A DNA stretch of 64,000 nt from Candidatus Neomicrothrix sp. Its GTDB lineage: Bacteria > Actinomycetota > Acidimicrobiia > Acidimicrobiales > Aldehydirespiratoraceae. The notes under the pieces were generated by a model. The model saw nothing but the letters and a program-made list of their open reading frames with translations, was not told the origin of the DNA and did not search any database. The DNA lies in assembly GCA_017852795.1 (NCBI GenBank), contig JAFMKU010000001.1, positions 43,127-107,126 of the forward strand, given 5' to 3'. The stretch's first letter is position 1, and every line of letters starts with the position of its first letter. Made by a program: the position numbers and the translations under genes. This document shows positions 1 to 64,000 of the stretch, one piece after another.

Positions 1-1686
1 CCCCGCCGCCTCCGCTAACTGCTCTTTGGTCGAAACGGTCAAGGCCCGACCGTCAGCGGTAACGAAACCGCCCCGGACGGTGGGTACCGAACGAGCAATC
101 CGGTCAACGAAGCCAGGCGCGAGCGCGGCACCGATCCTTTCAAGGGGAGCATCAGCCGGGGACAAACCGATCGCAATTCCCGCTCGGGCTGCCAACTGTC
201 GGGCTCGGTCACGGACTTGGCGGATCGCTCGGCCGTCAGCGGCCGGATGATCCGCATCAGGGTCAACCACCAGCCGGACCCGTTCGGCGAGATCGACCGG
301 GAGTTCAGCGGGTCGCCCACGAAGCAAGTCACGATCGTCAAGCACGGCAGCTAGCACACAGGCCAACCAACCACCGCTTGGCTCAACGACCATCCGGGCC
401 AAGCGGGGATGCACTGGAAGCGCGGCCATTACTCGACCCCGTTCCGCGATCTGGTGGTGTTCGTCGATCGCTCCGAGTTCTTGAAGCAGCGCCAGTGCAC
501 GTTCCCAGGACCGGGCCGAAGGTGCAGTCAGGAACGGAAGCGCGCCCGGGTCGGTTAGGCCCCGGCGGGCCAAATCAAGGGCCAGCGAACTGAGGTCTTC
601 GTCCACGATGGCTGGGGTTGGTTCAGGCGGGCGGCTGGCATGGTCGGCTTTCGACCAGAGCCGAAGGGCAATCCCTGGTCCTAACCGCCCAGCCCGTCCC
701 GCTCGTTGCTCGGCCGAGGCTCGGCTACAGGCCACGGTGCGCAGACGGTTCATGCCGACCGACGGGTCATAGCGGGCCACCCGCTCGAGCCCCGAGTCGA
801 CCACCGCGCCGATCCCTTCCACCGTTAGCGACGTCTCGGCGATGTTGGTGGCCAGCACGATCCGGCGATGGGTCCGGGCCAGCAGTGCCGCATCCTGTTC
901 GGCCGCGGGCAATGAACCGTGCAGAGGCAGAATCGTCGGACCATCCGGGCCAAGTTCGGCGGTCAGCGCCCGTTCGACCTGCCGGATTTCGCCCACTCCA
1001 GGCAGAAAGACCAGAACATCCTGACCGCCTTTGAGAGCTTCGCGAACGGCGCCAACCACCGAAGGCACCAGCGGAGCGCGCGGTTTGCGAGGCCGCCAGC
1101 GAACCTCCACCGGAAAGGTACGTCCCGGGCTGGTAACCACCGGAGCGCCCCCAAGATGAGCGGCAATCGCGTCGGCGTTGATCGTCGCTGACATCACCAG
1201 CAGTCGGGTGTCATGATCATTTCGGAGGCGGCCAAGCAGAAACAGCGCTAGGCCGGTATCGCCGGGCAGGGAACGTTCGTGGAACTCGTCAAATATGACC
1301 ATTCCGACGTTGGACAGCGCCGGATCGTCAACCAGCCAGGCGGTTAGTACCCCTTCGGTCACCACCAGAATCCGGGTCGAATCGCTGACTGCTCGATCAT
1401 CGCGGGTAATCCAACCGACGGTCTGCCCCGGCTGTTCACCAAGCAGGTGGGCCATACGCCGAGCCGCGGCCCGAGCCGCCATCCGGCGAGGTTCGAGCAT
1501 CACGATCCTCCGGCCCGCCAACCACGGCTCGTTGAGCAACCGCAGCGGAACCAGCGTCGTCTTGCCAGCCCCCGGCTCGGCGGTCAACACGGCCTGGCCT
1601 GCCGCGGCGAGCGCGGCCCGGAGTTCGCCGAAAACGGCTTCGACAGGTAGGTCGGTTGGCGGAAGAGAACTCGTCACTGCATGCAT
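1..1686 (-). CDS. hrpB: ATP-dependent DEAH-box helicase, HrpB-like (N-terminal ~560 aa; C-terminus lies beyond the window edge)
   Basis: Absent from the ORF track because it has no stop inside the window. My translation of the minus strand from ATG 1686 (alt. GTG 1677) gives LTAEPGAGKTTLVPL (Walker A), VIFDEFHERS (DEFH box), VLATNIAETSLTVEGI and SAEQRAGRAGR (motif VI). Confidence 0.85.
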   Translation of the reverse strand, partial: MHAVTSSLPPTDLPVEAVFGELRAALAAAGQAVLTAEPGAGKTTLVPLRLLNEPWLAGRRIVMLEPRRMAARAAARRMAHLLGEQPGQTVGWITRDDRAVSDSTRILVVTEGVLTAWLVDDPALSNVGMVIFDEFHERSLPGDTGLALFLLGRLRNDHDTRLLVMSATINADAIAAHLGGAPVVTSPGRTFPVEVRWRPRKPRAPLVPSVVGAVREALKGGQDVLVFLPGVGEIRQVERALTAELGPDGPTILPLHGSLPAAEQDAALLARTHRRIVLATNIAETSLTVEGIGAVVDSGLERVARYDPSVGMNRLRTVACSRASAEQRAGRAGRLGPGIALRLWSKADHASRPPEPTPAIVDEDLSSLALDLARRGLTDPGALPFLTAPSARSWERALALLQELGAIDEHHQIAERGRVMAALPVHPRLARMVVEPSGGWLACVLAAVLDDRDLLRGRPAELPVDLAERVRLVVDPDADHPAADGRAIRQVRDRARQLAARAGIAIGLSPADAPLERIGAALAPGFVDRIARSVPTVRGGFVTADGRALTVSTKEQLAEAAG

Positions 1687-1719
1687 CTTGCCGTACGAAG
1701 TTGTGACAGGCTCCACGAC

Positions 1720-2598
1720 GTGCAGGTTCATCTGATCGACGGCACCTACGAGCTGTTTCGGTTTCACTACGCAAAGTTCAACCGGGACCCGCGGCTCGGA
1801 GCGCAACGAGGCGTGTTGAACACGCTGCTGGACCTCATCGCTGACGGCGCAACCCATCTCGGCGTCGCCACCGATCACGTTGTTGAATCGTTTCGCAACG
1901 ACCTCTGGCCGGACTACAAAGACGGTCAAGACATCGAACCCAACCTTCGAGCCCAGTTCACTGAACTCGAAGAACTGCTGACCCTGGCCGGGTTTGTGGT
2001 CTGGCCGCAGGTGATCTTTGAAGCCGACGATGCGTTGGCAGCCGCCGCGGCGATGGCAGCCAACGACGACCGGGTCGCTTCGGTGCAGATCTGCACCGCC
2101 GACAAAGATCTGGCCCAATGTGTCACGGCCGACGGGCGGGTCGTGCAATTCGACCGGCGACGAGAGATCACCTACGACCACGCCGGGGTGGTGGAAAAGT
2201 TCGGAGTCGCTCCCGCGTCTATCCCCGATTATCTCGGGTTGGTGGGCGACAGCGCTGACGGGTTTCCTGGCCTGGCCGGGTGGGGAGCGAAGTCAGCGGC
2301 GACGGTGTTGGCCCGATACGGACACATCGAAATGATCCCCGCTGACTACGACGATTGGGACATCACGGTGCGGGGTGGTGTTGGGCTGGCGACCACCTTG
2401 CGTGAACAACGAGACGCGGCGTTGTTGTTCCGCCGGATCGCGACCGTCGATCGAGACGCTCCGGTGAGTCGGCGGGTCGACGAACTCCAATGGCGGGGAC
2501 CTCAGCCTGGCTTTGACGACCGATGCGGCGAGATCGGTGCCGACCGTCAACGCCAACGAACCCACCAACTCTGGAAGGACTTTCCGCATGAACCGTGA
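1720..2598 (+). CDS. 5'-3' exonuclease (FEN/PIN-like domain plus H3TH)
   Basis: ORF 1681..2598; start taken at in-frame GTG 1720 (VQVHLIDGTYELFRFHYA resembles the family N-terminus). Acidic core EADDALAA and CTADKDLAQ; H3TH-like IPDYLGLVGDSADGFPGLAGWGAKSA. Confidence 0.8.
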   Translation: MQVHLIDGTYELFRFHYAKFNRDPRLGAQRGVLNTLLDLIADGATHLGVATDHVVESFRNDLWPDYKDGQDIEPNLRAQFTELEELLTLAGFVVWPQVIFEADDALAAAAAMAANDDRVASVQICTADKDLAQCVTADGRVVQFDRRREITYDHAGVVEKFGVAPASIPDYLGLVGDSADGFPGLAGWGAKSAATVLARYGHIEMIPADYDDWDITVRGGVGLATTLREQRDAALLFRRIATVDRDAPVSRRVDELQWRGPQPGFDDRCGEIGADRQRQRTHQLWKDFPHEP

Positions 2599-3241
2599 CC
2601 GAGCCCTCACCATCGCCGAGAACCAAAGTTCGGAACTCGCCGAACGATTGAGGTTCATCTACGAACTTGATCAGCTCAAAAACGTGCTGCGGCAAAGCCA
2701 GTTGGCGGACGGGTCTCGGCGCGAGAACTCGGCCGAACACTCTTGGCATCTGGCCATGGTGGCGATGGCGATGGCGCCAATGGCCGACGAGCCCATCGAC
2801 ATCAACCAGGTGATCAAAATTCTGTTGGTTCACGATGTGGTTGAGATCGACGCGGGTGACGCGTTCATCTACGACGACGCCTTACGAGCAGAAGCCGAAG
2901 CTCAGGAAGAAGCCGCCGCGGCGCGGATCTTTGGGTTGCTCCCGGAAGCGCAGGCCAAAGAGTTTCGGGCGCTCTGGGATGAATACGAACAACGCAGCAC
3001 CCCTGAAGGCCGGTTCGCGTACGCCTGCGACCGGTTGCAGCCGCTCCTGCTGAACGTGGCGTTGGGTGGTGGGAGCTGGCAGAACCACGGTGTGACCGCC
3101 GATCGGGTCAAGGCCGTGAACGGAGCCATCGCCAACGGGCTGTCCACGGTTTGGGTCGCGGCCGAACAGATGATTGACGAAGCGGTCGAGGATGGCCAGT
3201 TGCGGCCAGCCCCTGACCGTCACGCCGGCACCGCCGGGTAG
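2588..3241 (+). CDS. HD-domain phosphohydrolase (YfbR-like 5'-deoxynucleotidase family)
   Basis: ORF 2513..3241; start taken at ATG 2588 (MNRDRAL), overlapping the upstream stop by 11 nt. H..HD..D signature: ENSAEHSWH and LLVHDVVEIDAGD. Confidence 0.75.
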   Translation: MNRDRALTIAENQSSELAERLRFIYELDQLKNVLRQSQLADGSRRENSAEHSWHLAMVAMAMAPMADEPIDINQVIKILLVHDVVEIDAGDAFIYDDALRAEAEAQEEAAAARIFGLLPEAQAKEFRALWDEYEQRSTPEGRFAYACDRLQPLLLNVALGGGSWQNHGVTADRVKAVNGAIANGLSTVWVAAEQMIDEAVEDGQLRPAPDRHAGTAG

Positions 3242-3246
3242 GCGGG

Positions 3247-3732
3247 TCAGGCCGGGAGGATCACCACGCCGTCACGGTCGGCAAACACCTGATCGCCGGG
3301 GTGGATGGTGACTCCGGCGAACGACACTGCTTGGCCGCGAATCCCCGCACCGAGCTTCTCGGTTTTGCGAGGGACGGTCCCTAGGGCGAACACGGCCAGG
3401 TCGGTTTCGGCCAACTCGTCGCAGTCGCGCACGGCGCCGTACACCACGAACCCTTCCCACCCATTGGCCGCGGCTTCGGCCGCTACGTTGCCGCCGACCA
3501 GCGACCGTCGCAGCGAACCGCCACCGTCGACCACCAACACCTGACCGGTGCCGGGCTCGGACACGGCTGCTTTCACCAACGAGTTGTCCTCAAAGACTTC
3601 GATGGTTACGGCCCGGCCTGCCAGTCGCGGTCGGCCACCCAGTGACCGCAAGGCAACGTCGAGGATCAGTACGTCGTCGTCGTGGTCATCGCAGATGTCA
3701 GAGGTAGGGCGAAAGGTTGCGGGACGGTTCAT
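3247..3732 (-). CDS. rraA: RraA family protein (RNase E regulator / 4-hydroxy-4-methyl-2-oxoglutarate aldolase fold)
   Basis: ORF 3247..3861; internal ATG 3732 (MNRPATFRPTSDICD) gives the ~160 aa typical of the family. Motifs VLVVDGGGSLRRSLVGGNVA and GTVPRKTEK. Confidence 0.8.
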   Translation of the reverse strand: MNRPATFRPTSDICDDHDDDVLILDVALRSLGGRPRLAGRAVTIEVFEDNSLVKAAVSEPGTGQVLVVDGGGSLRRSLVGGNVAAEAAANGWEGFVVYGAVRDCDELAETDLAVFALGTVPRKTEKLGAGIRGQAVSFAGVTIHPGDQVFADRDGVVILPA

Positions 3733-3826
3733 GATCCGATTCTGGCCCTTGACCGCTAGCCATGCCACCCCACCCGATGCTGCCGGTGATCCGGCAATCT
3801 TGCCAAGCAGGCGGCCGGGGGTGAGT

Positions 3827-4981
3827 ATGGGTGCCATGAGCGACGCCATCCGCCCCTTCACCCTTTCGGTTCGTGATCAGGATCTTGCCGATCTCCGAGC
3901 CCGACTCGCCGCTACTCGATGGGCCGAAGCCGAACCGGTCGATGACTGGAGCCAGGGCATTCCGCTGGCTTACACGCAGGAACTCTGTGACACCTGGGGT
4001 TCAACGTACGACTGGCGACGGTTCGAAGCGTCGGTCAATCACTACGACCAATTCCTTACCGAAATTGACGGGGTGGACATTCATTTTCTGCACGTGCGTT
4101 CCCCTCATCAGGACGCGACCCCGCTGATTCTCACCCACGGCTGGCCGGGGTCGTTTGCTGAGTTCATGGCGGTCATTGAACCGTTGACCAATCCGACCAA
4201 GTTCGGAGCCGATGGCGGCGATGCTTTTCATTTGGTGATCCCATCGCTTCCGGGTTACGGATGGAGTAGCAAGCCGCAACAGAGTGGTTGCGGTTTGGAT
4301 TGGATCGCTCGAGCGTGGAACACCTTGATGGTGCGGCTCGGCTACGACAGCTACGTGGCCCAAGGCGGCGACTGGGGTGGTGCGGTGACAACCACGATCG
4401 GTGTCCAGAACCTCGGCAACTGTCGAGCGATTCACACCAACATGCCGATCGCGGGACCGACCCCGGAGTCGTTGGAGAACCCCACTGAACAGGAGATGCA
4501 GGCGCTGGCGTCGTTCGAGCATTACGACAAGGTCGACTCGGGTTACTCCAAGCAGCAATCGACCCGACCGCAAACGCTGGGTTACGGGCTGGTTGACTCA
4601 CCGGCCGGGCAGGCCGCCTGGATCGGCGAAAAGATGTGGGCGTGGACCGACAACGACGGTCACCCCGAGAGCGCGCTGACCCGCGACCAGATCCTCGACA
4701 ACATCTCGATCTACTGGTTCAGTGCTTCGGCGGCCAGTTCGGGGCGTCTTTACTGGGAGAGCTTTGCTGATTTCGGGTCGGGTACCGTCACGATCCCGAC
4801 CGGTTGTTCGATCTTCCCCAAGGAGATCATTCGCTGCTCACGACGCTGGGCCGAACAGCGCTACACCCACATTCGCTACTGGAGTGAATGTGATCGGGGT
4901 GGGCATTTTGCGGCGTGGGAACAGCCGGAGCTTTTTGTTGACGAGCTGCGAGCGGCGTTTCGCGTGTTGCTCGCAGACTGA
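3827..4981 (+). CDS. Epoxide hydrolase (N-terminal EH domain plus alpha/beta hydrolase)
   Basis: ORF 3548..4981; start taken at ATG 3827 (MGAMSDAIRPFTL). Motifs IHFLHVRS, LILTHGWPGSFAEF, AQGGDWGG and C-terminal GGHFAAWEQPELF. Confidence 0.85.
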   Translation: MGAMSDAIRPFTLSVRDQDLADLRARLAATRWAEAEPVDDWSQGIPLAYTQELCDTWGSTYDWRRFEASVNHYDQFLTEIDGVDIHFLHVRSPHQDATPLILTHGWPGSFAEFMAVIEPLTNPTKFGADGGDAFHLVIPSLPGYGWSSKPQQSGCGLDWIARAWNTLMVRLGYDSYVAQGGDWGGAVTTTIGVQNLGNCRAIHTNMPIAGPTPESLENPTEQEMQALASFEHYDKVDSGYSKQQSTRPQTLGYGLVDSPAGQAAWIGEKMWAWTDNDGHPESALTRDQILDNISIYWFSASAASSGRLYWESFADFGSGTVTIPTGCSIFPKEIIRCSRRWAEQRYTHIRYWSECDRGGHFAAWEQPELFVDELRAAFRVLLAD

Positions 4982-5236
4982 CCGGCTGCTGGTGCCGCGG
5001 TGGGGGTCAGCTTTGGGGTGGGCGGAAAATGATCCGGAGAACGTTCCGCCAAGGTCGGTGCTTTCCAGAGTTTCGAGTTCGTCGGAGAGTCGAACGATGG
5101 CCCCTCCGGCTTCCACCAGCGCCAGAGTCATCCCCGCGTGTTCGATGACGTTGGTGTTGGCCGTGCCTTCACTGTTATGAAACCGCGGCCCGGGGGTTAT
5201 GGGTCGACCCGATGCCCACCATGGTAGGTGGTGGGT

Positions 5237-5821
5237 TTAGCTGAGTGCCCCTCCGCTCCATTCGGCACCTCGTCGAGCGTCGGCTAGGCGATCCAAAAGC
5301 CGTTCCGGGTCTGGATCGTCAAGCAGGAGCGGACGGTTCTTGGCCCGAAGCACTCCACGATCCACCATCTGGTCGAGTAGGGAAAGCAGCGGCTGCCAGA
5401 AGCCGTCGACGTCGAGCACACCGATGGGTTTGCTCAGCAACCCAATCTGATTCCAGGTCAGCGTCTCGGCGAGTTCCTCCAAGGTGCCGAAGCCACCAGG
5501 GAGCGCAATGAACGCGTCGGCAAGTTCGTACATACGAGCCTTGCGTTCGTGCATCGTCGAAACCTCTTCGAGGCTGGTGAGACCGGTATGGCCAACCTCG
5601 CGGGAGAACAGTCCTTTGGGGATGACGCCGGTGACGGTCCCACCGGCTTCCATCACAGTGTCGGCGACCAATCCCATCAGGCCCACCGCACCACCTCCGT
5701 AGACCAGACCGATCCCTCGGTCGGCCAACAACCGGCCAATTCGAATGGTGCTTTCGGTGATCGCTGGGCTGTTTCCGGCCGACGAGGCACAGAAGACGCA
5801 AACTCGTTGCAGCTCGCTCAT
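5237..5821 (-). CDS. LOG family cytokinin riboside 5'-monophosphate phosphoribohydrolase (TIGR00730-type)
   Basis: 194 aa; VYGGGAVGLMG and the family signature PGGFGTLEELAE. Confidence 0.85.
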   Translation of the reverse strand: MSELQRVCVFCASSAGNSPAITESTIRIGRLLADRGIGLVYGGGAVGLMGLVADTVMEAGGTVTGVIPKGLFSREVGHTGLTSLEEVSTMHERKARMYELADAFIALPGGFGTLEELAETLTWNQIGLLSKPIGVLDVDGFWQPLLSLLDQMVDRGVLRAKNRPLLLDDPDPERLLDRLADARRGAEWSGGALS

Positions 5822-5834
5822 AGATGCGACCCTA
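5819..5834 (-). promoter_or_regulatory. Candidate -10 for a leaderless LOG transcript
   Basis: Minus strand: TAGGGT (5834-5829), 7 nt, then ATG 5821. No SD. Confidence 0.4.
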
Positions 5835-5836
5835 GC

Positions 5837-5850
5837 TAGCGTTGGGCATG
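5837..5850 (+). promoter_or_regulatory. Candidate -10 for a leaderless LLM oxidoreductase transcript
   Basis: TAGCGT (5837-5842), 5 nt, then ATG 5848. No SD. The spacing is one nt shorter than in the other cases. Confidence 0.35.
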
Positions 5851-6639
5851 CATCACGCCCTCTACGTTGCGCCGTTCGGCCGTTTGGCTGACCCCATTCG
5901 GCTGGAGGAACTCGCGGTGCTCGCGGAAACTACCGGTTGGGATGGAGTCTTTCTCTGGGACCATGTGCTTCGCCCCGACGCGAACGAAATCGCTGACCCG
6001 TGGGTCTGTCTGGCGGTGATGGCGAGGGCGACGACACGCATCCGGTTAGGTCCGATGGTGACCCCTTTGGTTCGACGTCGCCTCATCAAACTGGCTCGAG
6101 AAGTGCTCAGCGTTGATTTGCTCAGCGAAGGTCGGTTGACGTTGGGCTTGGGGCTGGGGGTGGACAGCGGCGGTGAACTCTCCCGGTTCGATGAACGGGT
6201 CGATCCGATCGAACGCGGCGAGTTACTTAGCGAAGGCGCAGCGGTGCTCGCAGAGCTGCTGAGTGGCGAGATGGTCAGCCATCGGGGCAAGTTCTTTACC
6301 GTCGATGAGGTGACGTTGGCCCCCCGCCCAGTTCAACACCCCCGACCGCCATTTTGGTTCGCGGCCCGCGGATCGGCCCCGCGTCCGGTGCGTCGAGCGG
6401 CGGGATACGAAGGACTGTTCCCCATCGACGTCGATGCCGATGATTACCAGCGAATCCTTGATGAACTGGTTGCCGAACGGGGCTCGCTGGACGGTTTTGA
6501 CATTGCGGTACGGACGGCTCCAGGCCAGCAACTTCCGACCTTCGCGGCGTCGACCGCAACCTGGCACGTGCAGGCCTGGCCGGTACGAACTGACCTGGAT
6601 CTGCTATTCGACACGGTGGCTGCCGGGCCACCGGGCTAG
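5848..6639 (+). CDS. LLM-class (luciferase-like) flavin/F420-dependent oxidoreductase
   Basis: ORF 5842..6639 (TTG); ATG 5848 preferred. Pattern typical of luciferase-like monooxygenase family proteins: GWDGVFLWDH, RIRLGPMVTP, GRLTLGLGLG. Confidence 0.75.
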   Translation: MHHALYVAPFGRLADPIRLEELAVLAETTGWDGVFLWDHVLRPDANEIADPWVCLAVMARATTRIRLGPMVTPLVRRRLIKLAREVLSVDLLSEGRLTLGLGLGVDSGGELSRFDERVDPIERGELLSEGAAVLAELLSGEMVSHRGKFFTVDEVTLAPRPVQHPRPPFWFAARGSAPRPVRRAAGYEGLFPIDVDADDYQRILDELVAERGSLDGFDIAVRTAPGQQLPTFAASTATWHVQAWPVRTDLDLLFDTVAAGPPG

Positions 6640-6651
6640 ATTTGCTCCGTG
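6637..6651 (+). promoter_or_regulatory. Candidate -10 for a leaderless pccB transcript
   Basis: TAGATT (6637-6642), 6 nt, then GTG 6649. No SD. The TAG is also the stop codon of the upstream gene. Confidence 0.5.
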
Positions 6652-8205
6652 GCCGATTCATCTATGCAAGCCAAAGTCGACGACCTTCAGGAACGAAAGC
6701 AGGCCGCAATCAACGCGGGTTCGGAGCGGTCGGTTCAACGCCAGCACGACAAAGGCAAAATGCTTGCCCGGGAGCGGATCGATTACCTGCTGGACCCGGG
6801 TTCGTTTCATGAACTCGACATGCTGGCTCGGCACCGGGCCCATGAGGCCGGGTTGGAAGAACGCCCTTACACCGACGGGGTGATCACCGGTTGGGGCACG
6901 GTTGACGGCCGCAAGGTGTTTGTCTTTTCGCAGGACTTCACGGTGATGGGTGGCGCGCTGGGTGAGGTGTTTGCCGAGAAGCTCCACAAGGTGATGGATC
7001 TGGCGTTGGCGACTGGTGCGCCGATGGTGGGACTCAACGACGGAGCCGGTGCCCGAATCCAAGAAGGCGTGGTCAGCCTCGACGGGTACGGCGGGATCTT
7101 CTACCGCAACGTTCAAGCCTCGGGCGTTATCCCGCAGATCTCGGTGATCCTTGGCCCGTGCGCGGGCGGCGCGGTGTACAGCCCGGCCATGACCGACTTC
7201 ATCTTCATGGTGCGCGAGAAGTCGCACATGTTCATCACCGGTCCGGATGTGGTGAAAACGGTGACCGGTGAGGAAGTCACGTTGGAAGAATTGGGTGGCG
7301 CGGGTTCGCACAGCACCAAATCCGGGGTGGCGACTTTCGTGGCCAACAGCGAAGAAGAAGTGTTGGATCAGGTCAAAGACCTTCTGGCGTTCCTTCCGGC
7401 CAACAACCTCGAACAGCCGCCACGGCGAGAGATCGGTGACGATCCTGAACGCTTGTGCCCGGCGCTGACCACCTTGCTTCCGGAAAGCCCCAACGTCCCC
7501 TACGACATGAAGCAGGTCATTTCTGAAGTCGTCGATGACGGGGACTTCTTCGAGTACCACGCAGCGTGGGGTCGCAGCATTGTGTGCGGGTTTGCCCGGG
7601 TCGATGGACGCCCGATCGGTGTGGTTGGCAACCAGCCGATGATGTTGGCCGGTGTGCTCGACATCGAATCGTCCGAAAAAGCCGCCCGGTTCGTTCGGAC
7701 CTGTGATGCCTTCAACATTCCGCTCCTGACCTTTGTTGATGTTCCTGGTTTTCTGCCCGGCGTTGACCAGGAATACGGCGGGATCATTCGTCACGGGGCG
7801 AAGCTGCTTTACGCCTACTGCGAAGCGACGGTTCCCAGGATTCAGGTCATCACCCGCAAGGCCTACGGTGGGGCGTACGTGGTGATGGACTCCAAGGGTG
7901 TGGGTTGTGACCTGTCCTACGCGTGGCCGACCGCAGAGTTGGCGGTGATGGGTCCGCAGGGCGCGGTGGAGATCATCCATCGTCGTGAGCTCGCCGATGC
8001 GGCCGACCCGGCCAAGCGCCGGGCCGAGCTGGTCGAGGACTACACCCAGCGACTCGCTAACCCGTATCTGGCCGCCGAACGGGGCTACGTCGACGACGTG
8101 ATCGACCCGGCCGAAACCCGCCGCAAGGTCGTGGCTGGCTTCCGGCTGTTGGAATCGAAACGGGAACGTATTCCCGAACGCAAGCACGGAAACGTGCCGC
8201 TGTAG
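6649..8205 (+). CDS. pccB: Acyl-CoA (propionyl-CoA) carboxylase carboxyltransferase beta subunit
   Basis: 518 aa. Strong family pattern: ARERIDYLLDPGSF, GWGTVDGRKVFVFSQDFTVMGGALGE, GLNDGAGARIQEG, ILGPCAGGAVYSPAMTDF, KAYGGAYVVM. Confidence 0.93.
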   Translation: MADSSMQAKVDDLQERKQAAINAGSERSVQRQHDKGKMLARERIDYLLDPGSFHELDMLARHRAHEAGLEERPYTDGVITGWGTVDGRKVFVFSQDFTVMGGALGEVFAEKLHKVMDLALATGAPMVGLNDGAGARIQEGVVSLDGYGGIFYRNVQASGVIPQISVILGPCAGGAVYSPAMTDFIFMVREKSHMFITGPDVVKTVTGEEVTLEELGGAGSHSTKSGVATFVANSEEEVLDQVKDLLAFLPANNLEQPPRREIGDDPERLCPALTTLLPESPNVPYDMKQVISEVVDDGDFFEYHAAWGRSIVCGFARVDGRPIGVVGNQPMMLAGVLDIESSEKAARFVRTCDAFNIPLLTFVDVPGFLPGVDQEYGGIIRHGAKLLYAYCEATVPRIQVITRKAYGGAYVVMDSKGVGCDLSYAWPTAELAVMGPQGAVEIIHRRELADAADPAKRRAELVEDYTQRLANPYLAAERGYVDDVIDPAETRRKVVAGFRLLESKRERIPERKHGNVPL

Positions 8206-8216
8206 GGCTGGGTTTG

Positions 8217-8387
8217 ATGTTTGACGTTCACCCGCATCCCAGCGACGAAGAACTGGCGGCGATCATGTCGGCGGTCGCTCTGCTGTGGCCCAAGCCTCAG
8301 ACCGCGACCACCCCGGAGCCGCCGATGCGGTGGCGCTTTGCTGGTCGCCCCTGGCAGGGACGGCCTAGCTACGGCGGTTGGCGTTAG
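8217..8387 (+). CDS. accE: Acyl-CoA carboxylase epsilon subunit (56 aa)
   Basis: Below the ORF-track size cut-off. ATG 8217 lies 11 nt after the pccB stop. Translation: MFDVHPHPSDEELAAIMSAVALLWPKPQTATTPEPPMRWRFAGRPWQGRPSYGGWR. The PSDEELAA..A.. core and Trp/Arg-rich tail are typical of ACC epsilon peptides that follow accD/pccB in actinobacteria. Confidence 0.65.
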   Translation: MFDVHPHPSDEELAAIMSAVALLWPKPQTATTPEPPMRWRFAGRPWQGRPSYGGWR

Positions 8388-9364
8388 CCGATCCGGCTGC
8401 GGAGTTCGTCGAGCCAGTCGGAGGCGTCGCGAACGCCGTCTCGGTTAGCGGTCTGAACCTCGTTGGTCCCGTACGCCGACGGGTACGAACCAAGGAACTT
8501 CACGAGACCCTGCTTCATGTGAATGTTGCGGAGCGCGTCGGCGACCACTTCGTCGCTGAGGTGGCCTTCGCAGTCGATCAGAAAGCAGTAATGGCCGAGG
8601 CCCTGGCGACTTGGGCGGCTTTCGAGACGGGTCAGGTTGATCGAACGGGCTGCGAATTCCTGAAGGATCCCAACCAGCGAACCGGGGGCATCGCTTCGTT
8701 GATGGATGAGGATTGAGGTCTTGTCGTGCCCCGACGGAGCGGTGATGCGGTCCCGGCCTACCAGAACGAACCGGGTCTGGTTGTCGGGATGGTCCTCAAT
8801 GTCGGCTACCAGCACATCGAGCCCGTAAACCTCGGCGGATCGAGCCGGGGCGATCGCTGCGGTGTCCCGGCGGCCGGAGCTTGCCAACTCGCGGGCGGCA
8901 TCGGCGGTCGAATTGGTGGCTTCGATGGTGGCGTGCCCCAAGGAATCGGCGAGGAAGCGACGGCACTGGGCGTAGGCCACCGGATGCGAACGCACTCGGG
9001 TGATCTCCTCGGCGGAAACCCCGGGGAGCGTCAACAAGTTGAGGTTGATGTTGATGACGACCTCGCGCTGGATCAGCAACTGGTCGGATTCGAACGCGAG
9101 GGTGTCGAGGGTGGCATTGACCGATCCTTCGATCATGTTCTCAATGGCGGCGAAGCCATAGTCGACGTCACCGCGTTCGGCCGCCCGGAGTACTTCGACG
9201 ATGCTGCCGTAGGGGCGCAGGTCGGCCGCGGCGAGGTCGGGTTCACCGCACAGGGCCTGTTCGGTGAAGGTTCCCTGAGGGCCGAGGTATCCGATGGTGG
9301 CGGAGGGATCGAAGGTGGTCACGGCCTCCGAGGATACGGGGCCGTGGTCTTGCTTGTGGCGCAT
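8384..9364 (-). CDS. pheA: Prephenate dehydratase with C-terminal ACT domain
   Basis: 326 aa; IGYLGPQGTFTEQA, AIENMIEGSV, NQTRFVLVG, TSILI...APGSLVGILQEFAARSINLTRLESRPS (ACT). The 3' end overlaps the accE stop convergently. Confidence 0.9.
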   Translation of the reverse strand: MRHKQDHGPVSSEAVTTFDPSATIGYLGPQGTFTEQALCGEPDLAAADLRPYGSIVEVLRAAERGDVDYGFAAIENMIEGSVNATLDTLAFESDQLLIQREVVININLNLLTLPGVSAEEITRVRSHPVAYAQCRRFLADSLGHATIEATNSTADAARELASSGRRDTAAIAPARSAEVYGLDVLVADIEDHPDNQTRFVLVGRDRITAPSGHDKTSILIHQRSDAPGSLVGILQEFAARSINLTRLESRPSRQGLGHYCFLIDCEGHLSDEVVADALRNIHMKQGLVKFLGSYPSAYGTNEVQTANRDGVRDASDWLDELRSRIG

Positions 9365-9432
9365 CGGCGGTCAGCGACGTTTCAGAACGCGACCCGAACC
9401 AGACCCCAGTATTACGTCTCTAGCGTCAAGTG

Positions 9433-9471
9433 TTGTTCAATATGTAATGGCCGAGGTAGGGTTTGGCCATG
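9433..9471 (+). promoter_or_regulatory. Candidate promoter for a leaderless desaturase operon
   Basis: TTGTTC (9433-9438), 18 nt, TAGGGT (9457-9462), 6 nt, then ATG 9469. It lies in a locally AT-rich divergent region shared with pheA. Confidence 0.5.
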
Positions 9472-10482
9472 ACCGCACGCCTGACCAGCGACCTTTCCCA
9501 CGACGAGCTGGTCACCCGGTTCACCGGTGGACTGGCACCAGACCCGACCGCGATCCCGGTGTTCACCGGATCGGAGCGGTTGCGAGCCGACGGTCGGCCT
9601 CGTCCCGAATTCCGCAACGAACTGCGCCGCATCCCCAACCTGATCAACGCCGGACACATCGTGGTGACGTTGTCGCTTCCGTTCCTGCTGGTGGGGCTCG
9701 TAGTCGTCTCGGCTCAGTGGAACGGCTTGCTGCATCTGGCGATGTGGGGGCTGGGATTCGTGGCGATGGGCACCTGGTTCCAACGGGTGCTGACCCTGCA
9801 CCATGAAGCGGCGCATCGGTTGTTGTTTAGCAACCGGAGGTTCAACGATCTGATCGGCGAGAAACTCATCGGGTGGCTGGCGTTCGGAGACGGTGGGTCG
9901 GCGTACCGGATCGTCCATTCACAACACCACCGGGACGAGTTCGGTGAACGCGAACCTGACTTCCTGCTCTACGCCCAGTACCCGATCCCGAAAGCGTCGC
10001 TACGAAGGAAGTTGCTGCGTGACGCCTTTGGAATCTCGGCCTACAAGAACCTTCGACCGGCGTTCGTGGGTCTGACGAAACGAGGACGGCGACGGCGAGC
10101 GGTCAGCTACCTCAGCGGCCAAGTTTTTGTGTTCGGAGTGTTTTGGATCTGCGGCCAGCCTTGGATGTACCTGTGGCTCTGGTTGCTTCCGTGGGCCACC
10201 TACTTCCGAGTTTTCAACCGCTTGCGGGCGCTGGCCGAGCACGGTGGGATGACCCGCTCCGACGATCGCCGCCTCACCACCCACAACCTGCATCAAGGGT
10301 TCTGGGCACGACACGTCTTTCTCAGCCAAGGGGTCGGGTTCCACCTCGCTCACCATGTTGACTCCGGCATCCCGATGAGCCAGCTCAAGACCCTGCACCG
10401 GGCGTTGGAAGAAGACGGCTACATCAACGAACACTTCACCCACCGGAGCTACTGGTCGTTCTTTCGGACCCTCGCCCGGTGA
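9469..10482 (+). CDS. Membrane fatty-acid desaturase family protein
   Basis: ORF 9463..10482; ATG 9469 preferred. Three His boxes (HHEAAH, HSQHH, HLAHH) separated by hydrophobic segments. Confidence 0.8.
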   Translation: MTARLTSDLSHDELVTRFTGGLAPDPTAIPVFTGSERLRADGRPRPEFRNELRRIPNLINAGHIVVTLSLPFLLVGLVVVSAQWNGLLHLAMWGLGFVAMGTWFQRVLTLHHEAAHRLLFSNRRFNDLIGEKLIGWLAFGDGGSAYRIVHSQHHRDEFGEREPDFLLYAQYPIPKASLRRKLLRDAFGISAYKNLRPAFVGLTKRGRRRRAVSYLSGQVFVFGVFWICGQPWMYLWLWLLPWATYFRVFNRLRALAEHGGMTRSDDRRLTTHNLHQGFWARHVFLSQGVGFHLAHHVDSGIPMSQLKTLHRALEEDGYINEHFTHRSYWSFFRTLAR

Positions 10483-11288
10483 ACGCGCTCTCGCCACGAA
10501 GCATCGTGGCTTCGGTGTTGCTTGGTTCGCGCCCGCCTCGGCTTCCTGGCCGGTTGCTCGTGGCGTTTGCCGAACAGTTCGGTATCCGACCAGGCACGAC
10601 CCGAACCGCGCTGTCCCGCATGGTTCAGCGGGGCGAACTGCAGCGAAACCCCGATGGCAGCTATGAGCTTCGTGGCCCGATGTTGGAACGTCACCGGCAT
10701 CAGGAATCGGTGTTGGCCCCTTATCGCCAACGCTGGGATCAGCGATGGGAGATCCGGGTTGTTCCTTCCGGGGCTCGCGCCGCTGGCGAACGCTCCGAGA
10801 TGCGTCAGCATTGCTCTCGGCTTGGCCTCTGGGAACGCCGGGACGGTATCTGGCTGCGGCCGGCGAACCTTGATCCGGACCGTCTTCCCGACATTCGGGC
10901 GGTGGTCGACGCTCGCAGCGACCTGTTCTTCGGTGAACCCGACGGCGATCCGCGAGCATTGCTTCACGAACTGGTCGATCTTGACGGTTGGGCAACCCGG
11001 AGCCGGCAGGTCATGGCTGAACTTGATGAGATGGGTGCCGGGTTCACCGAACACCGCGACCTTGTCAACGGTTTCGAACTGGCCGTCTCAGCCCTTCGCC
11101 AAGTCCTCACCGATCCGCTGCTGCCACCAGAACTGATGCCCGCAGAATGGCCAGCTGGGGCGCTGCGTCGAGCATACGACCAGTACCTATCGGCCTTTCA
11201 GGCCGGACTCCGAGCGTTCTTCCGAACCGAACGCGAACGCAGTTTGGCGCGTAGCGCCGCCGCTCCGGGACCTACAGTGACGGCATGA
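10479..11288 (+). CDS. PaaX-family transcriptional regulator
   Basis: GTGA overlap with the desaturase stop. N-terminal wHTH pattern (SIVASVLLG..PP.LPGRLLVAFAEQFGIRPGTTRTALSRMVQRGEL) and a PaaX-like C-terminal domain. Confidence 0.7.
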   Translation: MNALSPRSIVASVLLGSRPPRLPGRLLVAFAEQFGIRPGTTRTALSRMVQRGELQRNPDGSYELRGPMLERHRHQESVLAPYRQRWDQRWEIRVVPSGARAAGERSEMRQHCSRLGLWERRDGIWLRPANLDPDRLPDIRAVVDARSDLFFGEPDGDPRALLHELVDLDGWATRSRQVMAELDEMGAGFTEHRDLVNGFELAVSALRQVLTDPLLPPELMPAEWPAGALRRAYDQYLSAFQAGLRAFFRTERERSLARSAAAPGPTVTA

Positions 11289-12013
11289 CTTCAGGCCAGG
11301 ACAACGATCGCTTCTATTTTCGGCAGCTGCTCTCGGGCCGCGATTTCGCCACCACCGACCAGATCGCTCAACAGATGGTCAACTTTGTGTACGCCATCGG
11401 TGATCGGGCTACCGGCGAAGCGGTGCTGGTCGACCCGGCCTATGACGTCAACGGCCTGATCGACCAGTTGGAGGCGGACGGGATGCGCTGCACTGGGGTG
11501 CTGGCCACCCACTATCACCCGGATCACGTAGGTGGCTCGATGATGGGTTTTGAGCTGGAAGGGATCGCGGCGTTGCTCGAACGAGTTGACGTGCCGATTC
11601 ACATTCAGGCCGAAGAAGCCGATTACGTGCGGAAAACCACCGGGGTCACCGACCGGTCGCTGGTGCAGCATCGAAGCGGTGACCGAGTGTCGGTCGGTGC
11701 GGTCGACATCGAACTGATCCACACCCCCGGGCACACCCCAGGAAGCCAATGTTTTCTGGTGGATTGCCGGCTGGTTGCCGGTGACACGTTGTTTCTTGAC
11801 GGCTGCGGAAGAACCGATCTTCCCGGTTCTGACCCGGAACAGATGTACGAAAGCCTCACCACCCGCCTCGCCCGGGTTAGCGACGACACGGTGTTGTACC
11901 CCGGCCATCGCTACTCGCCGGAACCTTCAGCCACAATGGGCGCCACCCGCGACCGAAACATGGTGTTTCGCCCATCATCCAAGGAGCAATGGATGGCCCT
12001 GTTCGGCTCGTAG
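11285..12013 (+). CDS. MBL-fold metallo-hydrolase (glyoxalase II-like)
   Basis: ATGA overlap with the upstream stop. THYHPDHVGG, HTPGHTPGS, GDTLFLDGCGRTD. Confidence 0.8.
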   Translation: MTSGQDNDRFYFRQLLSGRDFATTDQIAQQMVNFVYAIGDRATGEAVLVDPAYDVNGLIDQLEADGMRCTGVLATHYHPDHVGGSMMGFELEGIAALLERVDVPIHIQAEEADYVRKTTGVTDRSLVQHRSGDRVSVGAVDIELIHTPGHTPGSQCFLVDCRLVAGDTLFLDGCGRTDLPGSDPEQMYESLTTRLARVSDDTVLYPGHRYSPEPSATMGATRDRNMVFRPSSKEQWMALFGS

Positions 12014-12023
12014 GTCAGCGGTG

Positions 12024-12671
12024 TCAGTTGGCGACTGCACCGAGGAGCGCACGGATCGATTCCTGGTCCCACGCGGGGGTAACACCGGGAGCCCGTAGGA
12101 GATGGTCAACCAGTTCCTGAAGGCTCACTCGATGAGTTTCGTACAGACCTTGGGCGATTGTGCGCAGGTAGGACGCGCTCGGTGCGGCTGGCGTTTGCTG
12201 CTCTGGGGGAGTCGGTGAAGTAAACGAAAGACAGGGCACCCCTTCCACCGGGTCAAGCACGACCAGAGTGCCGTAGGGACCAGCCCCTTGATCAACCAGC
12301 GCACCCGGGTGGAGGCTGGCCAGATCGGGAAGCTCGCTGGTTCCCGGCGCCCTGCGGTTCTCCTGATCGAAGATGTCGGCGAACTGGCCAGCGCCGATCA
12401 GATACCGCTTCCCCCAGGCCCCTCGTTCGGCTGGCCGGTGCTCGAGAAATGCCGGAGCCCCGCCCCAACTTTCGGCATGTCCGGTGAAGCAGATTTGCGA
12501 GGCAAAGACCACGGGCCCGGCATCTTGAGGCGGTGACGGGTCGCGAGCCCCCGGGTGTACATAGGTGGTGCCAGGTGCCGAACCGCCGACCAGATAGGCC
12601 GAGAAACGCGCCAGCGAACAGTTTGATCCGTAGCAGGCGTACCAGACCGGGTCGGTAAGTGACGTACCCAT
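12024..12671 (-). CDS. Hypothetical protein with gamma-glutamylcyclotransferase-like N-terminal motif
   Basis: ORF 12024..12719; start taken at ATG 12671 (MGTSLTDPVWYACYGSNCSLARF, compare the YGSN motif of GGCT/AIG2-like folds). TATCGT lies 8 nt upstream. No functional assignment. Confidence 0.55.
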   Translation of the reverse strand: MGTSLTDPVWYACYGSNCSLARFSAYLVGGSAPGTTYVHPGARDPSPPQDAGPVVFASQICFTGHAESWGGAPAFLEHRPAERGAWGKRYLIGAGQFADIFDQENRRAPGTSELPDLASLHPGALVDQGAGPYGTLVVLDPVEGVPCLSFTSPTPPEQQTPAAPSASYLRTIAQGLYETHRVSLQELVDHLLRAPGVTPAWDQESIRALLGAVAN

Positions 12672-12720
12672 GGGCGCCGACGATAGTGGCTTGACAGATT
12701 TGTCACGGCCCAAAAGCATC

Positions 12721-12748
12721 GAACCTCGACCCGGCTGGGTCGAGGTTC
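12721..12748 (-). terminator. Perfect 12-bp stem hairpin downstream of tRNA-Leu
   Basis: GAACCTCGACCC-ggct-GGGTCGAGGTTC. On the minus strand it is followed by GATGCTTTTGGG. It lies 17 nt after the tRNA-Leu 3' end. Confidence 0.45.
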
Positions 12749-12765
12749 TTCAGCCATTTCACTAG

Positions 12766-12849
12766 TGCGCGAGGAGGGACTTGAACCCTCACACCCTTAC
12801 GGGCACAGGCACCTGAAGCCTGCGCGTCTGCCAATTCCGCCACTCGCGC
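12766..12849 (-). tRNA. tRNA-Leu (anticodon CAG), long variable arm, CCA not encoded
   Basis: Reverse complement folds as acceptor GCGCGAG/CTCGCGC, anticodon stem CAGGC/GCCTG with loop TTCAGGT, a variable arm, and T arm GAGGG-TTCAAGT-CCCTC. Confidence 0.93.
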
Positions 12850-12911
12850 GTGGCGCACTTGACTAAGTGCGAAACGGATCGTATCGCATGTGAGGGCAAT
12901 TGGCGCAGGGG

Positions 12912-12926
12912 TAACCTGTTCGGGTG
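12912..12926 (+). promoter_or_regulatory. Candidate -10 for a leaderless fhaA operon transcript
   Basis: TAACCT (12912-12917), 6 nt, then GTG 12924. No SD. Confidence 0.5.
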
Positions 12927-13580
12927 GTACTCCGATCCTTTGAGCGTCGACTTGAGCAACTCGTGAACGGCGCTGTCGGGCGTCTCTTCGGTGGAGGGGT
13001 TCGCCCGGTCGAAATTGGGCATCGGATCGTTCGAGAGATGGGCGATTCGCGTTCGGTTGGGGTCAAGGGCCAACCGGTGGTGGCCAACGAATTCGATGTC
13101 GCGCTGGCCGAAGATGACCATGCTCGCTTTGCCGAAATTCGTGACTCGCTCATTCGGGAGCTTTGCGATGCCGCCCGAGAACACGCCCGTGAAGAAGGTT
13201 GGCGGTTCATGGGGCCGGTTCAGGTCACGATCACTTCGTCGCCGGGAATGCGGTCCGGCCAGATCAACGTGACGGCCCGTATGAAAGAAGGCGACGGGGC
13301 AACCGGCGTGCTGCACCTTTCCGACGGGCAGCAGGTGGTTCTCGGCGCCTACCGCTTGACTCTCGGACGTCTCGCCACCTGCACCGTGAGCTTCGACGAC
13401 ACCAACGTCAGCCGCGAACACGCAGAGATTCGTCCTGACGGCAACGGTTACCTCCTGATCGACATGGCCTCCACCAACGGAACGTCGGTCAATGGCGAAC
13501 TGATCACTCAGCGTCGGCTGGCCGACGGTGACGTGGTTTCGCTCGGGGCAACGTCGCGCTTTGAGTTTCGGGCCGGTTAG
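12924..13580 (+). CDS. fhaA: FHA-domain protein FhaA (DUF3662 N-terminus plus C-terminal FHA)
   Basis: N-terminus SFERRLEQLVNG typical of FhaA. C-terminal FHA: LGRLATCTVSFDDTNVSREHAEI...STNGTSVNG. Confidence 0.85.
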   Translation: MVLRSFERRLEQLVNGAVGRLFGGGVRPVEIGHRIVREMGDSRSVGVKGQPVVANEFDVALAEDDHARFAEIRDSLIRELCDAAREHAREEGWRFMGPVQVTITSSPGMRSGQINVTARMKEGDGATGVLHLSDGQQVVLGAYRLTLGRLATCTVSFDDTNVSREHAEIRPDGNGYLLIDMASTNGTSVNGELITQRRLADGDVVSLGATSRFEFRAG

Positions 13581-13630
13581 TAGTCGCTTGGCGTCAGGCC
13601 GAGGTCAGCGACGACCACTAGGATTGCGTC

Positions 13631-14149
13631 GTGTCTGATCCGCTGCTGCTTCTCCTTCGGCTCTGCCTGTTGGCGTTGATCTATCTGACGTTCTTTCGCG
13701 TCATTCGGGCGGTGGCGGTTGAGTTGCGGGCCGAAGGCCGAACCGCGAAGGTCGCCAGTACGTCACCGTCGACGGCTCGACCAGATCGCAACCAGCGCGC
13801 GACCGCAGCTCCATCGGCGCAGGCGCCGCCGGTCTCGGCGCAAGCGGGGGGTGTTTCGGTGGCGGTGCGGGAAGTGACCGTAACCGGCCCCGATGGGAGT
13901 TCAGGACCGAACGTGGTGGTCGGTACTGAATTGGTGGTCGGCCGGGCCGACAGTTGTGGGCTACCCATTGCCGATCCGATGGTGTCCAAGTTTCATGCCC
14001 GGCTGGTGGTCCAGGACGAGAACTGCTGGCTTGAAGACCTTGGTTCAACCAACGGCACGTTGCTCAACGGGCACCCACTGACTCAGGCTCAGCTGGTACG
14101 TCCCGGCGACCGGGTACAGGTTGGTGAACACACGTTGGAGCTGCGGTGA
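13631..14149 (+). CDS. fhaB: FHA-domain membrane protein FhaB/FipA
   Basis: N-terminal TM helix (LLLLLRLCLLALIYLTFF) and C-terminal FHA (VVGRADSCGLPIADPMVSKFHARL...STNGTLLNG). Confidence 0.8.
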   Translation: MSDPLLLLLRLCLLALIYLTFFRVIRAVAVELRAEGRTAKVASTSPSTARPDRNQRATAAPSAQAPPVSAQAGGVSVAVREVTVTGPDGSSGPNVVVGTELVVGRADSCGLPIADPMVSKFHARLVVQDENCWLEDLGSTNGTLLNGHPLTQAQLVRPGDRVQVGEHTLELR

Positions 14150-15387
14150 CGACGTTTCAGCACGGTGCGTCGTCAGACACGGGTCGGGTTCGCACGGCCA
14201 ACCAGGACGCCTTGCTGGCCGAGGATGGCCGGTTCGTGGTGGCCGACGGTATGGGTGGGCATCTCGGTGGCGAAATCGCATCACAGCTCACGGTTGACTC
14301 GATGGCTGAAGCCGCCAAACCCACCTCGCTTGATGATGTGGTGGTGATGGTTCGAGACGCCAACGACTATGTGATCGACTACGCCACCAAACATCCTGAT
14401 GTCCGAGGGATGGGAACCACCGTTTGTCTCCTGATGGCGCTCAGCACTGATGGTCCCGATCGGCTGGCCGTGGCCAACGTTGGCGACTCCCGCCTGTACC
14501 TGCGGGATCGCCGGGGGCTTCAGCGGTTGACCCGCGACCACAGCCTGGTTGAGGCGTTGGTTCGTGAAGGTCGAATCAGCGCTGACGAGGCCGCCGTTCA
14601 CCCCCAGCGCAACATTCTCACCCAGGCGCTCGGGATCGATCGCCGGGTGCAGCTCGACGTTTGGGAACTGGTCCCACGTAACGGTGACCGGTTCCTGATC
14701 TGTAGTGACGGACTGCACGGAGAACTCACCGATGCGACGATCGACGAAATCTTGAGCACCAACCCGTCACCTCAAGCGGCCGCCGACGCGCTGGTTTTGG
14801 CCGCGTGTGAAGCCGGAGGGCGTGACAACGTGACCGTGGTGGTGGTCGATGTTGCCGACTCACCCGACGACACGGTTCTTTCCGACGACACGGTTCTTCC
14901 CGACGACACGGTTGCACCCGACGATCCGGTGGTCAACGCCCGGCTCGGTGTTGTGACTCGGTCGGTGCCTCGCCCGATGGCCGCTCCGCCCCGACCAGAA
15001 CCGGTGGCATCGGTCGATTCTGGTAACGACACCAGCCCGGATGGATCTCTCCGCGGGCCGGGGGTGGTCACCTGGCGGGTGGCTGCGTTCGCGGTAGCGG
15101 TCGTGCTGGTGCTCTCCGGGTTACTGGTCGCCGTGGCGATGATTGGCCGGGGTGGATATTCGGTGGTGGTCGACGACACCGGCACGGTGGTGGTTCTGCA
15201 AGGCCCTCCCGATGGGTTTCTCTGGTTCAACCCGACGATCGAAGTGATGTCCGATATTGACATCACCGAACTGCTCCCCGCTGACCGTCAGAACGTTCGA
15301 AGTGGGCCGGATTTTGGCTCGCTGGATGAAGCCCGGGTTTACCTCGAGTATCTGACAACCCGCCTGATCAGCGAGACCGACAACTGA
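14146..15387 (+). CDS. pstP: PP2C-family Ser/Thr phosphatase PstP with C-terminal TM segment
   Basis: GTGA overlap with fhaB. SDTGRVRTANQD, VVADGMGGH, ICSDGLH, GGRDNVTVVVVD. TM: VAAFAVAVVLVLSGLLVAVAMI. Confidence 0.9.
   Translation: MTTFQHGASSDTGRVRTANQDALLAEDGRFVVADGMGGHLGGEIASQLTVDSMAEAAKPTSLDDVVVMVRDANDYVIDYATKHPDVRGMGTTVCLLMALSTDGPDRLAVANVGDSRLYLRDRRGLQRLTRDHSLVEALVREGRISADEAAVHPQRNILTQALGIDRRVQLDVWELVPRNGDRFLICSDGLHGELTDATIDEILSTNPSPQAAADALVLAACEAGGRDNVTVVVVDVADSPDDTVLSDDTVLPDDTVAPDDPVVNARLGVVTRSVPRPMAAPPRPEPVASVDSGNDTSPDGSLRGPGVVTWRVAAFAVAVVLVLSGLLVAVAMIGRGGYSVVVDDTGTVVVLQGPPDGFLWFNPTIEVMSDIDITELLPADRQNVRSGPDFGSLDEARVYLEYLTTRLISETDN
14863..14934 (+). repeat. 18-bp tandem repeat x4 inside pstP
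   Basis: cccgacgacacggttctt / tccgacgacacggttctt / cccgacgacacggttgca / cccgacgatccggtggtc. Encodes PDDTVL-SDDTVL-PDDTVA-PDDPVV in the linker between the PP2C domain and the TM helix. Confidence 0.9.
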
Positions 15388-15399
15388 GCAACGACTCCC

Positions 15400-16704
15400 G
15401 TGACCTCCGCTGACCCTCACGCTCCTAACCCGATTCTCGCTACCCGACCTCGTCGAGTTGAAGCGGGCCTGCTGGTCATGGTGCTTCTGGTGGTGGTCGT
15501 CGCTTACGGTCTGGCCAGTTTCGGTACCACCGAAGCGATCCCCACCAACTTGGGCCCGTTCCTGTTCTGGATGGTGGGTTTAGGCGCAGTCGCGCACCTC
15601 GTCACTCGCCGGTTTGCTCCGGCCGCCGATCCGGTCCTGCTGCCGTTGGCCTTGCTGCTCAACGGCATCGGTTACGTGGTGATCACCCGTCTCGACGGGG
15701 GACTCGCCGCGCTTCAGTCGACGTGGACCGCGGTGGGGGTCGCCGGGTATGTCGCCACGTTGACGTTGCTGCCTCGGGTGCGGGTGATCGTTCAATACCG
15801 CTATCTGCTTGGCTTGGCCGGGTTTGGGCTTCTCGTCATTCCGTTGGTGCCGGGGGTGGGGGCCGAGATCAACGGCGCCAGAATCTGGGCTCGTCTGGGG
15901 CCGGTCAGTTTCCAGCCGGGTGAGTTCGCCAAGTTGGCATTGGCCGCATTCTTTGCCGCCTACCTCGTTGATTCACGCGAAGTCATGCGAAACCGACTGG
16001 AGCTCAGAGACCTCGCCCCGATCGGGCTGGCGTGGGTCGGTTCGTTGGGCGTGATGGTGCTCGAACGAGACCTCGGTTCGTCGCTGCTGTTCTTTGCCTT
16101 GTTTGTGGTGGTGCTCTGGGTCGCGACCGAGCGCTGGGAGGTGCTGGCCACCGGTGGGGTGCTGTTTGTCGGTGGTGCGCTGATGGCATGGAGTCTTTTC
16201 AGTCACGTCCAGCAGCGGGTCGATATCTGGCTTGACCCGTTTGCCGACCCGAAGGGCCGTGGATTTCAGATCGTGGAAGCCTCGTTTGCGCTTGCTGACG
16301 GTGGCCTTACCGGAGTTGGACTCGGGCAGGGCTCTCCGGGGCGCATCCCCTATGCCTCCACCGACTTCATCTTCGCTGCCGTCGGTGAAGAGCTCGGCTT
16401 GGCCGGATCGGTGGCGATCCTGAGCATCTTCGTGTTGTTGGTTGGGTCGGGTCTGCGGATCGCGTTGGGAAGCGACCGCGTGTTCGAAAAGCTTTTCGCG
16501 TTGGGACTCACCACGCTGATCGGGGTTCAGGCGTTCGTGATTATCGGGGGAGTGCTCCGGGTAGTGCCCCTGACCGGGATCACCCTGCCATTCGTCAGCT
16601 ACGGCGGATCGTCGCTGGTTACCAACTATGTGCTGCTCGGTCTGTTGGTTCGGTTGTCCCATGAGCAGCGGACGGCGACTCGACGGCACGGAGAACCCGA
16701 ATGA
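15400..16704 (+). CDS. rodA: SEDS-family peptidoglycan polymerase (FtsW/RodA)
   Basis: 434 aa polytopic protein. INGARIW...FQPGEFAKL, SDFIFAAVGEELG, LPFVSYGGSS. Confidence 0.88.
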   Translation: MTSADPHAPNPILATRPRRVEAGLLVMVLLVVVVAYGLASFGTTEAIPTNLGPFLFWMVGLGAVAHLVTRRFAPAADPVLLPLALLLNGIGYVVITRLDGGLAALQSTWTAVGVAGYVATLTLLPRVRVIVQYRYLLGLAGFGLLVIPLVPGVGAEINGARIWARLGPVSFQPGEFAKLALAAFFAAYLVDSREVMRNRLELRDLAPIGLAWVGSLGVMVLERDLGSSLLFFALFVVVLWVATERWEVLATGGVLFVGGALMAWSLFSHVQQRVDIWLDPFADPKGRGFQIVEASFALADGGLTGVGLGQGSPGRIPYASTDFIFAAVGEELGLAGSVAILSIFVLLVGSGLRIALGSDRVFEKLFALGLTTLIGVQAFVIIGGVLRVVPLTGITLPFVSYGGSSLVTNYVLLGLLVRLSHEQRTATRRHGEPE

Positions 16705-18239
16705 ACCGCCGTATTCGTCAGCTCGGGGTAGTGCTCCTTGGCTTGTATCTGGTGTTGTTCGTGCAGCTCAACCGGGTGCAGTTCTTCGATGCCGAATCGT
16801 TGATCGAGAACGCCAACAACTCTCGAGGGTTAATCAGTGAATTTGGGAGAACCCGAGGTTCGATCGTGACTGCGGACGGGGTGCTAGTCGCCCATTCCGT
16901 TCCCTACGACGGTTCGGTGGATTTCCGTCGGGAATATCCGGAAGGTGAACGGTACGCCCACATCGCCGGATACCAGTCGGTGAACGTTGCCGCGACGGGT
17001 CTGGAACGTTCCTACAACGATGAACTCGCCGGCGATCTGATCGATCAGCGGTTCCTTTCGCTCGGTGACCTTTTTGTGGAACGGGACACGACGGCCAGCC
17101 TGCATCTCACGATCCTTGACCGGGTGCAGCGTGTTGCCGCCACCGAACTCGGAGATCGTAAGGGGTCGGTGGTCGCGCTCGACCCGCGCAGCGGAGAGAT
17201 CCTGGCCTTATGGACCTCTCCGAGCTTCGACCCGAACCTGCTGGCCGACCCCAACGGGTCAGCAGCAACCGGTGCTTATGAAGCGTTGCTGGCCGATGAG
17301 AATCAGCCACTGCTGGCCAAGAGCTACCGCGAAGTGTTCTTCCCCGGTTCGACATTCAAGCTGGTCACCGCGGCGGCGGGGATCGAATCGGGGATTATCT
17401 CGCCAGCGAGTCCACAGTTTCCGGACTCGTCGGGGTACACCCCGCTGCCGTCCGGTGCCACCTTGAAGAACTTTGGTGGAAGCACCTGCGGCGGTGATTT
17501 GGTCGAGATCCTCCGGGTTTCGTGCAACACGGCGTTCGCCGAGATGGGGGCCGAATGGGTAGGCCCGACGGGAATGGTGGCGGCGGCCGAGGCGTTCGGA
17601 TTCAACCGGGGGCCAGGCATTGACCTTCCGGCGGCAGCGACCTCCCGGTTCCCGACCGAATTCGGCAGAGAACTCGCCGATGTGGCGTTCTACCGGGCCC
17701 AGGACCCGGCGGTCACGTTGCCCAACGGTTCGGTGCCGATCTATGAAAACTCCGCCGCCCTAGCCCAAATGTCGATCGGGCAAAATGATGTAGCAGCGAC
17801 ACCGCTACAGATGGCGATGGTGGCCGGGGCCATCGCCAACGATGGTCGAGTCATGGAACCTCACGTCGTGAAAGAACTGCGAGCTGCCGACGGGTCGCTG
17901 TATGACACGGTGGAGCCAAAGGTGACGAGGGTGGCGATCCAGTCGTCGACCGCGGCGATCCTGCGCGATGCCATGCGTGTCGTGGTTGACCAAGGCACCG
18001 CCCGCAACCTTCAGACTCCGGGATTAGTGGTCGGGGGCAAAACCGGAACCGCCCAGTTAGGGACTAGTCCTGCGAATTCCCACGCCTGGATCGTCGGGTA
18101 CGCGGGTCGGCCGGGGGAAGAACCGTCTCTGGCCTTTGCCGTCATTGTCGAAGCTCAGGAGGGGGCCAGCGAGCAAACCGGTGGCCGAGTAGCCGCCCCA
18201 ATCGCGAGAGCAGTGATCGAAGCGGTGTTCGCACCATGA
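16701..18239 (+). CDS. pbpA: Class B penicillin-binding protein (transpeptidase) PbpA
   Basis: ATGA overlap with rodA. Active-site motifs PGSTFK, (S)CN and KTGTAQ. Confidence 0.88.
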   Translation: MNRRIRQLGVVLLGLYLVLFVQLNRVQFFDAESLIENANNSRGLISEFGRTRGSIVTADGVLVAHSVPYDGSVDFRREYPEGERYAHIAGYQSVNVAATGLERSYNDELAGDLIDQRFLSLGDLFVERDTTASLHLTILDRVQRVAATELGDRKGSVVALDPRSGEILALWTSPSFDPNLLADPNGSAATGAYEALLADENQPLLAKSYREVFFPGSTFKLVTAAAGIESGIISPASPQFPDSSGYTPLPSGATLKNFGGSTCGGDLVEILRVSCNTAFAEMGAEWVGPTGMVAAAEAFGFNRGPGIDLPAAATSRFPTEFGRELADVAFYRAQDPAVTLPNGSVPIYENSAALAQMSIGQNDVAATPLQMAMVAGAIANDGRVMEPHVVKELRAADGSLYDTVEPKVTRVAIQSSTAAILRDAMRVVVDQGTARNLQTPGLVVGGKTGTAQLGTSPANSHAWIVGYAGRPGEEPSLAFAVIVEAQEGASEQTGGRVAAPIARAVIEAVFAP

Positions 18240-18318
18240 ACCCAGTTCGGTACGCAATTCGGTCCAGTTTCTTCTGGTGCAACCACGCCACATCGGTGGC
18301 CCGTTAGACTCCGCCTCT

Positions 18319-20388
18319 ATGTCCGAACAAGGGCCAACCGTCTTTAACGGCAGGTACGAAATTCTCCGTCACATCGCCCGTGGTGGCATGGCCGACGTCT
18401 ATCTGGCCCGCGACGAACTCCTGGGTCGAGAAGTCGCGCTCAAGGTCATGTTCCCCGAGTTCGCCAACGACTCGAACTTTGTGGAGCGATTCCGCCGGGA
18501 GGCGCAGGCCGCGGCGAACCTCAACCACCCCAACATCGTGGGGATCTACGACTGGGGTCAGGAGCGGGGCACCTACTACATCGTGATGGAGCACGTCTCG
18601 GGACGGTCGATGTCAGATGTCCTGCGTAGCACCGGCCCCTTGCATCCTGATCGGGCGGCCGAAATCGCAGCTGACGTGGCCGCGGCACTGTCGGTGGCGC
18701 ACAGCGCAGGGCTCGTACATCGCGACATCAAACTCGGCAACATCCTCGTCTCCGATAGTGGCTCGGTGAAGGTCGCCGATTTCGGTATTGCCACCGCCGC
18801 CGCGTCAACCGGCGACCCGGATCTGACGCAACACGGTTCGGTGATGGGTACGGCAACCTACTTCTCGCCCGAACAAGCTCAGGCCAAGGCGTTAGACGGG
18901 CGTTCTGACCTGTACTCGCTGGGGGTGGCGCTCTACGAGATGCTGGCCGGGGTGCCTCCGTTCCAAGCTGACACGCCGGTAGCGGTGGCCTACAAGCACG
19001 TGCAGGAACGTCCGCTGGGGCTTCGTGAGCGTGGGGTGAACGTCGCTCAATCCCTTGAAGCCATCACCATGAAGTTGCTGGCCAAGAACCCGGTCAACCG
19101 GTACCCGTCTGCCGATGACCTACGCAACGACCTTCGTCGGTACCTTGCCGGAGCGCACCAGCTTCCTGGCGCGGGTGCGGCGGGTGCGGCTGCGGCAACC
19201 GGGGCGACCGGGGCGCAGCCGGCGGCGGGAGCGACCGCGGCCGGGCAACCAACTGCTATGCAGCCCGGAATCGGTGGTGGAGCCGGTGCGGGGGTGCCTC
19301 CGCTGGGGCCCGCTGGTTTCGGTGGAGGACCGGTGCTTCCGGGAGGGGGCTACTACTACGAAGAACCCGAGGCCGAAAGCAGCACTTGGAGGACGGTTTC
19401 GCTCCTCGGCGCGCTCGCGGTCTTGGTTGTCATCCTTGGGTTCTTGTTTGCCGCCTTCGTGAACGCGCTCGGCGGTGGCGACGGAGATCCGTCACCTGAC
19501 TCCGGGGAGTCGTTGGTGGACACTCCAGACCTGCTCGGGATGGATGTGGAGGAGGCGCGCAGCGTCCTGTTGGAAGCGAACCTTTTGTTTGACGTCGAGT
19601 TCGCCGCCAACAACACAGTTCCGGTCAATCAGGTCTTCGCTCAGGATCCACCGTCGGGTCAACGAGTCGATCCGGAAACCGTGGTCAAGCTGACCGTCAG
19701 TTCGGGTACGGCCGACACCGTGCCGAACGTGATCGGCGAAACCCGCGACAGCGCGGTGGCGATCCTGCAAGGGCTTGGCTATCAGGTGACCGAGGTCAGC
19801 GTTTCGAGCCCGCAGGATGCGGGAACGGTAGTGGCTCAGTCGCCAGCATCGGGAGCGGCGTTGGCCACCGATGAAGCCGTGGAAATCTCGGTTTCGAGTG
19901 GTCCCGAGTTGGTGCCTATCCCCGGTGATCTTGAAGGAAGCGAGATCATCTCGGCTCTCAACACGCTCCGAGATCTTGGATTCTCGGTGAGTGCCTCGCA
20001 GATCGAAGAAGCCAGCGAGGAAGTTGAGGCCGGGCGGGTGATCCGCACCGAACCGGCGGCAGGCACTCTGGTGCCAGCCGGGACTCAGGTCAGCCTCGTG
20101 GTCTCCACCGGTCTACCGGTTGTCATCGTGGAGTCGGTGAGAACCCTGCATGTCGATTCGGCGGTCATCATCTTGCGTGATGAGCAGGGGCTTATCGTGC
20201 GAACGGTGCTCCAGGACGTTCCGTTTGGGTCGCCCGATGAGAACCGGGTGTTGAGTCAGACCCCGGTGGCGGGTACCGAAGTGGCGTTGGGCTCTGAGGT
20301 CACCATCACCGTTGGACGGGCTCTGCCGGCGCCGACGACAACTACCACCACGACCACGACCACGACCACGACCACGGTTGCGCCCTAA
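18319..20388 (+). CDS. pknB: Ser/Thr protein kinase PknB with four extracellular PASTA domains
   Basis: ORF 18277..20388; ATG 18319 preferred (MSEQGPTVFNGRYEI). Kinase motifs GGMADVYLA, HRDIKLGN, DFGIA, SPEQA. One TM helix, four PASTA-like repeats and a poly-Thr tail. Confidence 0.92.
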   Translation: MSEQGPTVFNGRYEILRHIARGGMADVYLARDELLGREVALKVMFPEFANDSNFVERFRREAQAAANLNHPNIVGIYDWGQERGTYYIVMEHVSGRSMSDVLRSTGPLHPDRAAEIAADVAAALSVAHSAGLVHRDIKLGNILVSDSGSVKVADFGIATAAASTGDPDLTQHGSVMGTATYFSPEQAQAKALDGRSDLYSLGVALYEMLAGVPPFQADTPVAVAYKHVQERPLGLRERGVNVAQSLEAITMKLLAKNPVNRYPSADDLRNDLRRYLAGAHQLPGAGAAGAAAATGATGAQPAAGATAAGQPTAMQPGIGGGAGAGVPPLGPAGFGGGPVLPGGGYYYEEPEAESSTWRTVSLLGALAVLVVILGFLFAAFVNALGGGDGDPSPDSGESLVDTPDLLGMDVEEARSVLLEANLLFDVEFAANNTVPVNQVFAQDPPSGQRVDPETVVKLTVSSGTADTVPNVIGETRDSAVAILQGLGYQVTEVSVSSPQDAGTVVAQSPASGAALATDEAVEISVSSGPELVPIPGDLEGSEIISALNTLRDLGFSVSASQIEEASEEVEAGRVIRTEPAAGTLVPAGTQVSLVVSTGLPVVIVESVRTLHVDSAVIILRDEQGLIVRTVLQDVPFGSPDENRVLSQTPVAGTEVALGSEVTITVGRALPAPTTTTTTTTTTTTTTVAP
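20347..20376 (+). repeat. (ACCACG)x5 microsatellite encoding part of the pknB poly-Thr C-terminus
   Basis: 14 consecutive Thr codons at 20335-20376. The last ten are a perfect hexanucleotide repeat. Confidence 0.9.
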
Positions 20389-20411
20389 CCACCTGCGTTG
20401 ACTTCGCCGGT

Positions 20412-20438
20412 CTTGTTGGCTTTGTTGGCCTTGTTGGC
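20412..20438. repeat. 9-bp tandem repeat x3 (YTTGTTGGC) in the convergent pknB/trpG gap
   Basis: cttgttggc tttgttggc cttgttggc, followed by tggctggcc. Non-coding, between stop 20388 (+) and stop 20454 (-). Confidence 0.85.
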
Positions 20439-20453
20439 TGGCTGGCCGACTGG

Positions 20454-21044
20454 TCAGAGGTGACGGCAGCGTTCGACAAAGTTGGTGAGCAGAAGATGGC
20501 CAGCGTTGGTCAGCACCGACTCGGGGTGAAACTGCACTCCTTCGATCTCAAGGGTGCGGTGTCGGAGCCCCATGATCAGACCGTCGGGTCCTTCGGCGGT
20601 GATCTCGAGTTCGTCAGGGAGCGAGTCCCGGTCGACAACCAGCGAATGGTACCGGGTGGCCTCCAGCGGGTTGGGTAGGTCGCGGAACACTCCGGTCCCA
20701 ACGTGTTCGATCATGGACGTCTTGCCGTGCATGACCTGAGGGGCCCTGACCACGGAACCACCGAAGTGTTGACCGATGCATTGCATTCCGAGGCAGACCC
20801 CAAAGATCGGGATGGTTCCGCCGAAGGCCGACAACACGTCCATGCTGACGCCCGACTCGTCGGGGTTCCCGGGACCGGGCGAGATCAGGATCCCGTCGGG
20901 GTTCATTTCGGCAATGGCATCGCAGTCGATGGCGTCGTGCCGGAAGACCACCGGTGTCGCCCCGAGTTCACCGAGGTACTGGACCAGGATGTAGACGAAC
21001 GAGTCGTAGTTGTCGATGACCAGAATGGTGGGACTGGCAGTCAC
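20454..21044 (-). CDS. trpG: Glutamine amidotransferase, anthranilate/aminodeoxychorismate synthase component II
   Basis: 196 aa. VIDNYDSFVY, ISPGPG, FGVCLGMQ (catalytic Cys), GVQFHPES. GTGA overlap with the upstream Fe-S gene. Confidence 0.88.
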   Translation of the reverse strand: MTASPTILVIDNYDSFVYILVQYLGELGATPVVFRHDAIDCDAIAEMNPDGILISPGPGNPDESGVSMDVLSAFGGTIPIFGVCLGMQCIGQHFGGSVVRAPQVMHGKTSMIEHVGTGVFRDLPNPLEATRYHSLVVDRDSLPDELEITAEGPDGLIMGLRHRTLEIEGVQFHPESVLTNAGHLLLTNFVERCRHL

Positions 21045-23233
21045 TGCTTGCCGGTCTCGCCGGCCTCAATTGCTTCCAGCACGGTCATGGCGATATCGGC
21101 AACCCGAACTTCGTCTTCTTCTTTGCCCGCAGCCTTCACACCGTCATCCATCATGATGTAACAGAACGGACAAGCGGTTGCGACCCGCGAAGCGCCGGTT
21201 GCGATCAACTCTTTGGCTCGAACGTCGTTGACTTTGTCCCCGACGGTTTCTTCCATCCACATGCGAGCACCACCGGCACCACAACACATTCCCTTGGTGC
21301 CGTTTCGTTCGGCTTCGACAAGCTGAATGCCACCGAGGCTTCCGAGCACCTTGCGGGGCGCCATGTAGACGTCGTTGTGCCGACCGAGATAGCAGCTGTC
21401 GTGGTAGACGACCCGCTCGTCAAGTTCGGCATTGCTGAGGTCGAGCCGTCCCTGATCAACCAGCCATTCAAGGAACTGGCTGTGGTGGACAACCTCGTAG
21501 TGGCCTCCAAGCTGCGGGTACTCGTTGGCCAGCGTGTTGAAGCAGTGGGGGCACTGGGTGACGATCTTCTTGACCCCCATGGCGTTGAGCGTTTCGACGT
21601 TCTGGCTGGCCAGCATCTGGAACAGGTATTCGTTGCCAGAACGACGGGCCGAGTCGCCGGTGCAGTTCTCTGAAGGCCCAAGGATGGCGAACTCGACGCC
21701 GGCCCGCTGCATCAACTTGGCCATGGCCCGGGTCACCTTCTTGTTCTTGTCGTCGAACGATCCGGCACAGCCGACCCAGTAGAGGTATTCCGCTTCGAAG
21801 GGGTCTCCACCGTCGATGACGTTGATCCCGTCGAGGTCTTTGGCCCAGTCGCCTCGTTCGCTCTGGCTCATCGCCCACGGGTTCGCGGAGTTCTCCATGG
21901 CCCGGAACGCCTGGCCCAATTCGGAGGGGAAATCGCTTTCCATCAAGGTGAGGTAGCGCCGCATATCGAGGATCTTGTCGAGGATCTCAATGTTGACCGG
22001 ACAGATTTCGTCGCAGGCTTTACAGGACGTGCAACTCCAGACTTCGTCCTGAGAGATGCGATCGAACATCCAGTTGGCGGGCACGGTGATTTCGTCGTCG
22101 ACGCCGATTGGTGGCGAAACGGCGGGGCTACCGGTTCGGGCCATGACCTCACCGGTCTTGAGCACGATCTCCCGAGGGTCGAGAGGCTTGCCGGTGGCGT
22201 GAGCCGGACACACCGAGGTGCAGCGTCCACACATCGTGCAGGCGTCGGTGTCGAGCAGCTGCTTCCACGTGAAGTCCTCGATGACGCTGGCCCCGAACGT
22301 CTCGAGTTCGGTGGCACCGTTGACCAGATCCGGCATCGGCTTCATCGCACCCTTGGGCCGGTCACGATCCTTGAGATACATGTTCAGCGGTGAGGTCAAC
22401 ATGTGGCGAAGCATGGTGGTGGGCAGGATCACCAGGAAAGCGATGAAGCTCACGACGTGGGCAATCCACCAGAACTGGTGCCAGCCGGCGACGGAACTTC
22501 CCCCGTCCACCAAGGTGGCCAGCGGGTACCCCACGAAGCTCCACTTCTCGAACTCGGGATTGCCTTGTTCGGCGATGCGGAACGCTTCCGCGGCGAACCC
22601 GGTCACCGAGATCGCGAGGAACACACCCAGGATCACCGCGTGTTCGGGTTTTGACTTGATCCGGATGCGGTACGGGCGCCAGCTCCACGGACCGTACCGT
22701 CGAACGATGGCCCAGATAATGCCAATCAGAAAGATCAGCCCGGCCCCATCACCAATGGCTGCGTAGGCCCGGTAGACGTCGCCGTGAAGGAACTTGATGT
22801 CTTCGGGAACCTGATGGTTGATTTCGAGGACGGTAGTGACCCCAAGCAGGATCAAGAACCCGAAGTAGATCATGGAGTGCATGATCCCGGCACCCGGTTC
22901 GCGCATCAGCGTCTGCATGTAGACGCCAGCCCGGAAGTCGGCGCTGCGACGTTTGACGTTGCGTAGCGTGGTCCGCCGGTTGTCGGGTCGGCCACGTTCC
23001 CAGTTCTTTACCCGGTACGAGAACATCCAAGCTCCGTACACGAGGATCACGGGAACCACGGTGTAAAAGGCGAGTTTCACCGCCGGTGGGATGTTGTGAA
23101 AGACCTCTCGCGAGACAGTCGATTCGTCGTGCCAATCGGTGATGAAGGGCAAAACGTACGATCCGAAGGTGAAGAGTGCGATCCCCACCCCCAGAACCCG
23201 AACAAGATGGTGGGGTTTGAGGCGCGTTTTCAT
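21041..23233 (-). CDS. Fused membrane (NarI/DsrM-like) plus 2x[4Fe-4S] plus CCG-domain reductase (HdrD/GlpC/DsrK-like)
   Basis: ORF 21041..23275; ATG 23233 preferred (MKTRLKPHHL). About 5-6 N-terminal TM helices with conserved His; CTMCGRCTSVCP and CTSCKACDEICP ferredoxin motifs; CCG domains (ENCTGDSARR, degenerate; GMCCGAGG, intact). Confidence 0.85.
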   Translation of the reverse strand: MKTRLKPHHLVRVLGVGIALFTFGSYVLPFITDWHDESTVSREVFHNIPPAVKLAFYTVVPVILVYGAWMFSYRVKNWERGRPDNRRTTLRNVKRRSADFRAGVYMQTLMREPGAGIMHSMIYFGFLILLGVTTVLEINHQVPEDIKFLHGDVYRAYAAIGDGAGLIFLIGIIWAIVRRYGPWSWRPYRIRIKSKPEHAVILGVFLAISVTGFAAEAFRIAEQGNPEFEKWSFVGYPLATLVDGGSSVAGWHQFWWIAHVVSFIAFLVILPTTMLRHMLTSPLNMYLKDRDRPKGAMKPMPDLVNGATELETFGASVIEDFTWKQLLDTDACTMCGRCTSVCPAHATGKPLDPREIVLKTGEVMARTGSPAVSPPIGVDDEITVPANWMFDRISQDEVWSCTSCKACDEICPVNIEILDKILDMRRYLTLMESDFPSELGQAFRAMENSANPWAMSQSERGDWAKDLDGINVIDGGDPFEAEYLYWVGCAGSFDDKNKKVTRAMAKLMQRAGVEFAILGPSENCTGDSARRSGNEYLFQMLASQNVETLNAMGVKKIVTQCPHCFNTLANEYPQLGGHYEVVHHSQFLEWLVDQGRLDLSNAELDERVVYHDSCYLGRHNDVYMAPRKVLGSLGGIQLVEAERNGTKGMCCGAGGARMWMEETVGDKVNDVRAKELIATGASRVATACPFCYIMMDDGVKAAGKEEDEVRVADIAMTVLEAIEAGETGKQ

Positions 23234-23362
23234 GGCGGTGCCGAATCTAGTCGGCTTGGGGATTGGGGCGCGCAATCAGGCTCCAACGTTGTTGCCGGCA
23301 AGCCCCTCGAGCGAGGTGTTGCAGCTTCATACAGGCGAAACACTGCGGTAATCCTCGGGTCC

Positions 23363-23377
23363 TACGGTCAGGGCATG
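23363..23377 (+). promoter_or_regulatory. Candidate -10 for a leaderless wHTH regulator transcript
   Basis: TACGGT (23363-23368), 6 nt, then ATG 23375. No SD. Confidence 0.5.
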
Positions 23378-23887
23378 GATGTTCATGTGCTTCGTTGGCC
23401 GGCATCAGAAAACCAGTTGGCTTCGTTGCGGGCCGAGGGAGTTCCTCGGCTTCTGGTGGTTGATGGTGACGTGAGCCCACCGGTGCCGTTCGATGATCTT
23501 GAAGATTGGGTCCGGCTGCCCGCCGACCAGGCCGACGTACGCCTGCGAGCGGACACTCTGGCTCGTCGGGCGCGAGCCCGCCAAGTCCCCGCTTTGACGC
23601 CGGAAGGGCTGTTGCGGTTTCAGGGGCAGGTGGTGACGTTCTCACCGGTTGAGGCAGCGTTGGTTGCCGTCTTGGTCGCCCGTTTCGAGTCGGTGGTGTC
23701 TCGTCGGGATCTGACCCAAGCCGCTTGGCCGGGTTCGGCCCCCGATCGCAATGCCCTTGACGTGCACATCTCTCGGGTTCGTCGCCGTCTTGACACCACC
23801 AACCTGCGAGTCTCGACCGTGCGGGGCCGGGGGTACATGCTCACCGACTCGTCAGATTCCGTTCAGGAACTGGCCGTCAACGAGTAA
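23375..23887 (+). CDS. OmpR/PhoB-type winged-helix transcriptional regulator with truncated, Asp-pocket-less receiver remnant
   Basis: ORF 23096..23887; ATG 23375 preferred. C-terminal Trans_reg_C pattern (FSPVEAALVAVLV..ESVVSRRDL...ALDVHISRVRRRL...VSTVRGRGYML). The N-terminal ~75 aa keep only a PRLLVVD ... EDWVRLPADQADVRLRADTLARRA segment. Confidence 0.75.
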   Translation: MDVHVLRWPASENQLASLRAEGVPRLLVVDGDVSPPVPFDDLEDWVRLPADQADVRLRADTLARRARARQVPALTPEGLLRFQGQVVTFSPVEAALVAVLVARFESVVSRRDLTQAAWPGSAPDRNALDVHISRVRRRLDTTNLRVSTVRGRGYMLTDSSDSVQELAVNE

Positions 23888-23898
23888 CACACCGCGAA

Positions 23899-23946
23899 CC
23901 ATCCGGAAAACACCGGTTCGTAGGTTTCTTTCCATCCGACGAAAGG
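23899..23946 (+). promoter_or_regulatory. Direct repeat CCATCCG(n0-2)GAAA x2 upstream of amt (candidate operator)
   Basis: CCATCCGGAAAAC at 23899 and CCATCCGACGAAAGG at 23932, 33 bp apart, between the wHTH stop and the amt SD (GAAAGGAA). Confidence 0.25.
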
Positions 23947-23954
23947 AACCTGTC

Positions 23955-25319
23955 ATGTTGAGGAAAGTGGTGCGTGCCAGCACGGTCTCGTTACCCGTGA
24001 TGTTGTGGGCGTCTCCGGCGCTAGCCCAAGCAGAGGAACCGGCTGTTGCGTTGCAGGCCGTGGTGGACAACCTCTGGCTGGTGATCGCTGGCGCTTTGGT
24101 CTTTTTGATGCAGGCCGGTTTTGCGTTCGTGGAGGCGGGGCTGACCCGGGCCAAAAACCTCGGAAACATCATGGCGAAGAATCTGGCCGACATGGCGATT
24201 GGTGTGCCGATGTTCTTCATCGTCGGCTGGACCATCGCCTACGGCAGCGATGGCAAATGGTGGGGTGGGCTCAGCGATTTCTTCTTCAAGAACTCCTCGG
24301 ACCCTGCGGTACTCAACGACATCTCCGGGGGTCTCTCGCCAGCGACATCGTTCTTCTTCCAGGTGGTGTTCGCGGCCACTGCGGTCACGATCGCTTCAGG
24401 GGCGATGGCTGAACGCACCAAGTTCACGGCCTATCTGGTGTTCTCGGCGGCGATGACCGGCCTGATCTACCCGGTGGTTGTTCACTGGACGTGGGGTGGC
24501 GGTCTCATCGCGCAGCTTTCGATCGGTGACGCGGTGTACTCCGACTTCGCAGGTTCGACCGTGGTGCATCTCACCGGTGCGGTAGCGGCGCTGGTCGGAG
24601 CGTGGATGCTGGGACCTCGCCTGGGCAAATACGGTGCCGACGGCAAACCACGGGCGATCCCAGGTCACAACATCGGATACGCGGTTATTGGTGTGTTCAT
24701 TTTGTGGTTCGGCTGGTTCGGGTTCAACGCCGGTTCGGAGCTGGCAGCCGACAACCTGGTTCCTTTCCTGGCGCTAAACACGCTGTTGGCAGCCGCAGCA
24801 GGAACGGTGGGGGCTACCAGTCTCATCTGGGTCAAGACCGGCAAAGCCGATGTGGCGATGGCTGGCAACGGCGCGCTGGCTGGTTTGGTGTCAATCACCG
24901 CTCCGGTGGGCGCAGTGGAACCGTGGGCTGCCCTAGTCATTGGTCTTGTGGGTGGCCTGATCGTGGTGCTCTCGGTGCTGTTCTTTGACGCCATCAAGAT
25001 TGACGACCCGGTCGGGGCTATCTCGGTTCATGGGGCCTGTGGCATCTGGGGAACGCTGGCGGTGGGCCTCTTCGCTCGCTACGACGATGCCTTCCTCTTG
25101 CGGGACAACGCCGGCTTGTTCTACGGCGGCGGTTTCGACCAGTTGGCCGTGCAAGCGGTCATGGTGCTGATCGTGGTTGCCTGGGTTGGCGTGGCCAGCG
25201 CAGTGGTCTTCGGTGCGATCAAAGCGACGATCGGACTTCGGGTCAGCGAAGAAGAAGAAGTCCAGGGCCTCGACGTGGCCGAGCATGGCTCGGCCGGATA
25301 CGGGTTTGATGCGCCGTAG
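23955..25319 (+). CDS. amt: Ammonium transporter (Amt family) with N-terminal signal peptide
   Basis: ORF 23751..25319; ATG 23955 preferred (MLRKVV...ALAQAEEP) with an SD 8 nt upstream. LVFLMQAGFAFVEAG, SDFAGSTVVHLTGA, FGWFGFNAGS, ISVHGACGIWG. Confidence 0.92.
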   Translation: MLRKVVRASTVSLPVMLWASPALAQAEEPAVALQAVVDNLWLVIAGALVFLMQAGFAFVEAGLTRAKNLGNIMAKNLADMAIGVPMFFIVGWTIAYGSDGKWWGGLSDFFFKNSSDPAVLNDISGGLSPATSFFFQVVFAATAVTIASGAMAERTKFTAYLVFSAAMTGLIYPVVVHWTWGGGLIAQLSIGDAVYSDFAGSTVVHLTGAVAALVGAWMLGPRLGKYGADGKPRAIPGHNIGYAVIGVFILWFGWFGFNAGSELAADNLVPFLALNTLLAAAAGTVGATSLIWVKTGKADVAMAGNGALAGLVSITAPVGAVEPWAALVIGLVGGLIVVLSVLFFDAIKIDDPVGAISVHGACGIWGTLAVGLFARYDDAFLLRDNAGLFYGGGFDQLAVQAVMVLIVVAWVGVASAVVFGAIKATIGLRVSEEEEVQGLDVAEHGSAGYGFDAP

Positions 25320-25342
25320 CGCACTCCACGATTAACGGCCGA

Positions 25343-26101
25343 TCAGCGGCCGCCCGCCTGTTTGGCCACATCGGCCGCAGCTTGGGCGGCCGCTTTCGGA
25401 TCTAAGGCCCGTTCGAGTGGATGTCGATGGTCGACTGGCCGGAACTGCTCGTCGAGTTCGTAATACAACGGCATGCCGGTCGGGATGTTGAGTTCGGTGA
25501 TGTCGTCGTCGCTGATCCCATCAAGGTGTTTGACGAGGGCCCGAAGCGAGTTGCCGTGCGCAGTGACCAGCACCCGGTTGCCAGCCTGTAGGTCGGGGAT
25601 GATGCGGTCCACCCAGTAGGGGAGCAGGCGGTCGACGACGTCGGCGAGGCATTCGGTGAGGGGGAGTACCTCGGCCGGTAGGTGAGCGTAGGCCGGTGAG
25701 GCGGTGGGGTTGTACGGGTTGTCAGGTGAGATCGGCGGTGGCGGGGTTCGGTACCCGCGACGCCAGGCCTGAAGTTGTTCGTCGCCGTGCAGTTCGCGGG
25801 TTGCCGCTTTGTCCAGACCGGTCAGGTCGCCGTAGTGGCGTTCGTTGAGACGCCAACTTCGTTGCACCGGGATCCACTGCCGGTCGCAGGAGGCGAGCAG
25901 CAGGTTGGCGGTCTCGATGGCCCGTTGCAGGGTGGAGGTGTGCACCAGGTCGGGGAGCAGGTTGGCTTCGGTGAGCATGGTTCCGGCCGCTCGAGCCTCG
26001 GCGCGGCCAACGTCGGTAAGTGGGCAGTCGTACCAGCCGGTGAACAGGTTGCGTTCGTTCCATTCGGAGCGGCCGTGGCGTACGAGAACGAGTTGGTGCA
26101 T
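25343..26101 (-). CDS. gpmA: 2,3-bisphosphoglycerate-dependent phosphoglycerate mutase
   Basis: ORF 25343..26569; ATG 26101 preferred ([23 protein letters not shown]). RLNERHYG and [11 protein letters not shown]. Confidence 0.92.
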
Positions 26102-26113
26102 GACTTCACCGTA
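26099..26113 (-). promoter_or_regulatory. Candidate -10 for a leaderless gpmA transcript
   Basis: Minus strand: TACGGT (26113-26108), 6 nt, then ATG 26101. No SD. Confidence 0.5.
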
Positions 26114-26179
26114 TCGGTCTGCAACGGCCCGATGTGTCCGGAACACGGTTTCTGAGCCATGATGAGAACCGAAAGAAAA

Positions 26180-26222
26180 GTTGCTAATCACGCACTCAAC
26201 TTTTGTGCCTTCTTGGTATCGT
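26180..26222 (+). promoter_or_regulatory. HAIR-like inverted repeat plus extended -10 upstream of dnaK
   Basis: GTTGCTA-atcacgc-ACTCAAC (26180-26200). The right half matches the HAIR half-site ACTCAAG at 6/7; the left half is weaker. TGgTATCGT at 26214-26222. AT-rich patch about 100 nt upstream of the dnaK ATG. Confidence 0.4.
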
Positions 26223-26318
26223 GCTGAGAAGAAACGCGAAATTGCCCTGATCTCCACGGTCTTGGCAACGCGAAGCCCCCGAAATCCCCCAGTGACATCC
26301 CCAGAAGAGGAGAACCCC

Positions 26319-28148
26319 ATGCCGAAGGCTGTTGGTATTGACTTGGGAACCACGAACTCCGTGGTTGCCGTGCTTGAAGGTGGAGACCCCGTCGTTATCC
26401 CCAACTCCGAAGGGTCCCGTACCACTCCTTCGGTCGTAGCGTTCGCGAAAGACGGCGAGGTGCTGGTCGGTGAAGTGGCGAAGCGGCAGGCCATCACCAA
26501 CCCGGACCGAACGATCCGTTCGGTGAAGCGCCACATGGGTGGAAGCTGGTCCATTGATATTGATGGCAAGAGTTACGGTCCGCGTGAAATCAGCGCCCGA
26601 ACCCTGATGAAGCTCAAGCGAGACGCTGAGGAGTACTTGGGCGACACCGTTACCCAAGCGGTGATCACCGTTCCGGCCTACTTCGACGACGCGCAGCGCA
26701 CCGCCACTCAGGAGGCTGGCCGTATCGCTGGTCTTGAAGTTCTTCGGATCATCAACGAACCAACCGCGGCGGCGCTGGCCTACGGCCTCGACAAGGAAGA
26801 CACCGATCAGACAATTCTGGTGTTCGACCTGGGCGGTGGCACCTTCGACGTTTCGGTGCTTGAACTCGGCGATGGCGTGTTCGAGGTGAAGTCCACCTCG
26901 GGTGACACCAGCCTGGGTGGCGACGACTGGGACGATGCGGTGATCGACTGGATGGCCGAAACGTTCCACGGCGAACATGGCGTAGACCTGCGCAAAGATC
27001 CGATGGCATCGCAGCGGCTCAAGGAAGCCGCGGAGAAGGCCAAGATCGAACTGTCGCAGATGACTTCGACGCACATCAACATGCCGTACGTCACCGCGAC
27101 CGACGCGGGCCCGCTTCACCTCGATTACGAACTGTCCCGGGCCAAGTTCCAGGACCTCACCGCGGGTCTGTTGCAGCGTTGCCGTCAGCCGTTCGAGCAG
27201 GCCATCAAAGACGCCCACCTGACCAAGGGCGATATTGATCACGTGGTGCTGGTTGGTGGATCGACTCGTATGCCAGCGGTTACCGAACTGGTCAAAGAAA
27301 TGACCGGCCGGGAACCGAACAAAACCGTCAACCCCGATGAGGTGGTGGCGATTGGTGCAGCGGTTCAGGCCGGCGTGCTGCGCGGCGAGGTCAAGGACGT
27401 GCTGTTGCTTGACGTCACCCCGTTGTCGCTGGGAATCGAAACCAAGGGTGGCGTGATGACCACGCTGATTGAGCGCAACACCACCATCCCAACCCGTAAG
27501 AGCGAAACGTTCAGCACCGCGGACGACAACCAGCCTTCGGTTGAGATCCACGTGCTGCAAGGTGAGCGAGAAATGGCGGCGTACAACAAGACGCTGGGCA
27601 AGTTCCAGCTGGTTGATCTTCCTCCCGCTCCTCGCGGGGTGCCCCAGATCGAAGTGACGTTCGACATCGACGCCAACGGCATCGTGCATGTGTCGGCCCG
27701 CGATAAGGCCACCGGCAAGGAACAGTCGATGACGATCACGGGTCAGAGCTCGCTGGACAAAGACATCATCGACCAGATGGTCAAAGATGCCGAAGCTCAC
27801 GCCGAGGAGGACCGCAAACGCAAGGAAGAGGCCGACGTGCGCAACTCTGCGGATTCGCTCGTCTACCAAACCGAGAAGCTGCTCAAGGATCAGGCTGAAC
27901 AGGTCTCCGACGACGAGCGCTCCACCATCGAAGCGAAAATTGCCGAGGTGCGGCAGGCCCTCGACGGCACCGATATCGACGCCATCAAGACCAGCTCTGA
28001 TGCGTTGATGACGGCCAGCCAAGAGTTCGGGCAGCGTCTCTACGAGGCCGCAGCGGCCGCCGAGCGAGAGGCGGAGGCTGAGGCGGGTACGCCAGCCGAT
28101 GACGAGGTCGTGGACGCCGAAATCATCGACGACGAGCAGGACTCGTGA
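26319..28148 (+). CDS. dnaK: Molecular chaperone DnaK (Hsp70)
   Basis: ORF 26181..28148; ATG 26319 preferred ([18 protein letters not shown]), preceded by AGAAGAGGAG. Canonical Hsp70 motifs throughout. Confidence 0.97.
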
Positions 28149-28684
28149 GCACCGAGGAGTTTGCCGACGACACCGAAGCCACCCCTGAACCCGAGGTTTT
28201 GGTTGAGGAAACCGGTGGAGACGAGGTCATCGGCGAACCGGTCAGCGTGGAAGAGCTGCTGGTCACGTTGGAAGCCGTCACCGCGGAGCGCAATCAACAC
28301 CTTGACGACCTTCAGCGGGTTTCAGCCGAATTCTCGAACTTTCGCAAGCAGGTAGAAAAACGTCAGGTGGAGCAGGTGGCGCAAGCCGGGGCTCGCGTCG
28401 CGGAAGCGTTGCTTCCGGTGCTTGACGCCTGCGATGCCGCGCTCCAGCAAGGCGTTGACGGGATCGAGCCGATCGTTGGTTTCCTGCGTAGTGAGCTAGA
28501 GCGTTCGGGGCTTGAGACGATTGCCGAATCCGATGCCCCGTTCGATCCCAGTCGCCACGAGGCGGCGATGAGCGAACCTGGCGAGGACGAGCACGACGGG
28601 CCTCGGGTTATTGAGGTGCTGCGGACCGGCTATGCCTGGAATGGGCGGGTGCTGCGAGCGGCAATGGTGAAGGTGCGAGGCTGA
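28145..28684 (+). CDS. grpE: Nucleotide exchange factor GrpE
   Basis: GTGA overlap with dna[16 protein letters not shown] and C-terminal FDPSRHEA...[16 protein letters not shown]. Confidence 0.9.
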
Positions 28685-28732
28685 ACGGTAGGAACTGGCG
28701 CGGTGCGTCGTTGATCGAAAAGGAGGTGGACA

Positions 28733-29842
28733 ATGGCTGAGCCGGAACGGGAATGGTTCGAAAAGGACTACTACGCGATTCTCGGTGTTGCCGCGACTGC
28801 CACCGACAAGGAGATCACCAAGGCCTACCGCAAACTCGCTCGCGAGTTTCACCCTGATTCGAACCCTGGCAACCAACAAGCCGAGGAACGGTTCAAGGAA
28901 ATCTCGGCGGCCTATGCGGTGATCGGTGATGACGACCGTCGGCGTTCCTACGATCAGGTTCGCAAGATGGGGCCGATGGCCGGAGGTTTCAGCGGCGGAC
29001 CCGGTGGTGGCCCGTTTGCTGGCGGTCCCGACGACCTCAGCGATCTGCTGGGTGGGCTGTTTGGTCGAGGAGCTGGCGGTCGGGGCCACGGCCAGCAACG
29101 AACCCAAACCCGGGCGCAACGAGGCGCCGATCTCGAAGCTGATCTGGCGCTGGATTTCGAAGACGCGGTGAACGGACTAGAAACCTCGATCCACCTGACA
29201 TCGGAGGCGGCCTGTTCGAGCTGTTCTGGGACGGGAAGCGCACCGGGCCACGCACCGCAGCGCTGTGGCGCCTGCGGTGGTGATGGCATGCAGGACGACA
29301 ATCAAGGGTTCTTTGCGATGCGCCGACCCTGCAGTTCTTGTGGTGGCCGGGGGTCAATCATCACCGATCCGTGTACGTCGTGCCGCGGTTCAGGAACCGA
29401 AGTACGACCGCGTGAGGTCAAGGTACGAATCCCGGCCGGGGTCAAGACTGGGCAACGCATTCGCTTGCAGGGTCGAGGCGGTCCCGGTCGCCAAGGAGGC
29501 GCTCCGGGCGATCTGTTTGTGAAGGTTCGGGTTGGCCCGCATCCGTTGTTTGGTCGGACCGGCAAAGATCTGACCCTGACCGTTCCGGTGACCTTTGCCG
29601 AAGCGGTACTTGGCTGTGATCTCGCGGTGCCGACTCTGGCTGGTGAACCGGTCAAGATGCGGGTCCCGGCCGGGACACCGTCGGGCAAGGTATTCCGACT
29701 TCGTGGTAAAGGTGGTGGCGGTGACCTGCTGGTCACTGTCGTGGTTGATGTGCCCACGGAACTCAATGACGAGCAGCGAGCGGCGACTGAGGCGCTTGCG
29801 GCTGTCGGTGGTCCCTCCCCTCGGGCTCATCTAGGTGTCTAG
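28733..29842 (+). CDS. dnaJ: Co-chaperone DnaJ (type I)
   Basis: J domain (DYYAILGV..KAYRKLAREFHPD), G-rich linker, four CxxCxGxG zinc motifs (CSSCSGTG, CGACGGDG, CSSCGGRG, CTSCRGSG). AAGGAGG SD. Confidence 0.95.
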   Translation: MAEPEREWFEKDYYAILGVAATATDKEITKAYRKLAREFHPDSNPGNQQAEERFKEISAAYAVIGDDDRRRSYDQVRKMGPMAGGFSGGPGGGPFAGGPDDLSDLLGGLFGRGAGGRGHGQQRTQTRAQRGADLEADLALDFEDAVNGLETSIHLTSEAACSSCSGTGSAPGHAPQRCGACGGDGMQDDNQGFFAMRRPCSSCGGRGSIITDPCTSCRGSGTEVRPREVKVRIPAGVKTGQRIRLQGRGGPGRQGGAPGDLFVKVRVGPHPLFGRTGKDLTLTVPVTFAEAVLGCDLAVPTLAGEPVKMRVPAGTPSGKVFRLRGKGGGGDLLVTVVVDVPTELNDEQRAATEALAAVGGPSPRAHLGV

Positions 29843-29854
29843 CGGATTGGAGGA

Positions 29855-30235
29855 ATGATGGAAGGCGAACGTTTTCACCGGGCGGTCTATGTCATTTCGG
29901 TCGCCGCAGAGCTGGCGGGGGTGCACCCCCAGACGCTGCGGATCTACGAGCGCAAAGGGTTGGTTGAACCGTCGCGTACCGGGGGCGGAAGCCGCCGTTA
30001 CAGCGATGCAGATCTGGCCTTGCTGACCCGTATTCAGGAGCTCACCAACGAGGGGCTGAACCTTGCGGGCGTCAAGCGAGTGCTGGAACTCGAGAACCGG
30101 GTGGCCGAACTCGAAGGTCAAGTTGCGGAAGCCGAGACGGCGATCGGGCAGGCAGTGAAGCAGGTTCGTCGCGAGCAGCGCCGTGATCTGGTGCCGGTCA
30201 AGCAGAGCATCACCATCTACAAGCGCGGCTCCTAG
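29855..30235 (+). CDS. hspR: MerR-family heat-shock repressor HspR
   Basis: VYVISVAAELAGVHPQTLRIYERKGLVEPSRTGGGSRRYSDADL. Last gene of the dnaK operon, as in Streptomyces and Mycobacterium. Confidence 0.88.
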   Translation: MMEGERFHRAVYVISVAAELAGVHPQTLRIYERKGLVEPSRTGGGSRRYSDADLALLTRIQELTNEGLNLAGVKRVLELENRVAELEGQVAEAETAIGQAVKQVRREQRRDLVPVKQSITIYKRGS

Positions 30236-30255
30236 CCGCGGCCTGTTCAGGGACC

Positions 30256-31371
30256 ATGCGTATTGCCTTTGTGGGTCCGGTGCCGCCGTTGCGGGGAGGG
30301 ATTTCCCAGCACGGATGGCAGATCGTTCAGGCATTGCGCGCCACCGGGCATGACGTTCAGGTCGAATCGTGGCGGTCGCAGTACCCGCGAGCACTGTTTC
30401 GAGGTGAGCAGCCGTCGGTTGACGCGGTTCAGGCTCCGGAGGGTGTTCGCTTCGGGTTGCGGTGGTGGAACCCGCTGAGCTGGTGGGCTGCGGGTCGCCG
30501 GGCCCGGACCGCGGAACTGGTGGTGCTTGCGTGGGCCACCCCTTTTCATGGTCCAGCCCAACTCGTCGTGCTGGCCGCCACCCGCGGTGTTCCCGCGGTG
30601 GTGTTCGTTCATAACCCGGAACCGCACGAACGGATGCCGCTGGCGGGCTGGTTGCTGCGGCGGTTAGTGGCGCGCTGTTCCGGTGCGGTGGTGCATTCGC
30701 AGGAAGCGGCTGACGGGCTTCGTTCGGCGACCGGGATAGCCCGGGTTGAGGTGGTCGGCCATCCGCTGAACCTGCCAGTGGAACGGACACCGCTGCCTGC
30801 TTCGCCACCGTTGCGGTTGTTGTTCCTGGGTTTTGTGCGGGCCTACAAAGGGGTGGATCTGGCGATTGAGGCAGTGGCCGAGGCTCGCCAAAATGGTCTC
30901 GATGTTGAGCTGACGGTCTGCGGAGATTTCTGGGAACCGGTGAGTGACTATCAGGAACTCATTGGGCGATTGGCGGTGGAAGCCAGCGTGGAACTGCGGC
31001 CCGGGTACGTTCCCGATGCGGCGCTCTCTGACCTGCTGAGCCGTCACCATGCGGTGGTGGCCCCGTATCGTTCGGCGACGGTTTCTGGGGTGGTCCCGTT
31101 GGCGTTAGCAGCGGGTCGACCGGTGGTCGTAACCCCGGTTGGGGGGCTCCCGGAATCGGTTCGTCACGGCGTCGATGGCTTGGTGTCCGAGGCGGTTACC
31201 GCAGAGTCGCTAGCTGCGGCGCTGGCTCAGCTCGCCGAGATGCTCCCGGAATTGGCGGCCGCCGCGCAGGCGCCGGTAGACGGTTGGGAGCAGGTGGCGT
31301 CGGCATTGCTGCAGTCCGCAACGCCACCCGATGTCGTCGATCCGGGCCAACCCACGAAAAGTCAAAGTTGA
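30256..31371 (+). CDS. GT4-family (GT-B fold) glycosyltransferase
   Basis: MRIAFVGPVPPLRGGISQHG N-terminus and C-terminal E..G..V.E-type pattern (PYRSATVSGVVPLALAAGRPVV.TPVGGLPE). Starts 20 nt after the hspR stop. Confidence 0.8.
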   Translation: MRIAFVGPVPPLRGGISQHGWQIVQALRATGHDVQVESWRSQYPRALFRGEQPSVDAVQAPEGVRFGLRWWNPLSWWAAGRRARTAELVVLAWATPFHGPAQLVVLAATRGVPAVVFVHNPEPHERMPLAGWLLRRLVARCSGAVVHSQEAADGLRSATGIARVEVVGHPLNLPVERTPLPASPPLRLLFLGFVRAYKGVDLAIEAVAEARQNGLDVELTVCGDFWEPVSDYQELIGRLAVEASVELRPGYVPDAALSDLLSRHHAVVAPYRSATVSGVVPLALAAGRPVVVTPVGGLPESVRHGVDGLVSEAVTAESLAAALAQLAEMLPELAAAAQAPVDGWEQVASALLQSATPPDVVDPGQPTKSQS

Positions 31372-31406
31372 GCATGTTGTACTCAAGTTTTCTGAACGCT
31401 AGAATG
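31368..31406 (+). promoter_or_regulatory. HspR operator (HAIR) overlapping the clpB promoter
   Basis: GTTGAGC-atgttgt-ACTCAAG (31368-31388) against HAIR CTTGAGT-N7-ACTCAAG (5/7 and 7/7). TTGTAC (31378-31383), 17 nt, TAGAAT (31401-31406). AAGGAGG SD before ATG 31441. Confidence 0.65.
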
Positions 31407-31440
31407 AAGCGCTGACAGGACGATTCAAGGAGGTCCCCTC

Positions 31441-35354
<3,914 letters not shown>

Positions 35355-35389
35355 CCAGGAGCATCCAGCCCGCAACGAAAGGTTGAACC

Positions 35390-36814
35390 GTGACCGTTGA
35401 TCCGATGCCAAACGTGCTGTCCGCCCGCTACGCCAGCACCGCGATGAACCTGATCTGGTCGCCGGAACACAAGGTCATTGCCGAGCGTGAGCTGTGGTTG
35501 GCGGTCATGAAAGCCCAGCAACAGCTTGGGGTAGCGATCCCCGAAGCGGCCATCGAGGCTTACGAGGCGGTCAAAGCGCAGGTGGATCTGGCCTCGATCG
35601 CCGAACGTGAGGCAATCACCCGTCACGACGTCAAAGCCCGGATCGATGAGTTCTGCGCCCTCGCCGGCTACGAACACATTCATCGAGGTATGACGTCGCG
35701 TGACCTCACCGAAAACGTTGAACAACTCCAGATCAAACGGTCACTTGAGTCGGTGCGGGACTCGCTGGTGGCGCTGCTGGGACGGTTCTCGGCGCTAGCC
35801 GAAGAACACACGGGCCTGGTGATGGTGGCCAGAACCCACAACGTTGCCGCGCAGGCCACCACCCTCGGGAAACGCTTCGCCGACTGGGCCGAAGAAACGA
35901 TGATCGGGCTGGAACGGATCGAGGACCTGTTGGCCCGGTATCCACTTCGCGGGCTCAAAGGACCGGTCGGCACTCGGCTTGATCAACTCGATCTCCTCGG
36001 GGACACCGATCGGGTTGATGAGCTTGAAGCGATGGTGGCCCAGCACCTCGGGTTTGCCCGGGTTCTGGATTCGGTCGGTCAGATCTACCCCCGATCGCTC
36101 GACCTCGACGTGGTCTCGGCGTTGGTTCAGAGCACTTCGGCTCCGTCGACGGCAACGATGACCCTGCGCCTGATGGCTGGGCATGAACTCGCCACTGAAG
36201 GGTTCCGGCCGGGACAGGTTGGCTCATCGGCGATGCCGCACAAGATGAACGCCCGGAGTTCTGAACGGGTCAATGGGCTTCGGGTGGTGCTGGACGGGCA
36301 TTTGACGATGGCGGCCAGCCTCGCTGGGCGGCAGTGGAACGAAGGCGACGTCAGTTGTTCGGTGGTTCGTCGGGTCATGCTCCCCGACGCGTTCATGGCC
36401 GCCGACGGGCTGGTCCAAACCGCGCTGGGGGTGCTCGACGAGTTCGGTGTGTTCCCGGCGGTGGTGGCCGCGGAACTTCGACGCGACCTGCCGTTCCTTG
36501 CCACAACCCGGGTGCTTTCGGCCGCGGTGGACGCAGGGCTCGGACGCGAAGAAGCCCACGAGTTGGTCAAGGAACATGCGGTGGCGGCGGCATTGGCTCG
36601 TCGAGCGGGAGACCCTGGTGGCGATCTGCTGGCTCGCCTCGCGGCGGACAGTCGGATCCCGTTGGACGGCGAACAGCTCGACGCACTGCTGGCCGACCCG
36701 ACAGCGTTTACCGGAACTGCCGCGGTGCAGGTTCAGCGGATCGTCGAACGGGCTGACCGCATCTTGGCCCGCTTTCCGGCCGCCGCGGCCGCCTCGGCCG
36801 AAGTCCGCGTCTAG
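35390..36814 (+). CDS. purB: Adenylosuccinate lyase
   Basis: 474 aa. Fumarate-lyase signature GSSAMPHKMN; N-terminus VLSARYAS..M. Confidence 0.93.
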   Translation: MTVDPMPNVLSARYASTAMNLIWSPEHKVIAERELWLAVMKAQQQLGVAIPEAAIEAYEAVKAQVDLASIAEREAITRHDVKARIDEFCALAGYEHIHRGMTSRDLTENVEQLQIKRSLESVRDSLVALLGRFSALAEEHTGLVMVARTHNVAAQATTLGKRFADWAEETMIGLERIEDLLARYPLRGLKGPVGTRLDQLDLLGDTDRVDELEAMVAQHLGFARVLDSVGQIYPRSLDLDVVSALVQSTSAPSTATMTLRLMAGHELATEGFRPGQVGSSAMPHKMNARSSERVNGLRVVLDGHLTMAASLAGRQWNEGDVSCSVVRRVMLPDAFMAADGLVQTALGVLDEFGVFPAVVAAELRRDLPFLATTRVLSAAVDAGLGREEAHELVKEHAVAAALARRAGDPGGDLLARLAADSRIPLDGEQLDALLADPTAFTGTAAVQVQRIVERADRILARFPAAAAASAEVRV

Positions 36815-36906
36815 TCGGTTTCCCCCTCAACTCCTCGCCACTGCCTCGGGCTGAACTGGTTCGTGGGTGGTCGGATCAGGGTTGGGTAGCGGTAGCGTCA
36901 GGCCCC

Positions 36907-38310
36907 ATGACTACCGTGCCGACCGCGGCGTATTCCATCGGTCTGAAGATCGAACTCGACAACGTTCCGGGGACCCTTGGCCGGTTCGCGGTTGCCATCG
37001 GTGAAGCGGGTGGAAACATCGCCGGCGCTTCCGGTTTCGAAGCCAAAGGGCCGTCGGTTACCCGGATCGTGGACGTCCATGCCCGAGACGAAGCTCACAG
37101 TCAGCGGATCGTTGAGGTGGCCAAAGCCCTCAGCGGGGTCACCGTTGTGGACTGGTGGGACCGGACGTTCCGGCTTCACGAAGGGGGCAAGATCGAGGTG
37201 CTTCCGTTGTGCTCGGTTGGGGATGCCCACGACCTAGCCATGGCCTACACCCCAGGCGTGGCCCGGGTGTGCATGGCCATCCACGGCGACCGAAGCCTCG
37301 CCCACGACTACACGATCAAGAAGAACACGGTGGCTATCGTCAGCGACGGCACCGCAGTGTTGGGTCTCGGCGATATTGGTCCCGAAGCGGCCATGCCGGT
37401 CATGGAAGGCAAAGCCCTGCTGTTCAAAGAGTTCGCAGGGGTCGACGGTTTTCCCATCTGCCTCGACACCAAAGATCCGGACGAGATCATCGCCACCGTG
37501 CAGCGGATCGCTCCGACCTTTGGTGGCATCAACCTTGAAGACATCGCGGCTCCGAATTGTTTCGTGATCGAAGACGCACTCAAAAAGTCGTTGGACATTC
37601 CGGTGTTTCACGATGACCAGCATGGAACGGCGGTGGTCACGCTGGCCGGCCTGACCAACGCGTTGAAGATCGTGGACAAGCGGCTCGCCGATTGCCGGAT
37701 CGTGATCTCGGGAATGGGTGCAGCCGGAGTGGCGATCGGCAAGATCCTGCGCGATGCGGGCGCCACCAACATCGTGGGGGTGGACAGCGTCGGCATCATT
37801 CACCCTGGACGAGACCGGCTGAACTTCGCCAAAGAATGGTTCGCCGAGCACACCAACCCGGAACGGATGGCTGGCTCGCTGCAAGACGCGTTGCGGGGCG
37901 CCGACATTTTCGTCGGTGTGTCCGCTCCCAACCTGATCGACGCCAGTGATCTTCGCCAGATGGCCAAAGACCCGATCGTGTTCGCCATGGCCAACCCCGA
38001 CCCGGAGATTCGTCCAGAAACTGCGGATGGCCTCGCCGCGGTGATGGCCACCGGTCGAAGCGACTTCCCGAACCAGATCAACAATGTGTTGGCCTTCCCC
38101 GGGATCTTCCGGGGCGCGTTCGACGTTGGTGCTCATTCGGTTACCGAATCGATGAAGGTGGCAGCCGCCGAAGCCATCGCCAAGGTAGTGACCGACGACG
38201 AACTCCGACCCGATTTCGTGGTGCCGTCGGTGTTCGACCGTTCGGTCGCTCCGGCTGTGGCGAGTGCCGTGGCCAACGCCGCGGTTCTCGATGGAGCGAT
38301 TCGCTCGTAA
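36907..38310 (+). CDS. NAD(P)-dependent malic enzyme with N-terminal ACT-like domain
   Basis: LAMAYTPGVA, VSDGTAVLGLGDIG, FGGINLEDI, VFHDDQHGTA, GMGAAGVA, ANPDPEI, NNVLAFPGIFRG. Confidence 0.9.
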   Translation: MTTVPTAAYSIGLKIELDNVPGTLGRFAVAIGEAGGNIAGASGFEAKGPSVTRIVDVHARDEAHSQRIVEVAKALSGVTVVDWWDRTFRLHEGGKIEVLPLCSVGDAHDLAMAYTPGVARVCMAIHGDRSLAHDYTIKKNTVAIVSDGTAVLGLGDIGPEAAMPVMEGKALLFKEFAGVDGFPICLDTKDPDEIIATVQRIAPTFGGINLEDIAAPNCFVIEDALKKSLDIPVFHDDQHGTAVVTLAGLTNALKIVDKRLADCRIVISGMGAAGVAIGKILRDAGATNIVGVDSVGIIHPGRDRLNFAKEWFAEHTNPERMAGSLQDALRGADIFVGVSAPNLIDASDLRQMAKDPIVFAMANPDPEIRPETADGLAAVMATGRSDFPNQINNVLAFPGIFRGAFDVGAHSVTESMKVAAAEAIAKVVTDDELRPDFVVPSVFDRSVAPAVASAVANAAVLDGAIRS

Positions 38311-38345
38311 CGGTCGCGGGTTGCAGACCATCGCGTCGCGGCCAC

Positions 38346-38361
38346 TACCGTTCCAGCCATG
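38346..38361 (+). promoter_or_regulatory. Candidate -10 for a leaderless transcript of the FadH-like gene
   Basis: TACCGT (38346-38351), 7 nt, then ATG 38359. No SD. Confidence 0.4.
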
Positions 38362-40482
38362 AGGGAACATCTGCTGGCTCCGGTCACCGTCGGTTCCATG
38401 ACGGTTCCCAACCGAATCGTCATGGCCCCGATGGGCGTAGAGATCGTCGGAAGCGACGGTCGAGCCAACGAAGAAGTCATTCGGTATTACGAGGAACGGG
38501 CCCGCGGGGGAGCGGGACTGATCATCACCGAGGTCACCGCGTTTGCCTATCCGCGGGGCGCCAACTCGGCCCACCAACTAGCACTTTCCGATGACCGGTT
38601 CCTTCCCGAGTTGCAGGAGCTCACCAGTCGGGTTCACGCCTACGGGTCGAAGATCGCGGTGCAGTTGGTCCATCACGGCAAGGTGAGCCGTCTCGACATC
38701 AAGAACGAGGCTCCGGTTTTGGTCCCTTCGGTACCGCAGTGGGGTGGCAACCTCGACATGGTCGCCGATCTCTCGATGGATGAGTTGATGTTGATGGCCG
38801 GGGCTTCGGGTGGGCTCAAACCTGACTATCGGGCGGCGACGCACGAAGACCTCGCCGAGTTGACCGCGGCGTTTGGTGACGCCGTTGACCGGGCCCGTCG
38901 AGCCGGTTTTGACGCGGTGGAACTGCACGGCGCCCACGGCTATCTGGTTTCGTCGTTCCTGTCCCGCCAATGGAACCAGCGCACCGACGCATACGGCGGT
39001 TCGATCGAGAATCGGTCGCGGTTGCTCTGCGAACTGATCACCGAAGCGAAGCGTCGAGCCGGTGCCGACTACCCGGTTTGGTGCCGACTCGACGCGCTCG
39101 AATATCGAACCCCTGACGGCATCTCGTTTCCCGACTGTGAAGTGACCGCCCGGCTGGCGGTTGAAGCTGGGGCCGACGCCATCCACCTGTCGGCGTACGG
39201 CGATCAGACGTCGGGTCGGGCGTTTACCGAAGGCACCCTGCCCGACCAGGAAGCCCGCCATGCTGCGCTCAGCGGACGACTCGTGGCGTCGTTGCCGGTG
39301 CCGGTCATTGCGGTCGGACGTATTCGTCCTGCGGTCGGCGATGAACTCATCGCCCACGGCAAGGCCGATCTGGTGGGGATGGGTCGCCAGATGCTCGCCG
39401 ACCCGGCAACTGCCGCCAAAGTGGCCGAAGGCCGCGAAGCCGAAATTCGGCCCTGCATCAACTGTTACGTCTGCGTGGCTCAACCGTTCTTCGATCAACG
39501 GGTCAAATGTGCGGTCAATCCGGTGGTTGGTCGAGAAGCCGAGCTGGCCGACCTTGAGCGCAGCCCGGCCGACACTTCCAAACGGGTTGTGATCGTTGGT
39601 GCCGGCCCCGCCGGACTGGAGATGGCCAGAGTGGCAACGCAGCGCGGCCATCACGTCACCGTCTTGGAAGCAGCTGACCGGATCGGTGGAGCGCTTCGTT
39701 TCGCGGCCTTGCTTTACGAACCAAACCTTCGCCTCCTCAACTGGTATGAACATGAGGTCTCCCGGTTAGGAATCGATGTTCGGCTTTCGACGGTCGCCAC
39801 TGCCGAAACGATCCACGCGTTGCAACCGGATCATCTGGTGGTTGCCAGCGGCGCGGCCCGAAACCGGTCAACGCTTCCCGGCGCCGACCAGCGGCACGTC
39901 TTCGATGGTGACGATCTGCGCGATTTGCTGGTCGGATCTGGATCGGGAGGGGCGGCAAAGAAACTGGTCTGGCCAATTCGGTTGGGGGTTGCGGTTGGTC
40001 GCCGTCTGGGGTTGCTTGCCGATCCAGGACGGCTCGCATATCTCACCCGGTTCTTCCTGCCGGTCGGCCGCCATGTGGTCGTGGTGGGTGGGGGACTGGT
40101 TGGAGCCGAACTTGCCGAATTTCTGGTGGAGCGAGGCCGGAAGGTCACCGTGATTGAAGAAGGCGAGAAACTGGCGCTGGAGATGGCCCACCCGAGGCGT
40201 TGGCGGGTACTGGGCGATCTGCGCGAACACGGTGCGGTGCTGGTCACGGGAGCATCCGAGATCGAAATCGGGACCGACAACGTTTCCTACCGAACCGAAG
40301 ATGGTGCGGCCACGGCTCGGGCCGACACGGTGGTGATCGCCACGGGACTGACCGGTGATCGTCGGCTCGCCGAGGCGTTCACGGCGGCCGGGCTTGACCC
40401 CCTCGTCATCGGCGACGCCGACGGGGTGGGCTACCTCGAAGGAGCAATCCACGCTGGCTTCCACGCGGCGGTTGCGCTGTAG
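38359..40482 (+). CDS. 2,4-dienoyl-CoA reductase-like NADH:flavin oxidoreductase (OYE barrel plus 4Fe-4S plus FAD/NAD domain)
   Basis: 707 aa. OYE-like N-terminus (NRIVMAPM, GFDAVELHGAHGYL), Cys cluster CINCYVCV...C, and GAGPAG Rossmann motifs. Confidence 0.85.
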   Translation: MREHLLAPVTVGSMTVPNRIVMAPMGVEIVGSDGRANEEVIRYYEERARGGAGLIITEVTAFAYPRGANSAHQLALSDDRFLPELQELTSRVHAYGSKIAVQLVHHGKVSRLDIKNEAPVLVPSVPQWGGNLDMVADLSMDELMLMAGASGGLKPDYRAATHEDLAELTAAFGDAVDRARRAGFDAVELHGAHGYLVSSFLSRQWNQRTDAYGGSIENRSRLLCELITEAKRRAGADYPVWCRLDALEYRTPDGISFPDCEVTARLAVEAGADAIHLSAYGDQTSGRAFTEGTLPDQEARHAALSGRLVASLPVPVIAVGRIRPAVGDELIAHGKADLVGMGRQMLADPATAAKVAEGREAEIRPCINCYVCVAQPFFDQRVKCAVNPVVGREAELADLERSPADTSKRVVIVGAGPAGLEMARVATQRGHHVTVLEAADRIGGALRFAALLYEPNLRLLNWYEHEVSRLGIDVRLSTVATAETIHALQPDHLVVASGAARNRSTLPGADQRHVFDGDDLRDLLVGSGSGGAAKKLVWPIRLGVAVGRRLGLLADPGRLAYLTRFFLPVGRHVVVVGGGLVGAELAEFLVERGRKVTVIEEGEKLALEMAHPRRWRVLGDLREHGAVLVTGASEIEIGTDNVSYRTEDGAATARADTVVIATGLTGDRRLAEAFTAAGLDPLVIGDADGVGYLEGAIHAGFHAAVAL

Positions 40483-40537
40483 CGAAACCGATCCGGTAGC
40501 GCTCATCGGGTTTCGCGAACCCAAGGCCCGAACGCGC

Positions 40538-40567
40538 CATCGCCCCAGCTCGAGAGCCGGGGCGATG
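40538..40567. terminator. Long GC hairpin between the convergent FadH-like gene and the tRNA cluster
   Basis: CATCGCCCC-a-GCTC-ga-GAGC-c-GGGGCGATG (9-bp outer stem plus 4-bp inner stem). No U-tract on either strand. Confidence 0.4.
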
Positions 40568-40576
40568 AACCTAAGG

Positions 40577-40649
40577 TGGTCGGGACCGGCGTCGATCCGG
40601 TGACCTACCGCTTTTCAGGCGGCCGCTCTGCCAACTGAGCTACCCGACC
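40577..40649 (-). tRNA. tRNA-Phe (anticodon GAA)
   Basis: Reverse complement: GGTCGGG TA GCTC AGTTGGCA GAGC G GCCGC CTGAAAA GCGGT AGGTC ACCGG ATCGACG CCGGT CCCGACC A. Unusual T-loop (A at position 54). Confidence 0.88.
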
Positions 40650-40682
40650 TCTTGTGACATCTCTGCGAAAGAGATGCTGTTG

Positions 40683-40757
40683 CGGTCCTGACGGGATTTG
40701 AACCCGCGGCCTCCACCTTGACAGGGTGGCGATCACTCCAAACTGATCTACAGGACC
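40683..40757 (-). tRNA. tRNA-Asp (anticodon GTC)
   Basis: Acceptor GGTCCTG/CAGGACC, anticodon stem CCACC/GGTGG with loop CTGTCAA, T arm GCGGG-TTCAAAT-CCCGT. Confidence 0.92.
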
Positions 40758-40861
40758 TCTCGCCCGGCGAACCGGGTGAAGGCAAAACGGTAGGGCTGCA
40801 TCGGTCAGATGGCAACCCGCCCGTGATGGTTCCTTCATCGACGGCCTTGCGGTGCCGATGT

Positions 40862-40937
40862 TGGCACCCCCTACGGGATTCGAACCCGTGTTACCGGCGT
40901 GAAAGGCCGGCGTCCTGGGCCGCTGGACGAAGGGGGC
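40862..40937 (-). tRNA. tRNA-Glu (anticodon TTC), CCA encoded
   Basis: Acceptor GCCCCCT/AGGGGGT, anticodon stem CCGGC/GCCGG with loop CTTTCAC, T arm ACGGG-TTCGAAT-CCCGT, 3' GCCA. Confidence 0.92.
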
Positions 40938-40963
40938 GGGGTTCCCGAAGGAACCGAGGAAAA

Positions 40964-40990
40964 TGTATAGGGGAATCATTTCCGGTCCAA
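40964..40990 (-). promoter_or_regulatory. Candidate promoter of the tRNA Glu-Asp-Phe operon
   Basis: Minus strand: TTGGAC (40990-40985), 15 nt, TATACA (40969-40964); alternatively 17 nt then TACATT. About 27 nt upstream of the tRNA-Glu 5' end. Confidence 0.4.
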
Positions 40991-41046
40991 CATCTTCCAC
41001 GCGGATCATCGGGAGCGGACGCACACCAATCGAGCAGCGAACGAGG

Positions 41047-41565
41047 CTACTGAGGATTGGTTCGGTGCTGATCGAGTCCTGCCGTTGAGGCCGAAACCAG
41101 CTGTTCAAGAAGCCAACCGGACCATTCGAACAGCTCGAACAGACCTCGTTGTTCGTCGTTGAGCTGTTCGATTTCGAGATGTTCCGTGGCGTCAATTTCC
41201 AGCCGTTGACCGAGCAGGATCCGAAGCGCGTTGATGCTCTGCATCCAGGCACTGACAGCCCCGTCGTCCAAACCGCCGTTGTCTGAGCTGGAGCGTTCAA
41301 GCCCGTCGATGACCAGATCCAGAGCGTCCAACCGTGATCGTTGCAGGTCGTTTCCGATCAGCTCCCGAAACTGCTCTTCGGCGGCTGGGTCGTTGGGGTG
41401 GGCGGCTGGCTTCAGCGGGTGCAGTGCCGGATCCTCATCGACGGTGACGATCTGACGGAGCTGGTCGAGTAGATGGTTGAGCATCTCTCGCTCGTGTTCA
41501 GCAAAGTTGACCACCACCTGACCCTGGTCCCAAACAAACCGGGGCTGAAACCGTTTGCGAGCCAT
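41047..41565 (-). CDS. DUF2017 domain protein (conserved ClpS neighbour in actinobacteria)
   Basis: ORF 41047..41592; ATG 41565 preferred ([10 protein letters not shown]). It shares one nt with the clpS stop (TGATG). Acidic helical protein. Confidence 0.75.
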   Translation of the reverse strand: MARKRFQPRFVWDQGQVVVNFAEHEREMLNHLLDQLRQIVTVDEDPALHPLKPAAHPNDPAAEEQFRELIGNDLQRSRLDALDLVIDGLERSSSDNGGLDDGAVSAWMQSINALRILLGQRLEIDATEHLEIEQLNDEQRGLFELFEWSGWLLEQLVSASTAGLDQHRTNPQ

Positions 41566-41852
41566 CAAGAATCCTGTTCCATGGTGGCCCACAGACCGTG
41601 TTCGTGAAGCCGGAACACATCCATCTCGGCTCGTTCACGAGCCCCGGAGGACACCACGGCCCGGCCTTCGACGTGGACTTCCATCATCAGCCGATGAGCT
41701 TTCTCTTCGGAGAAACCGAAGAGTTTGCGAAAGACGAACGTCACGTACGACATCAAATTGACCGGATCGTCCCAGACCAGCACTTTCCACGGGCGATCCA
41801 ACGCCGACTCGGTCCCGGTGGATTGGTCAGGGGTGGCAACCGGCGCGGTCAT
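41565..41852 (-). CDS. clpS: ATP-dependent Clp protease adaptor ClpS
   Basis: 95 aa. [47 protein letters not shown]. Confidence 0.9.
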
Positions 41853-42760
41853 GACGCAGCGCGGGTTCGGTGAAGGTGCTCAGAGGTCCAGACCAGTCGC
41901 ACGATGGAGATCCAGCACAGCGAAGCCAACGTGAGATGGATCCCAACCAGCAGCACCGGAACCCCGGCGAAATACTGCCAGTAACCGACCATGCCTTGGA
42001 TCAGCAGCAGCGTTGCGACCAAACCGGCTTGAGACCCTAAACGTTCAAGGTTGCGCTGACGAGCCTGGTGGGTGGTGAACAACACCAGCACCAACAGCGA
42101 GATCGCCGTCAAGCTGTGGACTCGGGTCACGTCACGAATCTGAAACGGCAAACGGGCCGCCACGGTGGGGTCGTCGCTACCAGAATGCGGGCCGGTTCCG
42201 GTGACGATGGTTCCTGTCACCAGCAGAACCGCACCGAGCGCACCAACGAAACGGGTCAAGAACCGCAGTCGGTTCGACTCGATGGCCGCAGGCGGCGCTT
42301 CGTTCCCGTCGGGTTGGAGGCGAGCCCGTTCGATCAACACCACCGCGTTCCACAGCAGCACCATGGAAAGGAGGAAATGGCCCATCGTGAAACGCGGATC
42401 GAGATCGGTTTTGACCAGCAACGCACCCAGAAGGATCTGGGCCAACACCCCGACGACAAGACCGAGTGACCAGCGAACGAGATCAGGTCGACGAGGGCGA
42501 CGGCGCAACGAACCCAGCACCGCGATGACCACCGTCGCCGTCACTACCCCGGTAAACATTCGGTTCACGAACTCGATCAGCGCGTGGTATTCGAGATCGG
42601 GAACGACTTGATCCTGCTCGCAGGTCGGCCAATCCGAGCAGCCCAAACCCGATCCGGTGAGGCGCACAGCACCACCGGTGACCACGATGACGGTCAGCGA
42701 CCAGAGCGACCACCGGGCAAATTGAACGTAGCGTTCGGGGGAGATCCCGCGGCGAAACAT
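41849..42760 (-). CDS. ctaA: Heme A synthase (COX15/CtaA)
   Basis: 303 aa, about 8 TM helices. [18 protein letters not shown] Cys pair and conserved His in TM helices (HALIEF, GHFLLS, HSLTA, IHLTLA). ATGA overlap into clpS. Confidence 0.88.
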
Positions 42761-42772
42761 GACTTGACGTTA
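42758..42772 (-). promoter_or_regulatory. Candidate -10 for a leaderless ctaA transcript
   Basis: Minus strand: TAACGT (42772-42767), 6 nt, then ATG 42760. No SD. Confidence 0.5.
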
Positions 42773-42804
42773 GAGCCAGCTAGCCGCAGTCGCTCCTGCG
42801 CCCC

Positions 42805-42819
42805 TAACCTGACGAGGTG
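42805..42819 (+). promoter_or_regulatory. Candidate -10 for a leaderless ctaB transcript
   Basis: TAACCT (42805-42810), 6 nt, then GTG 42817. No SD. Confidence 0.5.
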
Positions 42820-43713
42820 ACCGCTTCATCCCACAGCTCGACGCGGCCGCGATTGCTCGCTTTCGTCGCGTTGATGAAGCCGAGAATCATCGAACTTCTG
42901 CTGGTCACCACCGTCCCGACGATGATCATTGCCGAAGGTGGGATCCCGTCGCTGTGGTTGATTGTCGCCACCGTGGTCGGAGGCACGCTGGCTGCTGGCG
43001 GTGCCCATGCCTTCAACATGTACATCGATCGTGACATCGATCGACTGATGGAACGCACCAAAGGCCGACCGTTGGTCACCGGTGAAGTCAGCCCCCGGGA
43101 AGCGATCATCTTTGCCTTTGCCGTCGAAATTCTGGCGTTTGTCTGGCTCTGGGTTCTGGTGAACCTGCTGTCTGCGGTGTTGGCCATTTCGGCGACCCTG
43201 TTCTACGTCTTCGTCTACAGCCTTTGGCTGAAGCGTTCATCGACCAGCAACATCGTGATCGGCGGCGCGGCGGGCGCGGTTCCGGTCCTGGTCGGCTGGT
43301 CAGCGGTCACCAACGAACTGGACTGGCCGCCGGTCGTGTTGTTCGCCATCATCTTCTACTGGACCCCGCCGCACTTCTGGGCGTTGGCTATTCGTTACCG
43401 AGACGATTACGAAGCCGCCGAGGTGCCGATGCTTCCGGTGGTGCGATCGCTCAAGACCACCGCAACCAGAATCGTCCTCTATTCGGTGCTGCTTTGGGGG
43501 TTGACGCTGGTTTTCGCCCCGGTCGCTGACATGGGGGTGCTGTATGTGGCGGCCGCGGTCGTGCTCGGTGGAGTGTTTCTCGCCCTCGCGGTTCGGGTGT
43601 ATCGCGACCCTCGTCCGCAGCAAGCGATGAAGCTCTTCGGGTGGTCCATTACCTACGTGACGTTGTTGTTCGCGGCGATGGCCGTCGACGTGATCGTTCG
43701 TAACGGCATCTAA
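42817..43713 (+). CDS. ctaB: Heme O synthase (protoheme IX farnesyltransferase)
   Basis: 298 aa. LMKPRIIELLL, NMYIDRDIDRLMERTKGRPL, LKRSSTSNIVIGGAAGAVP, FYWTPPHFWAL. Confidence 0.92.
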   Translation: MTASSHSSTRPRLLAFVALMKPRIIELLLVTTVPTMIIAEGGIPSLWLIVATVVGGTLAAGGAHAFNMYIDRDIDRLMERTKGRPLVTGEVSPREAIIFAFAVEILAFVWLWVLVNLLSAVLAISATLFYVFVYSLWLKRSSTSNIVIGGAAGAVPVLVGWSAVTNELDWPPVVLFAIIFYWTPPHFWALAIRYRDDYEAAEVPMLPVVRSLKTTATRIVLYSVLLWGLTLVFAPVADMGVLYVAAAVVLGGVFLALAVRVYRDPRPQQAMKLFGWSITYVTLLFAAMAVDVIVRNGI

Positions 43714-43894
43714 AGAATCTGAGCGGAATCAACACCGTGTGAGATCCGACGCATTATCTGTCCCCGGTTTCGGGTCCGACCCGACTTGGGATGTAGGCTT
43801 TGCCACCGTGCGCGGCCAATTTGTTGGCCGCCGTGTCTATGTTTTCCAGCGACGGCGCATCGCCGTCGGTCGCTGACGGAGGAATCGAACACCA

Positions 43895-45520
43895 ATGACG
43901 ATGACCGAGTCACCGCCTCAGGGGGCGGCAGAAGCGAACGACGGAGCCGCGAACGCCGCAAAAGGTCTTTACCTGTGGCTCTCGACGAGCGACAACAAGG
44001 TGATCGCACGCATTTGGTTGACGACCGCCTCGTTGTTGATGGCGGCCGGTCTGGCCCTTGGGGTCGCGGTTTCGGCGGAACGTTTGGATCCTGACAATGT
44101 CGGAATCTTTGGTGGAGTGAACGCGTACTTCCAGATGTGGGGGCTGTACCGGTTTGGGATGGTTCTGCTGGTTGCCATTCCTCTGCTGCTGGGACTCGCG
44201 ATCGCGGTGGTTCCGGGGCAGGTCGGAAGCCGTGAGATTGCGTTCCCCCGGGCGGCCTTGGCTGCGGCATGGGGTTACGTGCTGGGAGCGGGGATCGTTG
44301 TCGCCGCGGTGCTGGCCGGTGGCGGTTGGGGCGCGATTGACGGTGTGACCACCGGAGAAGCCGATGCCATGGCTTTGACCCTGACTGGCACGGGGCTGGT
44401 CATGCTCTCGATCATCATCGGTTCGATCTGCGTGTTGACCACCGTGATCTCACTGCGTACCCCCGGAATGAACCTGATGCGGGTACCGCTGTTCGCCTGG
44501 TCGATGCTGGTCGCGGCAACGGTGTGGGTGTTGACCCTGCCGGTCGCGATCGCCAACATCGTGGTGATCTACGTCGATCTTCGGGGTGGGCCGCTGGTGT
44601 TCGGTGAACCCGAAGGTTCCACCATGATCTACGACCAGTTGGCCTGGTTGTTCGAACAACCCCAGATCTACTCGATTGCGATTCCGGCGCTCGGCGTGTT
44701 CGGGTCGGTAGTGCCGGTGGTGGCCAAAGGCCGTCAGGTCAGCCACCCGGCGATGATGGCGCTTCTGGGGTTGGCCGGGGTTCTTTCGGTCGGCGGTTGG
44801 AGCCAGCCGATCCTTGACGGCGATCACCGTGACCTTCTGGTGTACGTGGCGTTCGGTTTGGCCGCAGTGCTGCCGGCCTTGGCTTACCTCGGTGGAAACG
44901 CAGCAACGTTGAAAGCTGGCGAAGCACCGGTTGGCGTCCCGCCGATGCATCTGGTCGGTGCACTCGGAGCGGGCCTGCTGTTCCTCGCGGCCACCGCGGC
45001 GGGAGCTGCTCGGGTTGTTGACCCGTTCGACTTGATCGGAACCACCGCTGACACTGGCGTGATGAACTTGGCCCTGGCGGCGGCCCTGCTTGGTGGAGTA
45101 ACCGGCCTGTTCTTCTGGTCACCGGTGGTGTGGGGACGACTGTTGCCGTCCGGGTCGATGACGCTGGTGGCGTTGTTGTTGCTCGGCGGCGGCCTGCTGG
45201 TCGGGCTCAGCGACGTGGTTGCCGGGTTCGCAGACGCTCCCGACGTGATGCTCGCTGAGGAAGGCGGGCAGTTGATCGATGTCATGGTGTTGGTGTCGCT
45301 GGCTGGCGCGGCCCTGATGGCTCTCGGCGGCCTTGGCCTGTTGAGTTCACTGGTTGGTGCCGTGCGTAACGAGACTTCGGCCGTCACCGACCCGTGGGGT
45401 GGCCAGACACTGGAATGGACCACCTCAGAGGTCTGGGAAGCCAACAAGGTCACGTCTGAAGCACCATTGCTGGACTTGGCTCGGCTCTCTTCGGAGGGTG
45501 ACGATGGAGGTGAGGCCTGA
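43895..45520 (+). CDS. Heme-copper oxidase subunit I paralogue lacking all canonical heme/CuB ligands
   Basis: 541 aa, about 12 TM helices, colinear with CtaD (WLSTSDNKVIARIW, IAFPR, LRTPGMNLMRVPLFAW, DPWGGQTLEW). The ligand positions read Y, Q, Q, P, A, A instead of His. GGAGG SD at 43878. Confidence 0.8.
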   Translation: MTMTESPPQGAAEANDGAANAAKGLYLWLSTSDNKVIARIWLTTASLLMAAGLALGVAVSAERLDPDNVGIFGGVNAYFQMWGLYRFGMVLLVAIPLLLGLAIAVVPGQVGSREIAFPRAALAAAWGYVLGAGIVVAAVLAGGGWGAIDGVTTGEADAMALTLTGTGLVMLSIIIGSICVLTTVISLRTPGMNLMRVPLFAWSMLVAATVWVLTLPVAIANIVVIYVDLRGGPLVFGEPEGSTMIYDQLAWLFEQPQIYSIAIPALGVFGSVVPVVAKGRQVSHPAMMALLGLAGVLSVGGWSQPILDGDHRDLLVYVAFGLAAVLPALAYLGGNAATLKAGEAPVGVPPMHLVGALGAGLLFLAATAAGAARVVDPFDLIGTTADTGVMNLALAAALLGGVTGLFFWSPVVWGRLLPSGSMTLVALLLLGGGLLVGLSDVVAGFADAPDVMLAEEGGQLIDVMVLVSLAGAALMALGGLGLLSSLVGAVRNETSAVTDPWGGQTLEWTTSEVWEANKVTSEAPLLDLARLSSEGDDGGEA

Positions 45521-46107
45521 TGACTGCAACAACCGGACTTCCCGCAGCTGAACTACGACGGCCCCGCACGGTCGTCGTCGGGACCATGTTTGGTTCTGCC
45601 GCGGCGTTGATGACCTTCTTTGGTTTGTTGGCGCTGTACCTCAACGCTCGCAGCGATGCCCGGATCGAAGGCACCGAATGGTTCCCGGAAGGGGTGGTTG
45701 AACTAGGCCCGTCAGGGTTTGTGTTCTGGACCTTGATCCTCTCGACGTTCACGGTTCGGTGGGCGGTTCAGGCCATCGGTAACGAGGATCGGCGCAACGC
45801 CTACGTGGCCATGGCCCTCACCGGGTTGTTCGGGGCTGCCGTGTTCAACCAGATGTGGTTCATCCTCAACGACACCGGCTTTGCCCTCGACGGCAGCACC
45901 GCCGAGTTGCTGTTCTTTGTCCTTAACGGCACGTTCATCGTCTTTTTGATCCTTGCCGTGATCTTCTTGGCCCTCACCACGTTGCGGGCCCTGTTCGGTC
46001 AGTTCGGTCCGCGTCAGGACGATGGGGTCGCTTCGGCGGCGCTGTTCTGGCATGTGGTGTCCTTCATGTACTGGGTCACCTGGATCGCCGTCTACGTCAC
46101 CAAGTAG
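45520..46107 (+). CDS. Oxidase subunit III-like membrane protein
   Basis: 195 aa; TGATG overlap with the upstream gene. C-terminus ALFWHVVSFMYWVTWIAVYV parallels CtaE GLYWHFVDVVWIFIFTVIYL. The TGFHGxHV motif is absent. Confidence 0.75.
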   Translation: MTATTGLPAAELRRPRTVVVGTMFGSAAALMTFFGLLALYLNARSDARIEGTEWFPEGVVELGPSGFVFWTLILSTFTVRWAVQAIGNEDRRNAYVAMALTGLFGAAVFNQMWFILNDTGFALDGSTAELLFFVLNGTFIVFLILAVIFLALTTLRALFGQFGPRQDDGVASAALFWHVVSFMYWVTWIAVYVTK

Positions 46108-46114
46108 GGGAAGC

Positions 46115-46900
46115 ATGTTCACTACGGGTTTCAAATTCTTCTTCGGTCTCGCCATGGCCCTCGCCGCGGCTGCCATTGCCTACGGGTATTCCACTGGTGG
46201 TGAGCACGTCGGACCGCTGACGCTGGGATGGAAAGGCGGCGTTGGCGAACACGTCGGCTACCTCGTTTTGATCGGCCTCGGGCTTGCTTCGGCCGGTCTC
46301 GGTGGCCTTCTGGTGGCAATGCGGGACGCCGATCCGGCCGCCCAAGCGCATTACCTCGGAGTTGAGACGTTGGCTCCGGCGGCTTCAACCACCGGCAGCA
46401 TGTGGCCGGTAGCGGGTGCGTTCGGGGCGGCAACCATGACCATTGGCCTCGTCGTGCATTCTGCGGTGTTCGTTCTGGGTCTGGTCATCGTGAGCTTGGT
46501 AGCGCTCGAATGGACCATGGATGCCTGGGCTGATCGAGCCACCGGAGACCCAGACGCCAACCGGTCGCTGCGGGATCGGATCATGGCCCCCATCGAAATC
46601 CCGTTGGCTGGTGTCGCGATCGTTGGTGTCTTTGTGCTGGCAGTAAGCCGGATCCTGCTCAACGCCAGCGTCAACGGCGCTCTGGTGTGGGCGACGCTGA
46701 TCGCCGTAGTGATCTTTGGTCTCGGCACGTTGATGGCGAACCGACCCCACATCAGCCGCAACCTGCTGGCGGGTCTGGCGCTCACCGCCGGTGTGGCTGT
46801 CCTCGCCGGCGGCATTGTCGCCGCGGTAGACGGAACCCGCGAGTTCCACCATCACGAAGTCGACCATGAAACCCCCACCCATAGTGAGACCGGTGAGTGA
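46115..46900 (+). CDS. Polytopic membrane protein, actinobacterial subunit-IV-like N-terminal half, His-rich tail
   Basis: ORF 46022..46900; ATG 46115 preferred (MFTTGFKFFFGL), 7 nt after the upstream stop. About 7 hydrophobic segments by eye. The SMWP...LEW hairpin resembles the CtaD C-terminal extension. Tail: REFHHHEVDHETPTHSETGE. Confidence 0.65.
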   Translation: MFTTGFKFFFGLAMALAAAAIAYGYSTGGEHVGPLTLGWKGGVGEHVGYLVLIGLGLASAGLGGLLVAMRDADPAAQAHYLGVETLAPAASTTGSMWPVAGAFGAATMTIGLVVHSAVFVLGLVIVSLVALEWTMDAWADRATGDPDANRSLRDRIMAPIEIPLAGVAIVGVFVLAVSRILLNASVNGALVWATLIAVVIFGLGTLMANRPHISRNLLAGLALTAGVAVLAGGIVAAVDGTREFHHHEVDHETPTHSETGE

Positions 46901-48144
46901 TGAAGCCTGTGAGTGAAATGTCCAAGCACCCCCGTCGTTATCTATTCGGATTGGTCCTGCTGCTCGGCCTGTTGCTGAGCGGCTGTGCCAGCGACGCCGA
47001 ACTGAACACGCTCGACCCGAAGGGGGAGACGGCCCGTCAGATCGACGATCTGCTCGACCCGGTGTTGGCAATCGCCGGTGTCATTTTGGTTTTGGTCGTG
47101 GGCGGGGTTGTCTACATGTCGCTTCGCAGCCGGGTCAGCAACTACGACTCCGATGAGTTCCCGGCTCAGACCACCCACAACAACACTTTGGAAATCGGTT
47201 GGACCATTGGCCCAGCGATCATCATGGTGATTGTGGCGGTGTTGACGATCACCACCCATTTGGTGGTCAACGACACCAAAGCCAATGCGGTTGAGGTCAG
47301 CGTGGACGGTGCCACGACCAGCTGGGAACCAAAAGTTGTGGTGGTTGGCCAACAGTGGTGGTGGGAGTTCCGCTACTACTTCAGCGAAGACGTTGACGCA
47401 GAAATGCTCGGCGATCCGAACAACCTCCCCCCGGCTGACATCGTCACTGCCGGTCAGATGATTATCCCCGCGGGGGAAGAAGTTGAACTCATCGTTACCT
47501 CCCGTGACGTCATCCATTCGTTCTGGATTCCGGCGCTGAACGGCAAACGCGACGCTCGGCCCGGGTACTTCGCCAAATGGAAGCTCTCCGCCGACGATCC
47601 TGGCGTCTACTTCGGTCAGTGCACCGAGTTCTGTGGACTTTCCCATTCACGGATGCGGATGCAGGTCGTGGCTATGGACGACGCAGGCTTCCAACAGTGG
47701 ATTGACGAACAACGAGAAGTTCCTGCACTTCCCGAAGCCAACGAGGACGACGCGGTTTCCCGCGGTGCGGTGGCTTTCGCCGGAAACTGCACCTCCTGCC
47801 ATCTGGTGGAAGGGGTAAACAGCGACAGCTACTCCGGGGCTGCAGTGGAATCGGGCGCGGCACCGAACCTCACCCATTTCGCGAGCCGGAGCACCTTCGC
47901 TGGCGGAATCCTCAATACCTACAACCCCGACGGCAGCTTCAACCGCGACGACCTTTCTGAATGGTTGCGAAACCCTGAAGTCGTCAAGGCCAACGCGGCG
48001 AACAACCTTCCCGACGGTGTGCTTCCTCGAGGGATGCCGAACCTGGGATTGAACGAACGTACGATCAGCGATCTTGTCGCCTACCTCGAAACCCTCGGCT
48101 CCAAGCCGTCGGCCGAGGTTCTCGCGGCAACGGAGGTGGAGTGA
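46897..48144 (+). CDS. ctaC: Cytochrome c oxidase subunit II with fused C-terminal cytochrome c domain (caa3 type), lipobox
   Basis: Possible starts GTG 46897, ATG 46900 or ATG 46918. Lipobox LLLSGC. CuA site HSFWIP...CTEFCGLSHSRM. Heme c motif CTSCH with a distal RGMPN. Confidence 0.92.
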   Translation: MMKPVSEMSKHPRRYLFGLVLLLGLLLSGCASDAELNTLDPKGETARQIDDLLDPVLAIAGVILVLVVGGVVYMSLRSRVSNYDSDEFPAQTTHNNTLEIGWTIGPAIIMVIVAVLTITTHLVVNDTKANAVEVSVDGATTSWEPKVVVVGQQWWWEFRYYFSEDVDAEMLGDPNNLPPADIVTAGQMIIPAGEEVELIVTSRDVIHSFWIPALNGKRDARPGYFAKWKLSADDPGVYFGQCTEFCGLSHSRMRMQVVAMDDAGFQQWIDEQREVPALPEANEDDAVSRGAVAFAGNCTSCHLVEGVNSDSYSGAAVESGAAPNLTHFASRSTFAGGILNTYNPDGSFNRDDLSEWLRNPEVVKANAANNLPDGVLPRGMPNLGLNERTISDLVAYLETLGSKPSAEVLAATEVE

Positions 48145-48145
48145 C

Positions 48146-50173
48146 ATGGCGATCACCGAAGAACCCCTAGCCCTTACCAGTGGTGAGACGTTCGCCGAGC
48201 GACCGCTCGGTGTTCTGACCCGCCCCCAGCCCAAAGGCACCTGGCGAGACTGGCTGAGTTCTGTTGACCACAAGAAGATCGGGATCATGTATGGCGTTGC
48301 CGCCATGTTCTTCTTCTTGGTTGGTGGTGCCGAAGCTCTGCTGATCCGGACCCAGCTGGCGTTCCCTGATCAGGGATTCTTGAGCGCCGAGGTCTACAAC
48401 CAGATCTTCACCATGCACGGCGTGACGATGATCTTCTTGTTCGTGATGCCGCTGGCTGCGGCCTTCGCCAACTATCTGATCCCGTTGCAGATCGGCGCCC
48501 GTGACGTGGCGTTCCCGAGACTCAACGCCCTTTCTTTCTGGGTCTGGTTGTCGGGTGCAATCTTCCTCAACACCAGCTGGATTGTTGGCGGTGGCGGGGC
48601 CGACTGTGGATGGTTCTGCTACGCGCCGAACAGTGGTGTGACCTTCTCGCCGACCAATGGCGTCGACTTCTACGCCATTGGTTTGTTGATCGCAGGTATC
48701 GCTTCGCTGGTTTCGGCAGTGAACCTGATCGTCACCGTGCTCAACATGCGGGCACCGGGTATGACCCTGTTCCGGATGCCGGTGCTGACCTGGATGCTGC
48801 TGGTCACCCAGTTCCTGCTGGCTTTCGCCCTGCCGGTCATCACGGTGGCGCTCTTCCTGCTGATTTTCGATCGCCTGTTCGACTCGCAGTTCTTCGATCC
48901 GGCCGCCGGCGCAGACCCGTTGCTCTGGCAGCATCTGTTCTGGATCTTCGGGCATCCCGAGGTGTACATCATCATCCTTCCGAGTTTCGGGATTATCTCG
49001 GAGGTCATCCCGGCGTTCAGCCGTAAACCGATTTTCGGGTACACCTTCATGGTGTTCTCGGGTATCGCCATCGGCTTCATGGGCTGGGGTGTCTGGGCTC
49101 ACCACATGTTCGTTTCCGGGATCGGGCCGATCTCGGTTGCCGCGTTCTCGCTGGCGACGATGTTCATTGCGGTCCCGACCGGTGTGAAGATCCTCAACTG
49201 GCTCGCCACTATGTGGGGCGGACAGTTGCGCTTCACGACCGCCATGTTGTTCGCGGTGGGAACGGTGGCCATGTTTACCATCGGTGGCCTTTCCGGCGTC
49301 ACCCACTCGTTGGCCCCCGCCGACACGCAACAGACCGATACCTACTACATCGTGGCCCATTTCCATTACGTGATCTTCGGTGGCGGTGTGCTCGGCCTGT
49401 TCGCGGGGATCTACTTCTGGTGGCCGAAAGTCTTCGGTCATTTCCTGAACGAAAAGCGGGGCCGCCTGCACTTCTGGTCGATGCTGGTTGGCTTCAACCT
49501 GACCTTCGGCCCGATGCACGTCCTCGGTTTGCAGGGCATGAGCCGCCGCATTGACACCTACTCGGCCGGGTTCGGTTTCGAGTTCTGGAACTTGGTCTCG
49601 ACGATCGGTTCATACCTGCTTGGCCTGTCGGTGTTGTACTTCCTCTACAACGTCTGGCGTTCGAAGAAAGAAGCAGTCAACCTGCCGGCCCCGGGTCCCG
49701 ATCCGTGGGATGCCCGAAGCCTAGAATGGTCGGTCCCTTCGCCGACTCCGGAGCACAACTTCGACGTCATCCCGGTGATCGAATCTCAGGACGACTGGTG
49801 GTTCCGCAAGTACAGCATCGAAGACGATGGTTCCGTGGTTCGGGTCGCCAGCGTCGAGGAAGCAGCGCAGAAGGGTGACGCGACCGGTGTGCATCTGCCA
49901 TCGCCGTCTTTCTGGCCGCTGGTCCTGGCCGTTGGTCTGCCGCTGATCGGGTACGGCCTGATCTTCAACCTCTGGTTGTGTGTGATCGGTGGGCTGCTTA
50001 CCGGTGGCGCCATGTACGCCTGGGCGCTTGAACCGGTGGATGACCCTGACGCTGGTCACGGGCACGACGACCACGGTCATGACGACCACGGTGACGATGA
50101 CCACGGTGATGACGGCCACGGTGATGACGACGACCCGGTCGCGGTAGCGGCCGACTCAGAAGGAGAAGCGTGA
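48146..50173 (+). CDS. ctaD: Cytochrome c oxidase subunit I with C-terminal two-helix extension and His/Asp-rich tail
   Basis: ORF 48074..50173; ATG 48146 preferred, 1 nt after the ctaC stop. All ligands present (FTMHG, WIFGHPEVY, WAHHMF, AHFHYV). Extension HLPSPSFWPLVLAVG...AWALEP, then GHGHDDHGHDDHGDDDHGDDGHGDDDD. Confidence 0.95.
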   Translation: MAITEEPLALTSGETFAERPLGVLTRPQPKGTWRDWLSSVDHKKIGIMYGVAAMFFFLVGGAEALLIRTQLAFPDQGFLSAEVYNQIFTMHGVTMIFLFVMPLAAAFANYLIPLQIGARDVAFPRLNALSFWVWLSGAIFLNTSWIVGGGGADCGWFCYAPNSGVTFSPTNGVDFYAIGLLIAGIASLVSAVNLIVTVLNMRAPGMTLFRMPVLTWMLLVTQFLLAFALPVITVALFLLIFDRLFDSQFFDPAAGADPLLWQHLFWIFGHPEVYIIILPSFGIISEVIPAFSRKPIFGYTFMVFSGIAIGFMGWGVWAHHMFVSGIGPISVAAFSLATMFIAVPTGVKILNWLATMWGGQLRFTTAMLFAVGTVAMFTIGGLSGVTHSLAPADTQQTDTYYIVAHFHYVIFGGGVLGLFAGIYFWWPKVFGHFLNEKRGRLHFWSMLVGFNLTFGPMHVLGLQGMSRRIDTYSAGFGFEFWNLVSTIGSYLLGLSVLYFLYNVWRSKKEAVNLPAPGPDPWDARSLEWSVPSPTPEHNFDVIPVIESQDDWWFRKYSIEDDGSVVRVASVEEAAQKGDATGVHLPSPSFWPLVLAVGLPLIGYGLIFNLWLCVIGGLLTGGAMYAWALEPVDDPDAGHGHDDHGHDDHGDDDHGDDGHGDDDDPVAVAADSEGEA

Positions 50174-50793
50174 TGACTTCGATGACGGCTGAGGCAGCCG
50201 CGGTGTCCCACGATCACGATCCGCACGCCACCAACACGGGTATCTCCAACACCAAGTTGGCCATGTGGTTGTTCCTGTCGACCGAGTGCCTGCTCTTCGG
50301 TGGGCTGATTTCGACCTACCTGCTCTACAAAACTCGGGGCAACGGTCAGGTTCTGCCGACCGACATCTTCGACATCATGTTCACCTCGGTGAGCTCGTTC
50401 GTGCTGCTGGCCAGCTCCCTCACGATGGTGCTGGCGCTCTCGGCGGCGGTCCGTGGAGACATGCACCGGACTCGGGTCTGGTTGATGGTCACCGCCTTGC
50501 TGGGAGCGGTCTTTATCGGTGGGCAGGTTTACGAGTTCACCAGCTTCTACTACGAAGGCTTGGGCTACACCACCAACCCGGCAGCCTCGGCGTTCTACAC
50601 CCTTACCGGGTTCCACGGAATCCACGTCAGCTTGGGTCTGCTGATGCTGATGTCGCTCTTTGTGGCAGCCGGGCAGGGCAAGCTCACCGCCAAGAACCAT
50701 GAAACCATCGAGATTGTCGGCCTGTACTGGCATTTCGTGGACGTGGTCTGGATCTTCATCTTCACTGTCATCTATCTGATCCCGGCCGAGTAG
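50170..50793 (+). CDS. ctaE: Cytochrome c oxidase subunit III
   Basis: ATGA overlap with ctaD. FYTLTGFHGIHVSLG and GLYWHFVDVVWIFIF. Confidence 0.92.
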   Translation: MMTSMTAEAAAVSHDHDPHATNTGISNTKLAMWLFLSTECLLFGGLISTYLLYKTRGNGQVLPTDIFDIMFTSVSSFVLLASSLTMVLALSAAVRGDMHRTRVWLMVTALLGAVFIGGQVYEFTSFYYEGLGYTTNPAASAFYTLTGFHGIHVSLGLLMLMSLFVAAGQGKLTAKNHETIEIVGLYWHFVDVVWIFIFTVIYLIPAE

Positions 50794-50799
50794 GACATC

Positions 50800-51117
50800 A
50801 TGAGCGAACAAGTTGCCCACGCCGAAAGCCACACTCACGAGCACCCATCAGACTTTGAGTACGTCAAGGTCGCGTTGGTGCTGGCCGCCATCACTGCGGT
50901 TGAAGTGTTCACCTACTTTGAGTCGGTGCTCGACTGGGGGGCGTTCCTCATCCCGTCGTTGCTGATCATGATGGTCGTCAAGTTCTGGCTGGTAGCCCGG
51001 ATGTTTATGCATCTCAAGAACGACGAACCCGTCTTGGGCCGTTTTTTCGCTGGGGGGCTGGCGTTGGCGACCGTGGTGTACATCATCGCGTTGCTCGCCT
51101 TTAACTTCTGGAGTTGA
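50800..51117 (+). CDS. ctaF: Cytochrome c oxidase subunit IV (Bacillus/caa3 type)
   Basis: 105 aa, 3 TM helices. VKFWLVARMFMHLKND motif typical of prokaryotic COX4. Confidence 0.8.
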   Translation: MSEQVAHAESHTHEHPSDFEYVKVALVLAAITAVEVFTYFESVLDWGAFLIPSLLIMMVVKFWLVARMFMHLKNDEPVLGRFFAGGLALATVVYIIALLAFNFWS

Positions 51118-52049
51118 TGATGCCTGCGGCCCTCGTTGCGGCCAACGCCTGGCAGTACGAGTTTCATCCCGAGGTCTGGCTGCTCATAGCCGGGCTGGTG
51201 GCGATGGCGGTCTACTCCGTGAAGTACATCGGACCGTTGGTTGTTACCGACGGCAGCCCAGTGGTAACCCGTGGTCAAAAATGGGGGTTTGCGGCGGGGA
51301 TCGCGCTGCTGTGGCTCGCCGCCGACTGGCCGATGCACGACATCGCCGAACAGCACCTCTATGCGGTGCACATGATCCAGCACCTGCTGATCTCGTTCGT
51401 GGTGCCACCGCTGTTGTTGCTGGCCATGCCGGCCTGGCTTGCTCGCCTCATCATCTTGGAAGATGGCGTTCCTCAGCGAATCCTGCGCTTCATGGCCCGA
51501 CCGTTGTTTGCCGGTGTGCTGTTCAACCTTTTGCAGGTGCTCACCCACTGGGGGGCCGTCGTTGATTTGTCGGTGGGCAACGGGGCGTTCCATTACGTGC
51601 TGCATCTGATGGTTTTCGTATCCGCATTGTTGATGTGGTTCCCGGTGCTGGGTCCGCTGCCAGAAATGCAGATGACCGAACCTGGCAAGATGCTGTACCT
51701 CTTCTTGATGTCGATCATCCCAACCGTCCCGGCTGGCTGGCTGACGTTTGCCGACGGCATCGTTTACAAGAGCTACGACCACCCCGACCCGCTGTGGGGG
51801 ATTTCGCCTCGCCAAGATCAGCAGGCGGCCGGCGCGGTGATGAAAGTGGTTGGCGGGTTCTACCTGTGGATCCTGATCGCAATCCGGTTTTTTCGACTGG
51901 CTGGCGAGAATCGACGAGTCGATGAAGAAGCCCGCAAGGCTCGTCGTCGTCAGCAACTGACGTTCTCAGAAGTCGAGCGTCAGTTTGCCGAAGCCGGAGA
52001 TCCGATCGTCGAACCACCGAGTGGCTCAACCGGAGGCCCGCAATCATGA
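51114..52049 (+). CDS. ctaG: Cytochrome c oxidase assembly factor CtaG (Caa3_CtaG family)
   Basis: ATGA overlap with ctaF. Polytopic. HMIQHLLISFVVPPLLLLA and HLMVFVSALLMWFPVLGP. Confidence 0.85.
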   Translation: MMMPAALVAANAWQYEFHPEVWLLIAGLVAMAVYSVKYIGPLVVTDGSPVVTRGQKWGFAAGIALLWLAADWPMHDIAEQHLYAVHMIQHLLISFVVPPLLLLAMPAWLARLIILEDGVPQRILRFMARPLFAGVLFNLLQVLTHWGAVVDLSVGNGAFHYVLHLMVFVSALLMWFPVLGPLPEMQMTEPGKMLYLFLMSIIPTVPAGWLTFADGIVYKSYDHPDPLWGISPRQDQQAAGAVMKVVGGFYLWILIAIRFFRLAGENRRVDEEARKARRRQQLTFSEVERQFAEAGDPIVEPPSGSTGGPQS

Positions 52050-52102
52050 ATGCCTCGGCGGTGAAGCCGCGGGCAATCCGTGGGGTCTGACGGGGACGGC
52101 GT

Positions 52103-52117
52103 TACGGTCTACCCATG
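52103..52117 (+). promoter_or_regulatory. Candidate -10 for a leaderless serS transcript
   Basis: TACGGT (52103-52108), 6 nt, then ATG 52115. No SD. Confidence 0.5.
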
Positions 52118-53404
52118 CTCGATATCAAGCTGATCCGAAACGAACCGGACAAGGTCCGGGCCGGGCTGGTCCGCCGTGGTGACGACCCGTCCGCGATCGA
52201 TCATGTGCTGGAACTCGACAGCCAACTGAGGGCGATCGGTACCGAACGCGACGATATTCGTTCCGAAGTCAACCAGTTGTCGAAGCAGGTCGGCGAACTG
52301 CACCGAGACGGTCGATCCGAGGACGCCAGCGAACTGCAAGCCCGCAGTAAACAGCTGGGTGAGCGAGAACGGGAACTTACCGATCGGGCCGAAGCGCTTC
52401 AGGCCGATGTGCGGCTGGCCTTGTTGTCGATCTCCAACTTGCCCGCAGCGGAAGCCCCCGATGGTTTGACCGAAGACGACAACGTGGTGGTGCGGGTCAA
52501 CGAACTCCCGGCCGACGCCTACGGGGATCATCAGCGGGTACCTCATTGGGAAATCGGTGCCGAGTTGGGGATCCTCGACGTGGACCGTGCCGTTCGGATG
52601 TCGGGTTCGATGTTTGCCATGTATCGGGGGGCGGGAGCGCACCTGCTCAGCGCCTTGATCAACTATGGCCTCGACCGTAACCGCGACGCGTTCGAGCAGA
52701 TCCGGCCGCCCACGCTGGTCAAAACCGAGACCATGGTCGGCACCGGTCACCTTCCGAAGTTCAGCGACGACGCCTATCAGGTAGAGCGTGACGACCTTTG
52801 GGCTATCCCCACGGGGGAGGTGCCGTTGACCTCGATAGTTGCCGGCGAGGTGCTCGATGAGGACGAGTTGCCGATGCGGCTCATGGCTCACACCAGCTGC
52901 TACCGGCGAGAAGCCGGTTCGGCGGGTCGTGACACCCGGGGGCTGCTGAGAGTTCATGAGTTCGACAAGGTTGAGCTGTACGCCTTCTGCACCCCAGATG
53001 ATGCTCAGAGCCTCCATCACGAGATCCTCGAACGAGCCGAACAGGCGATCGTCGATCTTGGTCTCGCCCATCGGGTACTTGATTTGGCCTGTGGTGACAT
53101 CAGCGGCGCGGGGGCCCGCACCTACGACATCGAGGTGTTCGCACCGGGAGCCGATCGTTGGCTTGAGGTGAGTTCGGTGAGCTGGTGTACCGACTATCAG
53201 GCCCGTCGGGCCAACATCCGCTATCGGCCCAACGGGCAGAAAGGAACCGAGTTCGTGCATTCGCTCAACGGTTCGGGTCTGGCGGTTCCTCGGGTGTGGG
53301 CGGCCATTGTGGAAACGCACCGTCAACCAGACGGTTCGGTGCGGATCCCGGACGTGCTCCAGCCCTACATGGGCGGCATGACCGCGATTGCTGTTCCCAG
53401 CTAA
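52115..53404 (+). CDS. serS: Seryl-tRNA synthetase
   Basis: 429 aa. MLDIKLIRNEPDKV, class II motifs (TSCYRREAGS, FDKVELY, GSGLAVPRVWAAIVE). Confidence 0.96.
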   Translation: MLDIKLIRNEPDKVRAGLVRRGDDPSAIDHVLELDSQLRAIGTERDDIRSEVNQLSKQVGELHRDGRSEDASELQARSKQLGERERELTDRAEALQADVRLALLSISNLPAAEAPDGLTEDDNVVVRVNELPADAYGDHQRVPHWEIGAELGILDVDRAVRMSGSMFAMYRGAGAHLLSALINYGLDRNRDAFEQIRPPTLVKTETMVGTGHLPKFSDDAYQVERDDLWAIPTGEVPLTSIVAGEVLDEDELPMRLMAHTSCYRREAGSAGRDTRGLLRVHEFDKVELYAFCTPDDAQSLHHEILERAEQAIVDLGLAHRVLDLACGDISGAGARTYDIEVFAPGADRWLEVSSVSWCTDYQARRANIRYRPNGQKGTEFVHSLNGSGLAVPRVWAAIVETHRQPDGSVRIPDVLQPYMGGMTAIAVPS

Positions 53405-53440
53405 TTCTTTGGTTGACGAACGCGCGGCCAGACGCGGGAC

Positions 53441-53761
53441 CTAACCGAGCGATAGCCCGAACGCCGCGGCGGCCACCCCGGCGACCACGGTGAGCGCCGC
53501 GTAGCTAAACGCCTGACCGCGGCGTTGTTCGGCAATGTCCACGATTTCGGCGATCAACGTGGAAAAGGTGGTGAGCGCACCAAGACCCGCGACTCCCAGC
53601 ACCATTTCGTGATCGGGCCCCACCGCACTGACCCAGCCGAGCAGGAACGCGCCGGCGACGTTCACCAGCAGGGTTCCGACCGGGCGGGGGAGCAGCATCC
53701 CGGTACGCCAACGGATTGCTGTACCGAGACCGGCGGCGAGAACGAACGCCATCACCGTCAT
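53441..53761 (-). CDS. crcB: Fluoride channel CrcB/FluC (second copy of a pair)
   Basis: ORF 53441..53803; ATG 53761 preferred, giving an ATGA overlap with the upstream crcB. GTLLVNVAGAFLLG and GALTTFST. Confidence 0.85.
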   Translation of the reverse strand: MTVMAFVLAAGLGTAIRWRTGMLLPRPVGTLLVNVAGAFLLGWVSAVGPDHEMVLGVAGLGALTTFSTLIAEIVDIAEQRRGQAFSYAALTVVAGVAAAAFGLSLG

Positions 53762-54144
53762 GGGAGGGCCTCGGAGGGAGTCGGGTCGAACCGTCCCGGC
53801 CATCGTCGACCCAGCAGGTACCCGCCTCCGGCCAGCAGAAACGAGGCCAATCCGATGATCAGTGCCGGTCCAGGTTGGTTATCGCGGAACCGTTCGGCCA
53901 CGGCGAGCGCGAATCCAGAAAAGGTGGTGAGCCCACCGCAGAACCCCACCGCAAGCCAGCGGGTGGACCGACGAGGAGGCCCGGCGAGTACCGCGCCGAG
54001 GATGAACGAACCGATCGTGTTGACCACCAGCAGGGTTGCGGTGGGGTTCGCGACGGTTTCTCCAACGGCCCAGCGCAGGCCCGAACCGAGGATCCCGGCG
54101 ATCACCACCGGGCCGATGAGCCGACCCGCTACCCGACGTTTCAT
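53758..54144 (-). CDS. crcB: Fluoride channel CrcB/FluC (first copy of a pair)
   Basis: ORF 53758..54168; ATG 54144 preferred (MKRRVAG). TLLVVNTIGSFILG and GGLTTFSGF. Confidence 0.85.
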   Translation of the reverse strand: MKRRVAGRLIGPVVIAGILGSGLRWAVGETVANPTATLLVVNTIGSFILGAVLAGPPRRSTRWLAVGFCGGLTTFSGFALAVAERFRDNQPGPALIIGLASFLLAGGGYLLGRRWPGRFDPTPSEALP

Positions 54145-54156
54145 GCCAGCACCGTA
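54142..54156 (-). promoter_or_regulatory. Candidate -10 for a leaderless crcB transcript
   Basis: Minus strand: TACGGT (54156-54151), 6 nt, then ATG 54144. It overlaps the pdxH -10 by 2 nt. Confidence 0.45.
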
Positions 54157-54169
54157 GAGTCTCCGCATG
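54155..54169 (+). promoter_or_regulatory. Candidate -10 for a leaderless pdxH transcript
   Basis: TAGAGT (54155-54160), 6 nt, then ATG 54167. No SD. Confidence 0.5.
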
Positions 54170-54799
54170 GACTTGGAGTCGATCCGTCACCAATACGAGA
54201 TGGCGGGGCTCGACGTCACCGACGTCGCCCCCGACCCGCTGGACCAGTTCCGGGCCTGGCTCGCCGACTGGACTGCAACCGGGCACCGCGAACCAGGGAT
54301 GGTGGTGGTGAGCACAGTTGACGCTGACGGCTGGCCAGCGAGCCGGGTGGTGTTACTTCGGTCGTTCGATCACCACGGGTTCGTCTTCTACACCAACCGG
54401 TCCTCGGCGAAAGGGCGGGCGTTAGACGAAACGGCTCGGGCCAGCCTGCTTTTCGTCTGGCACGATCTCGAACGCCAGGTACGGATCGACGGTGACGTGA
54501 CCCGGGTCAGTGACGAAGAATCAGACCGCTACTTCGCGGGCCGGCCTCGCGAAAGCCAGCTCGGCGCCTGGGCCAGCAACCAGTCGGAGGTCATCGCCAG
54601 TCGAGAGGTCCTTGACGAGGCGGTACGCACCTATCGCGATCAGTTCCGCAACGAAGTGCCCCGTCCCCCCCACTGGGGTGGGTATCGGGTTGTTCCGAAC
54701 CGCTACGAATTCTGGCAGGGTCGTCCTAGCCGACTCCATGACCGGGTGCGGTACCGCCGAAACGAAGACAGCTGGATCATCGAACGGCTCGCTCCCTAG
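54167..54799 (+). CDS. pdxH: Pyridoxamine 5'-phosphate oxidase
   Basis: 210 aa. RVVLLRSFD..GFVFYTN..S.KG, ESD.YFAGRPRESQLGAWAS and C-terminal EFWQGRPSRLHDR. Confidence 0.92.
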   Translation: MDLESIRHQYEMAGLDVTDVAPDPLDQFRAWLADWTATGHREPGMVVVSTVDADGWPASRVVLLRSFDHHGFVFYTNRSSAKGRALDETARASLLFVWHDLERQVRIDGDVTRVSDEESDRYFAGRPRESQLGAWASNQSEVIASREVLDEAVRTYRDQFRNEVPRPPHWGGYRVVPNRYEFWQGRPSRLHDRVRYRRNEDSWIIERLAP

Positions 54800-54803
54800 C
54801 GCG

Positions 54804-55430
54804 TCAGTCCGCTGACCATGTTGACACTGCGGCGCACAAGGCTGCGATGAGCGATGAGACGTCCAGCGCCCGCGGGGTTCCTTCGTGGTCGCTCCAGTTG
54901 GCGGCGTCGCGGTTCCAGCGAATTGGTGGTGGCAGTTCGATCTGTACCCCGCAATTCACCGGAAGGTTGACCGGATTGCGCGGATGCTGCCCGCGGAGCC
55001 CATCGGGGATTTCTTCGAGGTCAACGACCACGCCATAGCGCTCGTCGAGTCCAGCCGCGAGGTGGGTTCCGAGATGGTGGGCGAGTTCACGGTTGCGACC
55101 ACCCAACAAGATGTCCCAGAACCGGTCGTCGCGTCCGTACCCGTGGACGGCGATTACCGTGTCGACCCGGTCCAAAAACGCGGCTAGCGACTCGGAATGC
55201 ATGGGGTCGAACCGAATGCTGGGGATGTGCTGACGAAACGGTGCGGCCTGGATCACTCCGTAGTACGACGAGCCGGTCTGCTCGGCAACTTCGGCGGCGA
55301 TGACATCGGTGGTGCGTTCAAGGTTGCCGCCGTGAAACGCCATCAACCCGAACGAGCCTCGAAGCTCACAGACCTCGGTGATTTCAGGTCGGGCCAGAAA
55401 CGAACGCAACACCTCGGAGACGTTAGCCAC
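54804..55430 (-). CDS. Poly-gamma-glutamate hydrolase family (PghP/YjqB-like) protein
   Basis: 208 aa, GTG start. MAFHGGNLERTTD, VIAVHGYG and QIELP pattern typical of the family. Confidence 0.65.
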   Translation of the reverse strand: MANVSEVLRSFLARPEITEVCELRGSFGLMAFHGGNLERTTDVIAAEVAEQTGSSYYGVIQAAPFRQHIPSIRFDPMHSESLAAFLDRVDTVIAVHGYGRDDRFWDILLGGRNRELAHHLGTHLAAGLDERYGVVVDLEEIPDGLRGQHPRNPVNLPVNCGVQIELPPPIRWNRDAANWSDHEGTPRALDVSSLIAALCAAVSTWSAD

Positions 55431-55440
55431 CAGATGGCGG

Positions 55441-56409
55441 TCAGGGAATCACCAAGCGCAGAACGGGTCGGACGAAAAAGTCCCAGTCGTTTACTGCTTC
55501 GACAAAGACGAAGAAGATCAACCAGAGCGAAGTCACCGAGCGGCGGCGCAGCGTGTCGCGGGGATGGTCCGATCGCCAAGCCAGCAGGAGCAAACCCGAC
55601 ACGGCGAAGAGACTCAGAACCCCGAGGCGTTGCGGGGTGGCGTCGCTGATCCAGCCGCTGATCGTCGCCTGGAACCCGAGGAACTGGTCAACCATCAGGT
55701 TGCCGGCGTTGATGTCGTCCTGCAGTCGGATTTCCCAGATGCCGTAGTCGATCAGGTAGATACCCGCGGCGATCAGGATCAGCCCGGAAAGCGGTTCGAC
55801 GTAGGGAAGAATTCGACGCAACCCGGACGCCACCCCCGATTTGGCCCAGGCCAGACTGACGGTGAGGAACACCACCACTGCGCCCATCCCTAATCCGTAG
55901 GCGATAAAGCTGCCGACGCCGTTGGCCACGCCGTCAGTGGTGAACGTGTTGTTGACGGCCTGAAGGAACAACCCGAGCGTGCAACTCAACGACACGACGG
56001 CGTAGGAAACCCCGAACAAGAACACCGACCCAACCCCTCGCCCCGAACCGGCCCGAGCCAGGCCAAGTACTGGGAGCCGGATCGAACGACCCAACAGGAT
56101 CGCCACCCCTACCGGTACTAGCAGCACCCCGATCACCACGGTGATCAGCCCGACGTGCTCAACGACGGTCGCCTGGTTCACGAACCAGGAAATCAGCAGG
56201 CCGACGCTGCCAAAGACTGCGACGAAACCCAGCGTCAAGATGGTGCCGACCCAGAGCCCTCGAGTGACCGCCCGGAGTCGTGAACGGGGGGCGGTTTCGG
56301 TGCCGAGGAAGAAACCAAGGTAGGTGGGCAGCATGGCAAACCCGCAGGGGTTGACCGCAGCGAGCAGGCCGACCCCAAACGGGAACGTGAACTGTTCAAT
56401 CCCACTCAC
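55441..56409 (-). CDS. ccdA: Cytochrome c biogenesis thiol-reductant transporter CcdA (DsbD-core family)
   Basis: ORF 55441..56580; GTG 56409 preferred, giving a GTGA overlap with the tlpA stop. Conserved Cys motifs AAVNPCGF and VVSLSCTLG. About 6-8 TM helices. Confidence 0.85.
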   Translation of the reverse strand: MSGIEQFTFPFGVGLLAAVNPCGFAMLPTYLGFFLGTETAPRSRLRAVTRGLWVGTILTLGFVAVFGSVGLLISWFVNQATVVEHVGLITVVIGVLLVPVGVAILLGRSIRLPVLGLARAGSGRGVGSVFLFGVSYAVVSLSCTLGLFLQAVNNTFTTDGVANGVGSFIAYGLGMGAVVVFLTVSLAWAKSGVASGLRRILPYVEPLSGLILIAAGIYLIDYGIWEIRLQDDINAGNLMVDQFLGFQATISGWISDATPQRLGVLSLFAVSGLLLLAWRSDHPRDTLRRRSVTSLWLIFFVFVEAVNDWDFFVRPVLRLVIP

Positions 56410-57035
56410 GAGTCGACCGCTTCGGGAGATACCAGCAGTTCGTCGATCATCGACCGAAGCGACGTTCGACTGAGCGCGCTTGATCGGACGGTTCGGATGA
56501 TTCCGTCGGCGTCGACCAGCACGGTTGTTGGCATGGCGTACCCGCCGAAGGCGGCAACGAGCGATGCTTGAGGATCCCAACCCAAGTCGTAGGTAACCCC
56601 GGTTTGCTCAACCAGGGTTTCGGCGTCGGAACGGCGAGGATCGTTTGAGATCCCGACAAAGGCAACGGTGTCATCGAGTGCCTCGAAAACGGCCTGAAAG
56701 TCTGGCATTTCGGCGACGCAGGCAGTGCAGCTCCGAGCGAAGAAGTTGATGACCAGTGGCCGCCCTCGGTAGTCGGCAAAGTTTGCCGTGCGACCATCAA
56801 AGGTGGTGAACGGCCGGTCGACGAGTTCGCCGACGGTCACGGCCGCGGAGCTCGGATCTGGTTCAGGGGTTCCCGAACCGAGACGCATGACGTCGTCGGA
56901 CCCGCCGCAGGCCGCGGCCAAGAACATCAACATCGTCAGCACGGCCCCGGCCAACGGCCGTGGTGGGCGCCGGAGTCTGGACTGAGAAGAGCGGAACGTG
57001 ATCACGGCTGGTCGCAACGTAGTCGTAGGGGGCAC
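56406..57035 (-). CDS. TlpA/ResA-family thiol-disulfide oxidoreductase lipoprotein
   Basis: Lipobox FLAAACGG. Thioredoxin-fold motif NFFARSCTACVAEMP. TACCGT lies 5 nt upstream of GTG 57035. Confidence 0.85.
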   Translation of the reverse strand: MPPTTTLRPAVITFRSSQSRLRRPPRPLAGAVLTMLMFLAAACGGSDDVMRLGSGTPEPDPSSAAVTVGELVDRPFTTFDGRTANFADYRGRPLVINFFARSCTACVAEMPDFQAVFEALDDTVAFVGISNDPRRSDAETLVEQTGVTYDLGWDPQASLVAAFGGYAMPTTVLVDADGIIRTVRSSALSRTSLRSMIDELLVSPEAVDS

Positions 57036-57070
57036 CGAGAACGGTAGCGGCCGATCGCCTGAACCCCGGG

Positions 57071-58156
57071 TTAGGAAGGTTCAGCCGAAAGCAAGAAGTG
57101 CAGCAACCCGTCGTCATCTCGCCGGCTGGTGGCGTTACCGGTCACCCGCAGATGCTCCAGATGGGCGAAGGTTTCGCTCGCCGCCATATCCCCCCAGGAA
57201 CGTTCACGGAAAAGGATCTTCATCCATTCGGTGACCGGTGCATCGCCGGTCGCTTCGGCTGCGTCGAGGAGGAGTTGAAGCCGTTCAGCGTGATGTTCTT
57301 TGATGAACCCGCAGCGACCTTGGCAATCGTCAAACGGATGTCCGTGGGCGGGAAGCACTTGGGTAACACCGTCAAGTCCGGCCACCCGATCCAAAGAAGC
57401 GAAGAATGTGGCTAGAGGGTCGGCAACGTCGGTCGAACCGGCGATGTGGGGGGTGATGGTGGGAAGGACATGGTCACCGGAGAGCAGCACGCCGTGGGTT
57501 GGGTCCCAGAGGCAGAGGTGATCGATGGTGTGGCCGGGGGTGTGAAGGGCGAACCATTCACGATCGGCGAACGAAAGAGCGTCACCGTCGTTGACCCGGA
57601 TTGTGGCTTCGGGGCTAAGGAAGCGACGGCCGCCGCTGTCGCCCATTTGGATGAACCGGCGAATGGCCTCATCGGGCGGTGGTTCGCGGCGAGTTCCCCA
57701 CGGGGTGGCTCGGAACTCTTCGAACCGACGTTTCCAGCGTTCGAGGATCTCATCTTCGTTGAGGTCATCGATCTCGCTTTCGAGGTCTTCGCTGGCTTCA
57801 GCGGTGAACGACGAGAACGACTGGTGGGTCAGCACGTCGGACCCGGCTTCTTCACGGAGCTGGGCACTGCCGCCGAAGTGGTCGGGGTGGCTGTGGGTCA
57901 CGATGACCGTGTGTACTCGCTTCAACGGGATTTCGGCTTTGGCGAGCCGGTCCATGAGCGCGTTCCAAGATTCTTCACCGGGAAGGCCCGGGTCGACCAA
58001 CGCAACACCGTTGCGGTCGACGAGGGCGTAGCAGTTGACATGGCCAAGCCCCGGAAGCGAAATCGGTAGTTGTAGGCGAAGGATGTTGGGAGCGACCTCG
58101 GTGACTTCGTCGCTCGCGGGTTCCTGTTCCTGCTTGGTGTAGGCCGGTGATGTCAC
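57071..58156 (-). CDS. MBL-fold metallo-hydrolase
   Basis: 361 aa. NCYALVD, VTHSHPDHFGG, HTPGHT. Confidence 0.8.
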   Translation of the reverse strand: MTSPAYTKQEQEPASDEVTEVAPNILRLQLPISLPGLGHVNCYALVDRNGVALVDPGLPGEESWNALMDRLAKAEIPLKRVHTVIVTHSHPDHFGGSAQLREEAGSDVLTHQSFSSFTAEASEDLESEIDDLNEDEILERWKRRFEEFRATPWGTRREPPPDEAIRRFIQMGDSGGRRFLSPEATIRVNDGDALSFADREWFALHTPGHTIDHLCLWDPTHGVLLSGDHVLPTITPHIAGSTDVADPLATFFASLDRVAGLDGVTQVLPAHGHPFDDCQGRCGFIKEHHAERLQLLLDAAEATGDAPVTEWMKILFRERSWGDMAASETFAHLEHLRVTGNATSRRDDDGLLHFLLSAEPS

Positions 58157-58168
58157 AGGAGCACCCTA
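58154..58168 (-). promoter_or_regulatory. Candidate -10 for a leaderless MBL hydrolase transcript
   Basis: Minus strand: TAGGGT (58168-58163), 6 nt, then GTG 58156. The TAG is the orn stop codon. Confidence 0.45.
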
Positions 58169-58714
58169 GGTTGCGCTGGTCGGGTTGGTGAAAAGGGCGG
58201 TCCGGTAGTAGCGCAGTTCTTCAACACTTTCCCGGATGTCGTCGAGGGCTCGGTGAGCTCCCGCTTTCTTCGGAGCTTCGGTCAGCGCTTCAGGGTTCCA
58301 GCGACGGGCCAGTTCTTTGAGCGTGGAAACATCAACCGACCGGTAATGCAGGAAGTTCTCCACGTCGGGAAGGTGGGCGGCGAGGAACCGTCGGTCGGTC
58401 CCAATCGAGTTCCCACACAGTGGAACGGTCATCGGAGCTTTGATGTGTTCGGTAAGAAACGCGAGCGTCTCGGCACCCGCTTGGGCAAGGGTGGTCGAGG
58501 AGGCCTTGATCCGGTCGAGTAGTCCGCTGCGCGTGTGCATCGCCAGCACGGTCTCGTCCATCTCGGCCAGTTCGGTCTCGCTGGCGTGAATGATGAGCTC
58601 GGGACCTTCGGCGATCAGGTTCAGATCGTCGTCGGTGAGCAGCGTTGCGATCTCCACGATGACGTGACGACTCGGTTCAAGCCCGGTCATCTCCAGATCA
58701 ATCCAAGCCAGCAT
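58166..58714 (-). CDS. orn: Oligoribonuclease
   Basis: 182 aa. LAWIDLEMTGL (DEDD exo motif I), CGNSIGTDRRFL, HYRSVDVSTLKELARRW, HRALDDIRESVEEL. Confidence 0.93.
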   Translation of the reverse strand: MLAWIDLEMTGLEPSRHVIVEIATLLTDDDLNLIAEGPELIIHASETELAEMDETVLAMHTRSGLLDRIKASSTTLAQAGAETLAFLTEHIKAPMTVPLCGNSIGTDRRFLAAHLPDVENFLHYRSVDVSTLKELARRWNPEALTEAPKKAGAHRALDDIRESVEELRYYRTALFTNPTSAT

Positions 58715-58727
58715 GGGTCATAGGGTA
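58712..58727 (-). promoter_or_regulatory. Candidate -10 for a leaderless orn transcript
   Basis: Minus strand: TACCCT (58727-58722), 7 nt, then ATG 58714. Confidence 0.4.
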
Positions 58728-58742
58728 GACACTCCGGTCGGC

Positions 58743-58757
58743 TAGTTTCGCTTTGTG
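58743..58757 (+). promoter_or_regulatory. Candidate -10 for a leaderless dut transcript
   Basis: TAGTTT (58743-58748), 6 nt, then GTG 58755. No SD. Confidence 0.5.
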
Positions 58758-59192
58758 ACTGATTTGCCCGTACTTCGACTGGACCCCGACCTTCCCCTAC
58801 CGGCCTATGCCCGGGCGGGTGATGCGGGGATCGACCTGCTGGCCCGTGAAGACATGGTGCTGGCTCCGGGTGGCGGCCGAGGGCTGATCGCCACCGGGAT
58901 CGCGATTGCCTTACCGGAGGGATACGCCGGGTTCGTGCAACCCCGCAGCGGCCTCGCGGTCAAGCACGGGGTGACGTGTCTCAACACTCCGGGACTGATC
59001 GATTCGGGGTATCGAGGCGAATTAAAGGTCTGCCTGATCAACCATGACCCGACCGAACCGTTCGAGGTTCGCCGTGGCGAACGAATTGCTCAACTGGTGG
59101 TGCAAGCAGTCGAGCACGTCACCTTTGTGGAGGTCGACACCCTGGACGAAAGCGAGCGAGGCGACCAGGGTTTCGGTTCCAGCGGGCGCTAA
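58755..59192 (+). CDS. dut: dUTP diphosphatase
   Basis: 145 aa. [46 protein letters not shown]. Confidence 0.93.
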
Positions 59193-59566
59193 ACCTCGGC
59201 CCGAGCCCGTTGCTTGGTGAGACGCATCTGCCCGTCAGCGGGCGACAGCGTGAAGCCCGACACCAGATCGGAGCACTCTCGTTGGAACACCGCAACTGCG
59301 TCGTCGGGCCAGGAACGAACCCCGGGTCGGGTGAGATTGATGCGGAGTTCATCGGTTTCAGCCACAAACTCGATGTGCATCTGTTCGTCACCCGCTGAAG
59401 ACAGCAACAATTCGATAGCCCCGTCGATTGCGGTCCGCAGTTCATCGATTTCGGCGAACGAAAAACCGCAGCGCAACCCGATCGCGGCACCACCGACGCG
59501 GACGATCTGGTCGCATTCGGGGCGAGCCGGGAGCGTCAAGCTCACGGTGTCGGGTTCGACAGGCAC
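59189..59566 (-). CDS. Hypothetical ~125 aa protein (weak anti-sigma/HATPase_c_2-like N-terminal pattern); start uncertain
   Basis: ORF 59189..59734; only the part downstream of GTG 59566 lies outside the opposite-strand DUF4031 gene. [48 protein letters not shown]. No SD or -10 seen for this start. Confidence 0.4.
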
Positions 59567-59609
59567 GGCGGAAAGCTTGCCATGTCTTCGTGCCGAGCGA
59601 CAGCGCAGA

Positions 59610-59624
59610 TAGCGTGCCGGAGTG
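59610..59624 (+). promoter_or_regulatory. Candidate -10 for a leaderless DUF4031 gene transcript
   Basis: TAGCGT (59610-59615), 6 nt, then GTG 59622. No SD. Confidence 0.5.
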
Positions 59625-60212
59625 GCTGTGCTCGTTGACACCGCGAATTGGCAGTGGCGAGGTCGGCGCTGGGCGCATCTGGTGAGCGACGTTTCGTTCG
59701 AAGAATTGCACGACTTCGCGCGGTTGTTGGGCAAGCGACGGCTCGGCTTCCAAGGCGACCACTATGACGTCGATCAGGACGAACGGCTGCGGGCAGTTTC
59801 GTTGGGGGCCGAACCGGTCGACAGCCGAGAGTTGGTTGGCCGACTCCGTCACGCGGGGCTGCGCCGCCGAAACGCGAAACCGAGTTGGCAACGCCTCGGC
59901 TACGCGGGGCCGGGTACTTCACTGGAAGTCAGCAGCCGGTTGGTGACCTTTGGTGAACCAGGAATGCGTCTGCGGGAAGCGTTGCGGTTCGCAGAAGGGT
60001 TGGATCGCCTGAGCCGATCGGCGCTCTACGTCGATGAGGTTTACCTCGTTGCCCTCTTTGACTGGGTTGGTCCGGCCGCCAGCCTGAACCTCCCAATGCT
60101 GGACCAGGCGTGGGCCGGGGAACCGAGAGTTGATGGTGAACGAAGCCTGGAACTGTTCGTGGCTCGCGAACTCGCAGCCGACAATCGGGTCGAACCGCGG
60201 CGAGGAAGTTAA
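59622..60212 (+). CDS. DUF4031 domain protein with ~110 aa C-terminal extension
   Basis: N-terminus WRGRRWAHLVSDVSFEELHDFARLLG...FQGDHYDV matches my recollection of the DUF4031 signature. The C-terminal half is unassigned. Confidence 0.7.
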   Translation: MAVLVDTANWQWRGRRWAHLVSDVSFEELHDFARLLGKRRLGFQGDHYDVDQDERLRAVSLGAEPVDSRELVGRLRHAGLRRRNAKPSWQRLGYAGPGTSLEVSSRLVTFGEPGMRLREALRFAEGLDRLSRSALYVDEVYLVALFDWVGPAASLNLPMLDQAWAGEPRVDGERSLELFVARELAADNRVEPRRGS

Positions 60213-60254
60213 CAACGAACCGGGGGGCCGTCACTGCCGATAGCCTGCGTAGCT

Positions 60255-61490
60255 GTGTCCCTTCTTGTGCAGAAGTTCGGAGGCACCTCGGTCGGGGATC
60301 CGGACCGGATCCGAGAGGTAGCCGATCATGTCGCCCGTTGTCTTCGACGCGGGGATCAGGTCGTGCTTGTCGTCTCGGCGATGGGGAAAGAAACCGACGA
60401 ACTGCTCCGTCTCGCCGATGAAGTCAGCCGGACCAAACCAGGCCGCGAGATGGACATGCTGATTACCGGCGGCGAACGCAAAGCTTGTGCGTTGGTGGCG
60501 ATGGCGCTCAGCGACCTTGGGGTTGAAAGCGAGTCGTTCACTGGGAGCCAAGCGGGTTTTCTGACCGACACCACTCATCGTGACGCCAAGATCCTTGAAG
60601 TCAACCCGCATCGGATCACGGAGGCCCTCAACGCAGGCAAAGTGCCGGTGGTCGGAGGAAGCCAAGGTGTTTCCACCAGCAATGACGTGACCTTCTTTGG
60701 CCGCGGTGGTTCCGATACCACCGCAGTGGCGTTGGCCCATGCGCTAGATGCGGATGCCTGCGAGCTCTACACCGACGTGCCGGGGGTGTTCACCACCGAC
60801 CCCCGCATGGTTCCCTCGGCTCGCAAGCTCGATCAGATCTCGTTCGACGAATTGCTTGAAATGACCGCAACGGGCTGCCCGAAGCCGGCAATGCGGTCGG
60901 TTGAATTGGCCCGAAGCTACGGAGTGCGCCTCCATGTGCGAAGCGCATTCAGTTGGGTTCCAGGAACATGGGTCGCGAAGGAGGCCATCGTGGAAAACGC
61001 AATTGTCACCGCGGTAACGCTTGACACGTCAGAAGCAAAGATGACCGTTACCGGGGTTTCGGACCGCCCGGGCGTCGCGGCGTCGCTGTTTCGGACGCTG
61101 GCCGGCAGTGGCGTCAATGTGGACATGATCGTGCAGAACGTGTCGGCAGAAGGCGCGACCGACATCAGCTTCACCCTTCCTCATGAGCAGGTAGCGATAG
61201 CCACGCCGGTGGTTGAATCGCTGTTGGCCGACGTTGGGGCCTCAGCGGCGGTCATGGACACCGCGATCGCCCGGGTCAGCTTGATTGGAGCGGGGATGCA
61301 AACCAACCCTGGGGTCGCAGCCACCATGTTTGAGACGTTGGCCGGTGCCGAGATCAACATCGAAATGATCTCCACGTCGGCGATCCGGATTTCGTGTGTT
61401 GTCCGTGAAGCACGAGCGGAGGAAGCCGTCGCAGCACTTCACGACGCGTTCGAACTCGACAAGGACCCGGCTGATCGCCGACTGGTCTAA
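60255..61490 (+). CDS. ask: Aspartate kinase (alpha subunit; kinase domain plus two ACT domains)
   Basis: 411 aa. VQKFGGTSVG, VVVSAMGKETD, GGSDTTAVALA, and two ACT repeats at the C-terminus. Confidence 0.95.
   Translation: MSLLVQKFGGTSVGDPDRIREVADHVARCLRRGDQVVLVVSAMGKETDELLRLADEVSRTKPGREMDMLITGGERKACALVAMALSDLGVESESFTGSQAGFLTDTTHRDAKILEVNPHRITEALNAGKVPVVGGSQGVSTSNDVTFFGRGGSDTTAVALAHALDADACELYTDVPGVFTTDPRMVPSARKLDQISFDELLEMTATGCPKPAMRSVELARSYGVRLHVRSAFSWVPGTWVAKEAIVENAIVTAVTLDTSEAKMTVTGVSDRPGVAASLFRTLAGSGVNVDMIVQNVSAEGATDISFTLPHEQVAIATPVVESLLADVGASAAVMDTAIARVSLIGAGMQTNPGVAATMFETLAGAEINIEMISTSAIRISCVVREARAEEAVAALHDAFELDKDPADRRLV
60978..60992 (+). promoter_or_regulatory. ask: Internal SD plus in-frame GTG for an aspartate kinase beta subunit (60990..61490)
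   Basis: AAGGAGG (60978-60984), 5 nt, then GTG 60990, in frame with ask. This would give a 166 aa ACT-domain-only product. Confidence 0.5.
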
Positions 61491-61514
61491 CCAAAGCACA
61501 GGGACGGTGACCGG

Positions 61515-62132
61515 ATGGATCTGACCACGCTGATCACACCGGAGAGCACCGCGGTGTTGACGATGGAACTTCAGCGAGGCGTCGTTGGAGATCTGGCGGC
61601 ACTACCCGACCTTCGGGACGCGGCCGCTGAAGTCTCGATGCTGGACAACGCCGGGAAGATCTGCCGGGCCGCCCGGGCCAAAGGAGCCACCGTGGTGCAC
61701 TGCACCGCCGGGTTTCGTCCCGATCGGCAAGGCTCCAGCAACAACGCCCGCATCTTGACTGCGTCGGCTCGGCTCAACGGTGATCGACTCGACGTCGGGC
61801 ATCCCGGTACGGAATTGGTCGAAGAACTCGATCAACAACCAGGTGATCTCGTGGTGCCGCGAAGCCACGGGCTCACACCGTTTGTTGCTACCGAACTTGA
61901 CCAACTCCTGCGCAACACCGGAACCCGTACCGTCGTGGCGGTCGGCAATTCACTCAACATCGGTGTGCTGGGTTTGGTGCTGTGCGCGGTGGATCTTGGC
62001 TATCAGGTCGTTGTTCCTCGCGATGCGGTGGTGGGGGTCCCGGTTGCCTACGGCGACGCGGTGATGGCGAACACCATCTCGTTGTTGGCTACCGTGGCCA
62101 GCACCGACGAAGTCATCGCAGCCTGGGCATAG
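61515..62132 (+). CDS. Isochorismatase-family cysteine hydrolase
   Basis: 205 aa. Family-like pattern: TAVLTMELQ.G, VVHC, and VVAVGNSLNIGVLGLVLCAVDLGYQVVVPRDAV (catalytic Cys region). Confidence 0.8.
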   Translation: MDLTTLITPESTAVLTMELQRGVVGDLAALPDLRDAAAEVSMLDNAGKICRAARAKGATVVHCTAGFRPDRQGSSNNARILTASARLNGDRLDVGHPGTELVEELDQQPGDLVVPRSHGLTPFVATELDQLLRNTGTRTVVAVGNSLNIGVLGLVLCAVDLGYQVVVPRDAVVGVPVAYGDAVMANTISLLATVASTDEVIAAWA

Positions 62133-62178
62133 TTTTTCTCGGCCGGCCGACCGGTTTCGGTGGGGGCCTGTGACGAAG

Positions 62179-63906
62179 TTACCCGGCGAGAACCGTGTCG
62201 GTATCGGTACCGGAACGCATCACTCGACCCGGCAAGGCGTCGGTGGCCTGACCGTCGATCACGGTGGTGACACCGTTGACCATGACCCGTCGGATGCCGG
62301 TGGCCTGGCTCCAAAGCCGTCGGCTGTCACCGGGCAGATCGAACACCAATTCAAGGTCAGTCGAACCAACCTCATCGAGGTTGATGATGACCACGTCGGC
62401 ATGGAACCCTTCGGCGATTCGTCCTCGGTCCCGAAGGCCAAACAGCCGAGCCGGGACATCGGTCAGATGCCGGATGGCGTTTTCGACGCTAGTGAGCTGC
62501 CGGCCATGAACACAGTCAGCAATCCACGAGGTCGTATACGGGGCGCCGGCCATGCGGTCGAGGTGAGCACCAGCGTCGGAACCACCGATCATCACCGCAG
62601 GGTGGTCCCAGGCTTGAGCACGTAGGCGCCATGACTCGGCGTCGTCGTCGGTTGCCGAAGGCCACCAGACGGTCTTGAGATCGTCGTTGAGGGCGATCTC
62701 AACCATGGTGTGAAAGGCGCGCTGGCCCCGTTCGCGGGCGATGTCACCCACGACCCGGCCTTTGAGTCCGGCGTTGGCGTCGCTGTAGGTATCGCCAACG
62801 ACGTAGGTGTCCCAACCGGTCAACCGGGAGAACACTCCGGCCTCGGGAAGCGCGGCCTGATTCTCCAACCAGGTCACGATCGAAGGGTCACGCAGCTTTT
62901 CGCTGCGTTCGGCGATGTCGAGGCCGAAGATGGATTTCCATTCGGGAAGCTGATGCAGCGCACAGAACGTCCCGAGGCTCATGTTCATCCCGACCAGGAT
63001 CGGCATGGTGAGAGCAACGACCTTGGCACCGTTGGCGTTGGCCTGTTCACAGGCTTCGATCTGGTTGCGGTACGCCTCCGGTCGAGCCGAGTCGATGGTG
63101 AGCACGTTCCAATTGAGGGGCCGGCGGCCTTCGACCGACATGCGGGTCATCAGGTCAACTTCGTCTTCGGTGAAGCCGTTGAGGCAACCGTCGGCTACCC
63201 ACTCCAAGGTGGTTCCTTCGTGTTCGCCAGTTTCACGACAGAGTTCAAGCACTTCTTCCCAGCTCGCCCACCGGCTGGGAACCGGGTTTCCGTCCCAGTC
63301 GTTGTGGGTGAACGACCGACCGGTCGAGAAACCGAGCCCACCTGCTTCGATCGACTCGCGAAGGATCTGCTTCATTTCCGCCACTTGCTCAGGGCTGGCT
63401 TCGGCGCCAACCGCGTCGTCTTTCATCACCATGCGACGCAGCGCGCAATGCCCAACGAGGAAGCCCACGTTGATGGCGGTTCCGTTCTCGTCGACCCGGT
63501 CAAGGTATTCGCCGAACGTGTTCCAGTTCCACGGGACGCCCTGTTCGAGTGCCTCTAGCGCCATGCCTTCGACCTTGACCATCATTCGACGCAGGTACTC
63601 GCCGTCGGACGGGTCACCGAGCGGGGCCAAGGTGAAGCCACAGTTGCCAGCGATCATTGAGGTCACACCGAACAGGTTCGAAGGGGTCGCCCGAGGATCC
63701 CAGAACAGTTGAGCGTCGTAATGGGTGTGGGGGTCGACGAAACCGGGACAGACAACTTGGCCGCGAGCGTCGATGACCTCAGTGGCCTCTTCGGTCACGG
63801 TTCCGATGGCGACGATCCGCCCATCGCGAATACCGACATCGGCGATGCGACCTTCGGCACCGCTGCCGTCGATCACGGTTCCACCCTGAATGAGAACGTC
63901 GAGCAT
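62179..63906 (-). CDS. N-acyl-D-amino-acid deacylase (D-aminoacylase) family amidohydrolase
   Basis: ORF 62179..63975; ATG 63906 preferred (MLDVLIQGGTVIDGSG) with a GGGAG SD. PGFVDPHTHYD metal-binding motif. Confidence 0.88.
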   Translation of the reverse strand: MLDVLIQGGTVIDGSGAEGRIADVGIRDGRIVAIGTVTEEATEVIDARGQVVCPGFVDPHTHYDAQLFWDPRATPSNLFGVTSMIAGNCGFTLAPLGDPSDGEYLRRMMVKVEGMALEALEQGVPWNWNTFGEYLDRVDENGTAINVGFLVGHCALRRMVMKDDAVGAEASPEQVAEMKQILRESIEAGGLGFSTGRSFTHNDWDGNPVPSRWASWEEVLELCRETGEHEGTTLEWVADGCLNGFTEDEVDLMTRMSVEGRRPLNWNVLTIDSARPEAYRNQIEACEQANANGAKVVALTMPILVGMNMSLGTFCALHQLPEWKSIFGLDIAERSEKLRDPSIVTWLENQAALPEAGVFSRLTGWDTYVVGDTYSDANAGLKGRVVGDIARERGQRAFHTMVEIALNDDLKTVWWPSATDDDAESWRLRAQAWDHPAVMIGGSDAGAHLDRMAGAPYTTSWIADCVHGRQLTSVENAIRHLTDVPARLFGLRDRGRIAEGFHADVVIINLDEVGSTDLELVFDLPGDSRRLWSQATGIRRVMVNGVTTVIDGQATDALPGRVMRSGTDTDTVLAG

Positions 63907-64000
63907 GTTTTCTCCCGTTACGTGTTTGCCCACAGCGTAGGCGCAACCGACCAAAGCTGACGACCCGTCAGACACGGAGTCAAGGCGTACCTCTGGTGTG

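Follow-up and report, generated by a model that had tools for sequence, protein, structure and literature searches.

A ligand-less set of subunit I-, III- and IV-like proteins encoded inside caa3 oxidase operons of Acidimicrobiia appears to be a non-catalytic partner of the oxidase

We analysed a 64,000-nucleotide stretch of DNA (henceforth the window) from an uncultured member of the Acidimicrobiia, in which three intact, translationally coupled genes, here termed g1, g2 and g3, sit between ctaB and ctaC inside the operon of a normal caa3 respiratory oxidase (Table 1). A first-pass annotation, made by eye from the sequence, had described them as a module of a ligand-less subunit I, a III-like and a IV-like protein inserted at this point; this description holds, and the reading frames and junctions that it reported were recovered at the same coordinates. 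Specifically, g1 and g2 meet in a TGATG (45518-45522) in which one base is common to the g1 stop and the g2 start, the TAG of g2 is separated by 7 nt (gggaagc) from the ATG of g3 at 46115, and the TGA of g3 (46898-46900) overlaps the start of ctaC (GTG 46897 or ATG 46900). A GGAGGA lies 12 nt 5' of the g1 ATG, the GC3 values of the trio (0.75, 0.79 and 0.69 for g1, g2 and g3, respectively) are like those of neighbouring genes, and the g3 start was picked by homology to orthologues of 258-269 amino acids.

Among the genes of the genuine oxidase, ctaC scored above the cut-off of TIGR02866 (177 bits) and matched the COX2, COX2_TM and Cytochrom_C domains. The most likely start of ctaD is the ATG at 48146 rather than the TTG at 48074, and its product (525 bits to Pfam COX1) ends in a two-helix hairpin followed by a His/Asp-rich tail, with a weak Cyt_c_ox_IV match at residues 603-653.

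Table 1. Genes of the oxidase locus and features within the trio (positions in the window).
Feature	Position	Strand	Description
ctaA	41849..42760	-	Haem A synthase; divergent; Pfam COX15-CtaA 87 bits
ctaB	42817..43713	+	Haem O synthase; directly 5' of the trio; NF003349 408 bits
g1	43895..45520	+	541 aa; COX1 (subunit I) homologue lacking cofactor ligands, 'CtaD-prime'
g1 Tyr85 codon	44147..44149	+	Site of the axial haem a His in TM2
g1 Gln255 codon	44657..44659	+	First CuB His position; WLFEQPQIY vs WIFGHPEVY
g1 Gln304 codon	44804..44806	+	Second CuB His position; GWSQP vs VWAHH
g2	45520..46107	+	195-aa five-helix COX3 (subunit III) homologue, actinobacterial type, 'CtaE-prime'
g3	46115..46900	+	261-aa seven-helix membrane protein
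g3 hairpin	46388..46522	+	SxWP...EW helical hairpin, residues 92-136; equivalent of COX3 TM1-2 / CtaF TM3-4
g3 tail	46841..46897	+	Acidic His-rich C-terminal tail EFHHHEVDHETPTHSETGE, 19 residues; tail classes in 106 homologues
ctaC	46897..48144	+	Genuine subunit II with fused cytochrome c domain (caa3 type)
ctaD	48146..50173	+	Genuine subunit I, ligands complete; above cut-off of TIGR02891 (690 bits)
ctaE	50170..50793	+	COX3 73 bits
ctaF	50800..51117	+	Bacillus/caa3 type; COX4_pro 36 bits
ctaG	51114..52049	+	Caa3_CtaG 141 bits

The product of g1 matched the Pfam COX1 profile (PF00115) with 120 bits (gathering score 34.8) over profile positions 2-434 of 436, and aligned colinearly with the CtaD of the window (BLASTP, 25% identity, E 9e-35) as well as with M. 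smegmatis CtaD (phmmer, E 1e-34). It fell under every NCBIfam cut-off, scoring 194 bits against the 671 that define a TIGR02891 (CtaD_CoxA) equivalog, with the remaining subunit-I models also far short of theirs. We read its ligand columns from three independent alignments (BLASTP, phmmer, and MAFFT with 114 homologues) and found none of the six invariant His ligands, i.e., two for the low-spin haem, one for the high-spin haem and three for CuB. The haem a His is replaced by Tyr and the CuB His by Gln, Gln and Pro, TM10 has no His, the gating Glu has become Gln, the K-channel Lys Tyr, and the D-channel Asp and Asn have become Glu and Ala; the two Arg that would bind haem propionates are missing as well, while the cross-link Tyr is retained. 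Every substitution claimed in the first-pass annotation was present in all three alignments, and the by-eye register behind them was not overturned when the columns were checked one by one, the loss holding family-wide: the six ligand sites hold Tyr, Gln, Gln, Pro, and Asn or Val, and the sites of the D-channel Asp and Asn, the gating Glu and the K-channel Lys hold Asn, Ala, Gln/Ala and Ser/Thr/Val/Ala, respectively. A count that is independent of alignment gives 3 His in g1 (284, 311 and 352, all outside the hydropathy-defined hydrophobic cores) versus 21 in CtaD, and g1 has one Cys.

The replacement residues are themselves conserved. The column of Tyr85 holds Tyr in 101 and His in 8 of the 114 homologues (MAFFT), and both Gln255 and Gln304 are Gln in 114/114 homologues and in 178/178 window-type homologues. 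Residues conserved to at least 97% in the g1 family are mostly Gly, Pro and Trp together with loop motifs common to real CtaD, and they also include these two Gln at the former CuB site.

The product of g2 is a subunit III homologue that exceeded the gathering score of Pfam COX3 (PF00510; 39 bits vs 23.8) over profile positions 86-255 of 258, aligning colinearly with COX3 helices 3-7, i.e., in the five-helix actinobacterial form. Its best NCBIfam model was NF050119 (aa3_CtaE_Actin) at 46.7 bits, which is below the cut-off of 190 and makes it a divergent member rather than an equivalog; its best solved relative is mycobacterial CtaE. The TGFHGxHV motif, noted from the start as missing from this III-like protein, is replaced by NGTFIVFL.

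In g3, four CtaF-like N-terminal helices are followed by three more helices and a short His-rich tail; the AlphaFold2 model (pLDDT 81) has seven transmembrane helices, matching the approximately seven hydrophobic segments counted earlier. Its N-terminal half had been likened to actinobacterial subunit IV (CtaF), a relationship that is supported indirectly: 32 of 106 family members match PF12270 (actinobacterial subunit IV) at E <= 0.01 over their N-terminal ~125 residues, one of them above the gathering score (31.1 vs 26.9), and the top two Foldseek matches of the model, although weak (E 0.26-0.36, target-normalised TM-score 0.33-0.34), are the CtaF chains 8hcr_H and 7q21_F of M. tuberculosis and C. 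glutamicum. The g3 of the window itself, however, has no match to PF12270 or any other model in Pfam or NCBIfam, and a g3 profile search of the PDB retrieved no CtaF chains. The hairpin that g3 was said to have in common with the C-terminus of CtaD was borne out: hhalign matched it to the extension at the C-terminus of the genuine CtaD with a probability of 91% and an E-value of 1e-6, and it also gave a marginal profile match to the COX3 N-terminus 7jro_c (E 0.069). Comparison of g3 with the CtaC family gave a probability of 0.8% (hhalign); there is no COX2-like gene in the trio, which thus has no subunit II of its own, whether CuA or quinol-type cupredoxin. The tail of g3, predicted to be extracytoplasmic from the positive-inside rule and the cupredoxin fusions of its relatives, stands where those relatives carry a cupredoxin domain, which with its His, Cys, His and Met ligands is absent from g3 of the window. 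Throughout the g3 family, whose mean column identity is 61%, a GEREFxxH motif is conserved.

We examined how widely and how stably the trio occurs. Relatives are encoded in 184 genome stretches (one genome per species), with homologues reaching down to ~35-45% identity, and the order ctaB-g1-g2-g3-ctaC-ctaD-ctaE-ctaF-ctaG was found in 83/83 related loci and also in divergent clades, with no case in either set of a trio away from oxidase genes. All but two of the 83 loci are titled Acidimicrobiia/Actinomycetota, and the two titled otherwise look mis-binned; in these loci the trio has a fixed position between ctaB and ctaC. The frames called in the surveyed loci contain no internal stops. For close pairs (dS 0.02-0.6), dN/dS was 0.18, 0.14 and 0.17 for g1, g2 and g3, compared with 0.14 for ctaC and 0.08 for ctaD, meaning that purifying selection on the trio is comparable to that on ctaC, ctaG and ctaB and that g1 evolves ~2x as fast as CtaD, a rate that fits a scaffold and equally a weaker constraint of any kind. 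We found no description of the family in the libraries or literature searched.

Sister clades revealed something that the first-pass annotation had not foreseen: in these, g3 ends in a blue-copper (cupredoxin) domain with a type-1, amicyanin-like CxxHxxM site, and the only ligand His left in g1 are the two of the low-spin haem. Of the 106 relatives sampled, about 8-12 carry the domain; others keep it without its copper ligands, and the clade of the window has only the His-rich tail. The window therefore holds the end of a graded series at which every cofactor is gone. Equally unforeseen was the probable ancestry: bit-score rankings and a rough neighbour-joining tree (rather than a rooted phylogeny of reference oxidases) suggest an actinobacterial-type aa3 oxidase (CtaD/CtaE/CtaF) as the source of the trio and not the adjacent caa3 ctaDEF. 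Specifically, g2 is nearest to mycobacterial CtaE and NF050119, whereas the genuine CtaE is nearest to QoxC and CyoC; g1 of the cupredoxin clade scores 204 bits to mycobacterial CtaD vs 161 to QoxB; and all g1 sequences are monophyletic in the tree.

Given that all haem- and copper-holding residues are lost, the trio appears to be a non-catalytic and previously undescribed partner of the oxidase. Our preferred reading, to which we give a probability of roughly one half on sequence evidence, is a cofactor-free I'/III'/IV' structural module bound to the active caa3 oxidase. The three proteins would form a membrane complex of about 24 helices, shaped like the core of an A-type oxidase and incapable of redox chemistry or proton pumping, that would be made along with CtaC/D/E/F in similar amounts and could serve as a pseudo-monomer or adaptor, stabilising or organising caa3 in a larger respiratory assembly; it would have arisen by stepwise loss of cofactors from an ancestral actinobacterial-type aa3 oxidase. 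We infer the mutual assembly of g1, g2 and g3, their docking to caa3 and the effect of that docking. The predicted parts fit a single I/III/IV assembly, with g2 as a five-helix subunit III and g3 contributing a CtaF-like half and the hairpin that the genuine enzyme has fused to CtaD. The invariant Gln255 and Gln304 hint at a role more specific than packing, as do, in g3, the conserved GEREFxxH and the His-rich tail. More tentatively, the trio may be a remnant of the ancestral actinobacterial aa3 oxidase, stripped of its cofactors, that persists as a pseudo-oxidase and forms one obligate half of a respiratory hetero-oligomer, e.g., as an adaptor docking the Bacillus/Thermus-type caa3 to the actinobacterial bcc complex. 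If so, the cupredoxin-clade relatives would represent electron-transfer modules of a new class, derived from haem-copper oxidases, with one low-spin haem and a type-1 copper and no oxygen-reducing centre.

Of the roles considered at the outset (structural partner, assembly platform or ion conduit), the evidence appears to favour the structural partner and to weigh against the conduit. The rather unlikely alternative of an assembly platform, transiently holding or passing haem A or copper to nascent CtaD/CtaC and absent from the mature enzyme, draws on the location of the trio directly 3' of ctaB and 5' of ctaC; operon membership fits an assembly factor too, because the CuB factor gene ctaG is in the same operon. 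The predicted extracytoplasmic His-rich tail, the family-wide GEREFxxH and the copper-binding cupredoxin at the tail position in relatives are also in keeping with it. Yet former haem pockets without axial His offer no obvious means of holding haem A, the type-1 CxxHxxM of the relatives is an electron-transfer site and not a typical chaperone site, and the stop/start overlaps with structural subunits suggest matched amounts. Also counting against a platform, the oxidase assembly factors, among them Surf1, Sco, PCuAC and CtaG, are not known to include any paralogue of a subunit. A term search of a 2022 review likewise gave no subunit-I-like factor and no Acidimicrobiia.

An autonomous ion or proton conduit, or a transporter built on the oxidase fold and doing no redox chemistry, is improbable: about 24 conserved transmembrane helices and conserved polar residues in the former active site (Gln255, Gln304, Asn221 and Tyr259) would suit it, but the D-channel, K-channel and gating positions are filled by non-titratable residues in the family columns, the conserved g1 positions include no chain of charged residues, and in the loci surveyed the trio never occurs apart from the oxidase genes. 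Still less credible is a trio that remains redox-active through non-canonical Tyr, Gln or Asn ligands for haem or metal. Tyr85, Gln255 and Gln304 are highly conserved exactly at former ligand positions, and sister clades retain both a haem site with two His ligands and a domain for type-1 Cu; against this, g1 has its few His outside the hydrophobic cores, a single Cys and no haem-propionate Arg pair, and the trio of the window has neither a subunit-II-like partner nor a cupredoxin. Decay of functionless duplicates, for which the loss of all catalytic residues and the faster evolution of g1 might speak, is contradicted by intact frames, synteny fixed in 83 loci, the spread over 184 genome stretches, dN/dS of about 0.14-0.18 (similar to ctaC), invariant replacement residues and the column identity of g3, in line with the initial view that these are not pseudogenes.

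Several known systems resemble the trio in part. The actinobacterial aa3 CtaD/CtaE/CtaF (Mycobacterium and Corynebacterium bcc-aa3 supercomplexes; PDB 6adq, 8hcr and 7q21) belong to the families of g1 and g2 and probably also to that of g3, with the same helix counts (12-TM I, five-TM III and IV with the SxWP hairpin). Among solved structures they come closest to g1 and g2, and they head the weak structural matches of g3. Unlike them, the trio has no haem a, haem a3 or CuB ligands, no proton channels and no accompanying subunit II; g3 has three helices more than CtaF (plus, in relatives, the C-terminal cupredoxin), and the three genes lie side by side within a caa3 operon. In cytochrome bd oxidases, CydB and the CydA' of archaeal cydAA' are haem-free paralogues of the same fold with a structural role. 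The pairing of a catalytic subunit with a ligand-less paralogue is similar, although we put forward the partnership of the trio by inference, whereas the bd paralogue and its catalytic counterpart are established parts of one enzyme; moreover, bd has an unrelated fold and superfamily, and in our case the duplication covers all three subunits of a set. A membrane-anchored blue-copper carrier attached to an oxidase supercomplex, such as sulfocyanin SoxE of the Sulfolobus SoxM complex, finds its counterpart only in the cupredoxin-clade relatives, where a type-1 Cu domain sits on membrane helices and is encoded with oxidase genes; g3 of the window has no cupredoxin, and the anchor is a CtaF-like seven-helix protein accompanied by dead subunits I and III. 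The cNOR, qNOR, eNOR, bNOR, sNOR, gNOR and nNOR families of the COX1 superfamily have active sites that differ from those of oxygen reductases but remain metal- and haem-containing, with one His changed to Asp in gNOR (PMC11214002). Compared with the NOR families as described there, g1 of the window is without any ligand His.

The ligand-less I/III/IV set has so far been seen only in Acidimicrobiia-type loci. To our knowledge, subunit-I families described for the haem-copper oxidase superfamily are treated as metal- and haem-containing enzymes, and in the literature searched conserved ligand-less I/III/IV paralogues would be its first branch of pseudo-enzymes. The trio could show which non-chemical roles the oxidase scaffold plays (packing, lipid or partner binding, and supercomplex architecture), and the series from haem and blue copper through a ligand-less domain to a bare tail would be a stepwise record of a respiratory enzyme becoming a structural protein. 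Finally, the genes now carry labels such as 'cbb3-type cytochrome c oxidase subunit I' or 'hypothetical protein', and metabolic reconstructions of abundant marine, soil and sponge Acidimicrobiia may therefore count a non-existent oxidase.

g1, the first of the three additional genes between ctaB and ctaC (together, the trio), was found to encode a subunit-I homologue in which the cofactor ligands are replaced. Pfam COX1 matched it with 120 bits across virtually the entire model (525 bits for the genuine CtaD of the active caa3 oxidase encoded downstream), it fell far under all curated NCBIfam subunit-I cut-offs (e.g., TIGR02891, 194 vs 671), and BLASTP aligned it colinearly with the CtaD of the window at 25% identity. 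Substitutions were read from BLASTP, from phmmer against M. smegmatis CtaD and from MAFFT with 114 homologues, and were the same in all three independent alignments. Specifically, the TM2 haem a His of CtaD is Tyr85 in g1, the first, second and third CuB His are Gln255, Gln304 and Pro305, the gating Glu is Gln, the TM10 His pair has no His counterpart, the D-channel Asp/Asn are Glu/Ala, the K-channel Lys is Tyr and the haem-propionate Arg pair is Asp/Val; the cross-link Tyr is retained. Independently of any alignment, the g1 sequence has no more than three His, at 284, 311 and 352, all of which fall outside the hydrophobic cores defined by hydropathy (CtaD has 21 His), so six ligand His are impossible. 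The ligand-less subunit I proposed in the first-pass annotation was thus borne out column by column.

The replacements extend across the family: among the 114 homologues, Gln occupies the first and second CuB positions in every sequence, the third is Pro in 98 and Asp in 15, the haem a His position is Tyr in 101, and the Glu gate is Gln in 76 and Ala in 38, so that the substitutions are fixed and not the product of drift. Positions conserved in at least 97% of sequences were mainly Gly, Pro and Trp together with loop motifs common to real CtaD (AFPR, R..GM.L...P.F.W and W..(H/Q)P), and a few were family-specific (Gln255, Gln304, Asn221 and Trp211), as would be expected of proteins that kept the fold and abandoned the chemistry. 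The closest known system to the trio is the actinobacterial CtaD/CtaE/CtaF core. The g1 protein should not be filed as a functional oxidase subunit I, because the defining catalytic features of that subunit, which we tested for, are absent from it.

The g2 product scored above the Pfam COX3 threshold (39 bits, aligned to helices 3-7) with its TGFHGxHV motif replaced, in agreement with its earlier description as a subunit-III-like protein lacking that motif. For g3, likened earlier to actinobacterial subunit IV, the outcome was mixed: the window protein itself had no match in Pfam or NCBIfam, but 32 of 106 diverse family members matched PF12270 (actinobacterial subunit IV, CtaF) in an N-terminal stretch of ~125 residues, and one match exceeded the gathering score. 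An AlphaFold2 model built from the 106-sequence alignment has seven TM helices (pLDDT 81; a first model from 31 close homologues, pLDDT 56, was set aside), and its best two Foldseek matches, both weak, were CtaF of M. tuberculosis and C. glutamicum. The family comprises 941 clusters at E <= 1e-3 in a representative library and is strongly conserved (mean column identity 61% in 31 members). Profile-profile comparison with hhalign related the 'SxWP...EW' hairpin of g3 (residues 92-136) to the C-terminal extension of genuine CtaD (probability 91%, E 1e-6), which upholds the claim that the two proteins have it in common. No similarity was detected by hhalign between the g3 family and the CtaC, CtaE, Bacillus-type CtaF or g2 families, ruling out both a CtaF-subunit II fusion and a COX3 copy; against PDB sequences, the g3 profile gave only a marginal match to a COX3 N-terminus (E 0.069), which alone is no proof of CtaF membership. 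The hairpin completes a five-helix subunit III, and is fused to CtaD in the genuine enzyme and located in g3 in the ligand-less set. Given the five-helix g2 and the hairpin and CtaF-like half of g3, the trio therefore corresponds to one core resembling subunits I, III and IV, without subunit II.

The C-terminus of genuine CtaD itself has a two-helix 'SFWP...' hairpin with a weak PF12270 match (residues 603-653), followed by a His/Asp-rich tail, GHGHDDHGHDDHGDDDHGDDGHGDDDD, which is predicted to be cytoplasmic and is not conserved in the single orthologue compared (locus L084). As g3 also ends in a His-rich tail, both proteins of the window organism carry such tails.

More distant g3 homologues (340-410 aa) carry an additional C-terminal domain, and three types of g3 occur, all within the same ctaB-g1-g2-g3-ctaC-ctaD context. 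Type A has an amicyanin-like cupredoxin with a complete type-1 copper site, ...H...CxxHxxM (Pfam Cupredoxin_1 down to 5e-17); examples are found at related loci L085 (3622-4764) and L089 (7820-9397) and in proteins P0246, P0391, P0413 and P0434, and in the accompanying g1 proteins the two low-spin haem His are all that is left of the ligand His. Type B, common in Ilumatobacteraceae-like contigs, has a ~150-residue domain that aligns with cupredoxin without the copper ligands; present at L084 (10001-11149) and in about 57 of the 106 sampled homologues, with 'PYTLxVPGVEGASIEVVVP' and two conserved Cys, it looks like a degenerate cupredoxin. Type C, that of the window, has a short acidic His-rich tail. 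In the cupredoxin clade, both low-spin haem axial His of g1 (TM2 'YTLHGE', TM10 'QVHY') are kept in 7 of 8 sequences; the high-spin haem His and all three CuB His have been replaced, and phmmer alignment to M. smegmatis CtaD confirmed this pattern. No window-type g1 keeps the low-spin pair, which places the window at the end of the series that is entirely free of cofactors. This graded series in sister clades is a new observation. From the ligands alone, the cupredoxin-clade relatives would be expected to bind one haem and one copper, and their trio may constitute a new oxidase-derived haem-plus-blue-copper module. One contig of this clade (L087) has a separate 116-aa cupredoxin gene (PF13473; 1606-1956, minus strand) between g3 and ctaC on the opposite strand.

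Several comparisons bear on the origin of the trio. A rough NJ tree groups all g1 types in a single clade, set apart from the genuine CtaDs by a long branch. g2 of every type matches best the actinobacterial CtaE model NF050119 and mycobacterial CtaE, and barely QoxC/CyoC; genuine CtaE prefers QoxC and CyoC. Cupredoxin-clade g1 scores 204 bits against mycobacterial CtaD and 161 against B. subtilis QoxB (555 and 552, respectively, for genuine CtaD), and g3 is CtaF-like while the genuine subunit IV is COX4_pro. Taken together, these comparisons suggest that the trio has an actinobacterial-type aa3 oxidase as its ancestor and did not arise by tandem duplication of the neighbouring caa3 genes.

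The cta locus is otherwise Bacillus-like, and the tight junctions described for the trio were all recovered: TGATG at 45518-45522 between g1 and g2, a 7-nt gap (46108-46114) between g2 and g3, and GTGATG at 46897-46902, where the TGA of g3 and the start of ctaC overlap. The ATG of g1 is preceded, 12 nt upstream, by GGAGGA, and third-position GC of g1-g3 (0.69-0.79) is like that of adjoining genes. A promoter/terminator scan of the region gave only scattered weak terminator-like consensus matches, none taken as functional. The remainder of the window held only housekeeping genes, and bc-complex genes were not found there. Nearly all related loci also have ClpS and a DUF2017 protein paired with the cta genes; a 231-aa ORF (40605-41300, minus strand) overlaps the tRNA cluster and is spurious. 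Elsewhere, a 744-aa iron-sulfur protein resembling HdrD/DsrMK may be a quinone-linked reductase, and a 379-aa membrane protein, whose syntenic gene at locus L001 is recorded as DsbD_TM (CcdA-like), may be related to maturation of the CtaC cytochrome c domain.

Features of the cta locus and other genes in the window, with dN/dS from close pairs
Feature	Position	Strand	Description	dN/dS
Cell-division signalling cluster	14146-20388	+	Classic actinobacterial; PP2C phosphatase, FtsW/RodA, PBP transpeptidase, PknB-type kinase with four PASTA domains	
Iron-sulfur protein	21041-23275	-	744 aa, membrane; NarI-like (Nitrate_red_gam) domain, 4Fe-4S ferredoxin motifs, two CCG domains	
tRNA cluster	40575-40937	-	Phe-GAA, Asp-GTC, Glu-TTC	
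ClpS + DUF2017 protein	41047-41852	-	Directly downstream of ctaA	
ctaA	41849-42760	-	Divergent from other cta genes	
ctaB	42817-43713			0.13
g1	43895-45520		541 aa	0.18
g2	45520-46107		195 aa	0.14
g3	46115-46900		261 aa	0.17
ctaC	46897/46900-48144		Fused cytochrome c domain	0.14
ctaD	48146-50173		Most likely extent	0.08
CtaD C-terminus	49880-50173		Hairpin and tail	
ctaE	50170-50793			
ctaF	50800-51117		Bacillus/caa3 type	
ctaG	51114-52049			0.14
Membrane protein	55441-56580	-	379 aa; no Pfam match at E 1e-5	

Scanning one genome per species yielded 184 genome stretches that encode a relative; the best 80 are all MAGs and, with two exceptions, titled Acidimicrobiia/Acidimicrobiales or broader Actinomycetota, including 'Ca. 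Microthrix' and 'Ca. Aldehydirespiratoraceae'. The two exceptions, contigs CAXMSE010000038.1 (L013) and CAXMRH010000061.1 (L075), come from MAGs titled Gammaproteobacteria and Chthoniobacterales; they bear a cta locus of the Acidimicrobiia type, trio included, and are probably mis-binned. Gene order was clpS(-) ctaA(-) ctaB g1 g2 g3 ctaC ctaD ctaE ctaF ctaG (serS) in 83 of 83 loci, with truncations at contig ends as the sole departures. Nei-Gojobori dN/dS was computed for close pairs only (dS 0.02-0.6; 3-9 pairs), values across all pairs being saturated (dS about 1), inflated and hence discarded; it indicated purifying selection on the trio.

The trio thus shows homology at the level of the fold, has lost every cofactor and channel residue, is strongly conserved and is obligatorily linked to the operon, with overlaps between stop and start codons. 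We consider it about an even chance (roughly 0.5) that it is a structural partner of the caa3 oxidase. The g1, g2 and g3 proteins would assemble into an oxidase-shaped, redox-inert complex, made together with the caa3 enzyme and bound to it as a structural module; in a more specific version, this would be an adaptor keeping ancestral aa3 docking surfaces, e.g., towards the bcc complex, with caa3 doing the chemistry. An assembly platform, to which the copper-related tail of g3 and the position after ctaB would lend themselves, is unlikely because the haem ligands are lost and the copper site of relatives is of the redox type. An ion conduit is far less probable, its channel residues being gone, and we give still less credence to a non-canonical redox protein. 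Decay can be practically dismissed: as suggested from the outset, g1-g3 are maintained genes and not pseudogenes, judging by their dN/dS and fixed order.

Cytochrome bd oxidases, with their haem-free paralogous subunit, offer the closest analogy. Variant haem-copper oxidase families (NORs) are described as functioning enzymes whose active sites are altered, and not as proteins devoid of ligands (PMC11214002). NCBIfam and Pfam hold no model for the g1 subfamily or for g3, and the names given to the trio genes in databases are unspecific or misleading ('cbb3-type cytochrome c oxidase subunit I', 'hypothetical protein'). Our literature search, of incomplete coverage and so compatible with a prior description, found no account of a ligand-less subunit I family. 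The observation made in the first-pass annotation is confirmed and its descriptive interpretation supported: judged from sequence, the trio is a conserved, class-wide, non-catalytic and apparently hitherto undescribed branch of the haem-copper oxidase superfamily.
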